NCBI GenBank assembly: GCA_963845755.1
Contig: CAWJTV010000013.1
Coordinates: 1 to 64,000, forward strand
Length of the DNA: 64,000 nt
Reading direction: 5' to 3'
Source of the DNA: an uncultured Planctomycetota bacterium
GTDB lineage: Bacteria > Planctomycetota > Planctomycetia > Isosphaerales > Isosphaeraceae
Position numbers and translations under genes: made by a program
Shown here: one piece after another, positions 1 to 64,000 of the stretch
How positions within the stretch are numbered: the first letter of the stretch is position 1
Layout of the letters: the number at the start of each line of letters is the position of its first letter
Notes under the pieces: generated by a model
What the model saw: the letters and a program-made list of their open reading frames with translations, nothing else
The model's database searches: none
What the model was told of the DNA's origin: nothing

Positions 1-117
1 TCTCTGACCGACTGCATCAGCTTCGTGGTGATGGCCGAACGCGGGATCACCGAGGCGTTGACCGGCGATCACCACTTCGAACAGGCGGGTTTCCGAGTCG
101 TCATGAATCGTCCGTGA
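1..117 (+). CDS. PIN-domain (VapC-like) toxin, 3' end only
   Basis: Frame +1 reads SLTDCISFVVMAERGITEALTGDHHFEQAGF..., the typical C-terminus of VapC PIN toxins; stop TGA 115-117. Confidence 0.85.
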   Translation, partial: SLTDCISFVVMAERGITEALTGDHHFEQAGFRVVMNRP

Positions 118-248
118 CGTCGGCTGTGGCCGGAGATCGCAGAGGGAGAGAGGATCGGCGAGTGGAGTCGCCTCCTACAAGGAGAACCCAGAATCCGGCC
201 CTTGTCGGAGCCGGCTTTGTCCGGCTACCCTTCCGCACCGATGCGGTG

Positions 249-817
249 TCAGGACGCCCTTCGTTCCTGCAACATGGCGGAGAACTCCGGCTGCGCCTCG
301 TGCAAGGCGTCGGCAAGCTCTGGCTTCTCCCTGGCGGCCATCTGGAAAATCGGCCCGATCGACGCGGGGTAGAGGACGATATGCAGGAGGATGCCCAGGC
401 GCTGCCGAGGGCGCAGTACAGGACGGAGACGCGGAGACTGCTGATGAAGACGTAGGTGAACAAGGCGGACGTGCTGGCTCCGGTCAGGGTGAGCGTGATG
501 AGCCCGACGAGGCGCGTTGGCACGGTGACGCGGACGAGCCCCAAGAACACGAAGCCGGCAAAGAGCCCCGACGTCAACGGCATGAACATGAGGCCGGGCA
601 GGGCCGCGTACTGGAAGTCCGGGTCGCGCATCTGGCCGAGCTGGCTGACGACGTAGACGACGAAGGCCAGCAGGCCGGCCCAGAAGCCGGCCCAGGCCGA
701 GACCCTCAATTCAGCGGTCCTCGTCGAGTTCGCGATGATCCACGCGAGCACGAAGATTGCCGACATGATCGCGGGGAGGATCACCCATTGGACGGTGGTC
801 GAGATGATCGGTGCCAT
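249..817 (-). CDS. multi-pass membrane protein (frameshift near 395)
   Basis: About 5 hydrophobic helices in ORF 101..817; continues in another frame as GILLHIVLYPASIGPIFQ... to stop at 249-251. Confidence 0.65.
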
Positions 818-993
818 TTCACTTGGTCCTTTTTGCGAGAGACCTAGCCTCTCTGGAGTCGCCTCGGGGCCGGAGCGTATTCCCAGTTCTCAATCAGTGA
901 TACGCGGCGCAGCCCGAAACCTGACAGGATTGCGCGACGAAGGTCCGGAGTCAGGGATCTGGGAAGGGATGACGACGAGGTTGGAGAGGCTCC

Positions 994-3900
994 TTATCGC
1001 CCCCAACCGGAGAGGACGAACGCCGCCCATTGCTTCACCGGCGCGATCCTTCGCAGCGGGTTCCGGATGCCCGGCGCCGGGCACCGGCGCGGGGCGTTGC
1101 ACCACCTTGTCGAAGTCCGGCGTGCCCCGGACCGCGGCCAACTGGCCCACCAGCTCGGGATGGCGATAGAGCCTCAACTGGGCAGTCCGCAGCGCTTCGA
1201 TCGGCGGCTTGTGCAGTCGCCAGAACTGGTCGTAGAAGATTGCCATCAAGGCCGCGGTGGCCTGGTCGTCTACCATCCACAGGCTGGCGACGACGTTGTG
1301 CGCCCCGGCGAGGTGGAAGGCACGCTGGAGGCCGAAGACCCCCTCGCCGCCGGCGACTTCACCCCGGCCGGTCTCGCAGGCCGAGAGGACGGCCAGCTCC
1401 AGGTCCTGCAACGACAGCCCCGCAATGGCCTCGGCGGTGAGGATGCCTCGGTCGTCGCGCACCGTGGGATCGGCGCTGGCACTGGGGCGGTTGGCCCCGG
1501 CCAGGACCAACCCCGAGAGGACCAGCGGGTTGCGCAAGCCGGCGCCGATCCGCTCGCGGCCGATCGAGGAGAAGAGCTTGGGGTCGGGTCGCAGGACCGA
1601 GGGGATGCGGGGATCGGCGAAGAAGCCGTGGGTGGCGATGTGCGCCCAGCGGGCGCGGGGGAGCTCGCGGAGCAACTGGGCGGTGCCGGCATCGGTTCCC
1701 TGGAGGCGGACGGTGGTGCGCGAGCCGGCCGATTTGGCCACGGCGTTCAATTCCTGGAGCGTGCCGGGCAGATCCCCCCAGCCGTCGCCGCGGCCGCGCT
1801 GGGTCTCGGCCGGGCGCGCGGCCAGCAGCTCGACCTGGACTTTCTCATCGTCGACGGGCCTGGGCGCCTGGTCGTAGGCCACGCCGCCGACGGCCAGGAA
1901 GATTCCGGTATCGGCCGCCTCGGACGATCGCGGCGGGGCGGTGAGTCGATCGAGCAGGAATGGAGCGTGGGGGACAGTCGCCAGGGCATATTGCTCCAGG
2001 AGGACCGTTCCCGGCCGATCGCCGGGCAGCGCCGCCCAGGGAATCGCGGTGAGGGACCCGTCGGGGGCGATGATCGCGGTCGACGTATCGGGCGGGAGAT
2101 GTTTCGCCAGCGGTTCCCAGACCAGCCGGCGCAAGGTCTCGGCGGCGGGACTCGATTGGTGATGCTCGATCGCGCTGCGCCACTGGACCACGGCGGCGTC
2201 GATCGGCTGTGCCGGCCCGAGGTCGACCTGCCGCACGGGCCGGCCCTTGGCCAGCACGTAGCCGACGTAACTCGGTGTGTAGTGTTCTCCCTTTTCCCCT
2301 TGATCAGGGGGTCCTGTTCGAAGCGGATGAACCGCAGCAGGTCGAGAACGACGGTGCGCTCGGGGAGCGATTCCAGCAGCTTGGTATACGGACCTTGCTC
2401 CAAGACCCGTTGGCGAGCGAACTGGGGAAGGGCGTCGGCCAGTTGCCGCTCCAGCCGCTCCTTCTCGGTGGTGAGATGCTGGAGCTGTTGGAGCCGCTCG
2501 GGGTGGTCGCGGCCGTCGGCGGTGGCCAGCAGCAGCCGGGCGAGCTGGCCGCGGGTGTCGCGCCAGGCCTGGAGGTCGCGGCGGGTGGCCGGGTGCTCGG
2601 TCGCCCGTTGGAGGAACGCGGCCTGGCGGCTCTGGATCATGCGGGCGATGGCTGCTTTCCCTTTCCAGACTCGAGCATAGGCGGCTTGATTGCTGCCGGG
2701 CACGTGGAAAGAGACCGAAATCAGAGCATCTCGGGTGAGCGGCAACTGGGCCAGATAATTCAGCGCCTCGGCCTCGGAAGTGGCGGCCAGCAGGAGATCG
2801 GCCAGCTCTTGCTGCATGTCCACGGCTTGCTGGATTAAGGGCAGTGCCTCGGTGTCGAGGCGCTGGGCCAGGAGCAGGAAGCCCAGGTTGTTCAGGCCTC
2901 GGGCCAGGTCGGGGTGGCCGTGCGGATACTGCTCCTTGGGATAGATGGCCTGGTTCATCGCCAGCGCACGCTCGAAATACCCCCGCGCCTCGCCGTAGGC
3001 CCCCTGGCGTTGAACAAACCGCCCAGGTTGTTCAGGTTGATGGCGAGATCAGGGTGCCCCCGTGGATATCGTTCTTTGGGGTAGAGGGCCTGGTTCATCG
3101 CCAGCGCACGCTCGAAATACCCCCGCGCCTCGCCGTAAGCCCCCTGCTTCCAGAGCAGGGCGCCCAAGTTGTTCAGGGTGGTGGCCAGTTCGGGGCGTCC
3201 CTGCGGATTCCGAGCCTGGGGGTAGAGGGCTTGGGTCATCGCCAGCGCACGCTCGAGATACCCCCGCGCCTCGCCGTAGCGCCTTGGTCCTGGAGCACCA
3301 AGCCCACTTCGTTCAGGCTGGTGGCGAGATCGGGGTGTCCCTGCGGATACTGGTTCTTGGAGTAGATGGCCTGGCGCATCGCCAGCGCACGGACGTGATA
3401 GACCCGCGCCTCGTTGTAGGCGCCCTGGTACTTGAGCAGGACGCCCAGGTTGCTCAGGCTGAAGGCCAGATCGGGGTGTCCGTGCGGATATCGTTCCTTG
3501 GGGAAGAGGGCCTGTTGCATCGCCAGCGCCACGCTCGAGATACTCTCGCGCCTCGCCGTAGGCGCCCTGGTCCCTGAGCAGGCTACCCAGGTTGTTCAGG
3601 CCGATGGCGAGGTGGGGGTGTCCCTGGGGATTCCGAGCCTGGGGGTAGAGGATCTGTTTCATCGCCAGCGCCACGCTCGTAATACCCCCGTGCCTCGTCG
3701 TAGGTCCCCTGGGCATGGAGCAGCCATGCCCATTTCGTTCAGGCTGAAAGCCAACTCGGGGTGTCCGTGCGGATACTGCTCCTTGGAGTAGAGGGCCAGG
3801 TTCATCGCCAGCGCACGCTCGAGATACCCTCGCGCCTCGCCGTAGTCCTTCTGGGCGTTGAGCAAACCGCCCAGGTCGTTCAGGCTGGTGGCCAGGTGGG

Positions 3901-5178
3901 TGTGGCCCCGCGGATGCCGCTCCTTGGGGTAGAGGGCCTGGTTCATCGCCAGTGATCGCTCGTAATACCCCCGCGCTACGCCATAGTCCCCCTTATCTTT
4001 GAGCAGGGCGCCAAGGTTAGTCAGGCTTTGGGCCAGATCGGCGTGGCCCAGCGGATACGTCTCCTTGGGGTAGAGGGCCTCGCGCATCGCTAATGCTTGC
4101 TGGTAATACCCTCGCGCTCCGCCGTAGTCCCCCTGGGCGCAGAGCAGGAAACCCATCCCGTGCAGGCTGGCGGCCAGTTCGGGGTGGCCTTGCGGATACC
4201 GATCCTCGGGATAGAGGGCCTGGTTCATCTCCAGCGATCGCTGGAGATAGCCCCGCGCTCCGCCGTAGTCCCCCTGGGCCAAAAACAGGCTGCCCAGGTT
4301 GTTCAGGCTTTGGACCAGTTCGGGGTGGCCTTGTCGATACCGGCCCTTGGGATAAAGCGTCTCGCGCATCGCCAATGCTCGCTGGTAATACCCCCGCGCA
4401 CCGCCGTAGTCCTGCTGCTCGTGAAGCACATAGCCCAGGTTGTTCAGGCTGGTGGCCAGTTCGGGGTAACCCTGCGGATACTGCTCCTTGGGGTAGAGTG
4501 TTTCATTCATCACCAGCGCCTGTTGGAAATACCCCCGCGCCCTACCGCAGTCCCCCTGGTCAACGTGCAGCTTGCCTAGGTTGGACAGGCTGGCGGCCAG
4601 GTGGGAGTGACCTTGCGGATACTGCTCCTTGGGGTAGAGCGCTTCATTCATCGCCAGCGCCCGTGGAAGATACCCCCGCGCCCACCGTAGTCCCCCTGGG
4701 CCAGGAGGAGGGTGCCTAGGTTGTTCAGGCTTTGGGCCAGTTCGGTGTGCCCCTGCGGATACGTCTCCTTGGGGTAGAGGGCCTCGCGCATCGCTAATGC
4801 TTGCTGGTAATACCCTCGCGCTCCGCCGTAGTCCCCCTGGGCCTTGAGCAGGAAACCCATCGCGTGCAGGGTTTCGGCTAGTTCGGGATGGCCCTGCGGA
4901 AGCTCGCCCTGAGGATAAATCCGCTCGCGGATCTGGAGAGACTGCCTGGTCTTCTCGACGGCCGCACCAAGATCACCGCGCTGATAGGATCGGAAGCCGG
5001 CTTGGAACAGCTCGGATGCCTGGCGCTCCAGGTCCTTACGCTGCTCGGGCGTCAGCCGCTCCGGTGGATCATCCGCTCGCCCCGTGCAGGCCATCGCGAC
5101 GAGGAAGCAAAGACCCAGCAACCCGGTCACGAGCCGGGTTCGGCTCGAGCCGGATCGAGGAAGAAATGGGTTGATCAT
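994..5178 (-). CDS. exported TPR-repeat CHAT (caspase-like) protease, module 1 (several frameshifts)
   Basis: Signal peptide (LLGLCFLVAMACTGRA), many 46-aa TPR repeats (YPKEQYPQGHPELATSLNNLG), CHAT motifs APDGSL, HIATHGFF (catalytic His), LSACETG (catalytic Cys), VVASLW, C-terminal WAAFVLSG; joined from ORFs 4648..5415, 3659..4651, 3236..3532, 2955..3716, 1747..2958, 890..2257. Confidence 0.9.
2870..4930 (-). repeat. tandem 138-bp coding repeats (46-aa TPR units)
   Basis: Recurrent ttcatcgccagcgcacgctcga...ataccccgcgcctcgccgtag...cccaggttgttcagg units with about 138-nt period. Confidence 0.85.
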
Positions 5179-5237
5179 GAGGGGAATCTCCAAGGAAGTG
5201 CGAACGCGTGGAAGTCGAGCCGAAAGGGCGTGGGCAT

Positions 5238-5979
5238 TCATGACCCACCCTGGTTGGGGAAGATCACCGCCTGGTTGTAATCGCCCAGCGGCTGAACCTT
5301 GTCCTGCAACAGCCGGCGCAGACGGAGCACCGGATCGTCGCTCTTGCGGGTCCTGGACGTCGGAGCGGCACGGTTCTGGGGATCGAGCACCACCTCCCGG
5401 CCGTTCTCGATCCACACGGCCGTGTCGAGGGCCCGACGCGGTTGGGCCGCCGGGAGGGTCAGCCTTTTCGCGAGCTCGGCATCGCGGTCGCGCGGCAGGG
5501 GACGGGTCTCGCGCGCCAGCAGGACGACCGTCTCGAGGCCCGGTGCGCCCGCCGGGATCTCCCAGACGTCGTCCTTCTTCGGTGGCAGGTCAAGCCGGTC
5601 GCGTCTTGACCTCATCCGCCGGGCGTTGATCCCAGTGGCCCCGTTTCCAGGGGTAGATCGGGGCGGCCTTGCCATCGGAGCCGATCCAGAAGACGTAAAG
5701 GTAGGCCGGCCGGTTGAGCTTCGCCTCGATGCGGAACTGGTCGTGCGCCTTGAGCGGCAGGGCGCCCGGCTGGTCGAGCCGGAGGTTGCGGCGGCGGGGA
5801 CTGGCCGGGTCGTCGATCCGGAGGTGGATCGCGCCCCGCAACGGTTCGGCATCGTCGCGACGAGGGTCCGATCGTCGTGGCTCATCGCCCCACGCCCGCA
5901 GGCCGGTGATCGCCAGGGCCACGAGGAGCCAGGCCGTGCGGTGGATCTTCGGAGACGCCTCGCTGGACGCCGCTACGAA
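5238..5979 (-). pseudogene. stand-alone DUF4384-like exported protein, 3' part; 5' end at 7045-7184 separated by a REP/IS insertion
   Basis: Translation AWLLVALAITGLRAWGDE...FRIEAKLNRPAYLYVFWIGSDGKAAPIYPW...GLETVVLLARE...SDDPVLRLR...IFPNQGG is closely paralogous to the C-terminal domain of the upstream kinase. Confidence 0.7.
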
Positions 5980-6017
5980 TGGCCCTGAAGGGGCCAGACA
6001 AACCAGCCCGGGGCAAC
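5980..6017. repeat. REP-like arm (inverted partner at 7006-7044)
   Basis: TGGCCCTGAAGGGGCCagaCAAACCAGCCCGGGGCAAC versus reverse complement at 7006-7044. Confidence 0.7.
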
Positions 6018-7005
6018 CAACTTATTCCATTTGGAACGTAAGTCCTTGTCGATTCACGATCCGCACAGCATTGATCAGCAGTTTGGCCCAGACCCAACGC
6101 CACACCCGCCACGACCGGCGCACCCAGGCCGGCAGCGGACCCAGGCCGCCACCGAAGGAGGTCGCCTGGCCGAAGGATCGCTCGATCGCGCCGCGCATCG
6201 CGTAGAGGCTCTTCCCGAAATCTCCCTGCAACAGCTCGATGCAGCGGAGGCGGTACGGGCTTTGGCGGCGGTGTCCCAGTCCGGCCTTGGGGTCCTCGCC
6301 GGGGCTACCAACTGGTAGCCCGCGGCGCCCGCCGCGTCGAAGACCGGGTTGGCGTCGTACTCGCCATCGCCCAGCACGTAGCCACCGCCGCCGCAGTCGG
6401 CCAATTCCGGCAGCAACTGCTCGGCGGCCTTGGTCTCGGCGACATTCAGCGGTGTGATCGAACACACCTCGGGCATCGGACGGTTGCTCCAGACGGCGTG
6501 CAATTTGTAGCCCTTGGCGATCTTGCCGGCGCCGTGGCCATTGCGGGCATCCGGATCGTGACTGGCACCACCAACCGGCAAGGGCTTACCGTCGAGGATC
6601 TGTACCAACCGCGGGGGGACTACATCGCGGAGCCGCGTCGCCAAAGTCCGCATGAGGACGCCCACGGCCAAGCTCCGGAGTCGTCGGCTCAGAGTCGAGG
6701 GCGCGGGCAAACGACCCGGCTGGAGCGTCGTGGTCTTCCAGTGCCGAGGATCACAAGCCCAGCAGGCCGGTCGATCGTGAAGGGCGGCCCACAGGTGGAC
6801 CAGGACCAAGATGTGGGGCTGGTAGGAGACGTTGACCTGGCGGATCGAGCCACCCACCGCCATGACGAGGTGATACAGTTGCGGCCAGAGTTCCAGTTCC
6901 ATAGTTGCCCTCCTCTGAGGATTGTCTCTACTTCCATACATAGATACGATCCTGGGAGGGAAATTGTTCTGACATAAAGACTTGCGACCTAAATGGAATA
7001 AGTTG
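6018..7005. mobile_element. IS element (about 988 bp) with terminal inverted repeats, embedded between two inverted REP arms
   Basis: TIR CAACTTATTCCATTT at 6018-6032 and AAATGGAATAAGTTG at 6991-7005, imperfectly extended to about 30 bp; contains a DDE transposase. Confidence 0.85.
6022..6902 (-). CDS. DDE transposase (IS4/IS5/IS982-like; one frameshift)
   Basis: Motifs PSTLSRRL, ILDGKPL, GYKLHAV, LGDGEYD, RGAIERSFG; stop codon lies inside the left TIR. Confidence 0.85.
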
Positions 7006-7180
7006 GTTGCCCCGGGCTGGTTTGTTGCGGCCCCTTCAGGGCCAAAATCGGCCCGATGCGGCCTCAAGCCTGGTGGTGTTGGGCGGGAAGGCTCGATCTC
7101 CGTTCTGGACGAGTTGGTCGGCATCCCGACCGACAACTTCCGAACCGGCAATTCCTCGAAGTGATCGGGGTCTCTCATGT

Positions 7181-9111
7181 TCAACGGCCCCCCTGGTTCG
7201 GGACGATGACTGCCCGGTGATACGCGCCAAGAGCGGGGAGTTTCTTTCTCAAGAGCTCGCGGATCCGCAGCACGGGGTCATCGCTCTGGTGCGTCTTCGG
7301 GCCCGGTGCCGAGCGTTCTTGTTTGCCCTGCTCGTCGAAAGTGAATTCCCGGCCGCTCTCGAGCCAGATGGCTGCACGCTTTCGCGGGTCCCCTTCGGGG
7401 AGCTCGGTCCTCTGCGGGCCGGCCAGGTCCCGCTCCAGGGTGGTGTCGGCGTCGCGGGGCAGTGGGCTGTCTTCGCGAGCCAGGAGGACCAGCGTCTCCA
7501 GCCCTGGCGCTGAGGGGGGGAGCGACACCGTCTCGTCGATGACCTCGGGCAGCTCGATGCTCTCGACCTTGGCCTCGTGGGCCGGCCGCTGGTTCCAATC
7601 CCGTTCCTCCCAGGGGTAAAGCGGCGCAACCTTGCCGTCGGAGCCGATCCAGAACAGGTACAAGTACGCCGGGCGGTTGACCCCAGCCTCGACGCGCACC
7701 TCATCGCCGGGCTTGATCGGAACGGCGCCCTGCTCGTACAGCCGCAGGCCGCGACGCAGGGCGTTCCCCCGCTCGTCAACCCAGAGGGTGATCTTGCCGT
7801 GGAGTGGCGCGGGATCACTCGGAGGCGCCGGCGCTATCACGACCTGGGGGCTTTGCGAAGGGGCGGGCTCCGGCCGGTGCCACACGTAGTTGAGAATCAG
7901 CAGCGTGATCACCGCCAGGGCGGCACACGGCCGACAGCACGGCCTGAACCCGCGGCAAGGTCAGATAGCGATTGAGGGCTTTCTGGAAGGCCTCGGCCGA
8001 GGGATAGCGTTGGTCCGGGTCGGCGGCGAGGGCCTTGAGGCAGATCCGCCTCAGCCCGCGCGGGACCTTGGCCAGGCGGAGGGCCTCCTTCGGGAAGTCG
8101 CAACGCTTGGCGCGGTCCCAGATTTCCTCCGTGGTCTCGCCCACGAACGGCTGCTGGCCGGTGAGCAGCTAATATAAGACCGCACCCAGCCCGAAGATGT
8201 CACTCCGCGGGCCGATCCGGTCGTGCTCGAACCGGGCCTGCTCGGGGGCCATGTAGGCCAGCGTGCCGCCCCAGGTCGGGTCGGGTCGGTCGGACCAGGC
8301 GTGCCGCAAGCTCGCCAGGCCGAAGTCGATCAGCCGGGGCTCGACTCGATTCGTCGATCAGGATGTTCCGGGGCTTGATGTCGCGGTGGATGATCCCCCG
8401 CCGGTGTACCATCGCCAGGGCACCAGCCAGTTTGGCCACCAACTCCGCGGCCCGGCGCGGCGTGATCGGCTCGTTGGGGGCGTGGTCCTCCAGGTTGCTC
8501 GGCCGTGGACGTACTCCATCACCAGGAAGGGCGGCCATCGTGGAAGTCGAGGTCGTAGATCTTCAAGAGGTTGGCGTGCTTTCCAGGGCGATCAATGCCG
8601 GCCCTCCCGACAAGCGAGGTGTGCTCGTCGTCGCCGACAGGTTGGCGGCCCAGCTTGAGGACCATGTTCTGGCCCAGCTCGGGGTGGATGACCAGGTAGA
8701 CGTCCCCCTGGGCGCCTCTGTCGAGCTGTTCGACGACCTGGTACCTGCCGATGGCGCACGGGCCGCTCGGCCTTCACTCGGCGCGATCTGCGGGCCTCGG
8801 CCACGGCGTCCGGCCCCAAAGGTTCCGAGGTTCGCCGTCTCGAGCGGGTCGGACGTCCAGTCCAGGGTTGTTTCGCCGCCTGATGGCTGGCCCTCGGGGT
8901 GCAACGCCGGGTCAGGTACGGTCGAAGCCGCACTCAACCCGCTCTTGAGGGCCTGGCGCACCTCGGCCAGGTCGGCCCGGAGCCGCTCCAGGCGGGCGCG
9001 GCAGTCGGGACATCCCCCCAGATGCTGCTCGACCACCTCGGCGTCCGGCTCGCCGGTGACCAGCTTCAGCAATTCGGCGTCGTCAGGACAGGTCGGAATC
9101 GCAGAAGTCAT
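7181..9111 (-). CDS. Zn-finger anti-sigma-like / Ser-Thr protein kinase / TM / DUF4384-like protein, module 1 (frameshifts and one in-frame TAG)
   Basis: N-terminal CPD...[38 protein letters not shown] segment; C-terminal VRVEAGVNRPAYLYLFWIGSDG domain; TAG at 8169-8171 replaces Glu of VLYELLT. Confidence 0.85.
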
Positions 9112-9702
9112 CGTCGCATTCCCCCTCGAGCTCGACGCAGCGGCGCCGGACCTCTTTCAGGACACGCGAGGCGTTGACAAAGACGTGGTTGGCCGTGATC
9201 CCCAACTCGGCGGCGATCGTCGCGGCTGGACGGTCCTCGATCAGCCGACCCGTGAAGCACGCCCAGGCCGTCAATGAGACGGTTGCCAAACTTGCGGCAG
9301 CACGACCTCGAGGATCCGCTCGCGGTGCCTCTTGAGGAAGATCACCTCCAGCTCCCGGCTTTGGGACTGGTTCATCTCCCGAAACTGGCGAATCCACTCC
9401 TCTTGCACCCGGTCGCGGACCTTCCTCCGCCGTGCCCAATCGATCAGCGTATTGTGAGTGAATTTCCACAGGTACGTGCGGAATCGGCGCACGGCGCGGT
9501 CCAACTTGAACTTCGGCAGGGCGGCCAACAGCCGGATGAAAACCTCCTGCGTCAGGTCGTTGGCGTCAAACTCAGCCAGACCCAGCCCACGCAGATAACC
9601 GAAGATCAACGGACGGTAGATCTCGTGGAACTCGCGCCAGCTCGCTCCGTCGGCCGGGTTGCGGACCCGCTCCACAAGTGATATCCGGGTCGTCTCGGTC
9701 AT
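9083..9702 (-). CDS. ECF sigma-70 factor (kinase-associated planctomycete type), module 1 (frameshift)
   Basis: TRISLVERVRNPADGASWREFHEIYRPLI, DLTQEVF, FRTYLW, region 4 IAAELGITANHVFVNASRV. Confidence 0.9.
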
Positions 9703-9794
9703 GGCGATCACACCTGTGTACATCAGATCAGAATCTCTGGGATCGGCACAATTGTCGAGATGAGCGCCGAGATGCGGGTGGCGGCTCCCATCAC

Positions 9795-9820
9795 GTTACA
9801 CATCTCGGCGCGGCGATTCC
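9795..9820 (-). promoter_or_regulatory. putative ECF promoter GGAAT-N16-GTAAC upstream of sigma 1
   Basis: Minus strand GGAATcgccgcgccgagatgtGTAAC; same boxes and spacing conserved upstream of sigma 2. Confidence 0.6.
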
Positions 9821-9983
9821 AGGAGGCGCCCCAGCGATCCGCGACCGGCCGATCCGCTCGACCGCCTCGATCGAACCCGGGAGTCCTGCCCCACTCATTG
9901 TTACGCACCCCGGGCGCGAACCTTACAAGGTCATCCGGTCATCGTTCCCCGATCACCGACCCGTTGGCAGTTGAGCGCGCGGA

Positions 9984-10044
9984 AAAAGGGGACAGGCACC
10001 CGGCCCGCCGGCACTTGGCCCGAAATCCCCAGGACCATGCCGGG
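9984..10044. repeat. REP-like hairpin downstream of CHAT 2
   Basis: aaaggggacaggcacccggcccg ... cgggccgggagcccgtcccctttc inverted arms. Confidence 0.55.
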
Positions 10045-10141
10045 CCGGGAGCCCGTCCCCTTTCTCCGGTCCCGTGTGCCGTCCGAGTGGGATACGCTCC
10101 AGCCGGCCAGCATTCCGGATCGGGGGACACCTCGCACGCAT

Positions 10142-13100
10142 TCAGTCCGGGTCACCCACCAGCACGAACGCGGCCCAGAACCGCGGATGACCGAACGGCC
10201 GCGGGCCGGTAGGCGGGGGCTGCTGAGGCGGCTGAGGTGCTACCGATTTGCCGGCCGAGGCCAGCGGGCGCACCGTCCCGCGCTGCGATAACGCGGTCAG
10301 CTCGTGGATCACCTCATCCCGGGTGAGGTTCCGCAACCAACGCTTGGCCTCGTCCAGCGCCTCGGCCTTGGGCATCGGCTTGGTGAGCCCCGGCCGCTCG
10401 CCGAGCAGGTTCTGGTAGAACCGCACCATCAAGAGCGCGGTGGCGACGTCGCTCACGCTCCACTGGCTCAGCACCAGGCTGCGGGCTCCCTTGATGAACA
10501 GCGCCTGGGCGAAGCCCAGATAACCCTCGCCGCTGGCCTGCCGGCCGAGTCCGGTCTCGCAGGCGGAGAACACCACCATGTCGGCATCGAGGGTCCAGGT
10601 GTTGAGGATCTGCTCGGCCGTGATCCGGCCGTCGGACTCGATTGCCGAGAGCCTCGAGGGCGGGCGGCCACCCGCGTCGGGGCCCAGGATCAGGGCGGAG
10701 CTCATCGCCACATCGGGGTCGACTGACCCGTGGGTCGCGAAGTGGAGGAACCGCAACTGCGCCAGTTCTCCCGAAGCGGCCAGATGCTGGACCGCTCCCT
10801 CCGTGGCCTGCGCGCCGAGGAGTGTCGTCGCTGCCGCCGTGGGGAAGAGCGCGGCGATCGCCTGGACTTCGCGGCGCGTGCCGGGCAATCGCGGCAGCGG
10901 GTTCGCCGACCGTGGATCATAGAGCGGGTCGCCCACGGCCAGGAGCTTCCGCGCGCGAGGACGGCTCGCGCCCGCCTTCACGAGCTGGGCGAACAGGGTC
11001 CCGGAGGGCGCGTAGGAGACGACCAGCGGCGGACCGTCCGTCCGGGCTTCCACCAAGACCTCGATGGGAATGCCGGCCATGTCCGGTGATGGGAGCACGA
11101 TCAGCCGGCGGAGGCCCTTGAGATGGGGCGCGAGCGGCGCCAGCCGCTGGCGGGCGACCCGGGCGGCCTGCTCCCGCCAGTCGGAGTCCGCGTCCAGCAG
11201 GGCGACGCGGAGCTCTTCCCGGAGCCGATCATCCGGATCCGTCCAGGCTCCATCCGCCCCACTTCCCGGGGCCCGAATCCAGATCGGATCCCCCTCGGGC
11301 GCGCACCAGGCACGCCCAGTGCAGGGATACCGTCCGTTGCTGATCCTTCACATCCACCCAGCCGACCAGGGCCGCGTCGGGCGGCAGCGTGGCCTGGATC
11401 GCTTCCAGCGAAGTCCGCTTGCCGCCGAACGCCCCGTACTGGGCCTCGAATGCCTGATCGAGTTCCAGCAGCCGTCCGTTCAGGGTGTCCCGTTGTCGGC
11501 GCAGGCGGTCCAGCACGACCTGGGTTTGCGCGCTGGGGACGCGGTTCTCGGTCAGGTCGCCGATCTGCTCGTCGAACTGCTGGATCTGTCGGCGGAGGCG
11601 CTCTTCCTGGGTCCGCTGCGCGGGGGTCAGCGGCCGGAGCTGTCGGGCCGAGAGGTCGTCGAGCAAGCCCTGGCCCAGGCTCGACTCCCACCGCCTCCAG
11701 GCCTCGCGGACTTGACCCTGCGAGGCCAGGGCGGCGGCCAGCGCAGGCTGCGGGTCATAACGGACGGCCTGCGATCTCCCCAGCCCCGATCGGCTCAGCG
11801 CCCGTCGGCCTCTCTCGAAGCCATCGGATGCGGCCGTCCAGGAGGTGATCGCCTCCGCGGTCCGGCCGAGCGCCTGCAAGGCATAAGCGAGATTGTTGTA
11901 GGCCAGTGCCGTCTCGGGGTGGTCCTCGCCCAGCGTCTTGCGCCGGATGTCCAGGGCCTTCTGGGACGGGGGCAAGGCGTCGGCGTACCGTCCCTGGCGG
12001 GCCAGATCGTCGGCCAGATTGTGGTAGGCCAGGCCGGTGTCGGGGTGATCCTCGCCCAGGACCTTGCGACGGACCTCCAGGCTCTTCTGATACAGGGGCA
12101 AGGCGTCGGCGTACCGACCTTGACGGGCCAGGCTGAAGGCCAGGTTGTGATAGGCTGTCGCTGTGTCGGGGTGATCCTCGCCCAGGACCTTGCGGTAGAT
12201 GTCCAGGACCTTCTGGTGCAAGGGCAAGGCGTCGGCGGGCCGCTTCTGTTGATCCAGGTTCATGGCCAGGTTGTTGTAGGTCTGAGCGGTGTCGGGGTGG
12301 TCCGCGCCCAGGACCGCGAGCCGGATCTCCAGGGCTTTCTCGTACAGGGGCAGCGCGTCCGCATAGCGCCCCTGCTCGTCCAGGTTGGCACCAGATTGTT
12401 GTAGGCCGTTGCGGTGCTGGGGTGGTCCTCGCCCGCGACCCGGCGGTAGATGTCCAGGGCCCGCTGGTGCAGGGGCAGGGCGTCGGCATGCCGCCCCTGA
12501 CGATCCAGGTTGGCGGCCAGGTTGCCATAGGCCATTGCGGTCTCGGAGTGGCCCTCGCCCAGGACCTTGCGCCGGATCTCCAGGGCTTTCTGGAACAGGG
12601 GCAGTGCGTCAGCATGCTGTCCCTGACGATCCAGGTTAGCGGCCAGATTGTTATAGGACACCGCGGTGCTGGGGTGGTCCTCGCCCAGGAGCTTGCGCCG
12701 CAGCTCCAGGGCCTTGCGGAAGAGGGGCAAGGCGTCGGCATGACGCCCCAACTCACCCAGGTTGGTCGCCAGACTGTTATAGGCCATCGCGGTGCTGGGG
12801 TGGTCCTCGCCCAGGCCCTTGCGCCGGAGCTCCAGGGCCTTCTGATACAGGGGCAGTGCGTCGGCACGCCGCCCCTGCTCATCCAGGCTGACGGCCAGGT
12901 TGTTGACGGGCGTCGCCGTCGCAGGGTGGTCCGCGCCAGCCAGCGTCGGCGGGTTTCGATCACGGCGCGATAGATTTTCTCGGCCTCGCGGTACGCGTGC
13001 TTTCGTTCCAGGGCGACGGCTCGGCGCTCTTCGGAATAGGCCGAGCTCATGGCGCGCTGGCCTTCCGCAGGGAGGCTCGCCAGCTCCTTGATCAGGTCCA

Positions 13101-13408
13101 ATCGATAACGCGAGCCGACCGTCTCCCAGTGCCCTGCACCGAGCAGCCTGGTGCGAATCTCGAGCACTTCGCGAGCGGGAACCAGGGCCTCCGCGAACCG
13201 CCCCGCATCCTCGAGCTGGCTGATCTGCCGGTTGAGGGCGGCAACCTTCGAGGCCGCTTCCTTGGTGAGACGACGCGGCGCAGGAGGAAGAGACGTTTCT
13301 CTTCTCTTTTTCGGTTTGCGATACAAGCCCGGCGGCTGGAGCCAGGGTCACCACCGTTGTGACGACGATCAAGAGGCTGATGGATTTAACCGGGGATCGA
13401 GGTGTCAT
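10142..13408 (-). CDS. exported TPR-repeat CHAT protease, module 2 (several frameshifts)
   Basis: Signal peptide (SISLLIVVTTVVTLAPAAG), 42-aa TPRs (LGEDHPSTAMAYNNLA), CHAT motifs LPGTRRE, HFATHGS, FSACETG, VLSQWSV, FWAAFVLVG. Confidence 0.9.
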
Positions 13409-13451
13409 GAAGGGTGTTCCGGATGGGATGCCTATTGCACGATCGATGGGA

Positions 13452-15314
13452 TTACCGTCGGTTCTTGACAGGAAAGGCGAGAGCCTGGATCGCCTCGACT
13501 CCGGGACCGGCCCGGAGGGCGCGGCAGGCCGCTTCCAGTGACGGCGGCAGGTCGGCCAGGGGACGGACATCGCCGCGCGGGGTGTCGCGACCGAAAGAGC
13601 GTCCGTTGTATTGCCAGACGTTCTCGATCGGGGCCGGTTTCCAGGGCAGATTGCCGAGCTTGCGAGTCCATTCGCCATAAGGCGGCAGGGGCTGGGCCGA
13701 GGCGACCAGGACGAACGCCTGTGTGCCGGCCCCGTCGGTCAGGCCGAAACCCGAGAGTGGGTCGGGCGGGTAGTCAATCGTGGCCGTCGCGGCCGGGGCG
13801 ATCTCGGGCGATTTGGGATAACAGAGCTGGGTCGTGCCGTTGGGATTCAAGGCGATCAGAAAGCAATGGGCGGGGATGCTGAGCTGGACCTGAACGCGGA
13901 CATCCTGTTCGACCCGGCTCACGAAGGCCTCGCTTCCGATCCGTCCCGCGGGATCACCCGGCACGCGGCCGTGAAGCTCGGCATGGAACGATTCGACTCG
14001 CAGCGCCGCGGGCGTCAACGAGATCGGTGCTGATGGGGCGCGTTCAATCACCACGGTGGAGATTTGAGACGGGATGGGGTCCGGCCGGGGCCACACGTGA
14101 TTGAGCACCAAAGGCCCGAGCACGGCGAGGGCGCATGCAGCCGACAGCACGCCCAGAACCTTCGGCCGGATGAGATACGCGCCGCAATGCCTTCTCGAAG
14201 GCCTCGGCCGAAGGATAGCGCCGGTCCGGATCTGCGGCCAGGGCCTTGAGACAGATCCGCACCAGCCGTCGCGGGACCTTGGCGAGGCGGAGGGCGTCCT
14301 TCTCGAAGTCGCAACGCTTGGCGCGGTCCCAGATTTCCTCCGTGGTCTCGCCCACGAACGGCGGTTGGCCGGTGAGGAGTTCGTACAGGACCGCACCCAA
14401 ACCGAAGACATCGCTCCGCGGGCCGATCCGGTCGTATTCGCGTCGGGCTTGCTCGGGGGCCATGTAGGCCAGCGTGCCGCCCCAGGTCGAGTCGGGGCAG
14501 TCGGACCAGGCGTGCCGCAGTCGCCCAGGCCGAAGTCGATCAGGCGGGGCTCACCCGATTCGTCGATCAGGATGTTCCGCGGCTTGATGTCGCGGTGGAT
14601 GACCCCTCGCCGGTGGACCATCGCCAGGGCGCCGGCCAGCCTGGCCACCAGTTCCGCCGCTCGTCGCGGAGTGATCGGCTCGTCGCGGGCGTAGTCCTCG
14701 AGGTTCCGGCCGTGGATGTACTCCATCACCAGGAACGGCTGCTCGTTGTGGAAGTCCAGGTCGTAGATCTTCACCAGGTTGATGTGCTCCAGGTCTTTCA
14801 GCAGCCGGCCCTCCTTGACGAGTGAGACACGCTCGTCGCCGCCGACAGGCCGGCGACCCAGTTTGAGCACCATGTCCTGGCCCAGCCCGGGATGGATCAC
14901 CCGGTAGACGTCCCCCTGGGCTCCGCTGCCCAGCGTCTCGACGACCAGGTATTTACCGATGGCGCCGGGCCGCTCGGCCTGCGCCTCGGCGCGTTGCCGG
15001 GCTGCGGCGACCGCCTCCGGCCCGATCGGTTCCGGAGCCGCCGTCTGAAGCGGGTCGGACGTCCAGTCGAGGGTCGTCCCGCCGCCTGATGGCCGGCCTT
15101 CGGGGTGCAACGCCGGGTCGGGCTCGGTCGAAGGGGGGATCCGGCCGCCTTCGAGATCCCGGCGCAAGGCCGTCAGCTCGGCCCGGAGCCGCTCCAGGCG
15201 GTCGCGGCAGTCGGGACATCCTTCCAGGTGCTGCTCGATCGCCGCGACGGCCGGCTCGCCGGTGGCGACCGGCAGCAGCTCGTTCTCGTCAGGACAGGTC
15301 AGAATCGGAGCCAT
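13452..15314 (-). CDS. Zn-finger / Ser-Thr kinase / TM / DUF4384-like protein, module 2 (local frameshift pair near 14520 and 14185)
   Basis: [54 protein letters not shown]-terminal [22 protein letters not shown] domain. Confidence 0.9.
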
Positions 15315-15904
15315 CGTCCCATTCCCCCTCGAGCTCGGCGAAGCGGCGCCGGACCTCTTGCAAGACCCGCGAGGCGTAGACATAGACGACGGTCGGCTTG
15401 ATCCCCCGCTCGGCGGCGATCGTCGCGCCCGGCCGGCCCTGGACCAGCCGTCCCTCGAAGCACGCCCAGGCCGTCAATGAGACGGTTGCCCGAACCTGCG
15501 GCAGCACGACCTCCAGGGATCCGCTTGCGGTGCCGATTGCGGAAGATCCCCTCCAGCTCCCGGCTCTCGGACTCATTCATCTCACAGAATCGCCGTCCCC
15601 ACTCCTTTTCCGCACGGTCCCGGACCTTCCCCCGGCGCACCCAATCGATCATCGCGTTGTGCGTGAGCTTCCACAAATACGTGCGGAATCGACCACGTGT
15701 CCGGTCCAGCTCGAAGGTCGGTAGGATCGCCAGCAGCCGCTGGAAGACCTCCTGCGCCAGTTCGTGAGCATCATGCTCCTCGAGGCCAAGGCTGCGCAGA
15801 TATCCGAAGATCACCGGGCGGTAGATTTCGTCGAACTGGTTCCAGCTCGCGGCGTCCGCGAGGTCGCGCACCCGCATCAGGAGCGATAATCGGGTCTCGG
15901 ACAT
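15289..15904 (-). CDS. ECF sigma-70 factor, module 2 (frameshift)
   Basis: TRLSLLMRVRDLADAASWNQFDEIYRPVI, ELAQEVF, RGRFRTYLW; paralog of 9083-9702. Confidence 0.9.
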
Positions 15905-15997
15905 GGCGATCGTACTCGCGATCATCGGATCAGGATCCCTGGGATCGGCACAATTGTCGAGATGGGCGCCGATGTCCTGGGAGCGTACTCACATCAG

Positions 15998-16023
15998 GTT
16001 ACACGGCCCGACGCGGCGATTCC
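15998..16023 (-). promoter_or_regulatory. putative ECF promoter GGAAT-N16-GTAAC upstream of sigma 2
   Basis: Minus strand GGAATcgccgcgtcgggccgtGTAAC. Confidence 0.6.
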
Positions 16024-16564
16024 AGGAAGTGCTCGGATGATCCGCGACCTACTGACCAACGCCGGCCGCTTGAACCTGGAGCGCCTCACACTTGCGTGGC
16101 ACGCGCCCCGCGCTGGGGCACGGTCTGCCGACCTGGCCACCCGGCCGACCGCAGGTCCCCTCCGGGACTCGCCGACCGATGCGGGTGTCATCACGTGGCA
16201 CAATGGGACATCTTTTTGCCAGGGCGCCCTCCCCGATCTCCTTGGCGGATATCCGGTTGCGACGACGACCTGGACCGGGAGGCGCGGTCCGGGAGTCCGT
16301 CTCGGCAGTGATCGCACGTGGGCCATACTCTCAGGATGCCGCAACTTTGGAAAACCGTTAATGCACCTAGCGGGGATTTCGGCCGAGAGCCGCCCCAACT
16401 CTCAGCCCCAGCGGCAGATAAAAAATCCCAAATTATTTTCCGCCTGAAGTTTAGCGGGGGCTTCGCGTCGTCCCGGGGCGTGCGGAATCCAACCGATAGG
16501 CGCTCTAGCCCCAATCCCGTTGAATCAGCGTTAAGCCTAAGAAAAGACGAGACTTGCGAATACC

Positions 16565-16830
16565 TGGTTCCCACGCTCCCGCGTGGGAACACGCTTCCTG
16601 GACGCTCTGCGTCCCTGCGGTCTCCCTGCCGCCCCGAGGCGAAACCGACGCGGAGCGTCGAGGACGGCACTCCCACGCGGGAGAGGCTGTGATTTTTTGG
16701 GTGAAACAGGTCAGATGCACGAAGTTTGATGGGAGCAAGCCCCTGATTTTCAAGGGGTTACAAACATGGATTATGGTCAATGAGTGGGCTTTTCCCCAAA
16801 AAATCACAGCCTCGGGAGCGTGGGAACGAG
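16565..16830. repeat. REP/REPIN element (GTTCCCACGCTC..GCGTGGGAAC family) carrying a MITE
   Basis: gttcccacgctcccgcgtgggaac ... gacgcggagcgtc ... cccacgcggga|MITE|gggagcgtgggaacgag. Confidence 0.8.
16683..16813. mobile_element. 131-bp MITE, copy 1
   Basis: TIR GAGGCTGTGATTTTTTGGG / CCCAAAAAATCACAGCCTC; flanked by duplicated GGGA; near-identical inverted copy at 62949-63079. Confidence 0.9.
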
Positions 16831-16948
16831 AATAACGGTATTGGCTCTAGCCCCAGTGTCCCCTCTCATCCCTTGATACGCACGCCGGACCAGGACCTTA
16901 CATTTCCTTCGGTCATCGGTCATGGGGCGACGACCCACGACCGCCCCA

Positions 16949-16980
16949 TTGACAACTGTCGGAGTAGTCTTACAATTGTC
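16949..16980 (+). promoter_or_regulatory. sigma70-like promoter with two ACA-N2-TGT boxes
   Basis: TTGACA-N16-TACAAT overlapped by GACAacTGTC and TACAatTGTC. Confidence 0.5.
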
Positions 16981-17032
16981 ATAATGAGGTCGGGGATCCC
17001 GTCGTTCTCCATTCTTGTTGAGGAGGTCACCG

Positions 17033-17449
17033 ATGCGACGCTCGACGATCGCCGTGTTCTCGCTGCTCTTGATGCCGTCAACGGCCCTGGCGTGTTACGA
17101 CGAGCACAAGGCGGGGTGGTTCAACGAGATGCCTGCCCGCTCCTGGGAACGGCCCGGAGCGAGCCGGGAGGGAAGTGAGTGGGAGGAGATGTCCGGCCTG
17201 TGGGGCATCGCCGTCGGTACGGCCGCCCTGGCCTTGATCGGGGTCTCGTTCCGGGCCTTTTCCCGCGCCCGGGACAAGGAGCGAATGCAGCCCGTCCCGA
17301 TGGACACCCCGCCACCGTTGGCGTTGCCGTTCGATTGGCCACGTGACCGGACCATCCGCGTCAACCCGGGTCATCAGCCCGGAGAGCCAACCCGAGTCGT
17401 TCCGGCGGAGGTCGGCATTCTTGATGCCGTCGCGACCGATGCGGAATGA
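17033..17449 (+). CDS. hypothetical exported/membrane protein
   Basis: RBS GAGGAGG, signal peptide MRRSTIAVFSLLLMPSTALA, one TM. Confidence 0.7.
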   Translation: MRRSTIAVFSLLLMPSTALACYDEHKAGWFNEMPARSWERPGASREGSEWEEMSGLWGIAVGTAALALIGVSFRAFSRARDKERMQPVPMDTPPPLALPFDWPRDRTIRVNPGHQPGEPTRVVPAEVGILDAVATDAE

Positions 17450-17454
17450 CGGTC

Positions 17455-17829
17455 TCAACCCGCCTGGCGAAAGCTTTGTAGCAGCTCGGGATGACGCAAG
17501 TAGCCCGCGACCCAGATCAGGACCAGGTACACCGATGGAATGACGAACGGCTCGTCATGCTGCATGTGCGTGACGATGGCTCCGCCCATGTAAGCGGAGA
17601 GAAGCAAGACCCCGAGTGAATGCGTTCTCGGGATCGCGAACAGGAGCGCACTGACCAGCTCTCCCACGCCGATCAACACCAAGTGGTTCCCCAAACCCCA
17701 CTTCTGCATCAGCTCGACGACCTGTGCCATACCGAACAGCTTGCCACTCGCGCTGACGAGCAACGAGGCGGTCAGCAGCCCCGTCAACACCCAGCCGGCA
17801 ATCCGCCGACCTCGACTCATCGTGCTCAT
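17455..17829 (-). CDS. DoxX family membrane protein
   Basis: SASGK, IGVGELVSALLFAIPRT, GVLLLSAYMGGAIVTH motifs. Confidence 0.9.
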   Translation of the reverse strand: MSTMSRGRRIAGWVLTGLLTASLLVSASGKLFGMAQVVELMQKWGLGNHLVLIGVGELVSALLFAIPRTHSLGVLLLSAYMGGAIVTHMQHDEPFVIPSVYLVLIWVAGYLRHPELLQSFRQAG

Positions 17830-18122
17830 CCCAATCCCTCTCAAATCCATCACGATCTTCAAGTCACCAAGGCATTCGTATTGTAGATTTTCAGGAATGC
17901 GTCAAGGCGAGCTCGGGCGGTCGTCTGACCCCTCACCGCGCGAGGCCAGTTCGGCGATCGACGCGAATGATCTCCGTCGGGTCCGTTTTCAATCTTGACA
18001 GGTGTACAAAAATATCCTATCCTGTGACAGGATCATGGGGAACGTCACGGGGCGATCTCCATGCATCGCCGGGGTTGGGTTTTCCTGGCTCTCGAACCGA
18101 TTTTCCAGATAAAGGGGATGAG

Positions 18123-18725
18123 ATGAACCGCAGACATGTGGGAATCACCGGGATGGTGATGGTTGTGCTGGGGGGTGGTGGTATCCTGGTCGGGGTTCGG
18201 CTGGCGAGTGCGGAGGACGGCGTGAAGGCGAAGACGGAGGGCGTCGAGGCCAAGGCGGCCTTCGCGCGGCTCAAGGCGCTGGCGGGCACCTGGAAGGTCC
18301 AGCTCGGAGGCGACCATGAGCATGAGGCGGGCAAAGCCAAGGAACCTGTGAAGAAGCACGACGCATCCCCGGCCACGGTCACCTTTGGGCTGACCGGCGC
18401 CGGCAGCACGGTGGTCGAGACCCAGTTCCCCGGCAAGGGGCACGAGATGATCTCCATGTATCATCTGGACGGCGAGGATCTGCGGATGACGCACTATTGT
18501 GCCGCGGGGAATCAGCCGCGCCTGAAGCTCGATCGGGCTCATTCCCAGCCCGACCACCTGATCTTCCTTTTCGACGGCGGCTCCAACCTCGACCCCAAGA
18601 AAGACGTTCACATCCACGGGCTCGAGATCACCTTCCGCGACAAAGACCACGTCATCAGCGCGTGGGAAGGCTATCAGGGCGGCAAGTCCGGTGGTGCCCT
18701 CCATTTCAACATGACCCGTCAATGA
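18123..18725 (+). CDS. conserved exported hypothetical protein
   Basis: Signal peptide; FARLKALAGTW, EMISMYHLDG, THYCAAGNQPRL. Confidence 0.8.
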   Translation: MNRRHVGITGMVMVVLGGGGILVGVRLASAEDGVKAKTEGVEAKAAFARLKALAGTWKVQLGGDHEHEAGKAKEPVKKHDASPATVTFGLTGAGSTVVETQFPGKGHEMISMYHLDGEDLRMTHYCAAGNQPRLKLDRAHSQPDHLIFLFDGGSNLDPKKDVHIHGLEITFRDKDHVISAWEGYQGGKSGGALHFNMTRQ

Positions 18726-18984
18726 AAGGGGTCTGAAGAATGAGCCGTCCGTGAGGAATCCGGCATCGAAATTGAATGAGGTTTCTGACGGCCCAGCGAG
18801 GACTTTCCTCTCCGGGGAATTCGCCATAGCGTCGATGGTCGGCCTGTGGCTCTCGACGGCCTGTAACCCCCCCTGCCCTGCCCGGCACAGCGATCTCATC
18901 CGCGGGGGGTTACAGAGTGTGACGAATCGGTTAAACTTAGCGAGCTAGCGGACGCGGTGTCGTTTCTCCCAACGGAGACGTGCG

Positions 18985-19203
18985 ATGGTGGAACTCGAAT
19001 TTTGGGACGAGCGGCGTGGAGTCACGGTCGCGCGCGTCTCGGCGCACGACTTGGCGATGATTCCGGGTGCTGGGGATCTGGTGTATATCCCCGACGACGA
19101 GGAGTCCGGCGTCTACAGGCACCTCAGAATCACCTCGCGGCACTTCTATTACAGCCAGGACGGCGCCTTGGTCTCGATCCGGCTCTTTTGCGAGGTCTTG
19201 TGA
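18985..19203 (+). CDS. small hypothetical protein
   Basis: RBS GGAG, plausible composition (IPGAGDLVYI). Confidence 0.55.
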   Translation: MVELEFWDERRGVTVARVSAHDLAMIPGAGDLVYIPDDEESGVYRHLRITSRHFYYSQDGALVSIRLFCEVL

Positions 19204-19318
19204 TCGGCGGGCTTGCTGTGCTCCGATAGCCGCGAACGGGACGAGAGCCGGCGGAGACGGCCACAGCCGTTCCCATGCAGAATGCGTGGGGACGCGATCG
19301 CCCGGTAGCGGCGCCGGG

Positions 19319-20665
19319 TCAGGTCTGCGGCTTCCCGGACTTGACGTCGCGCCGATGCGCCGCGATGTCCTCGAGAAGCGGTTTGACCACGTCCGGATGC
19401 TGCCCGGCCAGGTCGAATCGCTCGGATGGGTCAACCGTCAGGTTGAACAGCAGTGGGGGATCGTGGACCACGGGCTCCTCCTGCTTGGAAGCGGGGTCGA
19501 TGGTCTTGAGGTGGAGCTTCCACGGCCCGCGACGCACGGCCATCAACTCGGCGTCGCGGTAGTAATAGACGTGGTCGCGCAGCACCGGTCCGGTGCCGCG
19601 GAGCACGGGCACCAGCGAGACGCCGTCGATCGGCCGGTCGTTGGGGAGCCGCGCTCCGGCCAGTTCCAAGCCGGTAGCGAACCAGTCCATCTCGCTGGCA
19701 AGGTCCAGGGCGACGCGTCCCGGGGCGATCGTGCCGGGCCACCAGGCCAGGCAAGGTTCGCGCACGCCCCCTTCCCAGGTCGAGCCCTTCCCCTCGCGGA
19801 GCATGCCGGCCGAGCCCCCGCGCGCCTTCTGGATCAGCCACGGCCCGTTATCGCTGGTAAAGACCACCAGCGTCGACTCGGCCAGTCCCCGGTCGCGGAT
19901 TGCCGCCAGGATCTGCCCGACGCTCCAGTCGAGCTCCTCAACGACGTCGCCATAAAGCCCGGCTGGGCTCTTGCCGCGGAACGCCTTGCTCGCGTGCAAG
20001 GGGATGTGCGGGAACGTATAAGGTACGTAGAGGAAGAACGGGTGCCCCTGCCGCGCCGGGGCGGATTGTTCGCCGAGGAACCGCAGTGCCTCGCGGGTAT
20101 AACGGAGGGTCAGCGTATCCTGCACGGCCGGTTGCTCGATGATCGACTCGTCCCGGAACAAGGGGAGCGGCGGGTCCTTCCGCTTCTTGACCTCCATGTC
20201 GTTGCTATAGGGTATGCCGAAGTAATGATCGAAACCATGCCGCGTGGGGAGATACCGCGGTAGATGACCCAGGTGCCACTTGCCGATGCACATCGTGGCG
20301 TATCCGCGGGCCTTGAGTGCCTGGGCCAGCGTGATCTCCTCATCGGGGATGCCGCCGGTCGAATTGGGGAAGAGCACGCGGTTGAGCCCGCTGCGGATCG
20401 GCAGCCGGCCGGTCAAGAGCGCCGCCCGGCTGGGCGTGCAGACCGGCATCGCGTAATACTGGGTGAGCTTCAGTCCCTCGGCGGCCATCCGGTCGAGGTT
20501 CGGCGTGCGGATCGTCGGGTGTCCGTAGCAGCCCAGGTCGCCGTAGCCCAGATCGTCGGCGAACAGGATGACCAGGTTCAGCGGACGGACGTCGGCTGGT
20601 TGCGCCGAGATCGTCATCCCGACCCACGCCGCGAGGAATACCAGGATACGAATGCGGGCGATCAT
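19319..20665 (-). CDS. arylsulfatase (formylglycine-dependent)
   Basis: ADDLGYGD, CTPSRAALLTGR, GKWHLG, FTSDNG, WEGGVR motifs; signal peptide. Confidence 0.95.
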   Translation of the reverse strand: MIARIRILVFLAAWVGMTISAQPADVRPLNLVILFADDLGYGDLGCYGHPTIRTPNLDRMAAEGLKLTQYYAMPVCTPSRAALLTGRLPIRSGLNRVLFPNSTGGIPDEEITLAQALKARGYATMCIGKWHLGHLPRYLPTRHGFDHYFGIPYSNDMEVKKRKDPPLPLFRDESIIEQPAVQDTLTLRYTREALRFLGEQSAPARQGHPFFLYVPYTFPHIPLHASKAFRGKSPAGLYGDVVEELDWSVGQILAAIRDRGLAESTLVVFTSDNGPWLIQKARGGSAGMLREGKGSTWEGGVREPCLAWWPGTIAPGRVALDLASEMDWFATGLELAGARLPNDRPIDGVSLVPVLRGTGPVLRDHVYYYRDAELMAVRRGPWKLHLKTIDPASKQEEPVVHDPPLLFNLTVDPSERFDLAGQHPDVVKPLLEDIAAHRRDVKSGKPQT

Positions 20666-20703
20666 AGCCAGGGGAACCACCGGATTCAGTCGTGGAGAAG
20701 GCT

Positions 20704-20871
20704 CTATTCGTGCCCGTCGGCCAAGCGTTCCTGATGTCGGGCCGCGGTTTCCCGTGCCCATTGTTTGAGCTCCGGCAGCTCTTGTCGGATCGCCTCTCGG
20801 ATGATGCGGTGCCGCTCTTTCTCTTCCGGCGTCGCCTCCCGAAGGATGCGCCGGCGATTCTCGCGAGTCAT
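20704..20871 (-). CDS. small hypothetical protein / possible antitoxin N-terminal remnant
   Basis: RBS GAGGAGG; charged helical peptide. Confidence 0.35.
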   Translation of the reverse strand: MTRENRRRILREATPEEKERHRIIREAIRQELPELKQWARETAARHQERLADGHE

Positions 20872-21443
20872 GAATGTCCTCCTCGGGGTCTCAGGCATGG
20901 CGGGTCATTCGCGATCGCGTCCAACTCCAGGAAGCTACACTCGGGCCGCACCTCGTCGAGGTCAAGCCCCAGGCTATACGCGATGATGAGTCGGACCTTC
21001 AGCTCGATCTCGTTGCGGGTCCAGCGGTATCCGCTGGCCTTGTGATCAGCGAAGCACGTCATGAGGATCACGAGTTCCCCGACGTTCTTCACGCCGAGGG
21101 GCAACTCCACGGCCCGTCGACGATAGCCTCCGTAGATGATGACGATCAGGGGAATCGCCGCAAACAGGGCGGACCATCGCTGCAAGCTGAAGCCCGCCGA
21201 GACGACCCCCCTCAACATGGCCCAGGCCATGCCCTGGAGATCCCTCCTGGAAAACGCGAGGGGGGGCGGCCGCAGGCCCTGCCGGCGCAGGTGCTCCCAG
21301 ACGGCCCTCCGGCTCGGCGCCGGCAGGAGGGATTCGAGCGGTGTCCCGGGCCGGATGTCGTGGCGGTCGATGTCGATGCAGTTCAGTACTCCCACCCGGA
21401 ACTGGCAGAAGGTCCGCATGATCGGGTTGTAGGCTTCAGCCAT
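20868..21443 (-). CDS. hypothetical membrane protein with ACP-like C-terminus
   Basis: RBS GGAGGAG; C-terminal VRLIIAYSLGLDLDEVRPECSFLEL. Confidence 0.6.
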   Translation of the reverse strand: MAEAYNPIMRTFCQFRVGVLNCIDIDRHDIRPGTPLESLLPAPSRRAVWEHLRRQGLRPPPLAFSRRDLQGMAWAMLRGVVSAGFSLQRWSALFAAIPLIVIIYGGYRRRAVELPLGVKNVGELVILMTCFADHKASGYRWTRNEIELKVRLIIAYSLGLDLDEVRPECSFLELDAIANDPPCLRPRGGHS

Positions 21444-21475
21444 GGCTCCTCCCGACGTCTCGTGATGACGGTCAC

Positions 21476-22072
21476 TCAGTCCGCGGTCTCGATGCGCAGG
21501 CCGACGAGCCGGAGCATGTTCTCCTCCCGGCCCGTGATGACGCCCGGATCCTTCTCCGGATAAAACCCCAGGAGCAAGCAGCCGTCGATCAAAAGGGGAG
21601 TCGTCGGCCTGGCCACCATGCCCTTGAGGTCGGGAGATTTCTTGAACGTCCCCCTTTGGAATGTGCTACCCACCCTCAGAGCGTAGTTCTTCCGCCCCGG
21701 AGTGTCGGGGATGAAGAACGCGATGTCGATCTCCTGGAAGCTCTGCGTTCGGTCGAAGATCGGAATCCCGTTGACCAGATCCTCGCGTTTCCAGGAGCCG
21801 TCCCGCTGCCGGCGCAACTCGCTGAGGACGACACGGATTCCGCCGATCCGCTTGTCGAAGCGGAGGTGGTAGCACCACGAATCGACCCCGAGCGCCTTGG
21901 CGAGATCCCCGGCCGCGGGCTCGGTCATGGTCGCCGTGATCTTGGGGTTGCCGGGCGCTGCGAATCCGACCAGGGGGATCGCCACGACCGCGATTCCGGC
22001 CAGCGGAACCGAGATCGCCAGGCACCAGATCGCATAGCGCAGTCCTGAACGGTCGCATGGTTTGACCTCCAA
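21476..22072 (-). CDS. hypothetical exported protein
   Basis: N-terminal hydrophobic segment, GC3-biased ORF. Confidence 0.6.
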   Translation of the reverse strand: MEVKPCDRSGLRYAIWCLAISVPLAGIAVVAIPLVGFAAPGNPKITATMTEPAAGDLAKALGVDSWCYHLRFDKRIGGIRVVLSELRRQRDGSWKREDLVNGIPIFDRTQSFQEIDIAFFIPDTPGRKNYALRVGSTFQRGTFKKSPDLKGMVARPTTPLLIDGCLLLGFYPEKDPGVITGREENMLRLVGLRIETAD

Positions 22073-22303
22073 GGGTATCGTTTCTACCTACCCCGATCTA
22101 TTCGGGTCGGCCTTCGACAGGCGCGATTATAGTCCCCCGACGACCTCGGCTGCGAGCAGGCCGGACGGGGTTTGACGCGTACCGACGCCAAGAGTGGTGT
22201 ACTCCGCCGCCGGTTTTTGTCAGAATACATCGCGATCTGCTTGCTTTACGGGTCTTCTTCACGATATAGGCTTCATCCGATCGATTCGATCAGGGGTTCT
22301 CGC

Positions 22304-22456
22304 ATGCTATTCGCTTATCTTGGCCCCGAGACCATGATGCCGGTGGCCTCGATCATCGCCGCGGTGGCGGGCGTCTTCATGATGTTCGGGCGCAACGTCG
22401 TACAGATCAGCCGGAACGTGATCCGGCGGATCCGGCCCGGGTCGGGGAAGAAATGA
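22304..22456 (+). CDS. small membrane peptide (AYLGP motif) preceding phosphodiesterase genes
   Basis: MLFAYLGPETMMPVASIIAAVAGVFMMFGR..., TM plus basic tail. Confidence 0.65.
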   Translation: MLFAYLGPETMMPVASIIAAVAGVFMMFGRNVVQISRNVIRRIRPGSGKK

Positions 22457-22479
22457 GTGATATGCACTGTCCGCGCATC

Positions 22480-22732
22480 TATTGGAATTTCAGATTCCCA
22501 ATTAGAGTCTTCCACCGTAGGCTCGCTGCGCCGTGCGCGCATCAGGGGATTCCGAATTCCGGATTCGCGATTCCGGATTCCCGGATCCTTCCCCTTCGGG
22601 AATCCGGAATCGCGAATCGGGAATCCCGATGGGGTTGCGGCCGAAGGCCGCGTTAGGATACTTCCATTATCCGGAATCCGGAATCGCGAATCCGGAATCC
22701 CTCCTTGCTTGCGGCCAAAGGTCGCGTCAGGA
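22480..22732. repeat. heptamer tandem repeats (ATTCCGG/CCGGAAT) in inverted arrays
   Basis: ggattccgaattccggattcgcgattccggattcc ... ggaatccggaatcgcgaatcgggaatcc; duplicated gcggcc(g/a)aagg(c/t)cgcgt(t/c)agga. Confidence 0.75.
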
Positions 22733-22754
22733 CTTTAGCGACGAGGACGGAGCC

Positions 22755-24608
22755 ATCAAGAAAGTCATCGTCATCGGACTGGATGGTCTGGACCCGAGGA
22801 TCGTTTCCGGGCTGATCGAGGCGGGCCAACTGCCCAACCTGGCGCGCCTGAAGGACCAGGGGGGCTTTGCCCGGGTCGCGACGACGCGCCCCGCTCAGAC
22901 TCCCGTGGCCTGGTCAACGTTCGCGACCGGGACCAATCCCGGCGGGCACGGGATCTTCGACTTCCTCCGCCGGAGCCCCAAGACGTATTTGCCCGACCTG
23001 GCGCTGAACCGATACGAGCAGAAGAACGCCTTCCTGCCGCCGAAGGCCGTCAACCTGCGGCGCGGGACGCCGGTCTGGGAGATCCTCAAGGCGGCGGGCC
23101 GCGGCGCGGTCGTCTTGCGATGCCCCTGTACCTATCCGCCCGACTCGGTCCGCGGCCGGATGCTCTCGGGCATGGGCGTCCCCGACCTCCGGGGCGGGCT
23201 GGGGACCACCACGTTTTATACGACCGACGCCTCGGCCAAACCCCGCGAGAGCGAGAACGTCGTGAAGCCTGAGCCGTCCGCCGACGGCGAAGGTGCGTTC
23301 ACCAGCCACCTGATCGGCCCCCGCAATCCCAAGACGGGCGCCGACCTGCATGTGGACATCACGATCCGGCTCGATCGGGCGAACCGACGCCTCGTGATCA
23401 GGTCCGACGGCACGCCCAAGGAACTGGAAGTTCGCCAGGGGGCCTGGAGCGACTGGCTGCGGGTCAAGTTCAAGCTCGGGATGCTCCAGTCGATTCGCGG
23501 CATGGTGCGATTCCACCTCGTCGCCTGCGAGCCGGAGCTGGCCCTGTATGCCTCGCCGATCAACTTCGACCCCGATACGCCGATGTTCCCGATCAGCGCC
23601 GGACCTCTACGCCAGCGACCTCGTCCGTGAGATCGGATTGTTCTACACGACCGGCATGGTCGAAGACCACACGGGCTTGAACAACGAGCGGATCTCGGAA
23701 TCGGCGTTCCTGGATCAGTGCGCGATCGCCTGGCGCGAGCGCGAGGCCATGATGCTCCACGAGCTGAAATCGTTCAGCGACGGGCTGTTCTATGTCCTGT
23801 TCGACACGCCCGACCGGATCCAGCACCTGTTCTGGCGGTTCCGCGAGCCGGATCATCCGGCCAACCGGGGCGCTCCGCCCGATCCTGCGTTTGCCTCGGT
23901 GATCGACGACACCTACCGCCATTGCGATGCCATCGTCGGCAAGGCGATGGAACACGCCGACGACCAAACGCTCTTCATCGCCATGTCGGATCACGGGTTC
24001 AACAGCTTCCAGCGCGGCGTTCATCTGAACGGATGGTTGCATCAGAACGGGTTTCTGAAGCTCAAGGACGGCGTCGAGCCGGGCGAGGCCGCGGGCGACA
24101 TGCTCCGCCATGTGGATTGGAGCCGGACGCGGGCCTACGCACTGGGGCTCAGCGGGCTGTACGTGAATCTCCAGGGCGCGAATCGCAGGGGATCGTCGCC
24201 CCCGAGGACGCCGACGCGCTCAAGGCCCAGATCGCCGGGGGGCTAGCCGGGCTGACCGACCCCGAGCGTCAGGGCCAGGCCGCCATTCGCCGCGTCCTGC
24301 CCCGCGAGGAGGTCTATCGCGGCCCGTTCGTGGACGAGGCTCCCGATCTGATCGTCGACTTCGCCGAGGGTTACCGCGTCTCCTGGTCCACATCGCTGGG
24401 AGGCGTCGCCGAAGATCTCCTCGAAGACAACGTCAAGAAGTGGAGTGGCGATCATATTATCGATCCGGAACGGGTCCCCGGAATCCTGTTCATGAACCGT
24501 CCGTTCCGGGGCGATGGTGCACGACTCACGGACCTGGCGCCGACGATCCTGGCGGCGCTGGGCGTCCCCAAGGGTCCGGCTATGGAGGGAGATTCCCTCC
24601 TCCTGTAG
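22755..24608 (+). CDS. alkaline phosphatase superfamily / type I phosphodiesterase-nucleotide pyrophosphatase (2 frameshifts)
   Basis: IVIGLDGLD, QTPVAWSTFATGTNPGGHGIFDF, DRIQH, MSDHGF, WSGDH, DLAPTIL. Confidence 0.9.
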
Positions 24609-24658
24609 GGTGGGTGAAACCCCACCAAGAATCGCCCCGATCTGCGGGCCGAGACGAA

Positions 24659-24757
24659 TTCACCCCCCTAACCCCCCCTTCGTAAGGGGGGGAGAAGAAA
24701 ATCGCCCCAGGCGTCCTGTTCCTTTCCCCCCCTTACGAAGGGGGGGTAGGGGGGGCT
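24659..24757. repeat. REP palindrome (CCCCCCTT[CG/AC]..AAGGGGGG family)
   Basis: cccccccttcgtaagggggg ... cccccccttacgaagggggg. Confidence 0.75.
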
Positions 24758-24785
24758 TCGGTAGAGGAAGCTGGGAAACGAAACG

Positions 24786-26252
24786 ATGAAGATCCTCGTC
24801 CTGGGCCTCGACTGTGCCGCGCCGGAATTGCTCCTCGGCTACGAGGACCTGCCGAACATCCGGCGCCTGATGGAAGTGGGCTGCTACGGCCGGCTCGAGA
24901 GCGTGATCCCGCCGATCACGGTCCCCGCCTGGATGTGCCTGGCGACCAGCCAGGATCCGGGCTCGCTCGGGATCTACGGGTTCCGCAACCGGACGGATCA
25001 CTCCTACGCGGGACTCGGCATCGCCTCGTCGCGGTCGATCACCGAGCCGGCCATCTGGGACCACATTGCTCGCGAAGGGAAGCGGTCGATCATCGTCGGC
25101 GTGCCCCCGGGATACCCCCCGAGGCGGATCAACGGCCTGTCCGTGAGTTGCTTCCTCACTCCCGATACGGATAAAAATGTCTTCACTCATCCGCCCGAGC
25201 TCTCGGACGAGATCCGCAAGCTCGTCGGCCATTACCCGGTTGACGTGCAGGGTTTCCGCTCCGACGACAAGACCTGGCTCCGCGATTCCATCTTCGCCAT
25301 GAGCCGGACCCAGTTCCAGGTCGTGCGTCACCTGATCCAGAACAAGGAGTGGGACTATTTCCACTTCGTCGACATCGGGCTGGACCGGATGCATCACGGG
25401 TTCTGGAAGTACCACGACCCGCAGCACGTGCTGCACGAGCCGGATTCCCCCTTCAAGGAGACGGTCCACGACTATTACCGGCACCTGGACGTCGAGATCG
25501 GCCAGGTCCTGGAGCTGCTGACTGATGACACGATCGTCCTGTTGGTCTCGGACCACGGCGCCCAGCGGCTCGATGGGGGCTTCTGCGTCAACGAGTGGCT
25601 GATCCGCGAGGGCCTGCTCGCGCTCAAGAGCTACCCCAAGGAGGTCACGCCGTTCGCCAAGCTGGATGTCAACTGGGAAAAGACCAAGGTCTGGAGCGAG
25701 GGGGGCTACTACGCCCGCGTGTTCATCAACGTGAAAGGGCGCGAGCCGCAGGGGACGATCGAGCCGTCGGATTACCAGCGGTTCCGCGACGAGATCAAGG
25801 CGAAGTTCGAGGCGACCGTGGACCGCGAGGGCAAGCCGCTGGGCACCCTGGTCTTCAAGCCGGAGGAGATCTACCACAAGGTCCAGAACGTGCCTCCGGA
25901 CCTGATCGTCCATTTCGGAGCACTCTACTGGCGATCGATCGGCAGCGTCGGCTATCCGGACATCCACGTGCTGGAGAACGACACCGGTCCGGACGACTGC
26001 AACCATGCCCAGTTCGGCGCGTTCGTCCTCGCGGCCCCGAACAGTCCGCTCCAGGGGGAGATTGAAGGCGCCCGGCTGCTGGATATCGCCCCGACCTTGA
26101 TGGACCTCGCTGGCTACGAGATCCCCGCGTCGATGCAAGGCCGCTCGCTGGCCGCCGGAGCCACTCCCGCGGCTCCGGGTGAAGCGGGCTACGACCCCGA
26201 CGATGAAGCCATCGTCCGCGACCGGCTCAGCGGGCTGGGGTATATCGGCTGA
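24786..26252 (+). CDS. type I phosphodiesterase / nucleotide pyrophosphatase family protein
   Basis: LVLGLDCA, PPITVPAW, DRMHH, VSDHG, DIAPT, C-terminal RLSGLGY. Confidence 0.92.
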   Translation: MKILVLGLDCAAPELLLGYEDLPNIRRLMEVGCYGRLESVIPPITVPAWMCLATSQDPGSLGIYGFRNRTDHSYAGLGIASSRSITEPAIWDHIAREGKRSIIVGVPPGYPPRRINGLSVSCFLTPDTDKNVFTHPPELSDEIRKLVGHYPVDVQGFRSDDKTWLRDSIFAMSRTQFQVVRHLIQNKEWDYFHFVDIGLDRMHHGFWKYHDPQHVLHEPDSPFKETVHDYYRHLDVEIGQVLELLTDDTIVLLVSDHGAQRLDGGFCVNEWLIREGLLALKSYPKEVTPFAKLDVNWEKTKVWSEGGYYARVFINVKGREPQGTIEPSDYQRFRDEIKAKFEATVDREGKPLGTLVFKPEEIYHKVQNVPPDLIVHFGALYWRSIGSVGYPDIHVLENDTGPDDCNHAQFGAFVLAAPNSPLQGEIEGARLLDIAPTLMDLAGYEIPASMQGRSLAAGATPAAPGEAGYDPDDEAIVRDRLSGLGYIG

Positions 26253-26486
26253 TCGGTCATCGGGCGCGGGTCGCGCTGACGGATGATGGGTGCGGATCCC
26301 CTCACCTGGGATCGGGCTCGTGCGTCCACACCGCATCTCCGCGTCCCCCTCTCGGCATCCCCCTTCAGGTTGGGGGATGCAGAGAAGTCGTTGAACGGCG
26401 TTTATGTGATCCATGCGTCCCGTATTCGCCGCATGTCCCTCCGAAGCATCAACGTTCACGACTCCTTCCAGCCCAATGAAGGTCTC

Positions 26487-26521
26487 TTGACAGGGGGGTG
26501 AACAGAAGGTATACTTCTGTT
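26487..26521 (+). promoter_or_regulatory. consensus sigma70 promoter with operator palindrome over -10
   Basis: TTGACA(26487)-N17-TATACT(26510); AACAGAAG-N5-CTTCTGTT perfect inverted repeat 26501-26521. Confidence 0.75.
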
Positions 26522-26675
26522 TATTGTGGTAGGAACTGCGTCCGGTGAATCGACCCGAGTTCGGGGACGCCGCCATCAATCATGATGTCACCTAGTCGGA
26601 AGCTCTCGGTCTCTCGTTTGCGAGGGAGTTGCAAGGGTTTTGGGGATCGGCTCGGTTGCGTCGGGGAGATTGCGG

Positions 26676-27196
26676 ATGAACCGTTACAAGCTCGCGAAGA
26701 TCGTGGATTGGGCGGGGACGCTCGAAACCCGCAAGCGGATGCAGAAGGTGGTCTACCTCCTCCAAGTAGCAGGCTGTCCCCTCGGGGCCGACTACACGCT
26801 GCACCACTACGGCCCCTATTCGCAGGAAGTGGCCCGCCTCACTGACGAAATGGTCCAGGCGAACCTGCTGGATGAGAAGACCGCCTCGAACGCTGTCGGG
26901 CAGCAATATTCGTACAACCTGTCGCCCACCGCCCGGAGAAGCCTGGCCGAATTTGAGGCTACGCAGGCAGGACGGGCACTAGCGTCCGAGTCTGGAGCCC
27001 TCCCTCGCGGATAAGCGGTGGCTCTTGAGATGAAGACCTGAGAGACCTGGAGTACGCCGCCACCATCGTCTTCTTCTATAAGCAGGGCCACGACTGGCCC
27101 GCTGCCATCGAGAAGATGTGCCAGTTCAAGGGCCTGACGAATGGCGGTCAGGTCGTAGAGCGGGCCAACGCCTTGGCTCGGCGAGTCGTTGCGTGA
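26676..27196 (+). CDS. YwgA-like / winged-helix (Panacea/DUF4065-like) protein (frameshift near 26990-27030)
   Basis: [39 protein letters not shown]. Confidence 0.8.
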
Positions 27197-27208
27197 GCGG
27201 GGGCGGGC

Positions 27209-28610
27209 ATGTCCTCGAAGATCATCCGTGACCCGCTCTACAACTACATCAGCATCGACACCAAGAAGGATCGCTTGGCTGCTAGATCTGCTCGATTGCC
27301 CCGAGGTCCAGCGCCTCCGTCGCATCCACCAACTTGGCGTCAGCTACCTCACCTATCCCGGTGCCGACCACAACCGGTTGGCCCATAGCCTCGGTGTTGT
27401 TCATCTCACGCAGCAGGCCCTTCGTCACCTCGCAAAGATCTCGGACGAAGACTCGCAGACCAGTCACGGGCGTGCGCGGTGCTTGTGGCTGCGCTGATCC
27501 ACGACGTGGGTCACGGGCCTTTTTCACACCTGTTCGAGCCCTGCCTGGGAATCGACCACGAGGTCTGGACGAAGGCGGTCCTTCTCTCCGAGGAAACCCA
27601 GGTCCATCAGATCCTGAAGCGGCACTTCGACCACACCTTCCCCCGTCGTGTCGCCGAGCTCATTGACAAGGATAACCACGACCAGCCCGCATGGCAGAAG
27701 TACCTCCTGTCGAGCCAACTCGACATGGACCGCATCGATTACTTGCGGCGGGACTCGCTCTTCACCGGTGCGGGCTACGGGCACTTCGACTGGTTCCGAC
27801 TCCTGAACACCTTCGAGATCCACGAGGATGAGGAGTCGGGGCGAGACATCGTTTGGGCCGAGAAGTCCTTGCTGGCCGTCGAGGAGTACATCTTCTCTCG
27901 CTACTACATGTACCAGAACGTCTACCTCCACAAGACGACCCGTGGCTTCGAGAAGATGATCGAAGCGATGTGGGCACGGGCGCGGTCGTTCTACGACCAG
28001 GGTGATAACGTTCGCCTCGTTCCCGCCATCAAGGACTTCTGGGATGCAGATGCTGGGGCGAAGAGCGATCCTGCGAATCTCAAGCCGAGTGTTCGTCAGT
28101 ACCTCGCCATTGAGGAATTCACCGTCCTCTTGCAGATCCAGGTTTGGACCGAACATCCAGACAAGGCGCTCAGCGACCTGGCAAGGCGGTTCATGGAGCG
28201 GAAGCGCTTTGCGATGGTCGAAGCCCCCATGTTCGCCAACCCTCTGGCCTCCGACCATGCCGACTGGGAGCATGCCCTGGCGAAACTCGTCCAAGGACGA
28301 GATAGGTCTTCCACCGGAGGTGTACTGCCTGAGAGACCGTGTGAAGGGCAAGTACAACCAGCCGTATTTCCCCGAAAAGGAGAGCGACGAACAGAGCGTC
28401 AAGAACGCCATCCGTGTCACCGTCAAAGGGGAGTCGAGGCCCATCGAAGTGTCCAGGCTCCTGCCCAGACTTAAGCCGCTCACTCAGGAACCCGTTGATC
28501 GGTATCGGTACTATGTTCCCAAAGAGCTTCGAGCGGCGGCGCACAAGCTTCGTGATGAATGGAACAAGCAAGCCGTGGCTGAGACGTTCGTGATGGATTA
28601 CTGCATCTAG
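27209..28610 (+). CDS. HD-domain phosphohydrolase, YwfO/SAMHD1-like dNTPase (frameshifts)
   Basis: [69 protein letters not shown]. Confidence 0.92.
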
Positions 28611-28802
28611 GCGGGTGCTCAGTTGAAACTTAACACGCGCTCTTGCTTACTGCACCTTCGAACGATGAGGTGCACCCATGAGCGAGATCGAATCGGAAGC
28701 GGTCGAGAAAGTCGGACCGCTTTCCTCGGACCGGGCATGCGGTGTTGCCTGTCCGGCTTCCGTCGTACTTCCGGTCGCACCGGTCCGGCGCGTGGCTGGG
28801 AA

Positions 28803-29227
28803 TCAGCGGCCCTTCGCGCCGCAACAGAACTTGTACTTTTCGCCGCTGCCGCAGGGACACGGCGCGTAGCGATCGGTTCCGGGATACCTCTCGCCAGGCC
28901 TCGCCTTCCTCGTGTGGGCAGGCAGGGAAGGGGAACTCGGCGCCGGGTCAGCGAAACTCCGGCTGCGCAGCCCGGGGAACATCTCCTCGTGTCGCCGGAT
29001 CATGGGGACGACGATCGACTGCCGAAACGTGGCGAATTCCTCGTCATCCATCTTGAGACTTTGCTGCATTTCGCCGAGCATCGTGTCCCGCTGTCATCCG
29101 GTAACAGAGCGAGGTTGTAGCAGAGCTGGCTGATCGCGAAAGCCCGGTTCAAGTCCTCCTCGGAACCATCCGTCTGATCGAGGAGCGGCTGCGCATAGGC
29201 CATAAAAGCTTCGGCAATGGCACCCAT
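28803..29227 (-). CDS. SEC-C motif protein (frameshift)
   Basis: C-terminal RYAPCPCGSGEKYKFCCG; N-terminal AEAFMAYAQPLL. Confidence 0.8.
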
Positions 29228-29388
29228 GTCCAGGTTCCTCCGCGTGATTGCACCCGATGATCGTCGAACGACGGCAAGCCCAAGGCCTGCGCGTGGCGCG
29301 GCAAAGAGTGGCCATCCCGGGGCGTGTACTCCGATTCTACCGCGACGACGATGTGAAGTGAACGGGGAGACCTGGGCTGGTGCGCACA

Positions 29389-29450
29389 TCGGTCGGATCG
29401 ACCGAAGCAACCTCGGGTCAAACGGCTTCGGTGTCGTCGGACCGACGCGC
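29389..29450. repeat. dispersed palindromic element TCGGT..ACCGAAGC-spacer-GCTTCGGT..ACCGA (also 36228-36250, 39485-39506, 40216-40284)
   Basis: Visible alignment of 29389-29450 with 40222-40283; half-sites at the other positions. Confidence 0.7.
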
Positions 29451-29596
29451 CCAAGATGAGGGACGTTTGTCGCGACCGACATGACATTCAGTCTCCTTAA
29501 ACAACCGATCGACCCTGGACCGCCCGCCGATAGGCTGGCTCCCCGCCGACTTCGCGATTAATATTGAGAAGACATCGGTCCGCCTGAGGTCGCCCC

Positions 29597-30263
29597 ATGA
29601 AACCAGATCGACCATCGAAGACCGCCGGCAAGGCCGGGTACAACGGCCAGGTGCGCGGAGCCGGCGTGGATCGCCGTGGACGTCGACGGCGTGCTCGCCT
29701 CCCACGTCGAGCAGATCCTGCCGATCCTGGAGCGACGCTACGGCCTGGAGATCGGTCACGGCGAGATCCGGTCGTGGGACTTCCCGGTCGGGGACACGTC
29801 GTTCGGGGCGATCATCCGGGCTGAGCAGCGGACGCCCGGCTTCGTGCTGGAGACCCCGCCGGTACCTGGTGCCGTTGAGGCGATGCGAGCGCCTCGCTCG
29901 GTCGCATCGCCTGGCGATCGCGACTGGCCGCCCGCCCGAGACCGATCTCTGGACCCGTCGGTGGCTGGCGCTCCACGAGATCCCCTACGACGCCTACGAG
30001 AACCTCCAGGCCGGCATGAAGCACCGGACCACGATGAGGTGCGACCTCCTCATCGACGACTATCAGCTCAACCTTCGGAGCTTCCTCGAGAACACCGACG
30101 GCCTGTGCGATCCTCTTCGCTCGCCCCTGGAACTGGGACCTCTCGGGGTCTCGAGCCACATCTCGAATCCCAAAGGCTGACGGTAGCCCGCGACTGGCCC
30201 GGGACCCTCTCGCTCGTTGACCGGCCGGGGTCAGCCCTGGGAAGGTCGGTCGGCGATGATTGA
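29597..30263 (+). CDS. 5'(3')-deoxyribonucleotidase, NT5C-type HAD (frameshifts)
   Basis: IAVDVDGVLA, PPVPGAVEA, IATGR, DLLIDD, LFARPWN; stop overlaps the next ATG. Confidence 0.85.
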
Positions 30264-32497
30264 CGAGAAGCTCGACCTTTTACTGGACCGTTTCGCAATC
30301 CACCAGGATCGGTACTCGATCGGCCCGTTTTTCTGGGCGGCGTGACGCTCTTCAAGCAGCAGGTCCGCGCCGAACCTGATCTACGCCTTGTCTAGGACGC
30401 GACGTATCCACTATGGTCTGGGGAAACCCGGGGATCGTGGCCCAGATCCCAAGGTCATCGGGATCATCGGCGGTGGGGTCGCCGGGATGACGGCGGCCGC
30501 CGCGGCGGCCGCGCTGGGCAACGAGGTCTGGCACTTTGAGCAGCGGACCGACCTTTGCCACCTCCAGGCCGGCTGTGAGACCCGGTGGGTCCACCCGCAC
30601 AATTACGACTGGCCGAACCCCGGCTCCGACAACCCTTACGCTGGACTGCTCCTGATGAACTGGCAGGCAGGCACTGCCGCCGAGGTGGCGAGGGTCCTGA
30701 CCCGCCAGTATCTGGAGAAGCAAGATGAGCTCGGGGGCAAGCTTCGCCTCCACCTCGGGGCGACGACATTTCTCGATCAAAAGACAATCAAGTGGGACAA
30801 CTGCGTCGCCAGGCGCGTTGCCAGGGCGGGCTCGGCGTCTTGCGACCTGGTGATCCTCGCGATGGGCTTCGGCATCGAACACTTCGTCCGCCGGGGCGAG
30901 GTCGCCTCCTACTGGCGAAATGACGCCTTGAATCAGCTCCGGCCCGGCGTGACCTCGGAGCGGCGCGAGGTCATCTTCGTCTCCGGCACCGGGGACGGCG
31001 GGCTCGTCTACATGCTCCGATCCAAGATCTTCGGCTTCAACCAGGCGTGGATCATCGACGACCTGTTCACCGAGCGCGAGGAGGGGCTACTGAAGCTCCT
31101 GCAAGATCTCTCGCAATCGAGGCGTAAGAGCCTCTTCGTTGAACTGTCGAATTGCCTCAAGGCCCGGACTAGCGAAGAGGCCCGATCCTTGCGAAGGGTC
31201 CTCAAACGCCTCCGCAAGATGATCCGCAAGGACGTCTCCGTCATCCTGAACGGCCGGGGCCAAACCTTTGCCGACGCCCTCCACCCGAGAGGGGCGGCCG
31301 TGCTCAATTGCTTCTTGGCGTTCCTGCTGCACATCGACGGGGAGTTCACCTACGTCCAGGGAGATCTGGGAGACTTCGACAGGAGCAGGGTCAGCCTGAT
31401 GAGCCCAGCGCAGGCCGGCGAACGAGGCGGCCCCGGGCCGACCCGGGTGAGCGGCGGCGAGGCGATCGAGACCAGGTACTCGGTCGACCGCGTTATCGTC
31501 CGCCACGGCACCGAGCGGGAGGAGGGCTTCGAAGCTCCTCGGCCTCGAGCGGGATGCCATCGCCCCGCTGAGGCAGCGACAGCAAGGTTGCGGCCTGGAC
31601 GAGAGCCCTGTCCCCCAGTGGACGGCGGGATGGTGGAGCCAGCAGCCGAGTGATGATCAGCAGATGGCCCATGGTGTCAAAGAATTCCTGCCGCCGGCCT
31701 CGGAGGCACTCTCCGCGACGTTCGTCCAGACGCTCGGCGAGATGGTCTTCCAGGGGAGCGGCGGGACGGCGTCCGACGCCGAGTTCCGGCTGACCGTCCA
31801 TCGGGCGGTCAAGATCCTTGGCAACTGCTACTTCCAGCAGATGGCCCCGTACGCGGCGCGGGGCGAGCGAGAGCGTGGTAAAGAGGCAGGACAGTCCGGC
31901 CGTATCTACGGACTCGAGGTCGGTATAGTCGGGCTGGTGTTCCGCACGGGCCTGCCGGTCGTGCTCATCAAAAGGTCCTCCGCCGAGTCGGGGGAGGACG
32001 CACAGACGTGGGACACGCTCTGGGCCGACCTCAAGACCGACTCCACGAAGTTCGTGCGAACAAAGCCCCAGGACGTCGAGACGCTCGCCGCGATCCCCAT
32101 CTTCGCCCGGTCGGAGGGCGCCGACGCGACCTCTCGATCTGTCAGCCTCGTGGTCTTCGCCGACTCCAAAGATCCCCAGCTGTTCGTCCCCAAGCAAGGG
32201 CAGCAGAGGTCACCGGCCCTGACGGAAATCTTCCGCGCCGCGAAGGGCTTCGTCAGGAGTTGTGAATATCTGGTCCAAAGGAACGTCGTTCGGCTGCCGG
32301 GGAGTCCCTTCCTCGGGGTAGAGGCTACGGACCTCAAGACGGCACGTCGGACGCTCAAGAAATTCGGTCCGCAGGCTCGCGACGCCACCAGGTGGATCGA
32401 GGGCTATGGCGACGGGGTTTTTTCTCGATACTGCTTGCACTGGGATTGCATCTACGTTTCGACCAGTTCCTCCGCGGGGCGGACGTCCCGGGAGTAA
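30256..32497 (+). CDS. FAD/NAD(P)-binding oxidoreductase-like protein with C-terminal GAF-like domain (frameshifts near 30372 and 31530)
   Basis: IGIIGGGVAGMTAA...HFE, RWVHPHNYDWP, VILAMGFG, VSGTGDGGL, IVRHG; C-terminal FRLTVHR, GIVGLVFRTG, LAAIPI, VVFADS. Confidence 0.75.
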
Positions 32498-32506
32498 CCG
32501 GCGCCG

Positions 32507-33135
32507 CTACGGCCGCAGGTCGTCCAGCGTCGCCATCATGATGTTCGACCGACGGCCTGGCCCTCCAGTCCCAGGATTCCGGGACCCCGAGCAGCTCCGC
32601 TGTCCTCCTCGCAGGGCCTGCGACGGGATGGGGTCGTCCGAGTAGGCCACCCAGTATCGCCCCTCGGCGTCGCCGACGAGGAGGTACTCGCGGTCGGCCT
32701 CGACGAACGGGGACGGGGCGGGCCGCCAGTCGTAGCCGTTGACCAACAGGGCCTCCGGTCCTGCCGGCGCCGGCAGGAGGTGCCAGTGGGCGTGGGTGAC
32801 CGAGCAGGGGCGACCGTCGCTCCCCTCGGCTCGCCCCGTGCTCGAACAGCAGCACCGCCCGGCCGTACGCCAGGACGAGCCGGTCACGGAGCGTCGCGAG
32901 CAGCCCGGCTGCCGACGCCGAGCCCGACGCGGCCATCGACGAGCGATGCACCCTCGGCACGACGAGACAGTGCCCTCGGGCGAGCGGGCCGGCGCTCACG
33001 ACGGCCGCGAATTCATCGTCACTTGCGACGAAGCGATCGCCCCGGGACGCTCCCGTAAGACGGGGCCAGAGTCGCCAGGCCTCGGGGGCCTCCCGCCAAC
33101 TCGTCGCAGATCTCGCAAATCTCGGCCGTGGCCAT
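32507..33135 (-). CDS. HIT-family (CwfJ-like) nucleotide hydrolase (frameshifts)
   Basis: CEIC, GPLARGHCLVVPRVH, LFEHG, CSVTHAHWHLLP, PSQALRR, WDWR. Confidence 0.85.
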
Positions 33136-33225
33136 GTCCGATCGCTCCGGAATCGCTGGGCGAGGGATTAAGGGTCAAGGGAGGTCACCCGGCGAAGGCC
33201 GACCGCGCGGCGACGTAGACGTTCA

Positions 33226-33961
33226 CTAGCGGCAGCGAGCGGGGGTCAACCTCCAGGTGCTCGGCCGCAATCGCCACGTGGTGTGAGGGCGAGGAGCCGG
33301 GTGCCGCTTCGAGCGAGAACGACCGCGCGTACACTCCACCTCAAATCCCGAACCGGCTATCATCCGGGCCTGCTCCCCGACCTCCCGTGTGATCGACGGG
33401 GCGGTCACCGGCTTTCGGCGGTCGATGAGGAAGGTCGTCTCGCCCACGGGCGTCCCGAGCCGCCGGCGAAGCGCCCTCGGCCCACCGGTGGTTGGGGAGC
33501 GTGAAGACCAGAATGCCGCCGGGGGCGAGGATCAGGGCCGCCCGGCGGAAGAATTCCGGATGATTGTACGCGTCGCCCAGGAACCCGAAGATGCCGGACA
33601 CCGAGCCGTCCCGGAAATGGGGGTGGAACGCGTCCATCTCTTCGCAGTCCGCACTCCGGCTAGGGCCCCCCGCCTGGCCAACTCGAGCATCGCCCCGCTG
33701 ATGTCAGTCAGGACCGTCTCGGCCGAGGGCCGGTATCCGCCCCAGCCGGCCGGCCCCACAGCCGACCTCGACGAGGAGGCCCCTCGCGGGGGCCTGGCGG
33801 CCGAAGAGGTCGCCGAGGCGGTCATGGATCTCGGCGAAGTTGGCACAGGTCGGGTGCCGCTCCGGGTCGTAATACTCTGGCGCGACCTCGCAGTAGGCCT
33901 TGAGGCTCCGCCGGGCGAGGGAGGCCGTGGCTTCTTCGGTGGCAGGGTTCGATATGATCAT
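33226..33961 (-). CDS. class I SAM-dependent methyltransferase (frameshifts)
   Basis: EYYDPERHPTCANF, VEVGCGAG, TDISGAML, FLGDAYN, LAPGGILVFTLP. Confidence 0.85.
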
Positions 33962-34288
33962 CGCGCGGGCGTCCCGATCTGCCGGGCGTTTTGAGCGTTG
34001 TGCCGATCAGCCCCATCCAGTCTAGCAGCCCTCCCCCCCGGCGTCGAGATGGTGGGCTTCCTGCCAGCAATTCCGCAACTCGGGGGGTCTTGAGCAACCG
34101 AGACGGTCCCCCGGGCTCAGTTTCGTAGGTTTTCCGGTTTTCCGGCTTGCAGAGGATGGGAGGGAAGCACTTTCTCGACGTGCTGGGCGCGGACTTGGGG
34201 TCGGGGACAGAGTCTCCTCGGGACCGCCGCCACGGGCATCGTGGCGGGGTCAGGTCGCGGGGCATGCCGGTCCGATCTTCAGCGTATC

Positions 34289-35527
34289 TCAGGGAGCCCG
34301 GACCAACCGACCCGACCAGGGCGCTCGGCAGCCCACCAAGCCTCGATCCAAGGCCCGCGCCAACGCGATCAGCGTCAAGGTCGCGCGCAGCGCCGGCTTG
34401 AGGTTCCTCAGCCAGAAGCTTTGCATCAAGGCATACACCACGAACGACGTCAGCAGGAAATTGACGATCGCCTGAGCCGCGTGCTTGAAGCAGTGGTTCA
34501 AACCCCAATGCGTTGCCAGCGTGTTGAAGCAATCGTTCTCGATGTCCCAGCGGGCATGGCCAAACCGCCACAGCCCGCGCGTCGAGAGCTGGGACTTCGT
34601 CAGCGTCGTCGCCCACGACCAAGTCGTCGTCTCGTCCGTCTCCTGCCACTGGCCGGCGATCCGCTCTCGCTTCCGCACGGTCTCCTCGGTGCGCAAGAAC
34701 CGCAGCGGTTGCTTGACGCCTTCGCACGAGGTGAACCCGTCCTCGTCCCAAAACTGCACGGTGCGCCTCGCTTTCTCATCGACCCAACCACCGGGCTGCT
34801 GATGGGCAAACAACCCCGCCGCGTCCTGCACCAGCAGTCGATTCTCTCCCTTGGCCGTGACGATGACATGCTTCTGATGATCCCGGCAGAAGTTGATGAA
34901 CGGCGCGTCGAAGTACAAGGCGTCGCCGGCCACCACATCGAAGAAGCGAGGATATTGGGTGAACACCCGTTCGAGGAGTCGCTTGGCGGCGGTCTCTTCC
35001 CCCTCGCCGGGCCGGAGCAATTCGACATCCAAGACCAGCGCCAGATCTTGACCGATCAGATGGCAGACCGCCCCCTGATGATAGTATTCCGTCACCTTTT
35101 CCCCATCGACGGTGAGGGTCCGGGTCTGGCAGTCCGGGCAACACCGCTTCCGGCTCGAGAAGAACTCATGGCCGTCCACCGCCGCGACGTACCAGCCCTC
35201 GTGGCTGGTCAACGCCTTGTTCCGCTTGAGTCGGTGGGCGATGTCGCCGACCATGTCCCGCAGGGGTTGGCTGTCCATCAGCGCATAGATGCGGCCGAGG
35301 GAGTCAACGCTGGGGACCTTCGCCCCCACGATGCCGCGCAGCCGGGCGGGGATGCGCAGGTCCGGCTCGAGGTCATTGAGACTGCGGCGGCGGGTGGCGA
35401 AGAGCGTAAAGGCACTGGCGAAGGCCGCGGCGGTGGGGATGCGAGGCCGGAGCCGAGAGTCGGTCAGGGTGAAGAATCGCTCTCCCAACCCGAAGACCTT
35501 CTCGACATAGGCACAGAATCGTGCCAT
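34289..35527 (-). CDS. DDE transposase (IS4-like)
   Basis: LTDSR, AVDGHE, GEETAAKRL, VAGDALY, RWDIEN.CFN. Confidence 0.9.
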   Translation of the reverse strand: MARFCAYVEKVFGLGERFFTLTDSRLRPRIPTAAAFASAFTLFATRRRSLNDLEPDLRIPARLRGIVGAKVPSVDSLGRIYALMDSQPLRDMVGDIAHRLKRNKALTSHEGWYVAAVDGHEFFSSRKRCCPDCQTRTLTVDGEKVTEYYHQGAVCHLIGQDLALVLDVELLRPGEGEETAAKRLLERVFTQYPRFFDVVAGDALYFDAPFINFCRDHQKHVIVTAKGENRLLVQDAAGLFAHQQPGGWVDEKARRTVQFWDEDGFTSCEGVKQPLRFLRTEETVRKRERIAGQWQETDETTTWSWATTLTKSQLSTRGLWRFGHARWDIENDCFNTLATHWGLNHCFKHAAQAIVNFLLTSFVVYALMQSFWLRNLKPALRATLTLIALARALDRGLVGCRAPWSGRLVRAP

Positions 35528-35901
35528 CACGGTGAAGCGGCCTCCGCTCCCGAGGGCCCCTGGCGTCGCGCCAGGGACTGTTTCTGCTGCACGAGGTCCT
35601 GGAGGTTGTGCTGGGAGATCTCCTCGAGCAGTCGTTTGACCCGGCGCCCGGCCTGGACCGCTTGGCGGACCGGGTCGTGGAGGGCCTTGGGGATATAGGT
35701 GCCGATCTGCTTGCCCTCCGAGCGGGTGTAGAGATAGAGAGCCGGATGCTTTTGGCCACGCTGGCACCGGCAATACGGCTTACCACAAGAGCGATACCGA
35801 AGCACGAGCGAGCCGCGGAGAAACGGTTCGTTGGCGAGGATTTGAGCGGCGCGGGAGCGTGCCTGGCGTTCCGGGCTGGAACGTTGAGTCCGTGAAGTCA
35901 T
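35527..35901 (-). CDS. DUF6788 family IS accessory protein
   Basis: RGSL...CGKPYCRCQRGQKHP..YL motif. Confidence 0.85.
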   Translation of the reverse strand: MTSRTQRSSPERQARSRAAQILANEPFLRGSLVLRYRSCGKPYCRCQRGQKHPALYLYTRSEGKQIGTYIPKALHDPVRQAVQAGRRVKRLLEEISQHNLQDLVQQKQSLARRQGPSGAEAASP

Positions 35902-36357
35902 CGAGGTCTCCTGTTCTGGGCGAGGAATTATACGCCAGTACAGGTGGCCCAGGTCAAGGGCGCCAGCGAGTGCGAATTTGCTCGGCCGCGCCCGGAGAGC
36001 GATAACCGGAAGACGGATCGGAAGTTATCCCTCCGCAAAAAACTCAATTGCGGAATCGCTGGCTTCCTGCCTGGTGTCGCCGAGTCGCCGAAATCCCGCT
36101 GCAGGTTGCCTCCGAGTCGAATACTGTTCGCTGTCGTGTGCCGATGACTCGCGATCCTGCGGTGCTGGTGAGAGGAGATGACGACTGCTGGGCCCTGGAC
36201 GGGCTAGGACTGCCCGAGAGTCTGCGTGCTTCGGTCGGATCGACCGAAGCCATCAACTCCGCTCGGGGACACCGAGACGAGGGAACCGACGGGTGGCAGA
36301 AGTCTCTTGGCCGATCACTCCGCCAAGGCCGACCAGAGCCGAATTACAAAAATACGT

Positions 36358-39308
36358 TCATTTCAGCGAATGAAGATATTCGATCAAGTCGGCCGCTTCC
36401 TGGGCGGTCAGGTCGGCCAACTGTCCGTCGGGCATCAACGAGACCCGCGACGGCCGGAGCTCCTCCACATCCTTGGCCGCGAGGATGCTCTCCTGGCCCT
36501 TGCTGTCCCGCAACACCACCCCTTTCTCGTCCCGCTTGACCAGCAGGCCTGTCAGCGAACGGCCGTCGGCCGTCGCGGCGACATAAGTGGCGTACTTCGG
36601 CTCGATCCGGCGCGACGGCTCCAGGAGGCTCTCCAGCAGATCCTCCCGAGAACGGAGCTTCCCGATCGTCGATAGCTCCGGCCCGACCGACGTGCCCCGG
36701 TCGCCGATCCGGTGGCAACTGCCGCACTGGTTCGGCTGCGACCAGAACAGCCTCTCCCCCCGGCGGGGGTCACCGTCGAGGGCGAGGACGGCCCTGGGCC
36801 GCGGGTTCGAGCCAAGTTTCGACCCCTTCCGCCCGTCCGATGGCAGATAGCCCTCGAACAGGTCGCGGATCGGGCCGGTCGGGAGCCGGCCGGCGGCGGC
36901 CAGTCAGCGCGGCTCGCTCGGCGGGGTCCAGCTCGCCGCGGCCGAGCCTCCGCGCCAGCCTCAACGCCGACTTCGGGCGGGCCAACAAAGGGCCGGGCGG
37001 CCCGCTGTCCGGGTCCCGTTCCGATCTCTTCGGACTCCGGTCCATTCCGGCGATCCATCGACCGATGATGTCCAGGCCCGTTTCGTCCGGTCGCTCGGAG
37101 CCGAGGTGCGGCATCCGATCGCGGCCGAACTTCGCCATGCGGTAGTAAAGCGTGCTCGCTCCGGGATCGCCCGGCTTGATGATCTCGGCATCCGGCAGCG
37201 CGAAGTCGCCGCGGGCCGGTCGGACGCCAATGGCCTTCAACTCGTCGTTCGCGATCGCGAATCGAAGCTGGAGATCAACCGACCCACCCCCTCCATAGAC
37301 ATGGCAATGCGCGCAGTTGGTATGGAGGTAGGACCGGGCCCGAGCTTCGAGAGGCTGGCTGACATCGGCCGGGTCGGCGAGCCGACGCTCCCGGGCGACC
37401 GAGCGGGCGTCGAACGGCGGGAGCGTGTTCCCATCCTTCTCGGCCCGGCGAATGAGGCCCGCTTCCGTGAGGACGACGAGCTGATTGCGCCCGTCGGGCC
37501 CCGAGCGATTCAACTGCTCCGGGCGGAACGCCAGGGCGAACTCCGACCAGGTGCTGTGACACGACATGCACTGGCTGCGGCTGTGGAACGACCAGACGCG
37601 ATTCCGCTCCCCGTCGTGGACCTCCTTCTCGGCGCCATCGGCCGGGACCAGGTCGGCATCGGCCTGGTCGTCGCGCCAGGCATACGTGTAGGCGTACCAG
37701 TCCACGCCATCGTAATGCAGCAGTTGCGTCTCCAGCCGGCGGCCGGCCAGGGAGAGGGACTTCACCAGGACCGCGTCCTTGGGGAACTGCATCCGGAAGC
37801 CATGCCAGTTGACCATGCCGGGGATCCGCCTGGCCTCGGTGTAGAGCGCGGCGGACGACTCACCTGGGAAGGCGACCCAATGCTCGGCCGTCGCGCCGTC
37901 CTGCCATTGGCGGCAGTTGACCGCGAACGGGAGCACACCGCCCATCGGTGTCTGGTTCTTGACGTCGGCGAACAGGCCGGTCTGCGAGAGCCGGGTCGGG
38001 AAGGCGACGTTTCCCGCCTTCGCGTCATTGCGCTCGATGGTGTGGATCGTCCCGCCCTCATGGTCCAGGAAGTAAATCTCCCCGTCCTGGTTGTCGCAAA
38101 AGGCAACGATCCGGACCGATGGCCGCGCGAGCTCGGGCATCTCCGTGGTGCGGTCGCCGTCGAAGCGGGCGGCCCACAGGCGCCGGGTTTCCCAGTCGCC
38201 GAAGACGTAGGCGCCGCGCAGCTCGGGGAATTTCTTGCCGTGATAGACGAGCCCGCCGGTGACGCTACAGGCGATCGTGTGCGGGAGCTCGATCAGCGGC
38301 GGATGGATCGGCGTTGGCGCGATTTGGTCCGACTTGACGGGCTGCGGCCCTTCCCGCACAGACCAGCCGTAATTGCCGGCCTTCTCGACCCGATAGACCA
38401 TTTCCCACAACTCCCAGCCGACGTCGCCCACGAACAACGTCGCCGGTCTGGCGATCGAAGCTCATTCGCCAGGGATTGCGGAAGCCGTAGGCCCAGACTT
38501 CCGGCCGGGCTCCCTTCATGGCGACGAACGGGTTGTCCTTGGGGACGGCGTAGGACTTCCCCTCGTCCTTGTGGTCCACGTCGATCCGGAGGATGGACGA
38601 GAGCAGGTCGGAGATGTCCTGCCCCGTGTTGAACGGGTCGGGCGGGTTCGGGTTCCCCGCATCGCCGGTGGAGATGTAAAGCATACCGTCGGGGCCGAAG
38701 TGGAGATCCCCGCCGTTGTGACCACCTTGCAGGAAGGAGATGACGACTTCCTCGCTCGACGGGTCGATCCGCGGCGGGTCCGTCCGGGTGACCTGGAACC
38801 GCGACACGCGCGTGCCGTCCGTCAGGTGCGGTTGGCGGGGATTCGAGCCGCGCAGGGTATAGCAGACGAAGCATTGGCGGTTCTGCTCGAAGTCCGGGTG
38901 GAAGGCCAACCCGTACACGGACTCAACCTCCTTCGCCCCCGCGAGCCGGTGAACCGTCTGGAGTTGCCGGGGCAAGTCCAGGAAAAGGTCGGGCCGAGCT
39001 TGGGGGTCGTCGGCGAAGGAATAGAGGACGCCCGACTGCTCGCCGACGATCAGACGCTTCCCTCCGGGATAGCGGGCGATGAGCAGGGGATGGTCGAACT
39101 TCAGATTCGGGAACGCACGAACGACCTTGAAGGGCGGCGGCGGGTCGGGAGTGCCCGCGACGCGGGAGGCCGTCCAGGGCGTCCGGCCCGACCGGGTCGC
39201 CTCGGCCTTCCCGGGCTTCCTTCCCTCGTCCGCGGCCGAGCCTTGCCGGGTCCCGAAGGCCGCCGCGAACAGGATCGCCAGGATCGTCGGGCACAGGCTA
39301 CCTGCCAT
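36358..39308 (-). CDS. PQQ-dependent (glucose/sorbosone) dehydrogenase with c-type cytochrome domains (frameshifts)
   Basis: GHNGGDLHFGPDGMLYISTGD, AYGFRNPWRMSFD, GDVG, CMSCH, CAHCH, C-terminal CGSCH heme motifs. Confidence 0.9.
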
Positions 39309-39665
39309 GGCGAGCGGATGACAGCATGAACTTCACTCCAAGACCGGGACCGAGCGGGCGAGTTGACTCGAGAGGGGCATTATACTCGGTCTCTTTCCCA
39401 AACGCTCGGAATTTACCCATGTTGAACGTCTGGTAATGGCACCTATGCTTCTCTCGGTATGGGTACTTTGGCGTAGAAAGAGCCCTCGGTGTCGTCGGAC
39501 CGACGCAGGTTGGGATCGTTTGATTCGTCGGCCATCGACCATCAGAATTGTGGTACCGCTTGACCATAGGACGCATGTACGACGATGATCTACAGGCAGC
39601 TCTTGAACCGCGGCGAACTAGGAGTTCGCAGCCGTCGATAAACCAGTATGGGCACAATGCGAGCA

Positions 39666-40127
39666 TGAGATTCAACCTGATAGACGTGCTCTTCCTATGG
39701 GCTTGCCTATCGCTCGGTATGGTGGTCGGGGGGTTACTGTCTTCCTATCTATTTGGGTACTTTCGCCCGGTTGCAGGGCTATTGGCGGCGCTGAAGCATG
39801 TACCTTGCCTTAGTTTACCCGGTCTACAGAGGATTGAAGCTCTACCCGATGGTTCTTCCTCGGTGCCCGTGTTGCGGGAGGTTTCAGGACGGATTTCACT
39901 TCCACGACGATGGCTGGCCTCGTGTCTGCTTTCGATGTCCCACGTGCGATGGTGAGTTTGTCGTCTGGCACAACGGCAAGCCCAGCGATCGGGAGAGATG
40001 GGAGAAGCCGGTTCTTGTCCTGAAATGGCCCTATGCATTTGGCATATACAAGCGAGCAAAGAAACCCCAACCAGCCGCTACACCGAGTACGGGCTCCGCT
40101 GACGCACCGCCGGCATCAGCGAGCTAA
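39666..40127 (+). CDS. low-GC hypothetical membrane protein with CxxC pairs (frameshift near 39797)
   Basis: N-terminal TMs; RCPCC and CPTCD; lower GC than flanks. Confidence 0.6.
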
Positions 40128-40821
40128 CGTTCGGCCCACTGGATTTATCAAGGCGTCGGCTTTCTTGTATGTGTCGAATGTGACCGGTTTCTCGGTGTCA
40201 CGACGGGCTAACGAGTGCGCGTCGGTGTAATCGACCGAAGCCACTTCGGATCAATCGGCTTCGGTGGTGTCGGACCGATGTGCGAGAAGCCGTCGTCACG
40301 TCGAGCCCCTCGTTCACCAGAATAGCGATGGGCGGTCCTTGGCGGTTCAGATCACCCGTTGCCTCTCCATGCCGGTCCATCTCTTGAGCGATCGATCACC
40401 GTCGGCGAGAAGCCGCCATCCCGGAGGGTCTGGGACTCGTGTCGAGGACCTCAAGGCAGGGCGAATGGCGAGATCTCCGTCGCAGACGTCGGTCCTGAGA
40501 AGTATTGATATTTATTAAAATAAATATGATGGTTCAGAGTTTGGGAAAGCATCGGATGCGAGATTCCGAATTTCAAATCCAATAATCCCAAATTTCTGAT
40601 GCACTGGGATTAACATCAATTCGGAATCTTGAATTTGTGCGGGCGGAGACGGTCAGACCGCTTTCCTTCACTCAGATCCCTTTCCTTCACCATGTCTTTC
40701 GGTAGGCGGTAGGCGATGGGTCGAGCGAGATGCTAGCATAAAGTGAAATCCTTGACGATTCTCGTAGCTCAAACGACGACCCTCATCGTCGGGAGTCGCT
40801 CGGGACCTGGGGAGAAGAGAG

Positions 40822-41265
40822 ATGGCCATAGCACGAACGGCCGATAGTGGGTTTGATGCCGCCGTCGTGGACAGTGAGAACCAGGTCGTCGCCCTCGTCG
40901 AGGTGAAGATGCACCCCGTAGAGAGATGGGCGACCATCCTTCCCAGGCAACTGGCGAAAGTGGCGGATCGCGTCGCTTTTGTCATGACGATCGATCCGAA
41001 ACGGATTCAGTTATACAGCACAGGGGAAGAGAGCCTCGAGGAGCCGATTGTCCAACTCGACACCGGCCAGGTCCTCCAGCATTACGACCCGGACTTCCCC
41101 GGAAAGCGCGTGTTTGAGTCCTACCTGCTGACGCTCGTCGAGGCCTGGCTCCGTGACCTGGCGTACCACTGGAAGTCCGAGAAACCGCCGGGCTCCGAGG
41201 AACTAGCAAGGGCAGGCCTGCTCGAAAAGCTCGAAGGCGGCACAACGCTGCGTTTCGGAGCCTGA
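40822..41265 (+). CDS. hypothetical protein with PD-(D/E)XK-like motif
   Basis: FDAAVVDSENQVVALVEVK; YLLTLVEAWLRDLAYHWK. Confidence 0.7.
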   Translation: MAIARTADSGFDAAVVDSENQVVALVEVKMHPVERWATILPRQLAKVADRVAFVMTIDPKRIQLYSTGEESLEEPIVQLDTGQVLQHYDPDFPGKRVFESYLLTLVEAWLRDLAYHWKSEKPPGSEELARAGLLEKLEGGTTLRFGA

Positions 41266-41266
41266 C

Positions 41267-41876
41267 GTGGACGTCATCGTATACGTCGAGACCAACTTTC
41301 TGATGAGTGTCGCCATGGGACGTGAAGGGAGGGGGGACGACCTCTTCGCCGCCGCCTCTGCGTCCGTGCGCGTCGTGATCCCGGCCGGCTCCTATATGGA
41401 GTCGTTCTCGGCTTTTGAAGACGAGCAGAAACGCCGAAGCTGGTTCCGGGCCGAACTCGAAAAGCAGATCGTGCAATTACGGCGAGACACGACCTCTGCG
41501 AACGCAGCCACCTTACTCCGGCGGCTCGAGGAAAGCCGAATTGCCAACGATGAGTTATTGAATGATGTGCAAGCTCGGCTGTTTCGGTTCGTAGACCGGG
41601 CCGCGGGTATTCTGGAACCCATCCCCCAAACGCCCGCCATCATCCAGCAGCGCGGTGACCGCGATGCTCATCCCTGATCCTACCGATAACCTGATCCTCC
41701 ACGCGATCCTCGACCACGCTGGCTGCTTCCCTGGCGCGACGAAAGCGTTACTGACTGACAACACCAGAGATTTTGACACCGACGACGTCCAGGCTGCTCT
41801 TGCCGCTACTGGCATCAACAGACCCTTTCGATCCGTCACGAACGTTCTGGGTTGGCTGGGATCACTTCCTCATTGA
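41267..41876 (+). CDS. PIN-domain protein (frameshift near 41650)
   Basis: VYVETNFLM, SYMES, PTDNLILHAI, LTDNTRDF. Confidence 0.8.
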
Positions 41877-42247
41877 TGTCTCCCACGGTCAGCCACCGCG
41901 ACAAGGGCAACGCTGACTCTGTCCTGACCCTCTCGAAGTTCTCGGTCCCCCGAGTGGAACGGTTTTCGTTGGCCATGGGCTTCGGTTGCGGACGCCAGCG
42001 GCCGTCACTCCTTTCGTTCCGGTTTCGAGGCCGGCTGCGCTTCGCGGCCAGCGGGCCTGGCGTTCGCGTTGTTCTTGCGGCGGGCCTCCAGTAGTTCAGG
42101 CTCCCACTGGAACCTCGGGCCCTTGCCGGGTTCATAGCCCGCAAGTTGACCGTCGGTGAGGTCCGTTCGCTTGTCAGGCCACAGGCACTCCCGCACGCGG
42201 AGTGCGCGGTCACGGAGGGGCCGGCCAGTCCGGGTACCGGCGACCTC

Positions 42248-43615
42248 TCAGGGCAGGGATTTCCTCCAGTTCAGGACGGCGTCGAGCAGTCGTCGTGCCA
42301 GGATCGGCTCGTCGGCGATGCGGTTCCTCGCTTCTTTCGGGTCGTCGGCGAGGTGGTACAGCTCCGGGCCGCGGCCGTCGTCGTTCACCAGCATCTTCCA
42401 GTCCCCGTCGAGCACGGCCAGGTTCGGGGACCGGTCGTCCCCGCGGGGATAGTCGAACGACCGGTCGTTCCGGCCGTACTCCCAGAACAGGGGCCGGGTC
42501 CGCCGGGGGGATTTCCCGAGGAGGGCCGGGCTCATGTCCTCGCCGTCGGCCTCGTATCCTGACGGCAGGTCGGCCCCGCAGAGGTGGCAGAGGGTCGGAA
42601 ACAGGTCCACCGCGGCGAGCACGGTCGCGTCGTTCGTCAATTTGGCGGGGACGATGCCGGGCCCCCAGGCGATGAACGGGAGCCGGACCCCGCCCTCGTA
42701 CAGGCTGAGCTTGCTCCCCCGCAGGCCGACGGTCCGAGCCCGGTCGAACGACGGCAGCGGCCCGTTGTCGGAGAGGAACAACACGATCGTCGGGCGGCCC
42801 GCCCGCTCCGCGCGGAGGGCGTCGAGCAGCTCGCCCACCTGCCGATCGAGCTGGATCATCACCCCCCGGAGTCGCTCCTTCGTGTCGCCCTTGCCGGTTG
42901 CCCGGCCATCCTTGCCGACCTTTTGATCGTCGGCCGAAGGAACCCACGGCGTGTGCGGGTCGTCCAGCCAGAGATTCACGAAATACGGTCGATTCGGATC
43001 GGTCGGCCGGCATCCGAGGGCGTAGCCGCACATATATGCCGTCCGTATCCATCGCTTCACGAGGTCGTCCGCCGACCAGATCCAGTTGCGGGCGGTGATG
43101 TCCGGGTGGGGCTTGGGGCTCTCCCAGGTGCCGAGGCCGACGTCGTACCCGTAGGCGGCGAACGGGGGCGGGTTCTTCACGTCCCGGCCGCCGCCGAGGT
43201 GCCACTTGCCGACATGGGCGGTCCAATAGCCGGCCGCCTTCAACGCCCTGGGCAGCGACGGGGCCTTCGGATCGAGGAAATCGGCCTGCCCGCACGCCCG
43301 GTTCCCGGCGCGGGTCTGGAGATAGCTGGTAATCTTCCACCGAGCGGGGAACTGGCCGGTGAGGAGCCCGCACCGCGACGGCGAGCAGATCGGCGCGGCC
43401 GCATAATACCGGGTGAACCGAACCCCCTCCGCCGCCATCCGGTCGAGGTGGGGTGTCGGGATCGAGCCACCGTAGCAGGACAGGTCGCCCGGCCCGAGGT
43501 CATCGGCCAGGATGACGATCACGTTGGGCCTGCGGTCCTCGATGCCGGACGCGGCGCCGGGGGCCAGGGCCGCGAGCGCTATCACGAGGGTTGTCAATCC
43601 GAAATTCGTGCTCAT
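42248..43615 (-). CDS. sulfatase
   Basis: LADDLG, CSPSRCGLLTG, GKWHLG, LSDNG, LYEGGVR. Confidence 0.95.
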   Translation of the reverse strand: MSTNFGLTTLVIALAALAPGAASGIEDRRPNVIVILADDLGPGDLSCYGGSIPTPHLDRMAAEGVRFTRYYAAAPICSPSRCGLLTGQFPARWKITSYLQTRAGNRACGQADFLDPKAPSLPRALKAAGYWTAHVGKWHLGGGRDVKNPPPFAAYGYDVGLGTWESPKPHPDITARNWIWSADDLVKRWIRTAYMCGYALGCRPTDPNRPYFVNLWLDDPHTPWVPSADDQKVGKDGRATGKGDTKERLRGVMIQLDRQVGELLDALRAERAGRPTIVLFLSDNGPLPSFDRARTVGLRGSKLSLYEGGVRLPFIAWGPGIVPAKLTNDATVLAAVDLFPTLCHLCGADLPSGYEADGEDMSPALLGKSPRRTRPLFWEYGRNDRSFDYPRGDDRSPNLAVLDGDWKMLVNDDGRGPELYHLADDPKEARNRIADEPILARRLLDAVLNWRKSLP

Positions 43616-43850
43616 GTCAGTTCTTCCTCGCCTTGCGGCCCGGAGGATAAGGGACCACGTGTCAGCATCGCGCCCGCGACTTAGGCGACCTCGTCCCTCG
43701 ACCCGACCCCGACGTTCCGAGTTTACCTTGTGAGTGTCGCTGAGAATTGTCAAGACAAGACCCCTTGACACCGGCCCGCCGTTCCCCATATCCTGATCTC
43801 AGACAAAACGACTGAAGTTTCAGACAGAATGACTGTGGAAGAGGAAGGCC

Positions 43851-44234
43851 ATGGCACGTCCGGCGCAGGACATCACGGAGTCGGAGCTCTCGGTCTTGCG
43901 GATCCTGTGGGACCGCGGGGCCGCGACGATCCGGCAGTTGACGGAGGTGCTGTATCCGCAAGGCGGCGCGGCACAGTATGCGACCGTGCAGAAGCTGCTG
44001 GATCGGATGGAGGCCAAGGGGTATGTGCGGCGCGACCGGAGCTTATACGTCCACCTCTTCGAGGCGGTTCTGGACCGGGACGAGTTGATCGGCCGCCGGC
44101 TCCGTTCGCTGGCCGAGACGCTGTGCGACGGCTCGCTCACGCCGCTGTTGACGCACCTGGCGCGGGCCAAGGACCTGACCGAGGCGGAGCGCCTGGCGTT
44201 GCGGGCCATCATCGACGAGACCGATGACCATTGA
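43851..44234 (+). CDS. BlaI/MecI/CopY family transcriptional repressor
   Basis: ITESELSVLRILW, YATVQKLLDRMEAKGYV. Confidence 0.92.
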   Translation: MARPAQDITESELSVLRILWDRGAATIRQLTEVLYPQGGAAQYATVQKLLDRMEAKGYVRRDRSLYVHLFEAVLDRDELIGRRLRSLAETLCDGSLTPLLTHLARAKDLTEAERLALRAIIDETDDH

Positions 44235-46723
44235 TCAGGACCCCATCATGGAATCGCTTGTGCAAGGCATGTTGAGCAATGCGGTGGCCGTGACCGTCCT
44301 GGCGGTGCTGATCGCCATCCTGGGACGGACCTGGCGTCGTCCCGCCTGGATTCATGGCCTTTGCTTGCTGGCGATGCTCAAGTTGGTAACACCGCCGATG
44401 GTGTCCCTGGCGGTGCCGATCCCGTCCACGTGGCGGACCCCGGCCTCGCCGGTGGAGGCATCGGAACCGATCGACACGGCCGAGGTCGATCGCGATCCGG
44501 ATCTGGAAATGATGGCCGCAGGGATGCTGGCGGACCTCGACACGATCGTGGAGAGTGAGCTACCGACCGACCTCCCGGAAGACGACCGGAGCGAGGCGGT
44601 AGTGCCAGTGCCCGCGTGGCGCTGGGAGCTGCTGGTGCTGGGCGTCGTCCTGGCCGGTGCGATGGCCTGGTGGCTGCTGGCGGTCGTGCGGATCATCCGG
44701 TTCCATCGCGTGCTGCGGGACGTCGAGCCGATGCCGGCGGACTGGCAGACGCAGCTCACCGACCTGGCCGCGCGGCTGGCCCTGCGACGTTCGCCCGCGG
44801 TCTGCCTGGTCCCGGGCGAGGTCCCGCCGATGCTCTGGACAGTCGGGAAGCGCCCTCGGCTGTTGTTGCCATCACGGCTCTGGTCGACCCTGGCCGAAGA
44901 GCAGCGCGCGGCGCCTGGTGCTCCACGAGCTGGCCCATTTGAAGCGCCGCGATCATTGGGTCCGGTGGTTCGAGCTCGTGGTGGCCGGGCTGTACTGGTG
45001 GCATCCCGTCGTCTGGTGGATCCGTCGTACGCTGCGCGAGGCCGAAGAACAGTGCTGCGACGCCTGGGTTGTCTGGGCGATGCCGCGCGAAGCCAGGACG
45101 TATGCCACCGCCCTGATGGCGGCCCTTGAATATGTTTCGGGAACGCGAACCCGGCCCGTGCCGGCCGTGGCCGCCTCGGCCACGATCGGCAACGGCCATG
45201 TTGCCTGCATGAAACGGAGGTTGCGAATGATCGTGCGTGCCAAGACCCCCCAGCGCCTCTCCCTGGCCGGACGTCTCGCCATTGTGGCACTCGCCGCCCT
45301 GCTCCTGCCCCTGGCACCGAGCTGGGGCCAGAGGGATTCGTCGCGAACGGGCCCGGACCTATCGGACCGGCCGCTCCGAGAGGCGAATGCCACCCACATC
45401 GTTGGCCTGAAGGCGGAGATCACAAAGCTCAATGCGGAGATTGACAAGAAGAGAGCCGAGTTGGAGGCCCGGAGCGACACGGGCTCCACGGCCACATTGA
45501 ACGATGAGCTCGTCATCCTGCTGGAGACGAGGGACTCGGTTACGGAGGAGCTCCTGCGGTTGGCGTTCGATGCGAAGCCTCAGCCAGCTCGGGACGAGGA
45601 AGCCAAGCTCAAAGCCTACCAACAGAGGCTCGGGCAGTTGGCGTACTTGAAGGAGGCTCAGCCGGTTCCGGACGAGAAAGCCAAGGCCAAGAGCGACGAC
45701 GGTCGTGAGGCTGCCGAACGGGTCGAGACCCAGTTGAAGGAGCTGGTCGAGAAGCTCGGCAAGGATGTGAGCCCGGTGGCGCAGAGGTCCGGAAGGCGCT
45801 CGAGCGGGCCGTGGACGAGATCCATCGGTCGCTCCGGAAGGAAGGGATGACGGCGGACGACCTGCGGCGGGCGATGGAGAAATCGCGTGAGGACCTGCGC
45901 AAGTCGTTCCAGCGAGGTGGTCCGGTCGAGAAGGAGATGCGTGAGGCGGCGGAGCGCGCCCGCAAGGAGATGCGCGAGACGATGGAGCGCGGTCGTCAGG
46001 AGGCCGAGCGCGCCCGCGAGGCCATGCGCCGGCAAATGGAGGAGTTGACCAAGCAGCGTCGCCAGATGGGTGAAGATCTCCGATCGCGCCAGCGCGAGCG
46101 GGCCAAGGAGGCAGAGAAGCAGTCCCGCCGCAGCAAGGCGGACCCGGAGGCGCGAAGAGCCCAAGGCCCGGGAGCGCCAACCCCGGGTGGCCGAGGCGTT
46201 GCGAGATCGCGCGCGTCCGGAATCGCCAAGGCCGCGCCAGGCCCGACCCGATCGCCCGAGGGTCGAGGCCCGGCCCGAAGCCACCGAGGAGAAGAAGGCC
46301 GGCGATCAATCCAGCCGTCAGGAACTGGAAGCCACGCGCAAGCAGATCCATGACCTCCAGGATCAGTTGAAGAGGGCGACCCGGCGGTTGGAGGAACTCC
46401 AGAGCCGCGAACCGCGACGGCCCGCGACCCCACGGCGTGCCACCGAGCCGGCCAAGCCGGCCCGTCCCGCTGAACCCCGGCGACCCGAAACCCCGCGCCG
46501 CCCCGCCGAGCCGGCCAAGCCCGCCGAGCCGGCCCGTCCCGCCGAACCCCGGCGACCCGAGCCGCCCGCTCGTCCCGCGGCCCCGCGTCGCGAGAACGCT
46601 CGTCCTGGCGCCGATAGTGAACGCCGGCTCCGCAACCTCGAGGAGACGCTGAACCGGCTCTTGAAGGACCTCGAGGAGCTCAAGCGTCAGAAGCCCGAAG
46701 ATTCTGATTCCAGGCTTTTCTGA
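44224..46723 (+). CDS. BlaR1-like M56 peptidase with coiled-coil and Pro/Ala/Arg repeat C-terminus (frameshifts)
   Basis: LVLHELAHLKRRD, WWHP, EEQCCD; repeats AEPAKP/ARPAEPRRPE near 46440-46580. Confidence 0.88.
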
Positions 46724-46852
46724 CCTCTCTGCCCAGCCAACGGCGCACGGCGTGGGGCGGGAGACCTCGCTCGACGAAGTCGGCCATGGAGTCGCTCGCG
46801 AGGCCGCGGTTGTGGAACGACGTGTCCCATGGGGGCCTCGGTCGGCAAGCTG

Positions 46853-47653
46853 TCAATCTGGCTCGACGCCCATCTCTCGCAGCCGCGCGGCCATGCGATC
46901 CGCTCGCTGGTGTTCGGCTTCGGCGCGGTGGGCCTGCTCCTCGGCGCGGCGGCGTTCGACCTGGACGAGCTGGGCCTGCTCCTCGGCGCGGTGGGCCTGC
47001 TCCTCGGCGCGGCGGCGTTCGACCTGGACGAGTTGGGCTTGCTCCTCGGCGCGGTGGGATTCGGCTTCGAGACGCTCGATCAATTCCACATAGCTCAGGA
47101 ACCGCTGGCCGTTCGAACCGATGATCGCTAGGTTATTGGGACCTTCGCCCGGTTCGAACCGGATGTCCAGTCGAGGGCTGCGGAATCCCGCCATCTCGGG
47201 GATCTCTTCCAGTACGTTTCCCTCCCGCCGCCAACCGACCAGATCACCGCGATCCGGGTCGTAGATGTAATACTCTTCGACCCCGTAACGCTCGTAGAAC
47301 TGAAACTTGCGCTCCATCTCTCCGGCGCGATTGCCCGGCGAGCGAATCTCGAAAACGACCTGGGGTGCGATCCCATCTTCCTCCCACTGCTTGTACGAGC
47401 CCCGGTCCCCCTTGGGCCGGCCGAAGGCGACCAGGACATCCGGCGCATTGCGGATAGTGGGCTTCCCCTCAACGGCATACCAGAGCAGGTCTCCTGCTAC
47501 GAAGACATTGGGCTCGTGGCGAAACTGCGCCTCAAGCCCCTCCTTGAGGATCACGATCCACTTGAACTGCAACGTGTTGTCCGACATGGATTGCCCATCG
47601 CTATCGGGATACTGGATCGCTCGTGACGGAGCGGAAGTTATCATCGTGCTCAT
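46853..47653 (-). CDS. Uma2 (DUF820) family endonuclease-like protein with coiled-coil repeat tail
   Basis: YPDSDG, APDVLV, VVFEIRSPGN, YGVEEYYIYDP; 60-bp tandem duplication encoding HRAEEQAQLVQVERRRAEEQA. Confidence 0.92.
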   Translation of the reverse strand: MSTMITSAPSRAIQYPDSDGQSMSDNTLQFKWIVILKEGLEAQFRHEPNVFVAGDLLWYAVEGKPTIRNAPDVLVAFGRPKGDRGSYKQWEEDGIAPQVVFEIRSPGNRAGEMERKFQFYERYGVEEYYIYDPDRGDLVGWRREGNVLEEIPEMAGFRSPRLDIRFEPGEGPNNLAIIGSNGQRFLSYVELIERLEAESHRAEEQAQLVQVERRRAEEQAHRAEEQAQLVQVERRRAEEQAHRAEAEHQRADRMAARLREMGVEPD

Positions 47654-47929
47654 GATCGTGTCAAACCTCCCGGACCAACGAATTGCCGCAAGTTCGAGTT
47701 TCGCACGGATTGCCGATCCGCTCAAGCTCTCATGTCATTCCTGTCCCTGGAACGCACACCTTGCCAGGAGGGATTCGCTCCGGCAGGACCTCCCGATCGC
47801 CTCTTCCTCGATGGGGAGGATCTCCGGTCGCGCAGCCCTTTCATGACAAGTGGGATATGCGGTATCACAGAGCGGATCGTCGGAAGACCACTCTGATCGG
47901 GACCCAATCCACCCACGAAGGGACCGCGC

Positions 47930-49732
47930 ATGACCCGTCCGTCGCCGCTCGTCTTCACTCTCACCCTGCTGACCACGCTCACGCACGCGGTTCTGGTCCG
48001 CGCCGACGATCCGCGCTCAAAGTCGCTGGAAGGCTTCGACGCAATCGCCGAAAAAGCCCTCACGGACTTCAAGGTCCCCGGCCTGGCGATCGCCGTCGTC
48101 AAGGACGGCCGGATCATCTACGCCAAGGGCTTCGGCCGGCGCGATGTCGACAAGGAATTGCCGGTCACGCCTCACACCCTCTTCGCGATCGGCTCGTGCA
48201 CCAAGGCGTTCACGACGTTTGTGATGGGGACGCTGGTTGATGAGGGGAAGCTCCAGTGGGATACGCCCGTGCGGACCTATCTCCCCGGCTTCCGCATGAG
48301 CGACCCGATCGCGACCGAATCGATCACGCCGCGCGACCTGGTGACGCACCGCTCCGGCCTGCCCCGCCACGACATGGTCTGGTACAACGCCAAGCTCACG
48401 GGCAAGGACCTGGTGAAACGGCTGGCCCATTTCGAGGCCACCGAGCCGCTCCGCAGCAAGTTTCAGTACAACAACCTGATGTTCGTGCTCGCCGGATACC
48501 TGGTCGAGACGATCGACGGTCGCCCCTGGGAAGAGGCCGTCCGCAAGCGGATCTTCGAACCCCTGGGCATGACCGCCAGCAACTTCTCGGTCCGCGACTC
48601 ACAGAAGGCCGACGACTTCGCCCGGCCGTACGACGAGCTGGAGGGGAAGGTCCGCGTCATCCCGTTCCGCGATATCAGCAATGTCGGCCCGGCCGGCTCG
48701 ATCAACTCGAGCGTTGCGGAGATGGCCCGCTGGGTCGCCGTGCATACCCACGGGGGCAAGCTCGACGGCAAGTCGATCATCAGCCCCGCGGTGCTGGCCG
48801 AGCTGCACACGCCCCAGATGACCACCGGCCAGCCATCGGACAAGAAGGAGATCTCCCCCGGCGCCTATGCGCTCGGATGGTCGGTCAACACCTATCGCGG
48901 CCATCGTCGCGTCCACCATGGAGGAGCGATCGATGGATTCACGGCCGAAACGTGTCTCTTCCCCGACGATGGGATGGGCCTGGTCGTGCTGACCAACAAG
49001 GACGGGACGCCGCTGCCCGGTCTCATCGCTCGCCACGCGTCCGATCGGCTGCTCGGTCTCGCGTCGATCGACTGGCTCGCCGAGGGGCTCGACCGGCGAA
49101 CCAAGGGCCTCGAGGCCGAGAAAGCCGCCAAGACGAAGAAGGACACGGTGCGCCGACCCGGCACGCATCCCGCCCACCCGCTCGAGGAATACGCCGGCGA
49201 CTACGAGCACGCCGGTTACGGGCCCCTTCAGATCGAGGTCCACGACGGCCGGCTGGTGAGCGTCTACAACGGCATCCGGGCCACCCTCGATCACTGGCAC
49301 TACGAAGTCTTCAACGCCCCCAAGGCCGACAACGACCCCGCACTCGCCGAGCTCGACCTGAGGCTCCAGTTCCGGACGAACTTCAAGGGCTACGTCGACG
49401 CGGTCGCCGTCCCTCTCGAACCGAGCGTCGAGCCGATCGTCTTCCTCAAACAGCCCGACAAGAAGCTCTCCGACCCCGACTACCTCAAGCGATTCGAAGG
49501 GCAGTACGAGCTGCCCGGGCGGACCCTCACCATCCGCCTCCAGGGCCATGTCCTGATGCTCGAGGAGAAGGGCGCCCAGCCGGTCGAGCTGATTCCCGAC
49601 CGCGACGACGGATTCAACCTGAAACGGCGAGTCGGCCTGAGCCTCCGCTTCGTCACTGACGATCAAGGCAAGGTCAAAGAGCTGGCGCTGAGCACCCCGG
49701 GCGGGGTCTTCTCGGCCCGGCGCAAGTCGTGA
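47930..49732 (+). CDS. serine hydrolase, beta-lactamase class C family (with DUF3471-like C-terminus)
   Basis: FAIGSCTK (SxxK), FQYNN (YxN), HHGG. Confidence 0.93.
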   Translation: MTRPSPLVFTLTLLTTLTHAVLVRADDPRSKSLEGFDAIAEKALTDFKVPGLAIAVVKDGRIIYAKGFGRRDVDKELPVTPHTLFAIGSCTKAFTTFVMGTLVDEGKLQWDTPVRTYLPGFRMSDPIATESITPRDLVTHRSGLPRHDMVWYNAKLTGKDLVKRLAHFEATEPLRSKFQYNNLMFVLAGYLVETIDGRPWEEAVRKRIFEPLGMTASNFSVRDSQKADDFARPYDELEGKVRVIPFRDISNVGPAGSINSSVAEMARWVAVHTHGGKLDGKSIISPAVLAELHTPQMTTGQPSDKKEISPGAYALGWSVNTYRGHRRVHHGGAIDGFTAETCLFPDDGMGLVVLTNKDGTPLPGLIARHASDRLLGLASIDWLAEGLDRRTKGLEAEKAAKTKKDTVRRPGTHPAHPLEEYAGDYEHAGYGPLQIEVHDGRLVSVYNGIRATLDHWHYEVFNAPKADNDPALAELDLRLQFRTNFKGYVDAVAVPLEPSVEPIVFLKQPDKKLSDPDYLKRFEGQYELPGRTLTIRLQGHVLMLEEKGAQPVELIPDRDDGFNLKRRVGLSLRFVTDDQGKVKELALSTPGGVFSARRKS

Positions 49733-49923
49733 TGGGAAACAGGCCGCCGAATGTCGCGCGAGATTTTCGGCGGCCCCTCCTCGAAACTCGTGACCGGCAT
49801 AGAATCTTGATTGTTGAATCCTGGTTCCGATTCCTTCACAATCGCAGAGTGGAGATCTCTCGATCTGACAATTCACTCACGGATGACCAGAAGGCGCCGG
49901 CGCAAAAATCCGGCGATCATTCC

Positions 49924-50463
49924 ATGCGAAAACCGAAGAGTCGCACCTACCCTCGGGTCGAGTCCATGGAGTCGAGGACATTGCTGTCCGCCGTGGGCCC
50001 GGTCTCGACCTCGCACGATCTGGAGTCGAGGGCGTTGGTGTCCCCCCTCGCCTCTGTCTCGACTCCGAACCCGGTCGACACCGGCGTTGCCGAGGTCAGA
50101 CCAGGATTGCCGAGGAATTTCCCTCGTACGAGCGTGAGAATCTCTAATCATACCAGGAAGGGCCTGACGATCGATGCGACGGCAATTCTCAAGGAGGGTA
50201 ACAGAACAGTGGGCCGCGACCAGAAAGACGTCCATCACGGCGGCACCATGCTCTTCAGGTTCCAGAAGAACCCCGATTTTGACGCGAATTGGTACGTTGA
50301 GATCGTGCTGAAGGGCAAAGGGCAAGGACCGATTCCACGAACCTTCGAAACAGCTCTGAGCCGGCCGGGCATCGGCGATCCACCAGGTTACTACGGCAAT
50401 CTCTACACGGTCACCTTGACGGGCAACACGTTCAACGTGTGCTGCGTCGCTACGCCAACCTGA
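49924..50463 (+). CDS. exported protein with planctomycete LESRxLL-type N-terminal motif
   Basis: PRVESMESRTLLSA. Confidence 0.7.
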   Translation: MRKPKSRTYPRVESMESRTLLSAVGPVSTSHDLESRALVSPLASVSTPNPVDTGVAEVRPGLPRNFPRTSVRISNHTRKGLTIDATAILKEGNRTVGRDQKDVHHGGTMLFRFQKNPDFDANWYVEIVLKGKGQGPIPRTFETALSRPGIGDPPGYYGNLYTVTLTGNTFNVCCVATPT

Positions 50464-50510
50464 AACGCGTTCGCCGCACGAACAAGATCCGCCTGCTCCG
50501 TGAATCGCTC

Positions 50511-50562
50511 TTGACAACAGCGCCTTTGCATCGCAAAGCTACATCGGCTTTGTGTTGCAAAG
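50511..50562 (+). promoter_or_regulatory. promoter with two CTTTG-N5-CAAAG operator palindromes
   Basis: TTGACA at 50511; CTTTGcatcgCAAAG 50524-50538 and CTTTGtgttgCAAAG 50548-50562. Confidence 0.65.
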
Positions 50563-50631
50563 TTGTCGTCCTTTCGTGCCGCATCCGTCGCGGTGAGGAC
50601 CAGAGCCACATTCCGGACGCAGGACTCGACC

Positions 50632-52140
50632 ATGAGGACCCCATGGATTCCGCGCGCTGCGGGAGGCGCCCGTCTCGACCCCGAGCTTCGGCCCAGCCCG
50701 CCGCGGCCGAAGCAGGCTTTGCTGATCAACCCGTTCTATCCCAAGGACCCGCATGCGAGCTTTGGCAAGCATGTGTTGACGCCTTCACTGGCGCTGACGA
50801 GCATCGCCGGTTCCACGCCGCGCGACTGGGAGGTCGCCTACTGGGACGAGAACTTATTGCAGGGTGCGCCACCGTGCGAGCCATTCCCGCAGGTCGTGGG
50901 AATCACCGTGCACTTGACCTTCGCCGACCGGGCCTATGAGCTGGCGGGTTGGTATCGCCGGCGCGGGGCGAAGGTGATCCTCGGGGGCCTGCATGTCCTG
51001 TCGTGTCCGGAGGAGGCCGCGCCACACGCCGACGCCCTGGCGATCGGCGAAGGGGTCCGGATCTGGCCGGAGATCCTCCGCGACGTTGAGGCGGGGACGC
51101 TCCGGCCGATCTACCGCGGCAGTTACCGGCAACCCTATCGGGAGGAACCGCCGCCGCGCCGCGACCTGCTGCCGCGCCGGGACTTCTTGACCACCACAAG
51201 CCTGATCGCCACAAGAGGCTGCCACAACCGCTGCGGCTTCTGCTACCTGGCCACCGAGGGACTCTCGATGCCGTACCAGGTCCGGGACGTCGACCAGGTC
51301 GTCCGCGAATTCCGCGACGATGGCCAGCCGTACGGCGTCTTCGTCGACAACAACCTCGGATCTCGCCCGGAGTATCTGCGTGCGCTGTGCCGAGCCTTGC
51401 GCCCGCTGGAGGTAATCTGGAGCGCCGCGGTGACGATCGACGTGACCGATGATCCCTCCCTCGCCCGCGAGATGGCGCTGGCGGGCTGCACGGGGGTCTT
51501 CGTCGGCTTCGAGTCGCTGACGGGCGAGAACCTGGTCGAGGCGAGCAAGAAGACGCCGAGCCCGGATGACTACGCGCGGCGGGTGGCGATCCTGCACGAC
51601 CACGGCATCCAGGTCAACGGCAGCTTCGTCCTGGGCTTCGACCACGATCGCCCGGATGTCTTCGAGCGGACCGCGGACTGGATCGAGTCGGCCCGGCTGG
51701 AGTGCGCCACCTTTCATATCCTGACGCCCTACCCGGGCACGCCGCTGTTCGAACGGATGGAGTCTCAGGGCCGGCTCTTGCACAAGGACTGGCGGCTCTA
51801 CGACACGGCGCACGCGGTTTTCCGCCCCAGCCACATGTCGCCCGAGGCACTCGAAGCAGGCTACGCCTGGTGTTACGAGCGGCTCTTCTCGCACACCTCG
51901 ATCTGGCGACGCCGTCCGGCCGACTGGCGCGCCGTGCCGCCCTACCTGGCGATGTCGTATCTGTACAAGCGGTCGAACCGGTTGTGGCACCTGTTGATCC
52001 AGCACCGGCTGACGGGGCCGGTCTGGCGGCCACTGGTCGAGTGGACGCGCCGGCGGCACCTGCGGTTCCGACGACGGCTGGCGTCGCAACCCGCGGCCGG
52101 TGCCGCGAGGGCCGGAGCGATCGTCTCGGCCGGGGTCTGA
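50632..52140 (+). CDS. B12-binding domain radical SAM protein
   Basis: LLINP, VILGGLH, TRGCHNRCGFC (CxxxCxxC), FVGFES, TPYPGT. Confidence 0.93.
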   Translation: MRTPWIPRAAGGARLDPELRPSPPRPKQALLINPFYPKDPHASFGKHVLTPSLALTSIAGSTPRDWEVAYWDENLLQGAPPCEPFPQVVGITVHLTFADRAYELAGWYRRRGAKVILGGLHVLSCPEEAAPHADALAIGEGVRIWPEILRDVEAGTLRPIYRGSYRQPYREEPPPRRDLLPRRDFLTTTSLIATRGCHNRCGFCYLATEGLSMPYQVRDVDQVVREFRDDGQPYGVFVDNNLGSRPEYLRALCRALRPLEVIWSAAVTIDVTDDPSLAREMALAGCTGVFVGFESLTGENLVEASKKTPSPDDYARRVAILHDHGIQVNGSFVLGFDHDRPDVFERTADWIESARLECATFHILTPYPGTPLFERMESQGRLLHKDWRLYDTAHAVFRPSHMSPEALEAGYAWCYERLFSHTSIWRRRPADWRAVPPYLAMSYLYKRSNRLWHLLIQHRLTGPVWRPLVEWTRRRHLRFRRRLASQPAAGAARAGAIVSAGV

Positions 52141-52243
52141 AAAGGGATACTGCTGAGTGGAATCCCTGAGGATTGTCCGGGGTTGCCCGAGTTCCTCGAT
52201 TTCGCCATGATGGCGTCGAACCGTGAACCTTCGAGGGACGAAC

Positions 52244-52962
52244 ATGATGGATCGCCCTGGGACGCCCCGTGCGTTGCTCCTGGACCTGGACGGCACGATT
52301 GCCGACACCTTGCCGCACATCTTCGAAGCCTACCGGCACGCGGTCGCCCCCTGGGTCGAGCGGCCCCCGACCGACGCGGAAGTGGAAGCGACCTTCGGGC
52401 CCGCCGAGCGGGAGTGCATCGCGCGCATGGTTCCCCGGGCCGACCTGGACGAGGCCGCGGATCGCTTCTACACCTACTACGAGCGCGAACTGGTCCGGAA
52501 TGTGAAGCTTGTCGAGGGAATCGCCGAGCTGATCGACCATGCGCGCGCCCTCGGCTGGAAGGTCGGCATCTTCACGGGTAAAGGGCGTCGGTCGGCCGAG
52601 TTCACGCTCGTGGAGCTGGGCCTTCGCGACCGGATCGAGGTCCTGGTCTCCAGCGACGACGTGACCCGGCCCAAGCCCGATCCCGAAGGGGTCTTCCAGG
52701 CCGCCGAGAAGCTGGGCGTGCCGGTCGGCCGGATCCTCCTGGCGGGCGACTCGCCCGCCGACGTGAAAGCCGGCAAGGCGGCGGGGGCCCGGACCGCGGT
52801 CCTGCTCTGCGTGGCGTTCCGGCCGGACCGCCTGCGCCGGGCGGGTGCCGACTACACCTGCGAACGGGTCGCCGACCTCGCGCGGCCGTCGATCGGCTCC
52901 ATGCCGAACGCGGTTCGGATCCAGGCACGGAGGCCGCTTCAGGAGGAGGAAACGCGCGATGA
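52244..52962 (+). CDS. HAD-IA phosphatase (frameshift near 3' end)
   Basis: DLDGT, FTGK, KPDP, GDSPAD. Confidence 0.9.
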
Positions 52963-53231
52963 TCGCATTGGCTCGGTCCGTGATCGAAGCGGCTCGGTTC
53001 TTCGAGCTGTCCAGCGACGATCTCATCGACCCGGACACCGCGGTCGAGGCCCTCGAGAGCATCGCCCACGAACTGGGGAGCCTTGACGAGGCCGAGCGGA
53101 CGAGCCTGCGCGAAGCCCTTGACGAGTTGATCGGAGACGAACAGGCTGGACGTGATGGTTCCGCTCCACGACCGGAGGTCATCGAGTTCTACGAATCCTT
53201 CATGGAAAACTTCGGCCTCGAAGAGGAGTGA
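52959..53231 (+). CDS. small acidic hypothetical protein
   Basis: RBS AGGAGGA, ATGA overlap; FELSSDDLIDPDTAVEALE. Confidence 0.7.
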   Translation: MIALARSVIEAARFFELSSDDLIDPDTAVEALESIAHELGSLDEAERTSLREALDELIGDEQAGRDGSAPRPEVIEFYESFMENFGLEEE

Positions 53232-53677
53232 GCGTGAACCCGCTGTTTCCGGAGGTGATCGACGATGCTCCCCGACTCTCAACCCATCCAACCGGAGAAG
53301 GAAATCCGGCCGGGCGACCGAGCCACGCTCCGCCTGGCACGTCATGGTGCCGTCGCTGCCTGAGGTCGCCAGCCTGTTCGCGCTGGGACTGGTCTGGGGT
53401 CAACATCACTTGCAGGTGAACCATCCTCAATACCTGCCCTTGATCCTGCTGTTCGCAATGATGACGCTCGCTTCGGTCCTCTCGTTCGGATCGGGGTTCT
53501 GGCACGTAGTCGACGCCCTGGAAGAGACCTTCTGGAAAGGTGCTGGGAAACAGATCGCAGCGCATGGGACAAACCCCGTGCGGTGACGAGCGTTGTGGCG
53601 TCGGATCAACTTCGGGGTCCGAGAGCCAACATTCCGAACGAACGGTTCGCTATGATTCGCGAGACACTGGCTCCAAA

Positions 53678-53947
53678 TTATCCACCCAGTGCTTCACGGC
53701 CTGGCGGTTCGTCGAACTTGATGTCGCCCTCAGCCTTCTTCTGGGGGACCGGCTCCGTCGGTCCCGAATCCGACTCGGCCGGATACTCGTAATTGAGGAT
53801 CGCATCGACGAGAAGCGTGCCGAAGGGGGGCAGGTTTCCCTGGCCGCCCATCCCCGCATGTTTCTTGAGTGTGGCCAGCACCTCCTCCTTGCCTCGCTGC
53901 GTGGTCAACAGGTCCCGAAGTTCGGATTCGCGTTGTTCACGGGTCAT
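53678..53947 (-). CDS. small hypothetical protein
   Basis: RBS GGAGGG before ATG; plausible ORF. Confidence 0.5.
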   Translation of the reverse strand: MTREQRESELRDLLTTQRGKEEVLATLKKHAGMGGQGNLPPFGTLLVDAILNYEYPAESDSGPTEPVPQKKAEGDIKFDEPPGREALGG

Positions 53948-54250
53948 GATATCCCTCCCGGGGTGTTCACCTCTCGAATGCTGCCACAGCGCTTCGTATC
54001 AACGCAAACTCCATGCCGAATCGTCAGCGGACGACGGCGCTGCCTGTCCGCCTGAGTCGGGTTTGGTCTGTGCCTGAAGGACTCATGGCCGTACTTCAAT
54101 ACCGGTTTCGTCTCGGAGGCTGTCTCGATGCGATGCCTCGCGGCTTGAGTCGCGCCGGGCTCTCTCATTAAGATGACGCCTGGGTTCGAGAGCACGGATC
54201 GGGCATCCGGACGGATCGCCCGGACATGAGCAAGGGAGGACAGTCGCATC

Positions 54251-55744
54251 ATGGCAACCGCAACTCAACCACGCAAGAAGGCCGGTACTGGTAACGGGGC
54301 CGCCCGCTCACACCAGACCAAGATGCTGATCGACGGCCAGTGGCGCGACAGCCAGAGCGGCAAGACGTTCGCGACGATCAACCCGGCGACCGAGGAGGTC
54401 ATCGCCCAGGTCGCCGAGGGGGATGCCGCCGACATCGACCTGGCGGTCAAGGCCGCGCGCAAGGCGTTCGACTCGGGCCCCTGGCGCAAGATGGATGCCC
54501 GCGACCGTGGGCGGCTCATGAACAAGCTCGCCGACCTGATCGAATCGCACATCGACGAGCTGGCCGAGCTCGAAACCCTGGACAACGGCAAGCCGATCGG
54601 AGAGAGCCGCCACGCCGACCTGCCGCTGGTGATCGACTGCCTCCGCTACTATGCCGGCTGGGCCGACAAGATCCACGGGCAGACGATCCCGATCCGCGGC
54701 CGGTACTTCTGCTACACCCGGCGCGAGCCGGTCGGGGTGGTCGGGCAGATCATCCCCTGGAACTTCCCGATGTTGATGGTCGCCTGGAAGTGGGGCCCCG
54801 CGCTGGCGGCCGGGTGCACGGTCGTCATGAAGCCGGCCGAGCAGACCCCGCTGAGCTGCCTCCGCATGGGCGAGCTGGCGATGGAGGCCGGCTATCCGGC
54901 CGGCGTCATCAACATTGTCCCCGGCTACGGCGAGACGGCCGGCGACGCCCTGGTCAAGCACCCCGGGGTCGACAAGATCGCGTTCACCGGCTCGACCGAG
55001 GTCGGCCGGATCATCATGCAGAACGCCGCCGGCACGTTCAAGCGGGTCACCCTCGAGCTGGGCGGCAAGAGCCCGAACATCGTCTTCGCCGACGCCGACA
55101 TCGACTCCGCCGTCAATGGCGCGATGCTCGGCCTGTTCCTCAACCAGGGCCAGTGCTGCTGCGCCGGCAGCCGGCTGCTGGTCGAGGGCAAGGTCTACGA
55201 CACGATGGTCGATCGGCTGGCCGCGGCGACCGAGAATCGCAAGCTCGGCGACCCCTTCGACGCCGCCACCGAGCAGGGCCCACAGGTCGACAAGACCCAG
55301 TTCGACAAGGTGCTCGGCTATATCGAGTCGGGCAAGAAGCAGGGCGCCCGGTGCGTCGCCGGCGGCGAGCGGTTCGGCTCGAAGGGCTACTTCATCAAGC
55401 CGACCGTCTTCGCCGACGTGAAGGACGACATGAAGATCGCCACCGAGGAGATCTTCGGCCCGGTGATGCAGGTCCTGAAGTTCAACGACGTCGAGGAGGT
55501 GGTCCGGCGGGCCAACACCACCGACTACGGCCTGGCCGCCGCCGTCTGGACCCGCGACATCAAGAAGGCCCACACGATCGCCGAACGCCTCCGCGCGGGC
55601 ACGGTCTGGATCAATTGCTACGACGTCTTCGACGCCGCCGCCCCGTTCGGCGGGTTCAAGTCCAGCGGCATCGGCCGCGAGCTCGGCGAGAAGGCCCTCG
55701 ATAACTACACCGAGCTCAAGACCGTCACCGTCGCCCTGGATTGA
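54251..55744 (+). CDS. NAD-dependent aldehyde dehydrogenase
   Basis: [43 protein letters not shown]. Confidence 0.97.
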
Positions 55745-55856
55745 CCGTCATCCTGGCACGATGGACAGAGCTTTCCCGGCGGGCAGGGACGCTCGCCGAC
55801 CTTCCCAACCAACGGAACATTCCCACCAAACTCCCGACAAAGCGAGGAGGTCGCCC

Positions 55857-56624
55857 ATGCGGTCGCATTACGCACCTCGGTACATGTCGAGCGGACTCTC
55901 ACCGCGGCTGGCCGGCATGGCATTGACATTCGTATTCGATCTTGGGGTTGATCCCCTGGCTGGCTTTGGCGGACGACGGCGAGACTCCGCAGCGCCCTGG
56001 AGCGCGATCCCGCAGGGCTGGACCGACCTGCTGGCCCAGGCCGGCGCCAAACTCGAGGGCTGGACGCGCGGGCCGATCCCGCCCACGGGCCGGATCAATC
56101 CCCGCTCCCAGTGGTCGATCGACGCGGCGACCGGTTATCTGGTCTGCGAAGGGAACGGCGGCCACGAGTGGCTGCGCTGGGACAAGGAGCTCGGCGATGG
56201 GATCTTCCACGTCGATTGGCGGTTCACTCCGGTGCAGGGCAAGAAGGGTTACAATTCGGGGATCTACGCCCGCAACTCGGCCGATGCCCGGATCTGGCAC
56301 CAGGCCCAGACCGGTTCCGGCTCGGGCGGGTACCTGTTCGGCCAGACCGAGGTCGCCGGCAAGCTCAAGGGAATCAATCTGTCGAAGCAACAAAAGGGAT
56401 CTCGGGTCAAGCCTGCCGGAGAATGGAATACATTCGAGATCACCTGCAAGGGCAAGGACATGTCCCTCTGGGTCAACGGCGCCGTCACAAACCAGTGGCA
56501 CGACTGTCAGGTCCCCAAGGGCTATGTGGGCCTCGAAGCTGAAGGGTATCGGATCGAGTTCCGCAATGTGAAGCTTAAGCTGCTCAATGGGGCGAGCACA
56601 GGAGAGCCGGTAACCAAGGGCTGA
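55857..56624 (+). CDS. DUF1080 (3-keto-disaccharide hydrolase) family protein
   Basis: YNSGIY, GEWNTFEI, WVNG, IEFRNVK. Confidence 0.85.
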   Translation: MRSHYAPRYMSSGLSPRLAGMALTFVFDLGVDPLAGFGGRRRDSAAPWSAIPQGWTDLLAQAGAKLEGWTRGPIPPTGRINPRSQWSIDAATGYLVCEGNGGHEWLRWDKELGDGIFHVDWRFTPVQGKKGYNSGIYARNSADARIWHQAQTGSGSGGYLFGQTEVAGKLKGINLSKQQKGSRVKPAGEWNTFEITCKGKDMSLWVNGAVTNQWHDCQVPKGYVGLEAEGYRIEFRNVKLKLLNGASTGEPVTKG

Positions 56625-56667
56625 CCGCGATCTCCGCGCGCTGGGCTGTCTTTATGGCGGTGATCGG

Positions 56668-57489
56668 TTAAACGCTCTGGCTCACCATCCGTTTGAGGTC
56701 CACCCAGGTTATAAGGCGCGACACGGTGTCCTCGTCCAGCGGGGGCACTCTCACGATCGCCGAGAGGCGCTCGACCAGTTCGGGCGCGACGCCGCACGCC
56801 AGTAAAGCGTCGCCGGTCACGGGCTGCTCCGGATGACGGCCCATGCCCGTCAGCACGGCATCGAGTCCGGCAAACTCTCCACCGCCGACGATCAGGAGGT
56901 GGCAATGGTCCAACTGGAATTGTTCGCGGAGGGCGTTGTCCACAATCCAATCCTCAGGTCGCAGCACAGCCTCCTGAGCGAATCTCTGATCCAGCCGCTC
57001 CACATAGATGATGCCACGCCGAGCCGCCTCGAGCTCGTAGCCGCAATCGCGGAGTAGCTCGTGCAGGACGGGACGGGCATCCGTGGTACCGAAACGACGT
57101 TCCGCGAACGGTACCCCGAAGACATGGGCCAGGGCTCGCGTCAGGAAAACGAGGCTGGTGCGTGCCGGACCGATCAGAAGGATCAGGCTCGGCCGTCCGC
57201 CCTCTTCGGCCTGGTAGTGGCGGACCGTCGCCTGGATCAGGGGGTCATCGACCGCTTGACTGCCAAGGATCTTTTCCAGCTTCGTCCGGATCTCTTCCGG
57301 CGGTGGCACGGAGAATGCGCACCCCGCAGTTTGATTGCGGCGGCGGCGTTCGCTTTCGAGGATTGACTGGCAAAGCTCGATGCAGTCGCCGCAGATGTAG
57401 ACGTAGTTTGGCCCTTCGACCAGGGGTCCGACATCACGGTAACTCTTGCGGCAAAACGAGCAGTAAGCATTGGAACGAGGTTCACCCAT
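56668..57489 (-). CDS. ClpX-like protein with C4 zinc finger and degenerate AAA+ domain
   Basis: CSFCRK...LVEGP...YICGDCIELC intact; Walker A reads LIGPARTS, Walker B IIYVERLD. Confidence 0.8.
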   Translation of the reverse strand: MGEPRSNAYCSFCRKSYRDVGPLVEGPNYVYICGDCIELCQSILESERRRRNQTAGCAFSVPPPEEIRTKLEKILGSQAVDDPLIQATVRHYQAEEGGRPSLILLIGPARTSLVFLTRALAHVFGVPFAERRFGTTDARPVLHELLRDCGYELEAARRGIIYVERLDQRFAQEAVLRPEDWIVDNALREQFQLDHCHLLIVGGGEFAGLDAVLTGMGRHPEQPVTGDALLACGVAPELVERLSAIVRVPPLDEDTVSRLITWVDLKRMVSQSV

Positions 57490-57724
57490 CGCGCCCTCCG
57501 CAGAACCGACCGATAACGCTTACCCCCATGCATCGACTCTACTCGGCCATGCGCCGTCGGTCCAGAGTGTGGGAATGGGACGAGGAGCAAGATCGCGTTT
57601 TGGGCCCATTCCGGTCGTCTCGGCAGGGTACTGCCTCCCAGAGCGGACCGCGCGTGACCGAAAAAATCACCGAACCCATTCAAATCCCCTCCCGGCGACT
57701 GTGTAATCTTCAGGAGGGGAATGC

Positions 57725-58336
57725 ATGAGCGATACGCCGACGACACGACCCAGCCTGTTGGTCCGGCTGCGCGACCCGATGGACGGGCGGGCCTGGAGCG
57801 AGTTCGTCGAGATCTATAACCCGTTGATCCATCGGCTTGCGCGACAGCGTGGGCTCCAGGAGGCCGATGCCGCCGACCTGGCGCAGGAGGTCTTCCGGGC
57901 CGTCGCCAACGCGATCGAGCGGTATGATCCCGACCCGGCCAAGGGCTCGTTCCGCGGCTGGCTCTCCACGATCGCCCGCAACCTGATCGTCAACCTCCTC
58001 AACGCCCAGCGGCGCCACCCGCGCGGCACGGGAGACTCCGACGTCCAGCAGCTTCTCGAGGCGCAGCCGGCCCCCGATTCGGACCAATCCGTGATCTTCG
58101 ACGCGGAATACCGCCGCCGGATGCTCGACTGGGCGGCCGAACGGGTCCGCGACGAGTTCTCCGAGCTGGTCTGGCTGGCCTTCTGGCGGACCGGCGTTGA
58201 TGGTCAGTCCGCCGAGGAAGCGGCGCGGGGTCTGGGACTGTCGGTCGGGACCGTCTATCAATACAAGAGCCGGGTCGTCGCCCGGCTCCGCCGAGAGATC
58301 GAACGCTTCGAGGATAAGACCAGCGACCACTCCTGA
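57725..58336 (+). CDS. ECF sigma-70 factor (kinase-associated)
   Basis: TRPSLLVRLRD, AWSEFVEIY, DLAQEV, GSFRGWL, VYQYKSRV. Confidence 0.95.
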   Translation: MSDTPTTRPSLLVRLRDPMDGRAWSEFVEIYNPLIHRLARQRGLQEADAADLAQEVFRAVANAIERYDPDPAKGSFRGWLSTIARNLIVNLLNAQRRHPRGTGDSDVQQLLEAQPAPDSDQSVIFDAEYRRRMLDWAAERVRDEFSELVWLAFWRTGVDGQSAEEAARGLGLSVGTVYQYKSRVVARLRREIERFEDKTSDHS

Positions 58337-58347
58337 AGGGCACAACG

Positions 58348-61300
58348 ATGGTCAACCGCATATCGGCTTGCGATCCGGACCGCTTGCGGTCCTACCTGGA
58401 CGACGATCTGAGCGCCGACGAGCAGGCCGAGCTGGCCGGTCACCTCGATCGCTGCGACACCTGCCAGCAGGCGCTGGAACGACTCGCCGCCGGGAGCGGG
58501 ATCTGGCGCGATCTGCGGCATCTCGGGAGCCCGTCGGACGCGTCGATGACGGGCCTGAAGCCCGAGGATCACCTGAGCCGCTCGTGGGGAAAACCGAAAC
58601 CGGCCGCCCTCCGGGAGGGGATCGATCTCAATTTCCTCGCCCCTTCGGAGAATCCGGCGTACCTCGGCCGCCTTGGGCCTTATGAGGTCATCGGCGTGCT
58701 GGGCGAGGGCGGCATGGGGGTCGTGCTCAAGGCGTTCGACCCGTCGTTGAGCCGGGTCGTGGCGATCAAGGTGCTGGCTCCGCAGATGGCCGCCAGCGGC
58801 GCCGCGCGTCGGCGGTTCTCCCGCGAGGCGAAGGCCGCCGCGGCGGTTGTCCATGACCATATCATCTCCATCTACGCGGTTGATAACGACCCCGTCAGCA
58901 GTCTCCCGTACCTGGTGATGCCCTGCGTGGCCGGTCATTCGCTCCAGGAGCGGATCGACCGCGACGGCCCGCTGCGGATCGAGGAAATCCTGCGCATCGG
59001 CCGCCAGACGGCGCTGGGGCTGGCCGCGGCACACGCGCAGGGATTGGTCCATCGTGACATCAAGCCGTCGAACATCCTGCTGGAGAACGGCGTCGAGCGG
59101 GTGAAGATCACCGATTTCGGGCTGGCCCGCGCCATGGACGACGCCAGCCAATCGCAGAGCGGCGTGGTGGCCGGGACGCCGCAGTACATGTCGCCCGAGC
59201 AGGCGAGCGGCGAGTCGTCCGACCATCGGTCCGACCTGTTCAGCCTGGGCAGCGTGCTGTATGCCATGTGCGCGGGGCGTTCGCCGTTCCGCGCCAAGAC
59301 GACGATGGGCGTGCTGCGGCGGGTCTGCGACGAGTCGCCACGTCCGCTGGTCGAGATCAATCCCGAGGTACCCGAAGAATTGGAAGCGGTCATCGAGCGG
59401 CTTCATGCCAAGGATCCGGCGTTGCGCTATCAAACGGCCGCCGAGGTCGCTGAGGTGCTCGGCCAGCAACTCGCCCAGCTCCAGCGCCCCGGTGCCCGTG
59501 TGAGGCGGTGCGCGGCCGTCGCGAGCCCTCAACCCGTCGCGGCGGTCTCACCTGCCGTCAAGAAAGCGGAGCCGGTCGACGACTGGGCGCCCGTCAAGCC
59601 GCGCCTCCGGGTGGAGAAATTCGTGGTGCCCGCCCTGTTGATCCTGTTCTGCCTGGCCGTCATCGGCGCGACCATCGGATGGGAGGCGACCCCCCTGGTG
59701 GCGAGCCTGCTCTTGCTGCTGGGCGTGACCGCCGCCGGCACGGCCGCCCACCTTGGCCGTCATAGGATCCAGGCCCTGGGATGGCATTCGTTCGCCCTGC
59801 TCGTCCTGCTCGGCATGGTGGCCGTCGGAACGTTCGCCTTGTTCACGTCTTCGGGACCGGTTCCCTCTCAGGCCGTAATCGCCGCGGGATTCGTCGAGCC
59901 GCCGGCGCATGGGGTCGTCACCAACCAGAACGAAAGCCAGACCATCGTCGGCTCGGGGAAGCCCGCGACAAAAGCCTGGAATCTCGCCGATTTCACGTCG
60001 GTCGAAATCATCCACCCGTTCCGCGCCGAGTTGGTCCGGGGGGATCGCTTCGCCGTGAGCGTAACCGCCGATGACAACGTGCTCGATCACATCCAGGTCG
60101 TCAAGGAGGACACGCGGCTCCGCATCGGCCTCGAGGATAACCGAAGCTACCGCCTACGCCGCGACTCGCTCAAGGTCGCGATCGCCATGCCGGCCCTGGG
60201 TTCGCTCGGCCTGAGCCATGGTGCCCGCGCCACGATCAAAGGGTTCGAGTCCCATCAGCCTTTCGAGGCGAGGCTGAGCCACGGCAGTGTTCTGGAGGGG
60301 ACCCTTGCGGCGGGGCGCCTGGCGCTCGATGCCACGCACGGCAGCGAGATCGCCCTGAAGGGGACCGCCGAGACCACCCGGCTCGTCGCGGCGCATGGCA
60401 GCGAATTGCCGCTGGAGGGGTTGGCCTTCCGCGACGCCGAGATCCAGCTTTCCCACGGCGCCACGGCGACGATCGACGCCAAGCCCGAGAAAGAACTCAA
60501 GGCCGAATTGCATCACGGCAGCACGCTGACCGGAGTGATCCAGGGGGGGACCGTCGAGCTGGAGGCCGGGCACGGGTCCCGGGCTTCCCTGAAGGGCTCA
60601 GCCCGAACGGCCAGGCTCACCGGGAACTTTTCCAGCCAGCTTCCGCTCGGAGAGCTCACTCTCGAGGGAGCGGACGTCCATCTCGGTCACGGCTCGTCGG
60701 CGACCGTCAACGCCACAAGCAAGCTGGACTACCATCTCGATTTCTCGTCAAACCTGAAGTATCACGGCAATCCTACGATCGGGACGTCGTCGAAGTCGCA
60801 TGGTTCGTCGGCCAGGACGATCCGCCCGGGTGACGAAGCGGCCGAGAAGCCGTCCGCGGCCCGGCAAGACCAGCGCCGGCCATCGGGTACGGCCCGGTCC
60901 GCGCGGCGGGGCGATGAGATCATCACCATCGATCTGAGGAGTGGAGGAAACGGAGGTCGTACGATCTGGATCAATCAGGCGGGTGGTCCGGCCGGCGTGA
61001 TCGAGGGCTCGGGGCGAAAAGCGACCAAGACCGTGGATGTCAAAGACTTCACGGTGATCAAGATCGAGCACACGCTCCAGGCCGACGTGACCCGGGCTGA
61101 CGCGTTCCAGGTTCGCCTGACGGCCGACGACAACATCCTGGATCGCATCGAGGTCGTCCGCGAGGGCTCGACCCTCCGGATCGGCCTGGCTCGAGGGAGC
61201 TACCGGCTTCAAGAAAGTCCGCGCGCGTCGATTACACTCCCAATCCTTGACGAGATCGACCTCAGCGGGGCCTCACGGGCCACGATTCAGGGCTTCGCGT

Positions 61301-61764
61301 CGGACCGGCCTTTCCATGCCCGGACCAGTGGGGCTAGCACGTTGGAGGGGTCGATCCGCGCCGGGGATATCGACTTCGACATCAGCGGGGCCAGCACGCT
61401 GAAGCTGGGCGGATCCGCCCGCGGGGCTCGAATGCTCGCCAGCGGTGCGAGCAAACTGGAGCTGGCAGGCTGGCAGGTGAATGGGGAGAAACTCATCCTC
61501 GATGTTAGCGGTGCCAGCTCGGTTCGGCTCGGCGGTTCGGCTCGAGCCGCTTCGCTGAAGGCGGAGGGCGCCAGCCAGCTCCACCTGGCCGACCTGGTTC
61601 TCGAGGCCGCAGACGTCGTACTCGACGGCGCATCGTCCGCGACCGTGCGGGTCAAGAGCCTGCTGAACTATGATGTAAGCTCCGCATCGACGTTGGTCTA
61701 TCTCGGAGAACCCACCATCGGTAAGGCCAGGAAGACCGGCATGTCCTCGGTCTCACATCGCTGA
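58348..61764 (+). CDS. Zn-finger / Ser-Thr kinase / 3 TM / two GIN (DUF2807) beta-helix domains
   Basis: HLDRCDTC, LGEGGMG, HRDIKPSN, DFGLA, GTPQYMSPE; DFT.V/I, ADDN.LD, SGAS repeats, YLGEP. Confidence 0.92.
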   Translation: MVNRISACDPDRLRSYLDDDLSADEQAELAGHLDRCDTCQQALERLAAGSGIWRDLRHLGSPSDASMTGLKPEDHLSRSWGKPKPAALREGIDLNFLAPSENPAYLGRLGPYEVIGVLGEGGMGVVLKAFDPSLSRVVAIKVLAPQMAASGAARRRFSREAKAAAAVVHDHIISIYAVDNDPVSSLPYLVMPCVAGHSLQERIDRDGPLRIEEILRIGRQTALGLAAAHAQGLVHRDIKPSNILLENGVERVKITDFGLARAMDDASQSQSGVVAGTPQYMSPEQASGESSDHRSDLFSLGSVLYAMCAGRSPFRAKTTMGVLRRVCDESPRPLVEINPEVPEELEAVIERLHAKDPALRYQTAAEVAEVLGQQLAQLQRPGARVRRCAAVASPQPVAAVSPAVKKAEPVDDWAPVKPRLRVEKFVVPALLILFCLAVIGATIGWEATPLVASLLLLLGVTAAGTAAHLGRHRIQALGWHSFALLVLLGMVAVGTFALFTSSGPVPSQAVIAAGFVEPPAHGVVTNQNESQTIVGSGKPATKAWNLADFTSVEIIHPFRAELVRGDRFAVSVTADDNVLDHIQVVKEDTRLRIGLEDNRSYRLRRDSLKVAIAMPALGSLGLSHGARATIKGFESHQPFEARLSHGSVLEGTLAAGRLALDATHGSEIALKGTAETTRLVAAHGSELPLEGLAFRDAEIQLSHGATATIDAKPEKELKAELHHGSTLTGVIQGGTVELEAGHGSRASLKGSARTARLTGNFSSQLPLGELTLEGADVHLGHGSSATVNATSKLDYHLDFSSNLKYHGNPTIGTSSKSHGSSARTIRPGDEAAEKPSAARQDQRRPSGTARSARRGDEIITIDLRSGGNGGRTIWINQAGGPAGVIEGSGRKATKTVDVKDFTVIKIEHTLQADVTRADAFQVRLTADDNILDRIEVVREGSTLRIGLARGSYRLQESPRASITLPILDEIDLSGASRATIQGFASDRPFHARTSGASTLEGSIRAGDIDFDISGASTLKLGGSARGARMLASGASKLELAGWQVNGEKLILDVSGASSVRLGGSARAASLKAEGASQLHLADLVLEAADVVLDGASSATVRVKSLLNYDVSSASTLVYLGEPTIGKARKTGMSSVSHR

Positions 61765-61883
61765 GAGTCTGTCCCAGAAGGAGCCGGTCCGGGCGAGCGG
61801 GGGGCGTCAGCCCCTGTCTTGGAGGTCCGTCGCTCACCGGACAGGGGGCTGACGCCCCCCGCTCGCCCTTCTGGGACAGACTC
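61765..61883. mobile_element. 119-bp MITE-like element containing a REP hairpin, TGA target duplication
   Basis: TIR GAGTCTGTCCCAGAAG / CTTCTGGGACAGACTC; TGA on both sides (61762-61764, 61884-61886). Confidence 0.7.
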
Positions 61884-61894
61884 TGAGCGGAGGA

Positions 61895-62326
61895 TCAGAT
61901 CCCCGCCAACGGCCGGTTCGCGCGAGGCATCGCCAGCCAGGCTCCCAGGTAAGCCGCGGGGAGGAACTCGACAACCCCCACCACCCACATCCAGAGCGGG
62001 TGCGGGATCATCATCATGGTGGCGACGGCTGCGCTCAGTCCCAGCACGCCGATACCGAGTCCAAACGCCAGCGGACCTCCGGGCGCAACCCGCGCGGCGA
62101 CCCACGCCCCGGCAAAGGTCGCCAATCCCCACGCCACTGTGACCGATACCAGCGCCCCGATCGGCAGCGTCTTCATCGCCGCCGCAAACGACTCCGGGTC
62201 GTGGGGATCAAGGCCAGGCGGAGGTGGGAAGATCACGTACCCAATCGTCTCCACGATCATGCCCATGACACCCATTGTGATGAACCCAAGAACTACGGCT
62301 AGGATGCCCCGGAAGACCTTTCCCAT
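61895..62326 (-). CDS. 4-TM membrane protein
   Basis: Hydrophobic helices; FPPPPGLD, IPHPLW. Confidence 0.8.
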   Translation of the reverse strand: MGKVFRGILAVVLGFITMGVMGMIVETIGYVIFPPPPGLDPHDPESFAAAMKTLPIGALVSVTVAWGLATFAGAWVAARVAPGGPLAFGLGIGVLGLSAAVATMMMIPHPLWMWVVGVVEFLPAAYLGAWLAMPRANRPLAGI

Positions 62327-62856
62327 GACGTTCTCATCCCCCAAATCGCGACCAGAGGGTCCAGGACTCCAAACCGTCCTCGATCATCGGCCGGCGCCGG
62401 GAGAGAAGTGAACCTCATTCTCACATTCAACGAACAATCATCTTTGATGACGACCGGCGCCGAACCGATGGGGTTCAGGCCCTCTGAATCTCCGGCCGCA
62501 GCAGACGTGCGCTCCCGATCCCATAGAACACGATCAAGATGCTGTAAACACACGGGCAGAACCGATCGGTCGGCGAGCCGAACGTCACCAGGAACCCGAG
62601 CACGCAGAAGGCCAGGGACAACAGCAAGCCGGCGGCGAGCGTCCATCGCAAGACAACGATCATCGATCCGCTCCTTCCTGGAGTGAGGGATGGGATGGTT
62701 GATGCTGCCCGGCGTCCGTGCCGAGCCGGCTTGCTTCTATGAGCAAGTCGCGCCGCTGCGTGCCACTCCTGCCAGGTTTTTTTGCCAGCTCTCAGAGGTC
62801 GGTCGCAGATTAGGCTAGTTATTTTGAGTCTGAAGCAACGGGACCGGGTGATTGGA

Positions 62857-63095
62857 ACTCGTTCCCACGCTCCTGCGTGGGAATGCCGTCTTGGCCGCTC
62901 TGCGGCCCCGGCGACGCGGAGCGTCGCACCCGGACGTTCCCACGCGGAGAGGCTGTGATTTTTTGGGGAAAAGCCCACTCATTGACCATAATCCATGTTT
63001 GTAACCCCTTGAAAATCAGGGGCTTGTTCCCATCAAACTTCGTGCATCTGACCTGTTTCACCCAAAAAATCACAGCCTCGGAGCATGGGAACGAG
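62857..63095. repeat. REP/REPIN element (same family as 16565-16830) carrying the MITE
   Basis: gttcccacgctcctgcgtgggaa ... gacgcggagcgtc ... cccacgcgga|MITE|ggagcatgggaacgag. Confidence 0.8.
62949..63079. mobile_element. 131-bp MITE, copy 2 (inverted relative to copy 1)
   Basis: Same TIRs and near-identical internal sequence; flanked by duplicated GGA. Confidence 0.9.
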
Positions 63096-63368
63096 GATTC
63101 TGACGGTGTTAGGTAGAGGCTTTCCTTCCTGAGCCCGGCTCCGTTGCTACAGACTTGTTATTTTCCCCAGATTGCTCTGATTGCCTCGTGCATCAAGTCG
63201 GCTGCCCGTTAAGATCGTCGGATTCCGGACGATCAATCCTAGCCTGGGATTCTTCGGCATTTCTGCGGACCGGAATGAGAGGCGAACTTCTGAGCCGGCC
63301 GGATCCGCTATCGAGATCTTGGGCACGCGCGCCCCATGCCCTGAAACGCCGATTTTCGCGAAGCGGAA

Positions 63369-63742
63369 TCACGTTCCACGCGGTCCGGAGTGAGACGATT
63401 CCTCAAGGGTCTGGGACCTCCATCGCCCCCAAAGCAGGCGGCGGAGCCGCCTCGCTGCTACGCAGGACAGCGAGGCGAGGCAGAGGATGACGAGGGTCAT
63501 TCGCAGGTACGCCGCGGCCGAGATGGGGAGCGCCAGGCCGGTCCCGATCGCGACGTACGCGGCCAGGCACGCGGGGCACTTCGGCAAGAGCGCCAGGACC
63601 GCGCCGGGGACCATCCATCCGGCGATGTCGAAACAGGATCGCGCGCGGCCGGCGGCCGCGGATCGAGATCGGCGACCCGCACGGCGTCCGAGCGGCGGTC
63701 CTGGCCGCGAGGGGCAACCTCGCAGCAACGACCGGCGCTCAT
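63369..63742 (-). CDS. small membrane protein with LLPKCPAC motif (frameshift)
   Basis: [18 protein letters not shown]; start overlaps the DUF899 stop. Confidence 0.7.
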
Positions 63743-64000
63743 GGCCGGGCCTCGCCCGACGCTTCGCGGGGCCGGTACAGGTCCGTCGCGTCGACGAAGC
63801 CGCCATGACCGTACCTGTCGTGGTGCCGCACCCAGTCCATCAGGTTGTGGTGGGGGCCCGTCTCGTTGCGGCCCTTCGGTGTGAGGTCGAGATAGAAATA
63901 CGTGCCGAGCACCCCTTCATCACCGCGCGCATAGCACGAGTAGGTGTGGAAGACGTCGCCGACTTCGTCCTTGGTGAACACGCTGAGACCGGAGCCCTCA
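63739..64000 (-). CDS. DUF899 (thioredoxin-like) family protein, 3' part
   Basis: [33 protein letters not shown]. Confidence 0.9.

Follow-up and report, generated by a model that had tools for sequence, protein, structure and literature searches.

Positions 890-16025 of the window, the 64,000-nucleotide stretch of planctomycete DNA analyzed here, carry two co-oriented operons on the minus strand, A and B, each of which appears to encode a relative of the DdvA/DdvS system that is split into two proteins and has gained a kinase, with a periplasmic protease acting on a DUF4384 sensor. We favor this reading at somewhat better than even confidence. Both operons run from an ECF-type promoter motif to an ECF sigma gene, an overlapping kinase gene and a gene for a predicted exported TPR-CHAT protease, and both kinase products combine a CHCC-zinc anti-sigma domain, a Hanks kinase, one transmembrane (TM) segment and a DUF4384-like ectodomain. 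The first-pass annotation had described two co-oriented, operon-like sigma-kinase-CHAT copies in which the sigma and kinase genes overlap; the Pfam domains and the minus-strand layout bear this out, with overlaps of 29 nt in copy A (sigma stop 9083-9085, kinase ATG 9111) and 26 nt in copy B (sigma stop 15289-15291, kinase ATG 15314). The features are as follows:

15998-16025, minus strand: promoter-like motif of ECF type for module B, CTGGAATC-N15-GTGTAAC, placed 73 nt before the ATG of sigma B
15289-15925, minus strand: ECF sigma B; Sigma70_r2 at 1.8e-11; one apparent frameshift near 15520, with the sigma-4 part in another frame
13452-15314, minus strand: kinase B; CHCC zinc anti-sigma domain (15159-15314), Hanks kinase (14197-14957), one TM segment, DUF4384-like ectodomain (13455-14009)
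10142-13408, minus strand: TPR-CHAT protease B, predicted exported; start MTPRSPVK... at 13408; CHAT domain 10145-11164
9795-9822, minus strand: promoter-like motif of ECF type for module A, placed 72 nt before the ATG of sigma A
9083-9723, minus strand: ECF sigma A; Sigma70_r2 at 5.9e-14; one apparent frameshift, with the C-terminal part in another frame
7181-9111, minus strand: kinase A; zinc anti-sigma domain, kinase domain, TM segment, DUF4384 ectodomain (7184-7825)
6007-7100, minus strand: insertion sequence with a DDE_Tnp_1 transposase (Pfam, 3.8e-11), between kinase A and the next gene, outside the module proper
5238 to about 5990, minus strand: stand-alone DUF4384-like paralogue ("ecto2"), predicted secreted; one frameshift; 5' end abuts the insertion sequence
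890-5178, minus strand: TPR-CHAT protease A, predicted exported; start MINPFLPRS... at 5178; CHAT domain 1154-2149

Domains were called with Pfam on the reading-frame pieces of the window itself. Sigma70_r2 was matched in both sigma factors, and intact orthologues of sigma B match TIGR02937 at 63.7 and 62.1 bits (cut-off 42.9). At the kinase N-termini, zf-HC2 scored 22.2 bits in A (1.5e-4, at the cut-off) and 20.7 bits in B (just under the cut-off); Pkinase was matched at 4.8e-29, with the C-lobe in a different frame (1.9e-11). Homologues of kinase A, up to 91% identical, are all kinases, and those of kinase B include 52 full-length proteins of about 600-640 aa. CHAT was found in both proteases (B, 1.8e-60; A, 6.1e-58) together with TPR_12/TPR_10 arrays (TPR_12 at 6e-66 in B), the array of A being long. 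Both ectodomains had been described as DUF4384-like: Pfam makes the call on A (4.4e-7; 30.3 bits, cut-off 27) but not on B itself, 3 of whose 52 homologues carry PF14326. Judged from its sequence, the kinase protein places its CHCC zinc domain ahead of an intact Hanks kinase on the cytoplasmic side, and its periplasmic part is an Ig-like domain of the DUF4384 family. A tandem duplication had also been proposed, but this part of the annotation did not hold up. Because the two CHAT proteins are only 34% identical and ectodomain B has no match to ectodomain A at 1e-8, as against 66% identity for the sigma factors and 67% for the zinc domains, modules A and B are best described as two old subtypes and not as recent or tandem duplicates.

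Across 15 kb, some 18 apparent frame changes interrupt the genes of both modules, although the window has an intact ORF of 1138 aa elsewhere. As judged from HMM frames, kinase A has at least four in its kinase domain and kinase B two that compensate each other; about six fall in TPR-CHAT A and at least three within the TPR part of TPR-CHAT B. If these were true frameshifts, both copies would be decaying pseudogenes with nothing functional, and the insertion sequence that breaks the operon of module A and the free paralogue without an obvious ATG would fit such decay. We regard this as very improbable. The one site with read coverage (a single short-read-like contig at depth 2.6, for one of about 18 sites, which may share the assembly's sample) has an extra base behind 14524 that restores DFGLARLRHAW of kinase B; the kinase B frameshift at this site is an assembly error. 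The same kind of splitting affects other CHAT genes of this genome (14.27 Mb, 49 contigs, completeness 87.9%), and all catalytic and zinc-binding residues are retained. Both modules also sit at the very end of their contig, where consensus quality may often be lower. Assembly error across the modules forms part of our preferred explanation and shares its confidence, which is a little above even.

The insertion sequence within copy A is genuine and could impair the function of this module; seven further copies, 97.4-99.6% identical, lie on contigs C19, C32, C29, C34 (two), C25 and C41. Ecto2, located between kinase A and TPR-CHAT A, shares 49-55% identity with ectodomain A and, like its orthologues, has an N-terminal hydrophobic stretch; no ATG start was seen for it. 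Of 20 type-A loci, 10 have an orthologue, which in them is placed after the TPR-CHAT gene. The promoter-like motif occurs twice in the window (0.01 expected) and four times in the 14.27-Mb genome, with equal spacing ahead of both sigma genes. These two occurrences, and related motifs in orthologues, suggest that it serves as a promoter.

The CHAT domains of both copies keep the histidine (...ATHG...) and cysteine (...SACETG...) that had been noted as catalytic, and the two residues are invariant in 17/17 intact partner proteins from other genomes. A model of TPR-CHAT B (pLDDT 79.8) gave as its top fold matches Csx29 (7y84_C, E 4.1e-9), DdvA (8rw5, E 1.9e-8, 18% identity) and separase. The proposal that the protease and the DUF4384 ectodomain both lie outside the cytoplasm fits the predicted topology: the kinase has one TM segment between kinase domain and ectodomain, both proteases begin with a hydrophobic stretch (ending ...LVAMAC in A), and a crude measure, hydropathy alone, gave 33 of the 52 TPR-CHAT partners a signal-peptide-like N-terminus. 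In the RseA-DegS-RseP pathway, a single-pass anti-sigma factor is cut in its ectodomain by a site-1 protease that is periplasmic and gated by a PDZ domain. Similarly, a PDZ domain that matches that of DegP at about 1e-10 is inserted in the CHAT domain of 9 of 17 partners from other genomes; however, the two CHATs of the window lack it, the protease is of the cysteine (CHAT) and not the serine type, and the anti-sigma protein carries a kinase.

Conservation of gene order across genomes identifies the core of the module. A same-strand CHAT gene follows the kinase in 52 of 54 evaluable type-B loci from 27 genomes, at a median of 2402 nt past the ectodomain (66 loci in the set, 4 at contig ends left out); L101 and L104 have no CHAT downstream. 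Type-A loci behave alike (17 of 18 evaluable, leaving out 2 at contig ends). In the genome of origin, CHAT lies within 9 kb downstream of 7/8 kinases with a DUF4384-like ectodomain versus 1/289 kinases without one, a contrast that overstates independence because seven modules are paralogues. Among its 89 ECF-linked kinases, CHAT accompanies all 7 that bear the ectodomain and none of the other 82; a third ECF/zinc-finger kinase pair in the window (58348-61761), with a DUF2807 ectodomain, has no CHAT of its own elsewhere on the contig. In contrast, only 18 of 66 type-B loci include an ECF sigma, and 34 kinase loci keep CHAT though no ECF sigma was detected upstream. Thus, of the predicted ECF-kinase-CHAT neighborhood, the kinase-ectodomain and TPR-CHAT form a strongly conserved core and the sigma is optional. 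Only 4 of 40 DUF4384 loci in the wider phylum are near a CHAT gene, which confines the link to a subfamily.

These data also bear on whether TPR-CHAT is instead an output, that is, a periplasmic protease under sigma/kinase control that serves envelope remodeling, nutrient proteolysis or defense and never touches the ectodomain. Its downstream place in one operon, behind a putative autoregulated promoter, would suit such a role, as would the two or three TPR-CHAT genes that often trail one kinase (for example in L116, L126 and L131), resembling an expandable effector set. We nevertheless consider it unlikely, given the retention of CHAT with the ectodomain in the 34 loci above, its absence from all 82 other ECF-linked kinases, the fusion of DUF4384 to caspase-fold proteases elsewhere, and the fact that ectodomain type predicts CHAT type. 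Distances between ectodomains and between CHATs are correlated (rho 0.80, reached by 0/999 permutations; 0.79 for 41 within-genome pairs). Within type B, the correlation is 0.41, and it is not significant for within-genome pairs (0.13; 317/999). The overall correlation is owed mostly to the A/B split, and duplication of modules as units would mimic it without contact between the proteins.

The ectodomain was modeled with high confidence (pLDDT 92.8) except for a single loop, residues 151-160 (mean 61), that is flexible and rich in indels and contains the nearly invariant R155. Its fold resembles the macroglobulin-type beta-sandwich of alpha-2-macroglobulin/complement at a generic level only (Z 7.1, rmsd 2.0, 86 residues aligned), as Z below 8 may reflect merely a common arrangement. 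Among 40 planctomycete DUF4384 ORFs from outside the family, 4 are fusions with Peptidase_C14, to which DUF4384 is appended at the C-terminus, and 1 is a fusion with Peptidase_S8; DUF4384 is also described at the C-terminus of trypsin + p20 proteins. Such an appendage recalls a protease adaptor, and information might flow in reverse: DUF4384, on the kinase and as the soluble paralogue co-encoded in half of the type-A loci, would dock, inhibit or bait CHAT at the membrane, with the kinase and sigma merely reporting or setting protease availability. We find this improbable, since the fold match falls within the common beta-sandwich range and the attached cytoplasmic anti-sigma and kinase domains argue for a read-out of the domain's state inside the cell.

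No description of this module was found in the literature searched, in agreement with the first-pass annotation, which nonetheless missed DdvA/DdvS of Myxococcus xanthus as the closest known system. According to the portions available of PMC11506125, an ECF sigma is held there by a single-pass membrane protein through its CHCC-type zinc anti-sigma domain, and the periplasmic TPR-CHAT of DdvA, with a separase/Craspase fold, is presumed to act as sensor and as site-1 protease. The modules share the ECF sigma, the single-pass CHCC-type anti-sigma protein and a TPR-CHAT of DdvA-like fold. However, their TPR-CHAT is a separate, predicted exported protein and not the periplasmic domain of the anti-sigma, which instead combines a Hanks kinase with a DUF4384-like ectodomain, and their His-Cys dyad is complete and conserved, whereas that of DdvA has been described as incomplete. 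A CBASS-CRISPR island is under the control of DdvA/DdvS (same source), and the modules could likewise sense the periplasm in phage or other conflict, with a defense regulon encoded elsewhere and diversifying TPR-CHATs as receptors for invader proteins; at least seven diversified modules in this genome and tandem TPR-CHAT arrays would suit such a role. We think this quite doubtful: no PADLOC defense model fits CHAT, sigma or ectodomain (the generic kinase domain alone matches PD-T4-6 and mad6), and the operons surveyed contain no defense genes, nor any cas, CBASS or CRISPR genes among the domains found, consistent with the prediction of a system free of CRISPR components. This possibility concerns biological role and not mechanism, and is compatible with our preferred explanation.

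The analogy with type III-E Craspase drawn in the first-pass annotation was strengthened. In the available part of bioRxiv 10.1101/2022.08.17.504292, Csx29 (TPR-CHAT) cuts the sigma-binding Csx30, the ECF-type sigma RpoE is the downstream partner, and one Csx30 ortholog group has DUF4384 as its C-terminal domain. Besides the Csx29-like fold, the modules thus share a sigma partner and DUF4384 on the sigma-binding protein. However, Craspase acts in the cytoplasm, is guided by RNA and is bound to Cas7-11, whereas the protease here has a predicted export signal and no cas gene in its operon, and sigma binding falls to a zinc anti-sigma domain that is joined to a kinase. Among classified ECF groups, planctomycete ECF62 also has at +1 a protein kinase with one TM segment and a zinc finger at its N-terminus, a likeness and not a formal group assignment; its described sensory domain is WD40, and neither DUF4384 nor CHAT is mentioned in the text consulted on ECF59-62 and ECF217 in the same source (Casas-Pastor 2021 supplement). 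Excerpts of that supplement also describe ECF54 of Actinobacteria, another phylum, as conserved beside a CHAT-TPR protein and other proteases without a classical anti-sigma; PMC8999054 places it under "proteolysis", and it has a subtilase and a carboxypeptidase-regulatory-like protein but no kinase, zinc anti-sigma or DUF4384 in these accounts. As in ECF43 (EcfP/PknT, EcfK/PknS), where the sigma is activated by phosphorylation, the sigma gene adjoins that of a transmembrane Hanks kinase. However, in the sections available of PMC8999054 the ECF43 sigmas lack DAED (STTA in EcfP) and their kinases lack an anti-sigma domain, whereas the window sigmas have DAND and DAHE there and the window kinases carry one.

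We therefore return to the split DdvA/DdvS relative. On balance, and with confidence only modestly above even, each module would be one autoregulated operon for trans-envelope signaling, with the protease as the input on the DUF4384 sensor. Once the TPR array had recognized a protein cue in the periplasm, the CHAT domain would dock on the kinase's ectodomain and probably cut there, with R155 marking the candidate site. This would act as site-1 cleavage, and either subsequent intramembrane proteolysis (M50 site-2 proteases occur in the genome) or kinase switching would then alter the state of the anti-sigma/kinase part in the cytoplasm. Since a class-I zinc anti-sigma domain is part of the kinase protein, sequestration of the sigma seems no less likely than its activation by phosphorylation. 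The freed sigma would then transcribe its own operon from the shared GGAAT...GTGTAAC motif. Because the protease is kept where the sigma is absent, the protease-ectodomain step would be the core of the family and the sigma one of several outputs, and events outside the cell would probably switch genes on through proteolysis.

Pfam searches of reading-frame pieces of the window itself matched the constituent domains of two co-oriented gene sets, all on the minus strand, in which an ECF sigma factor is followed by a kinase and then by a TPR-CHAT protein, as the first-pass annotation had claimed. Both modules exist as described, and the observation is far above chance. In reading direction the features are as follows:

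15998-16025, minus strand: promoter-like motif of module B (motif match)
15925-15289, minus strand: ECF sigma B (Sigma70_r2, Pfam)
15314-13452, minus strand: kinase B (zf-HC2 just below the Pfam cut-off, Pkinase)
13408-10142, minus strand: TPR-CHAT B (CHAT, 1.8e-60; TPR_12/TPR_10 arrays)
9795-9822, minus strand: promoter-like motif of module A (same motif as module B)
9723-9083, minus strand: ECF sigma A (Sigma70_r2, Pfam)
9111-7181, minus strand: kinase A (zf-HC2 at the Pfam cut-off, Pkinase, DUF4384 at 30.3 bits against a cut-off of 27)
about 7100-6007, minus strand: insertion sequence (DDE_Tnp_1, Pfam)
about 5990 to 5238, minus strand: stand-alone DUF4384-like gene, between the insertion sequence and TPR-CHAT A
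5178-890, minus strand: TPR-CHAT A (CHAT, 6.1e-58; TPR_12/TPR_10 arrays)

Module A sits directly after module B. The sigma and kinase genes do overlap, by 29 nt in module A and 26 nt in module B, and TPR-CHAT B starts 44 nt past the kinase B stop. The insertion sequence lies 80-140 nt past the kinase A stop and touches the 5' end of the free DUF4384-like gene; seven further copies, 97.4-99.6% identical, are present on six other contigs of the genome, so the element has probably been active recently. Immediately 3' of TPR-CHAT A, positions 101-817 (minus strand) encode a 238-aa multi-pass membrane protein without a Pfam match.

About 18 apparent frame changes are spread across the module genes, seen as HMM matches in shifting frames and in both sigmas, and at face value these could mark modules A and B as pseudogenes. 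We read them as assembly errors, because the genome (14.27 Mb in 49 contigs) is 87.9% complete and CHAT genes on its other contigs are likewise split, because the region lies at the very start of the contig, because every catalytic and metal-binding residue is retained, and because sequencing reads restore the kinase B frame. A 151-base contig from a public run, covering 14390-14539, has one extra base behind 14524, the exact point where the frame of kinase B breaks, and this base restores the canonical DFGLARLRHAW. The run contained 10% of the sampled words and covered 13 of 30 bins of the region at low depth, leaving one frameshift site checkable; the read evidence, one contig at depth 2.6 whose sample may be that of the assembly itself, is specific but thin. 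A GC3 frame plot was too noisy for placing frameshifts, and an unbroken 1138-aa reading frame elsewhere in the window indicates that error density is uneven. We consider it extremely improbable that these modules are pseudogenes.

The modules had been described as a tandem duplication, a view that their sequences do not bear out: identity is 66% between the sigmas and 67% between the zinc domains but only 34% between the CHAT domains, the TPR arrays are built of different repeats, and ectodomain B (the DUF4384-like extracytoplasmic part of the kinase) had no match to ectodomain A at 1e-8. Modules A and B are two old subtypes, here called type A and type B, and no recent duplication. Both are found again in the same genome, on contigs C9, C11 (twice), C19 and C29. 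The window has two copies of the motif CTGGAATC-N15-GTGTAAC, against 0.01 expected by shuffling, and these lie 72 and 73 nt upstream of the two sigma start codons; the whole genome has four copies. Sigma orthologues have related pairs, GGAAT...CGTAA or TGTAAGG...CGTATC. It looks like a putative autoregulated ECF promoter common to both sigmas.

Sigma70_r2 matches place both sigmas among the ECF (group 4) sigma-70 factors, and intact orthologues of 203-211 aa score 63.7 and 62.1 bits against TIGR02937, whose cut-off is 42.9, and match Sigma70_r4_2 weakly. Ahead of L-x-QEVF stands a DAED-like motif, DAND in sigma A and DAHE in sigma B, with DAQE, DADE and DAHD in orthologues. According to the parts of PMC8999054 consulted, ECF43 sigmas lack the acidic DAED motif in sigma-2.2 and have Ser/Thr instead; since the window sigmas retain DAND/DAHE, a phosphorylation-dependent sigma of the ECF43 type was ruled out. 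The kinases begin with a class I zinc anti-sigma (CHCC) pattern (C7, H30, C34 and C37 in kinase B; the same in kinase A), which is conserved across the ZAS-bearing members of the kinase-family alignment A1. This N-terminus is a putative zinc anti-sigma domain, with the same CHCC pattern as that of DdvA, the anti-sigma of the ECF sigma DdvS in Myxococcus xanthus. The HRD, DFG and APE motifs are retained in both kinases, and a single hydrophobic segment precedes each ectodomain; the record titles of their relatives name Isosphaeraceae or Planctomycetota. An overlapping +1 kinase gene, an N-terminal zinc finger (C...HxxxCxxC), one transmembrane segment and a planctomycete host make the pairs ECF62-like, a likeness judged by kinase context and domain layout. 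Six type-B kinases in A1 (P0032, P0035, P0036, P0044, P0050 and P0051) have no zinc domain and share an N-terminal motif, ...ACDRFEAAW..G..PRIE.YL..., without Pfam annotation. Another homologue, P0003 (552 aa), has about three TPR_12-type repeats, like those of the usual protease partner, between its transmembrane segment and a type-B ectodomain; it comes from a single 1815-bp metagenome contig and may be a chimera.

Both TPR-CHAT proteins of the window retain the catalytic His and Cys, in ...ATHG... and ...SACETG..., as had been noted, and the two residues are invariant in 17/17 intact partner proteins from other genomes. Profile match, fold and the His-Cys dyad together assign the domain to CHAT (PF12770) of the separase/Craspase fold. 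By sequence alone, a structure-profile search with CHAT B found no solved relative. Its predicted model (pLDDT 79.8) matched first Csx29, the TPR-CHAT protease of type III-E Craspase (E 4.1e-9), and then DdvA (E 1.9e-8, 18% identity), SAVED-CHAT and separases, over a range of 4e-9 to 1e-6. By a crude hydropathy measure rather than SignalP, basic residues followed by a strongly hydrophobic stretch, in many cases with A-x-A or A-Q at its end, mark the N-termini of 33 of the 52 partners, and most of the other 19 have broken or mis-chosen starts; this fits a location of the protease outside the cytoplasm. In 9/17 intact partners from other genomes (loci L087, L088, L092, L096, L098, L129, L137, L138 and L145) a PDZ domain (PDZ_6) that matches the DegP PDZ in a PDB profile search is inserted in the CHAT domain; the window's two CHATs have no such insert. 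Two or three tandem TPR-CHAT genes follow one kinase at ten loci (L086, L102, L115, L116, L121, L126, L131, L137, L139 and L145).

Ectodomain A belongs to DUF4384 (PF14326; 30.3 bits against a gathering threshold of 27). PF14326 did not match in kinase B of the window, and 3/52 homologues of ectodomain B carry it; a type-A HMM matches type-B ectodomains weakly, and both types align on the core motif PAY.YLIA..PDG. The ectodomain alignment has a conserved Cys pair. In the ectodomain model (pLDDT 92.8) a small alpha/beta element comes after a beta-sandwich; Foldseek gave no match at E <= 0.001, VIA-align gave only generic Ig-like/macroglobulin-domain beta-sandwich matches (Z <= 7.1), and a profile search found no solved relative. 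Model confidence is low only at residues 151-160 (mean pLDDT 61), a loop rich in indels where an Arg-Gly is almost always conserved; we take this loop as a candidate cleavage site. A predicted complex of the L120 TPR-CHAT (residues 286-1085) with its cognate ectodomain gave an ipSAE of 0.00 in two runs, which carries no weight for or against binding.

We also examined whether the neighbourhood is conserved, as the first-pass annotation had proposed, and it is. The type-B ectodomain is present in 34/121 Isosphaeraceae genomes, giving a set of 66 loci (73 rows minus four own-genome rows and three fragments of the same genes), which were annotated with purpose-built HMMs; four loci ending before the downstream gene were dropped. 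A kinase domain is fused upstream of the ectodomain in 54 of the remaining 62, and 52 of these 54 (27 genomes) have CHAT on the same strand, the exceptions being L101 and L104. The median gap after the ectodomain is 461 nt to the first TPR match and 2402 nt to CHAT. Eight loci had no kinase match: four have CHAT, and the other four (L113, L114, L122 and L144) are stand-alone ectodomain genes, none with CHAT. Three of them (L114, L122 and L144) have an ECF sigma nearby on the opposite, divergent strand, and all four may represent a kinase-less anti-sigma variant. The type-A ectodomain occurs in 22/121 genomes of the family, and CHAT is present in 17 of 18 evaluable loci (20 fetched, two ending too early), with an ECF sigma in 14/20 and the zinc domain in 16/20. 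A second, free DUF4384-like gene with a signal-type N-terminus follows the TPR-CHAT gene in 10/20 type-A loci; unlike these orthologues, the window's copy stands before TPR-CHAT A, directly behind the insertion sequence. Other queries added little: a scan with CHAT B as a single protein returned three loci, of which L003 again has ectodomain then TPR-CHAT; a smaller ectodomain alignment returned 19, every one titled as planctomycete and very few of them new to the set; and the whole-kinase alignment A1 returned 80 generic kinases and was uninformative.

Of the 66 type-B loci, only 18 have an upstream ECF sigma by a general ECF HMM, and 34 type-B kinase loci have CHAT without a detectable sigma. 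Among 297 kinase loci in the window's own genome, eight have a DUF4384-like ectodomain and 7/8 of these have CHAT within 9 kb downstream, versus 1/289 kinases without such an ectodomain; for the 89 ECF-linked kinases the counts are 7/7 with the ectodomain and 0/82 without. These modules are paralogues, so the statistics are overstated; they have diverged to 30-60% identity and kept the ectodomain-CHAT link. An internal control is provided by a third sigma-kinase pair at 57743-61764 (plus strand): an ECF sigma that shares 31% identity with sigma B in tblastn, followed by the unbroken 1138-aa zinc-finger and Pkinase protein, its ectodomain made of four DUF2807 (GIN-domain) repeats; no CHAT follows this pair, and the contig has no further CHAT match. 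The counts indicate that the protease goes with the ectodomain, and not with the sigma or kinase as such. A protease that is a mere output of sigma/kinase control, which would make this an ordinary co-regulated operon, would fit the gene order of the window but is unlikely given these counts.

Distances among ectodomains and among CHAT domains were compared for 53 of 93 annotated loci, those with an ectodomain match and a single-frame CHAT match spanning the dyad. The two correlate with rho 0.80 (reached by 0/999 permutations), and 0.79 for 41 within-genome pairs, versus only 0.26 between ectodomain and its own kinase domain. Within type B rho is 0.41, and 0.13 (not significant) for within-genome type-B pairs; much of the correlation is the A/B split. 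The pattern is expected from ectodomain-CHAT contact and also from duplication as a unit. The reverse arrangement, in which the ectodomain regulates the protease, we regard as quite improbable.

DUF4384 also keeps the company of caspase-fold proteases elsewhere. PF14326 was found in 52/301 sampled genomes of the phylum. Outside the family, 40 of the best 43 rows were surveyed (three adjacent or partial duplicates left out); CHAT is near only 4/40 of these loci, and by Pfam the 40 ORFs comprise 10 kinase fusions, four Peptidase_C14, one Peptidase_S8, one with TPR and 24 alone. In the portions of Klemencic et al. consulted, DUF4384 stands at the C-terminus of trypsin and p20 proteins and co-occurs with kinases. 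There are thus at least three independent contexts in which DUF4384 accompanies caspase-fold proteases. A seeming CHAT and DUF4384 fusion, P0106, was rejected as a read-through, since its second part still has a Met of its own and an internal signal peptide.

The closest known system is DdvA/DdvS, which shares its logic with the window modules, as far as the excerpts of PMC11506125 describe it. There the anti-sigma polypeptide itself carries the TPR-CHAT on its periplasmic side, whereas in the window a distinct gene encodes the TPR-CHAT, which has a start and a hydrophobic N-terminus of its own; the logic is split over two proteins, with a kinase, DUF4384 and a complete dyad in addition. A single-polypeptide anti-sigma of the DdvA type is ruled out by the separate TPR-CHAT B gene. 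In Craspase, Csx29 forms a cytoplasmic complex with Cas7-11 and crRNA; the window CHATs resemble Csx29 in fold but have an export-type N-terminus. PADLOC models gave only generic kinase matches on the module proteins; the N-terminus and the lack of a CHAT match there argue against Craspase membership, which fold likeness alone does not confer. A defence role is very unlikely on the same PADLOC result. In the Casas-Pastor 2021 supplementary text consulted, ECF62 covers the sigma/zinc-finger-kinase half of the modules and ECF54 is the only ECF group with CHAT mentioned. The literature searched, of incomplete coverage, gave no description of an ECF, kinase-DUF4384 and exported TPR-CHAT module.

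The relay from protease to kinase to sigma proposed in the first-pass annotation is partly supported: the domain order, the conservation of the linkage, the retained catalytic residues, the N-termini of export type and the fold relationship all stand, and the simple tandem duplication falls. In the most likely mechanism a periplasmic cue would be sensed by the TPR-CHAT, which would then act on, and probably cleave, the DUF4384 ectodomain; this event would alter the cytoplasmic anti-sigma/kinase part, possibly via M50 proteases, which are present in the genome, and the sigma would be released to transcribe the operon that encodes it. Targets of the kinase may be the sigma, the kinase itself or other proteins, and the free type-A DUF4384 paralogue could be a decoy, co-substrate or co-receptor. 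It is possible, if still doubtful, that the exported caspase-like protease is the ligand-sensing partner of a family of bacterial 'protease-activated receptor kinases', in which a cut in the conserved Arg loop of DUF4384 switches the cytoplasmic kinase and frees the sigma where a zinc domain and sigma are attached; DUF4384 would then serve caspase-fold proteases generally, as a module that they recognise or use as substrate.

Since protease and presumed substrate are separate and the dyad is intact, binding and cleavage are testable in vitro without the natural signal. If true, the receptor-kinase reading would give one common explanation for these operons, for the fusions of caspase and DUF4384 and for the Csx30 of Craspase that is of DUF4384 type. 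The module would supply the first mechanism for planctomycete ECF/kinase groups, so far known from genomics only, and would give a function to DUF4384, a domain repeatedly found next to caspase-fold proteases, in systems that range from cyanobacteria to type III-E CRISPR. With it, an anti-sigma pathway gated by a protease becomes available in a split form that can be tested, and DUF4384 gains a candidate function.

Follow-up and report, generated by a model that had tools for sequence, protein, structure and literature searches.

Loop peptides of TPR-CHAT proteases and of neighbouring membrane kinase ectodomains appear to have changed together in evolution

Comparison of neighbouring genes across genomes indicates that a loop peptide of a TPR-CHAT protease and a peptide in the ectodomain of the adjacent membrane kinase have changed together in evolution, and it suggests that a substrate mimic within the protease itself insulates parallel signalling modules from one another. 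Judged from the alignments, both families have a near-invariant Arg-Gly/Ser/Ala in a constant position; the roughly seven residues after it differ freely from clade to clade yet are alike between neighbours. The pair described here comes from a window of 64,000 nucleotides of an uncultured Planctomycetota bacterium, the first 17 kb of which were annotated (Table 1).

In module 2 of the window, the kinase 2 gene lies upstream of the TPR-CHAT 2 gene, and an ECF sigma factor gene completes the module. The TPR-CHAT 2 gene as assembled is broken by shifts near 12935, 12392 and 11290 and has to be read in four frame segments. About 115 codons of the kinase 2 C-lobe, from ~14524 to ~14150, are off frame in a three-frame reading, and one additional base is present at 14524 in an independent contig. 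The translated C-terminal part of the sigma factor also looks off frame. A hydrophobic 19-mer at about 14103-14159 forms the kinase 2 TM helix ahead of the ectodomain. This ectodomain matched 1960 cluster representatives at E<=1e-3, while Pfam DUF4384 was not found in it at E<=0.01. The His-Cys dyad of CHAT 2 is intact, which we count as a sign of a predicted active enzyme.

Table 1 Features of modules 1 and 2 in the window
Feature	Position	Strand	Basis and remarks
TPR-CHAT 1 gene	994..5178	-	lipoprotein-like signal, TPR array, CHAT; several frameshifts
CHAT 1 loop RGTP	1118..1129	-	RGTP[DE]F in 10/11 first-listed type-1a CHAT loops
Stand-alone DUF4384-like gene	5238..5885	-	tblastn in two frames; frameshift near 5600
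Stand-alone ectodomain copy RAAP	5361..5372	-	R[AS].PS in relatives; signal-peptide-like N-termini there
Kinase 1 C-terminal part, DUF4384 domain	7181..7912	-	Pfam PF14326, E 3.8e-7, 30.5 bits (cut-off 27)
Kinase 1 ectodomain RSAP	7304..7315	-	R[GS].PS in relatives
TPR-CHAT 2 gene	10142..13408	-	signal-peptide-like N-terminus, TPR_10/TPR_12 array, CHAT domain; Pfam, tblastn with homologue P0056
CHAT 2 motif RGTVRPLA	10259..10282	-	loop between last helices and last strand of CHAT domain; R-G >=90% there in homologues (A1)
FSACETG, predicted CHAT 2 catalytic Cys	10550..10570	-	Cys column invariant in 76 homologues
HFATHG, predicted CHAT 2 catalytic His	10727..10744	-	His column invariant in 76 homologues
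Kinase 2	13452..15383	-	zf-HC2-like N-terminus, Ser/Thr kinase domain, one TM helix, ectodomain; Pfam
Kinase 2 ectodomain, 213 aa	13455..14093	-	beta-sandwich, then helix and strand; DUF4384-like; AF2 pLDDT 91.5
Kinase 2 ectodomain motif RGDVRPLA	13554..13577	-	R among six invariant columns, 22 diverse ectodomains (A3)
ECF sigma factor, module 2	15299..15925	-	Pfam Sigma70_r2, E 1.8e-11; region 2 detected

The preliminary description had reported seven of eight residues identical between the CHAT 2 and kinase 2 peptides, and on re-reading both the identity and the coordinates are exact. The CHAT 2 copy (CGC GGG ACG GTG CGC CCG CTG GCC, flanked by Q and S) occupies residues 273-280 of the 318-aa CHAT fragment 10142-11098, and the kinase 2 copy (CGC GGC GAT GTC CGT CCC CTG GCC, flanked by P and D) residues 603-610 of the 643-aa ORF. 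Different codons are used at four of the seven identical residues (G, V, the second R and P), as had been stated. The CHAT 2 copy, previously assigned to a C-terminal tail, actually lies in an internal loop leading from the last helices to the last beta strand (HP.FWAAFVLVGDP). Taken singly, the match is only mildly unusual and, given the freedom to look anywhere in the window, unconvincing: a 7/8 match arose somewhere in 80 of 5000 residue shuffles of both window proteins, for this pair alone. The genome's six-frame translation (28.5 million residues) holds five exact matches to RG.VRPLA, two of them at these sites, and 31 to RG.[VI]RPL. Comparison across genomes, by contrast, puts the sharing, as a sequence pattern, at far more than chance.

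The anchor of the motif is strongly conserved. RG.[VI]R was found in 38 tails of 53 kinase homologues and in 63 of the best 120 CHAT homologues, with the longer RG.[VI]RPL in 26 and 59, respectively. R-G is at least 90% conserved in alignments A1 (76 CHATs), A2 (41 kinases), A3 (22 diverse ectodomains) and A4 (49). G is invariant in A2 and R in A3, which bears out the earlier guess that Arg is the invariant residue. A further set of 145 cluster representatives (50% identity) included 138 with complete tails: R stood at the anchored place in 133, followed by G in 110 and by S or A in 13, and the six residues after R-small were distinct in 132 of the 133 anchored tails.

Co-variation between neighbours was strongly supported when cognate pairs were compared with shuffled ones, the check that the preliminary description had proposed. 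In an anchor-free search for the best 8-residue window across 54 neighbour modules, cognate pairs scored a mean of 26.5 versus 17.6 (p<=5e-5). With one representative per cluster, and clusters built from the flanking domains with the motif excluded, this test gave p<=5e-4 with 25 clusters and a median p of 5e-4 (maximum 0.008) with 13, and it was not significant at only 5 clusters. Anchored on R, 50 kinase/CHAT modules showed cognate identities of 0.32, 0.70, 0.60, 0.54, 0.72, 0.56 and 0.22 at +2 to +8, versus 0.12, 0.15, 0.22, 0.14, 0.22, 0.14 and 0.09 for non-cognates; the signal was absent at -3 to -1 and at +9/+10. The corresponding permutations, again with one representative per cluster, gave p<=2e-4 with 11-27 clusters and <=0.0014 with 7.

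Within genomes the same picture was obtained. In 21 multi-module genomes, 47 of 57 modules had their cognate CHAT as sole best match, where 21 were expected (p<=5e-5), and four of five modules of the window's own genome matched themselves. The motif had been called module-specific. This holds in that paralogous modules of one genome bear different versions; RG.VRPLA itself is not private and is common to an orthologous clade in other genomes. Paired versions on the tree include RG.VRPLA/RG.VRPLA, RGDILRRE/RGSIVRRE, RGKGVKAR/R[GS]KG.KAR, RGKDAPIR/RGKDAEAR and TRGVVVS/TRGGVVT, and a further family of the class has RGTKTRR/RGDKTRR. Several clades show such parallel changes, as do two further families of the class. 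There is little likeness past R-G in L040, L067, L079, L081 and the C19 module of the window's own genome. Since deep clades are few, the independent parallel changes perhaps number about 6-10, not 50.

Codon usage speaks against DNA copying, as had been argued for the window pair, and this extends to 50 pairs: identical residues use identical codons in 124/273 cases (45%) for cognates versus 2964/7048 (42%) for non-cognates. The kinase and CHAT tails are 2.7-7.2 kb apart, a span taken up mostly by the TPR-CHAT gene.

Module 1 carries a weaker version. The peptides RGTP, RSAP and RAAP, described earlier as R-small-small-P, are exact and the pattern is conserved in the family, although its sharing is limited to R-small-x-P and the within-genome best-match test failed. 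Among the 11 first-listed type-1a CHAT loops, the odd one is L102 (RAGTPDF); L109, an off-frame reading, was left out. The true last strand of TPR-CHAT 1, KQWAAFVLSGWGR, ends at 994. In 10 of 12 loci, type-1a modules have an extra stand-alone ectodomain copy, predicted to be exported, with its own R-small-x-P-S motif.

Our preferred reading, held at about even odds, is a mechanistic model in which separase-like mimicry of a substrate or pseudo-substrate around a P1 Arg leads to site-1 cleavage of the anti-sigma/kinase protein. The operon encodes an ECF sigma factor, a membrane kinase protein and a TPR-CHAT cysteine protease, caspase/separase-like and predicted to be exported. In the membrane protein, an anti-sigma-like zinc-finger head is joined to a Ser/Thr kinase domain, a single TM helix and an ectodomain with a beta-sandwich, in which a flexible loop is predicted to display the invariant Arg, a small residue and about seven clade-specific residues. 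With the same peptide in its own flexible loop just ahead of the last strand, the protease would offer one site, made of the active-site cleft (Arg at P1) and an adjoining docking surface, for which both peptides compete. The ectodomain copy would be the substrate, and with the cut the sandwich would lose its C-terminal helix and strand. Such a site-1 cleavage may trigger intramembrane proteolysis, with release of the sigma factor and/or altered kinase output. The protease's own copy may act as an autoinhibitory pseudo-substrate or autocleavage site, as in separase. As heptads are alike inside a module but unlike from one paralogous module of a genome to the next, they may serve as an address preventing cross-reaction. 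Sequence statistics and models show the shared motif with its invariant and hypervariable parts, the co-variation of cognates, the loop setting, the intact dyad and the export signals; from these we infer the binding at one site, Arg as P1, the cleavage and its downstream consequences.

Structure models are consistent with accessible peptides. In the AF2 model of the CHAT homologue P0088 (mean pLDDT 83.9) the motif-equivalent loop 1109-1132 is below 50, and the ectodomain motif block is coil with a mean of 63 in a model of mean 91.5; we read both copies as probably accessible, flexible loops of otherwise confident models. A hydrophobic signal-like N-terminus is present in 68 of 89 full-length CHAT homologues and in both window CHAT genes, and thus protease and ectodomain are predicted to share a compartment, both exported. 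The CHAT region of P0088 (500-1156) and the P0037 ectodomain (435-639), taken as putative cognates solely because their contigs are equally long, were submitted to complex prediction with custom alignments. The resulting ipSAE of 0.34 (runs 0.34, 0.32, 0.43), versus 0.00 for the best control, was classed as weak support. Among solved complexes 116 of 157 passed the score mark, and among mismatches 2 of 215; 18 of the 157 solved complexes as well as both mismatches passed it with scores of 0.60 or under. Contact agreement between runs was at least 36% and partner pLDDT at least 79; the P0088/P0037 prediction gave no interface. Since neither model docks the loop, the models give no reason to prefer the active site to the TPR groove.

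The co-varying residues sit on the C-terminal (prime) side of Arg, which we count against substrate mimicry, since a plain Arg-P1 with S' subsites would then need unusual extended prime-side or exosite recognition. In clan-CD enzymes P1 is usually dominant. Separase reads mainly P6-P1, and CHAT proteases are not uniformly Arg-specific, craspases being reported to cut after Met or Leu (bioRxiv 10.1101/2022.08.17.504292; PMC11506125). An unlikely but serious alternative, which this prime-side position fits better than a pure active-site model, is that R-small-heptad is a short linear motif bound by the TPR groove, or by the PDZ insert where present, with no cut at the motif. The protease's own loop would then be an intramolecular competitor (autoinhibited cargo binding) displaced by the ectodomain, and proteolysis, if it occurs, would take place at another site. 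The TPR array belongs to the kinesin-light-chain type: among its top sequence (E 1.6e-96) and fold matches are KLC1 TPR structures, several of which contain bound cargo peptides. The PDZ insert of many CHAT homologues is related to the PDZ domains of RseP and DegP. Two ligands sharing one groove would co-vary to identity, and the autocleavage and substrate motifs of separase are described as docking on its TPR-like domain too (PMC12609080). However, an invariant Arg plus a small residue is a typical scissile-bond signature, and with its catalytic dyad invariant the CHAT enzyme needs a substrate, for which the neighbour is the obvious candidate. The PDZ is missing from the window's CHAT 2 and its closest relatives, where the motif is nonetheless present, and groove contact is not predicted in the models.

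It is rather improbable that a third component (such as a further periplasmic protease, a maturation factor or a partner in the outer membrane) reads both loops, which would co-vary as the reader differs between modules. Co-variation alone is silent on which site reads the peptides, and the stand-alone type-1a copy with its own motif means that more than two motif carriers can exist. Yet the modules are compact, a reader specific to each module would need to co-evolve despite being encoded at another locus, and the complex prediction, though weak, favours direct contact. That the two peptides have no functional link, being alike by chance through GC-rich composition or by gene conversion between both genes, is very improbable and already disfavoured: the shuffles of the window pair and the chance strings in the genome would allow it, but cognates exceed non-cognates in every test, also in within-genome controls that hold composition constant, the changes run in parallel across clades and families, and codon identity is the same for cognates and non-cognates.

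The proposed substrate mimicry has partial counterparts in known systems. In the DegS/RseA/RseP pathway the periplasmic protease DegS makes the site-1 cut, in the periplasmic domain of an anti-sigma factor that spans the membrane once; the PDZ insert of many CHAT homologues adds to this likeness, whereas DegS is a serine protease with neither a TPR array nor an own-chain copy of the substrate site.

Separase, a clan CD enzyme recovered by Foldseek, shares the TPR-plus-caspase-like architecture. Its cleavage follows an invariant P1 Arg, and copies of the substrate motif, located in a flexible stretch inserted into the enzyme's own chain, bind the active site and TPR docking sites in a substrate-like way; securin is a separate substrate mimic, as described in PMC12609080. 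It differs in being eukaryotic and cytoplasmic, without a sigma factor or kinase partner, and in having a single conserved motif, described as lying on the non-prime side (ExxR), instead of a hypervariable heptad co-varying between paralogous pairs. The own-chain copy of separase sits within the TPR-like insert, whereas here the copy precedes the protease domain's last strand.

In Craspase (type III-E CRISPR), the TPR-CHAT protease Csx29 is reported to cut Csx30, which binds an RpoE-type sigma factor, within a loop of its C-terminal beta domain, and one group of these domains is DUF4384 (bioRxiv 10.1101/2022.08.17.504292). Unlike the system here, Craspase is cytoplasmic, RNA-triggered and bound to Cas7-11; its P1 is Met, or Leu in another species (PMC11506125), and the preprint's account reports neither a site copy in the protease nor a kinase.

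The best Foldseek matches of the CHAT model were DdvA (8rw5, E 4.4e-11; also 8rot), separase and Csx29. In DdvA of Myxococcus xanthus a periplasmic TPR-CHAT is connected with the ECF sigma factor DdvS and with an anti-sigma domain that binds zinc, and a proposal for this system is CHAT-based site-1 cleavage with RseP acting next (PMC11506125). In that description the cleavage of DdvA is unproven, DdvA is without the three-helix element of the substrate pocket, and no shared motif appears. Zinc anti-sigma, TM and TPR-CHAT form one chain in DdvA, whereas here the protease is separate and predicted to be exported, and the membrane protein has a kinase domain and a DUF4384-like ectodomain.

Finally, in the kinase-linked groups ECF43, ECF59-62, ECF217, ECF267 and ECF283 the ECF sigma gene likewise adjoins a membrane Ser/Thr kinase gene, but these are described as typically without an anti-sigma factor and regulated by phosphorylation (PMC7826278). 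This survey, from whose main text the word CHAT is absent, describes ECF sigma/Ser-Thr kinase neighbours as common in Planctomycetes.

Two modules lie on the minus strand within the first 17 kb of the window, in a genome of 14.3 Mb and 66% GC, each comprising an ECF sigma gene, a zinc-finger-like/kinase/TM/ectodomain protein (the kinase) and a TPR-CHAT protease predicted to be exported. Both CHAT domains exceed the curated cut-off of PF12770, a family of clan-CD cysteine proteases. CHAT 2 contains the segments HFATHG and FSACETG, whose His and Cys never vary across the alignment of 76 homologues and which, from the known pattern of the family, we take to hold the catalytic dyad. The kinase 2 N-terminus scores 20.7 bits against zf-HC2 (PF13490), under the cut-off of 22.2; the consensus of 41 homologues in this head reads H.D.C.AC, to be set against the H-x3-C-x2-C of the zinc-binding anti-sigma domain. 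The kinase 1 ectodomain passes the DUF4384 (PF14326) cut-off with 30.5 bits versus 27. That of kinase 2 has no PF14326 match at E<=0.01; three of its homologues carry a precomputed PF14326 assignment, and its profile reaches the type 1 ectodomains weakly (E 7e-6 to 4e-14).

Features of the two modules, with positions in the window, and further modules of the same genome, with positions on its contigs
Feature	Position	Strand	Evidence
ECF sigma, module 2	15299-15925	-	Sigma70_r2, E 1.8e-11
Kinase 2, 643-aa ORF	13452-15383	-	protein kinase domain (E 4.8e-29); a single hydrophobic helix; C-terminal domain of 213 aa
Kinase 2 ectodomain motif RGDVRPLA	13554-13577	-
TPR-CHAT 2	13408-10142	-	CHAT fragment E 3.2e-56, 191 bits (PF12770 cut-off 24); TPR_10/TPR_12 matches
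CHAT 2 loop motif RGTVRPLA	10259-10282	-
ECF sigma, module 1	9083-9723	-
Kinase 1 C-terminal domain	7181-7912	-	DUF4384, E 3.8e-7
DDE transposase ORF, module 1	6075-7184		PF01609, E 3.2e-11; abuts kinase 1 stop (7181)
Stand-alone ectodomain copy, module 1	5238-5885	-
TPR-CHAT 1	5178-994	-	CHAT E 1.7e-58
Further module, contig C9	151.7-156 kb
Further module, contig C11	47-51 kb
Further module, contig C11	625-629.6 kb
Further module, contig C19	57.9-62.5 kb
Further module, contig C29	0-7 kb

At least five further kinase/TPR-CHAT modules occur elsewhere in the genome, each carrying a motif version of its own; the two loops of the module on C19 are without a clear match. Beyond the window's family the ectodomain is rare, being found in 8 of 401 phylum-sampled genomes, the window's own included (profile of 22 diverse ectodomains, eight candidates scored per genome). 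In module 1 the DDE transposase occupies the position that TPR-CHAT holds in related loci, where the order is kinase, TPR-CHAT, stand-alone copy. The transposase position and the gene order suggest an insertion or rearrangement.

Almost all genes of both modules (994-15925) are frameshifted in the assembly. Two shifts in kinase 2 (~14524 and ~14150) compensate each other and leave about 115 C-lobe codons off frame, and TPR-CHAT 2 has three shifts (~12935, ~12392 and ~11290); CHAT 1 is shifted near 1000 and the stand-alone copy near 5600, and region 4 of both ECF sigma genes falls in a different frame. The sole public run with words of the window is a soil metagenome (X1; share 0.11), whose contigs cover 11 of 30 bins and, among the frameshift sites, the one at 14524 alone. 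Here one independent short contig (depth 2.6) has an extra base behind 14524 that brings back the canonical DFG-L-A-R of the kinase, so that this shift, at least, is probably an indel of the assembly.

The preliminary description had paired RGTVRPLA of CHAT 2 with RGDVRPLA of the kinase 2 ectodomain, and its coordinates, residues and four synonymous codon differences proved exact when re-read from the sequence. A match at seven of eight positions arose in 80 of 5,000 shuffles of this pair, which taken alone is suggestive only. The motif is a feature of both families. In the close clade of the kinase ectodomain (53 homologues at E<=1e-3) it reads x-R-G-[DETAG]-[VI]-R-P-L-A-D-L-P, and R-G persists in even the remotest kinase homologues. 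Among the best 120 of 1461 CHAT homologues, the loop follows the helix EAK.WLR.L and precedes the last strand HPYYWAAFILIGDP, many of them carry E-L-A-A-L-[DE]-R-G-x-V-R-P-L-A, and R-G is at least 90% conserved. In a further sample of 145 ectodomains representing 50%-identity clusters, 138 with complete tails, the Arg stands 34±4 residues ahead of the FPV strand in 133; the next residue is G in 110 and S/A in 13, and the next six residues are distinct in 132 of the 133. As judged from these tails, the motif is thus an invariant Arg-small followed by a hypervariable stretch. An integrin-type reading of the RGD in RGDVRPLA was rejected, the third residue varying among D, E, T, A and G.

To compare neighbours, the kinase 2 ectodomain was searched in 121 genomes of the window's family, with matches in 36, and 60 loci were fetched with about 8 kb downstream of each. 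Because of frameshifts, both motifs were located by tail profiles on six-frame fragments. This gave 54 modules, four of them from the window's genome, in which a CHAT tail lies on the same strand, 2.7-7.2 kb downstream of the kinase tail. Ten kinase tails without a CHAT tail were left out, of which loci L052, L063 and L087 end at contig edges. The motifs vary among clades and agree within modules, as in the kinase/CHAT pairs RRGEPR.RSG/TRGEPRAK.G, LRGDILRRESAP/LPRGSIVRREAVAP, GTRGKGVKARGSG/VER[GS]KG.KARQP, QRGKDAPIRG/ERGKDAEARRP, TRGVVVS/TRGGVVT and RGR.EAA.PL/RG..ETALQV, and in a ten-residue kinase segment (letters not shown) paired with RG.VRPLA. Elsewhere in the class, the two copies also match at two loci that belong to other families (RGTKTRR/RGDKTRR and RGEGEPF/RGELEAE).

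The preliminary description had asked for an excess of motif similarity in cognate over non-cognate pairs, and such an excess was found. The best ungapped 8-residue BLOSUM62 window, chosen free of any anchor, averaged 26.5 in cognate pairs versus 17.6 (naive permutation p<=5e-5). Because related modules are not independent, we grouped them into clusters on flanking-domain identity, leaving the motif out, and ran the permutations on a single module drawn at random from each. The excess held with 25 clusters (p<=5e-4) and with 13 (median p 5e-4, maximum 0.008), and was not significant with five clusters, one of which contains 49 of the 54 modules. Anchored on the Arg, 50 modules were compared, leaving out L076 (loop frameshift), the C19 module (R-small missing from the anchor position) and the type 1 modules L090 and C11b (different anchor). 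Identity was raised at +2 to +8 only (0.32-0.72, with 0.22 at +8, versus 0.09-0.22 in non-cognate pairs) and not at -3 to -1 or +9/+10; the score over +2 to +9 was 16.5 in cognate pairs versus -1.0 (p<=2e-4 with 11-27 clusters, <=0.0014 with 7).

The same preference appears inside single genomes. Across 21 genomes with two to five modules, type 1 included and composition controlled, 47 of 57 kinases matched their cognate CHAT better than any other, where 21 were expected, with p<=5e-5, a value that overstates independence because orthologous modules recur across several genomes. Four of five modules in the window's genome are self-matching, the exception being module 1. Codons are the same at 124 of 273 identical residues in cognate pairs and at 2964 of 7048 in non-cognate ones, so the earlier argument against DNA copying holds. 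Two peptides that stay alike while both drift would most simply be two ligands of one evolving site.

At four loci (L058, L059, L066 and L084) the motif place has R-R or no Arg-Gly, and no CHAT gene lies within about 8 kb downstream. It looks as though partner loss accompanies motif decay here, as one event, because the four apparently form one clade. Seven other loci (L060, L062, L065, L071, L075, L080 and L082) have two tandem TPR-CHAT genes behind one kinase, both sharing the motif class of the kinase.

The kinase 1 domain gave matches in 22 of the 121 genomes, and 20 loci were fetched. Kinases of subtype 1a, to which module 1 of the window belongs, carry R-[GS]-x-P-S-x-K-T-R-K-S-D-D-P, their stand-alone copies R-[AS]-x-P-S, and their CHAT loops R-G-T-P-[DE]-F-D-K. 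The R-small-small-P pattern earlier proposed for module 1 (RGTP, RSAP and RAAP) is thus conserved in subtype 1a, with no similarity extending beyond R-small-x-P. Subtype 1b, which includes a C11 module of this genome, has longer matches (RGIGEEADKL/RGPGETAVKL, RGIDE../RGIDE.., RGL../RGL.., RGP../RGP..), and its seven modules alone give an exact permutation p of 0.028. Modules of type 1a (loci L098-L109) retain the additional stand-alone ectodomain copy, which carries a separate R-[AS]-x-P-S and whose N-terminus, resembling a signal peptide or lipobox, predicts export. In 10 of 12 loci this copy directly follows a CHAT gene, and it may act as decoy, inhibitor or second substrate.

In structural models both motif copies fall in weakly modelled segments. 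An AF2 model of the full-length TPR-CHAT homologue P0088 (1156 aa, 76-row alignment) has a mean pLDDT of 83.9, and its loop 1109-1132, at pLDDT <50, begins with R1110-G1111 directly behind the last long helix. This loop may correspond to the caspase L4 loop, which lines the substrate groove. In the kinase 2 ectodomain model (49-row alignment, pLDDT 91.5) a helix and a long final strand come after a beta-sandwich, and the motif is the single poorly modelled block (mean 63), a coil that links strand 167-169 to helix 184-194. A signal-peptide-like start is present in 68 of 89 full-length CHAT homologues and in both window genes, and one TM helix precedes the kinase 2 ectodomain; both motif copies are therefore predicted to be periplasmic.

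We also predicted a complex of P0088 (residues 500-1156) with the ectodomain of its presumed cognate kinase P0037 (435-639), paired solely on the equal length of their contigs, with our own alignments as input. The ipSAE was 0.34 (0.34, 0.32, 0.43) versus 0.00 for the best control, with run agreement on at least 36% of contacts and partner pLDDT of at least 79. This grades as weak support, and no interface came with it. Of 157 solved complexes, 116 attain the mark, as do 2 of 215 mismatches, and the band up to 0.60 holds 18 of these 157 together with both passing mismatches.

The TPR-CHAT architecture is present, with a TPR array N-terminal to CHAT and a fold similar to the separase/craspase/DdvA type; the best Foldseek matches of the P0088 model were DdvA (8rw5, E 4.4e-11), separase, KLC-type TPRs and Csx29 (8eey), with probability 1.00 and low TM-scores (0.18-0.29) for DdvA, separase and Csx29. 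Among 60 listed matches of the 76-row CHAT profile to solved structures there were TPR and PDZ matches alone and no CHAT alignment. Separase cleaves after an invariant P1 Arg (PMC12609080). We put at about even chances that the Arg of the motif is P1, the ectodomain the substrate, and the protease's own loop a pseudo-substrate or autocleavage site. Against active-site binding, the co-varying residues would fall on the prime side, a CHAT enzyme is not necessarily Arg-specific, as the craspases illustrate, and the loop docked in no model.

The autocleavage motifs of separase fill TPR docking sites as well as the active site, like substrates and securin (PMC12609080), and docking of both loops to TPR or PDZ domains, without cleavage at the motif, is a less probable alternative that we consider unlikely. 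Many TPR-CHAT homologues (P0065-P0172) have a PDZ insert in the CHAT region (PF17820/PF13180; about 800-880 in P0088) that matches RseP-type and DegP-type protease PDZ domains in profile searches; it is missing from CHAT 2 of the window and its nearest relatives. A third reader of both loops appears improbable, and the absence of any link between them hardly credible.

Returning to a site shared by enzyme and neighbour, it is tempting to speculate, though with some doubt, that the Arg-small and the heptad of about seven variable residues behind it form a programmable address code, in which each TPR-CHAT would read only the ectodomain with its own heptad, gated by the heptad of its own loop. 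One planctomycete could therefore run at least five orthogonal protease/anti-sigma-kinase pathways. If so, a heptad swap would re-wire which protease fires which sigma factor, and such orthogonal protease-substrate pairs could serve synthetic circuits.

Target choice by CHAT proteases is understood mainly in separase and craspase, and bacteria with dozens of ECF sigma/kinase modules face the problem of cross-talk between them. A motif that co-evolves between enzyme and neighbour, in a family of about 2000 sequence clusters, points to the probable substrate, to where it is likely to be cut or docked and to the residues that set specificity, which makes the mechanism directly testable. It also lends independent support to the proposed role of TPR-CHAT domains as anti-sigma site-1 proteases and, if true, extends separase-style self-mimicry to bacterial periplasmic signalling.

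Several known systems resemble parts of this arrangement. Csx30, which binds an RpoE sigma factor, is cleaved by Csx29 at M427|K428, within a beta-hairpin of the Csx30 C-terminal beta domain; in one group of Csx30 proteins the C-terminal domain is a DUF4384 (bioRxiv 10.1101/2022.08.17.504292). Csx30 was absent among the VIA-align matches listed for our ectodomain, although a relation may still exist. Foldseek gave no PDB match for the ectodomain model at E<=1e-3, and the best wide VIA-align match, to macroglobulin MG domains (Z 7.2, rmsd 2.0, 86 aligned), lies inside the stated noise band of the tool and is not claimed as a fold relative. The zinc anti-sigma factor DdvA carries a TPR-CHAT in the periplasm, and self-cleavage of its linker as site 1 before RseP has been proposed (PMC11506125); unlike that single polypeptide of anti-sigma head, TM and TPR-CHAT, the window encodes two genes. 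ECF groups linked to Ser/Thr kinases are known, CHAT going unmentioned in the main text of the report (PMC7826278). In the literature searched, mostly without subscription journals and supplements, we found no account of a CHAT protease having a motif in common with an adjacent kinase or DUF4384 protein. In BASS amyloid signalling, a 20-25-residue amyloid-prone motif occurs at the termini of adjacent NLR and effector gene products. A pair of this type was rejected, the motif here being 8-9 residues long, highly charged and internal to folded domains; the likeness is limited to the principle of a motif common to neighbours. One database protein, P0208 (1715 aa), unites the kinase and its ectodomain with TPR-CHAT in one ORF that includes both motifs, RGDVRQLT and RGTIRPLA; it could be a genuine fusion or the product of a read-through in gene calling.
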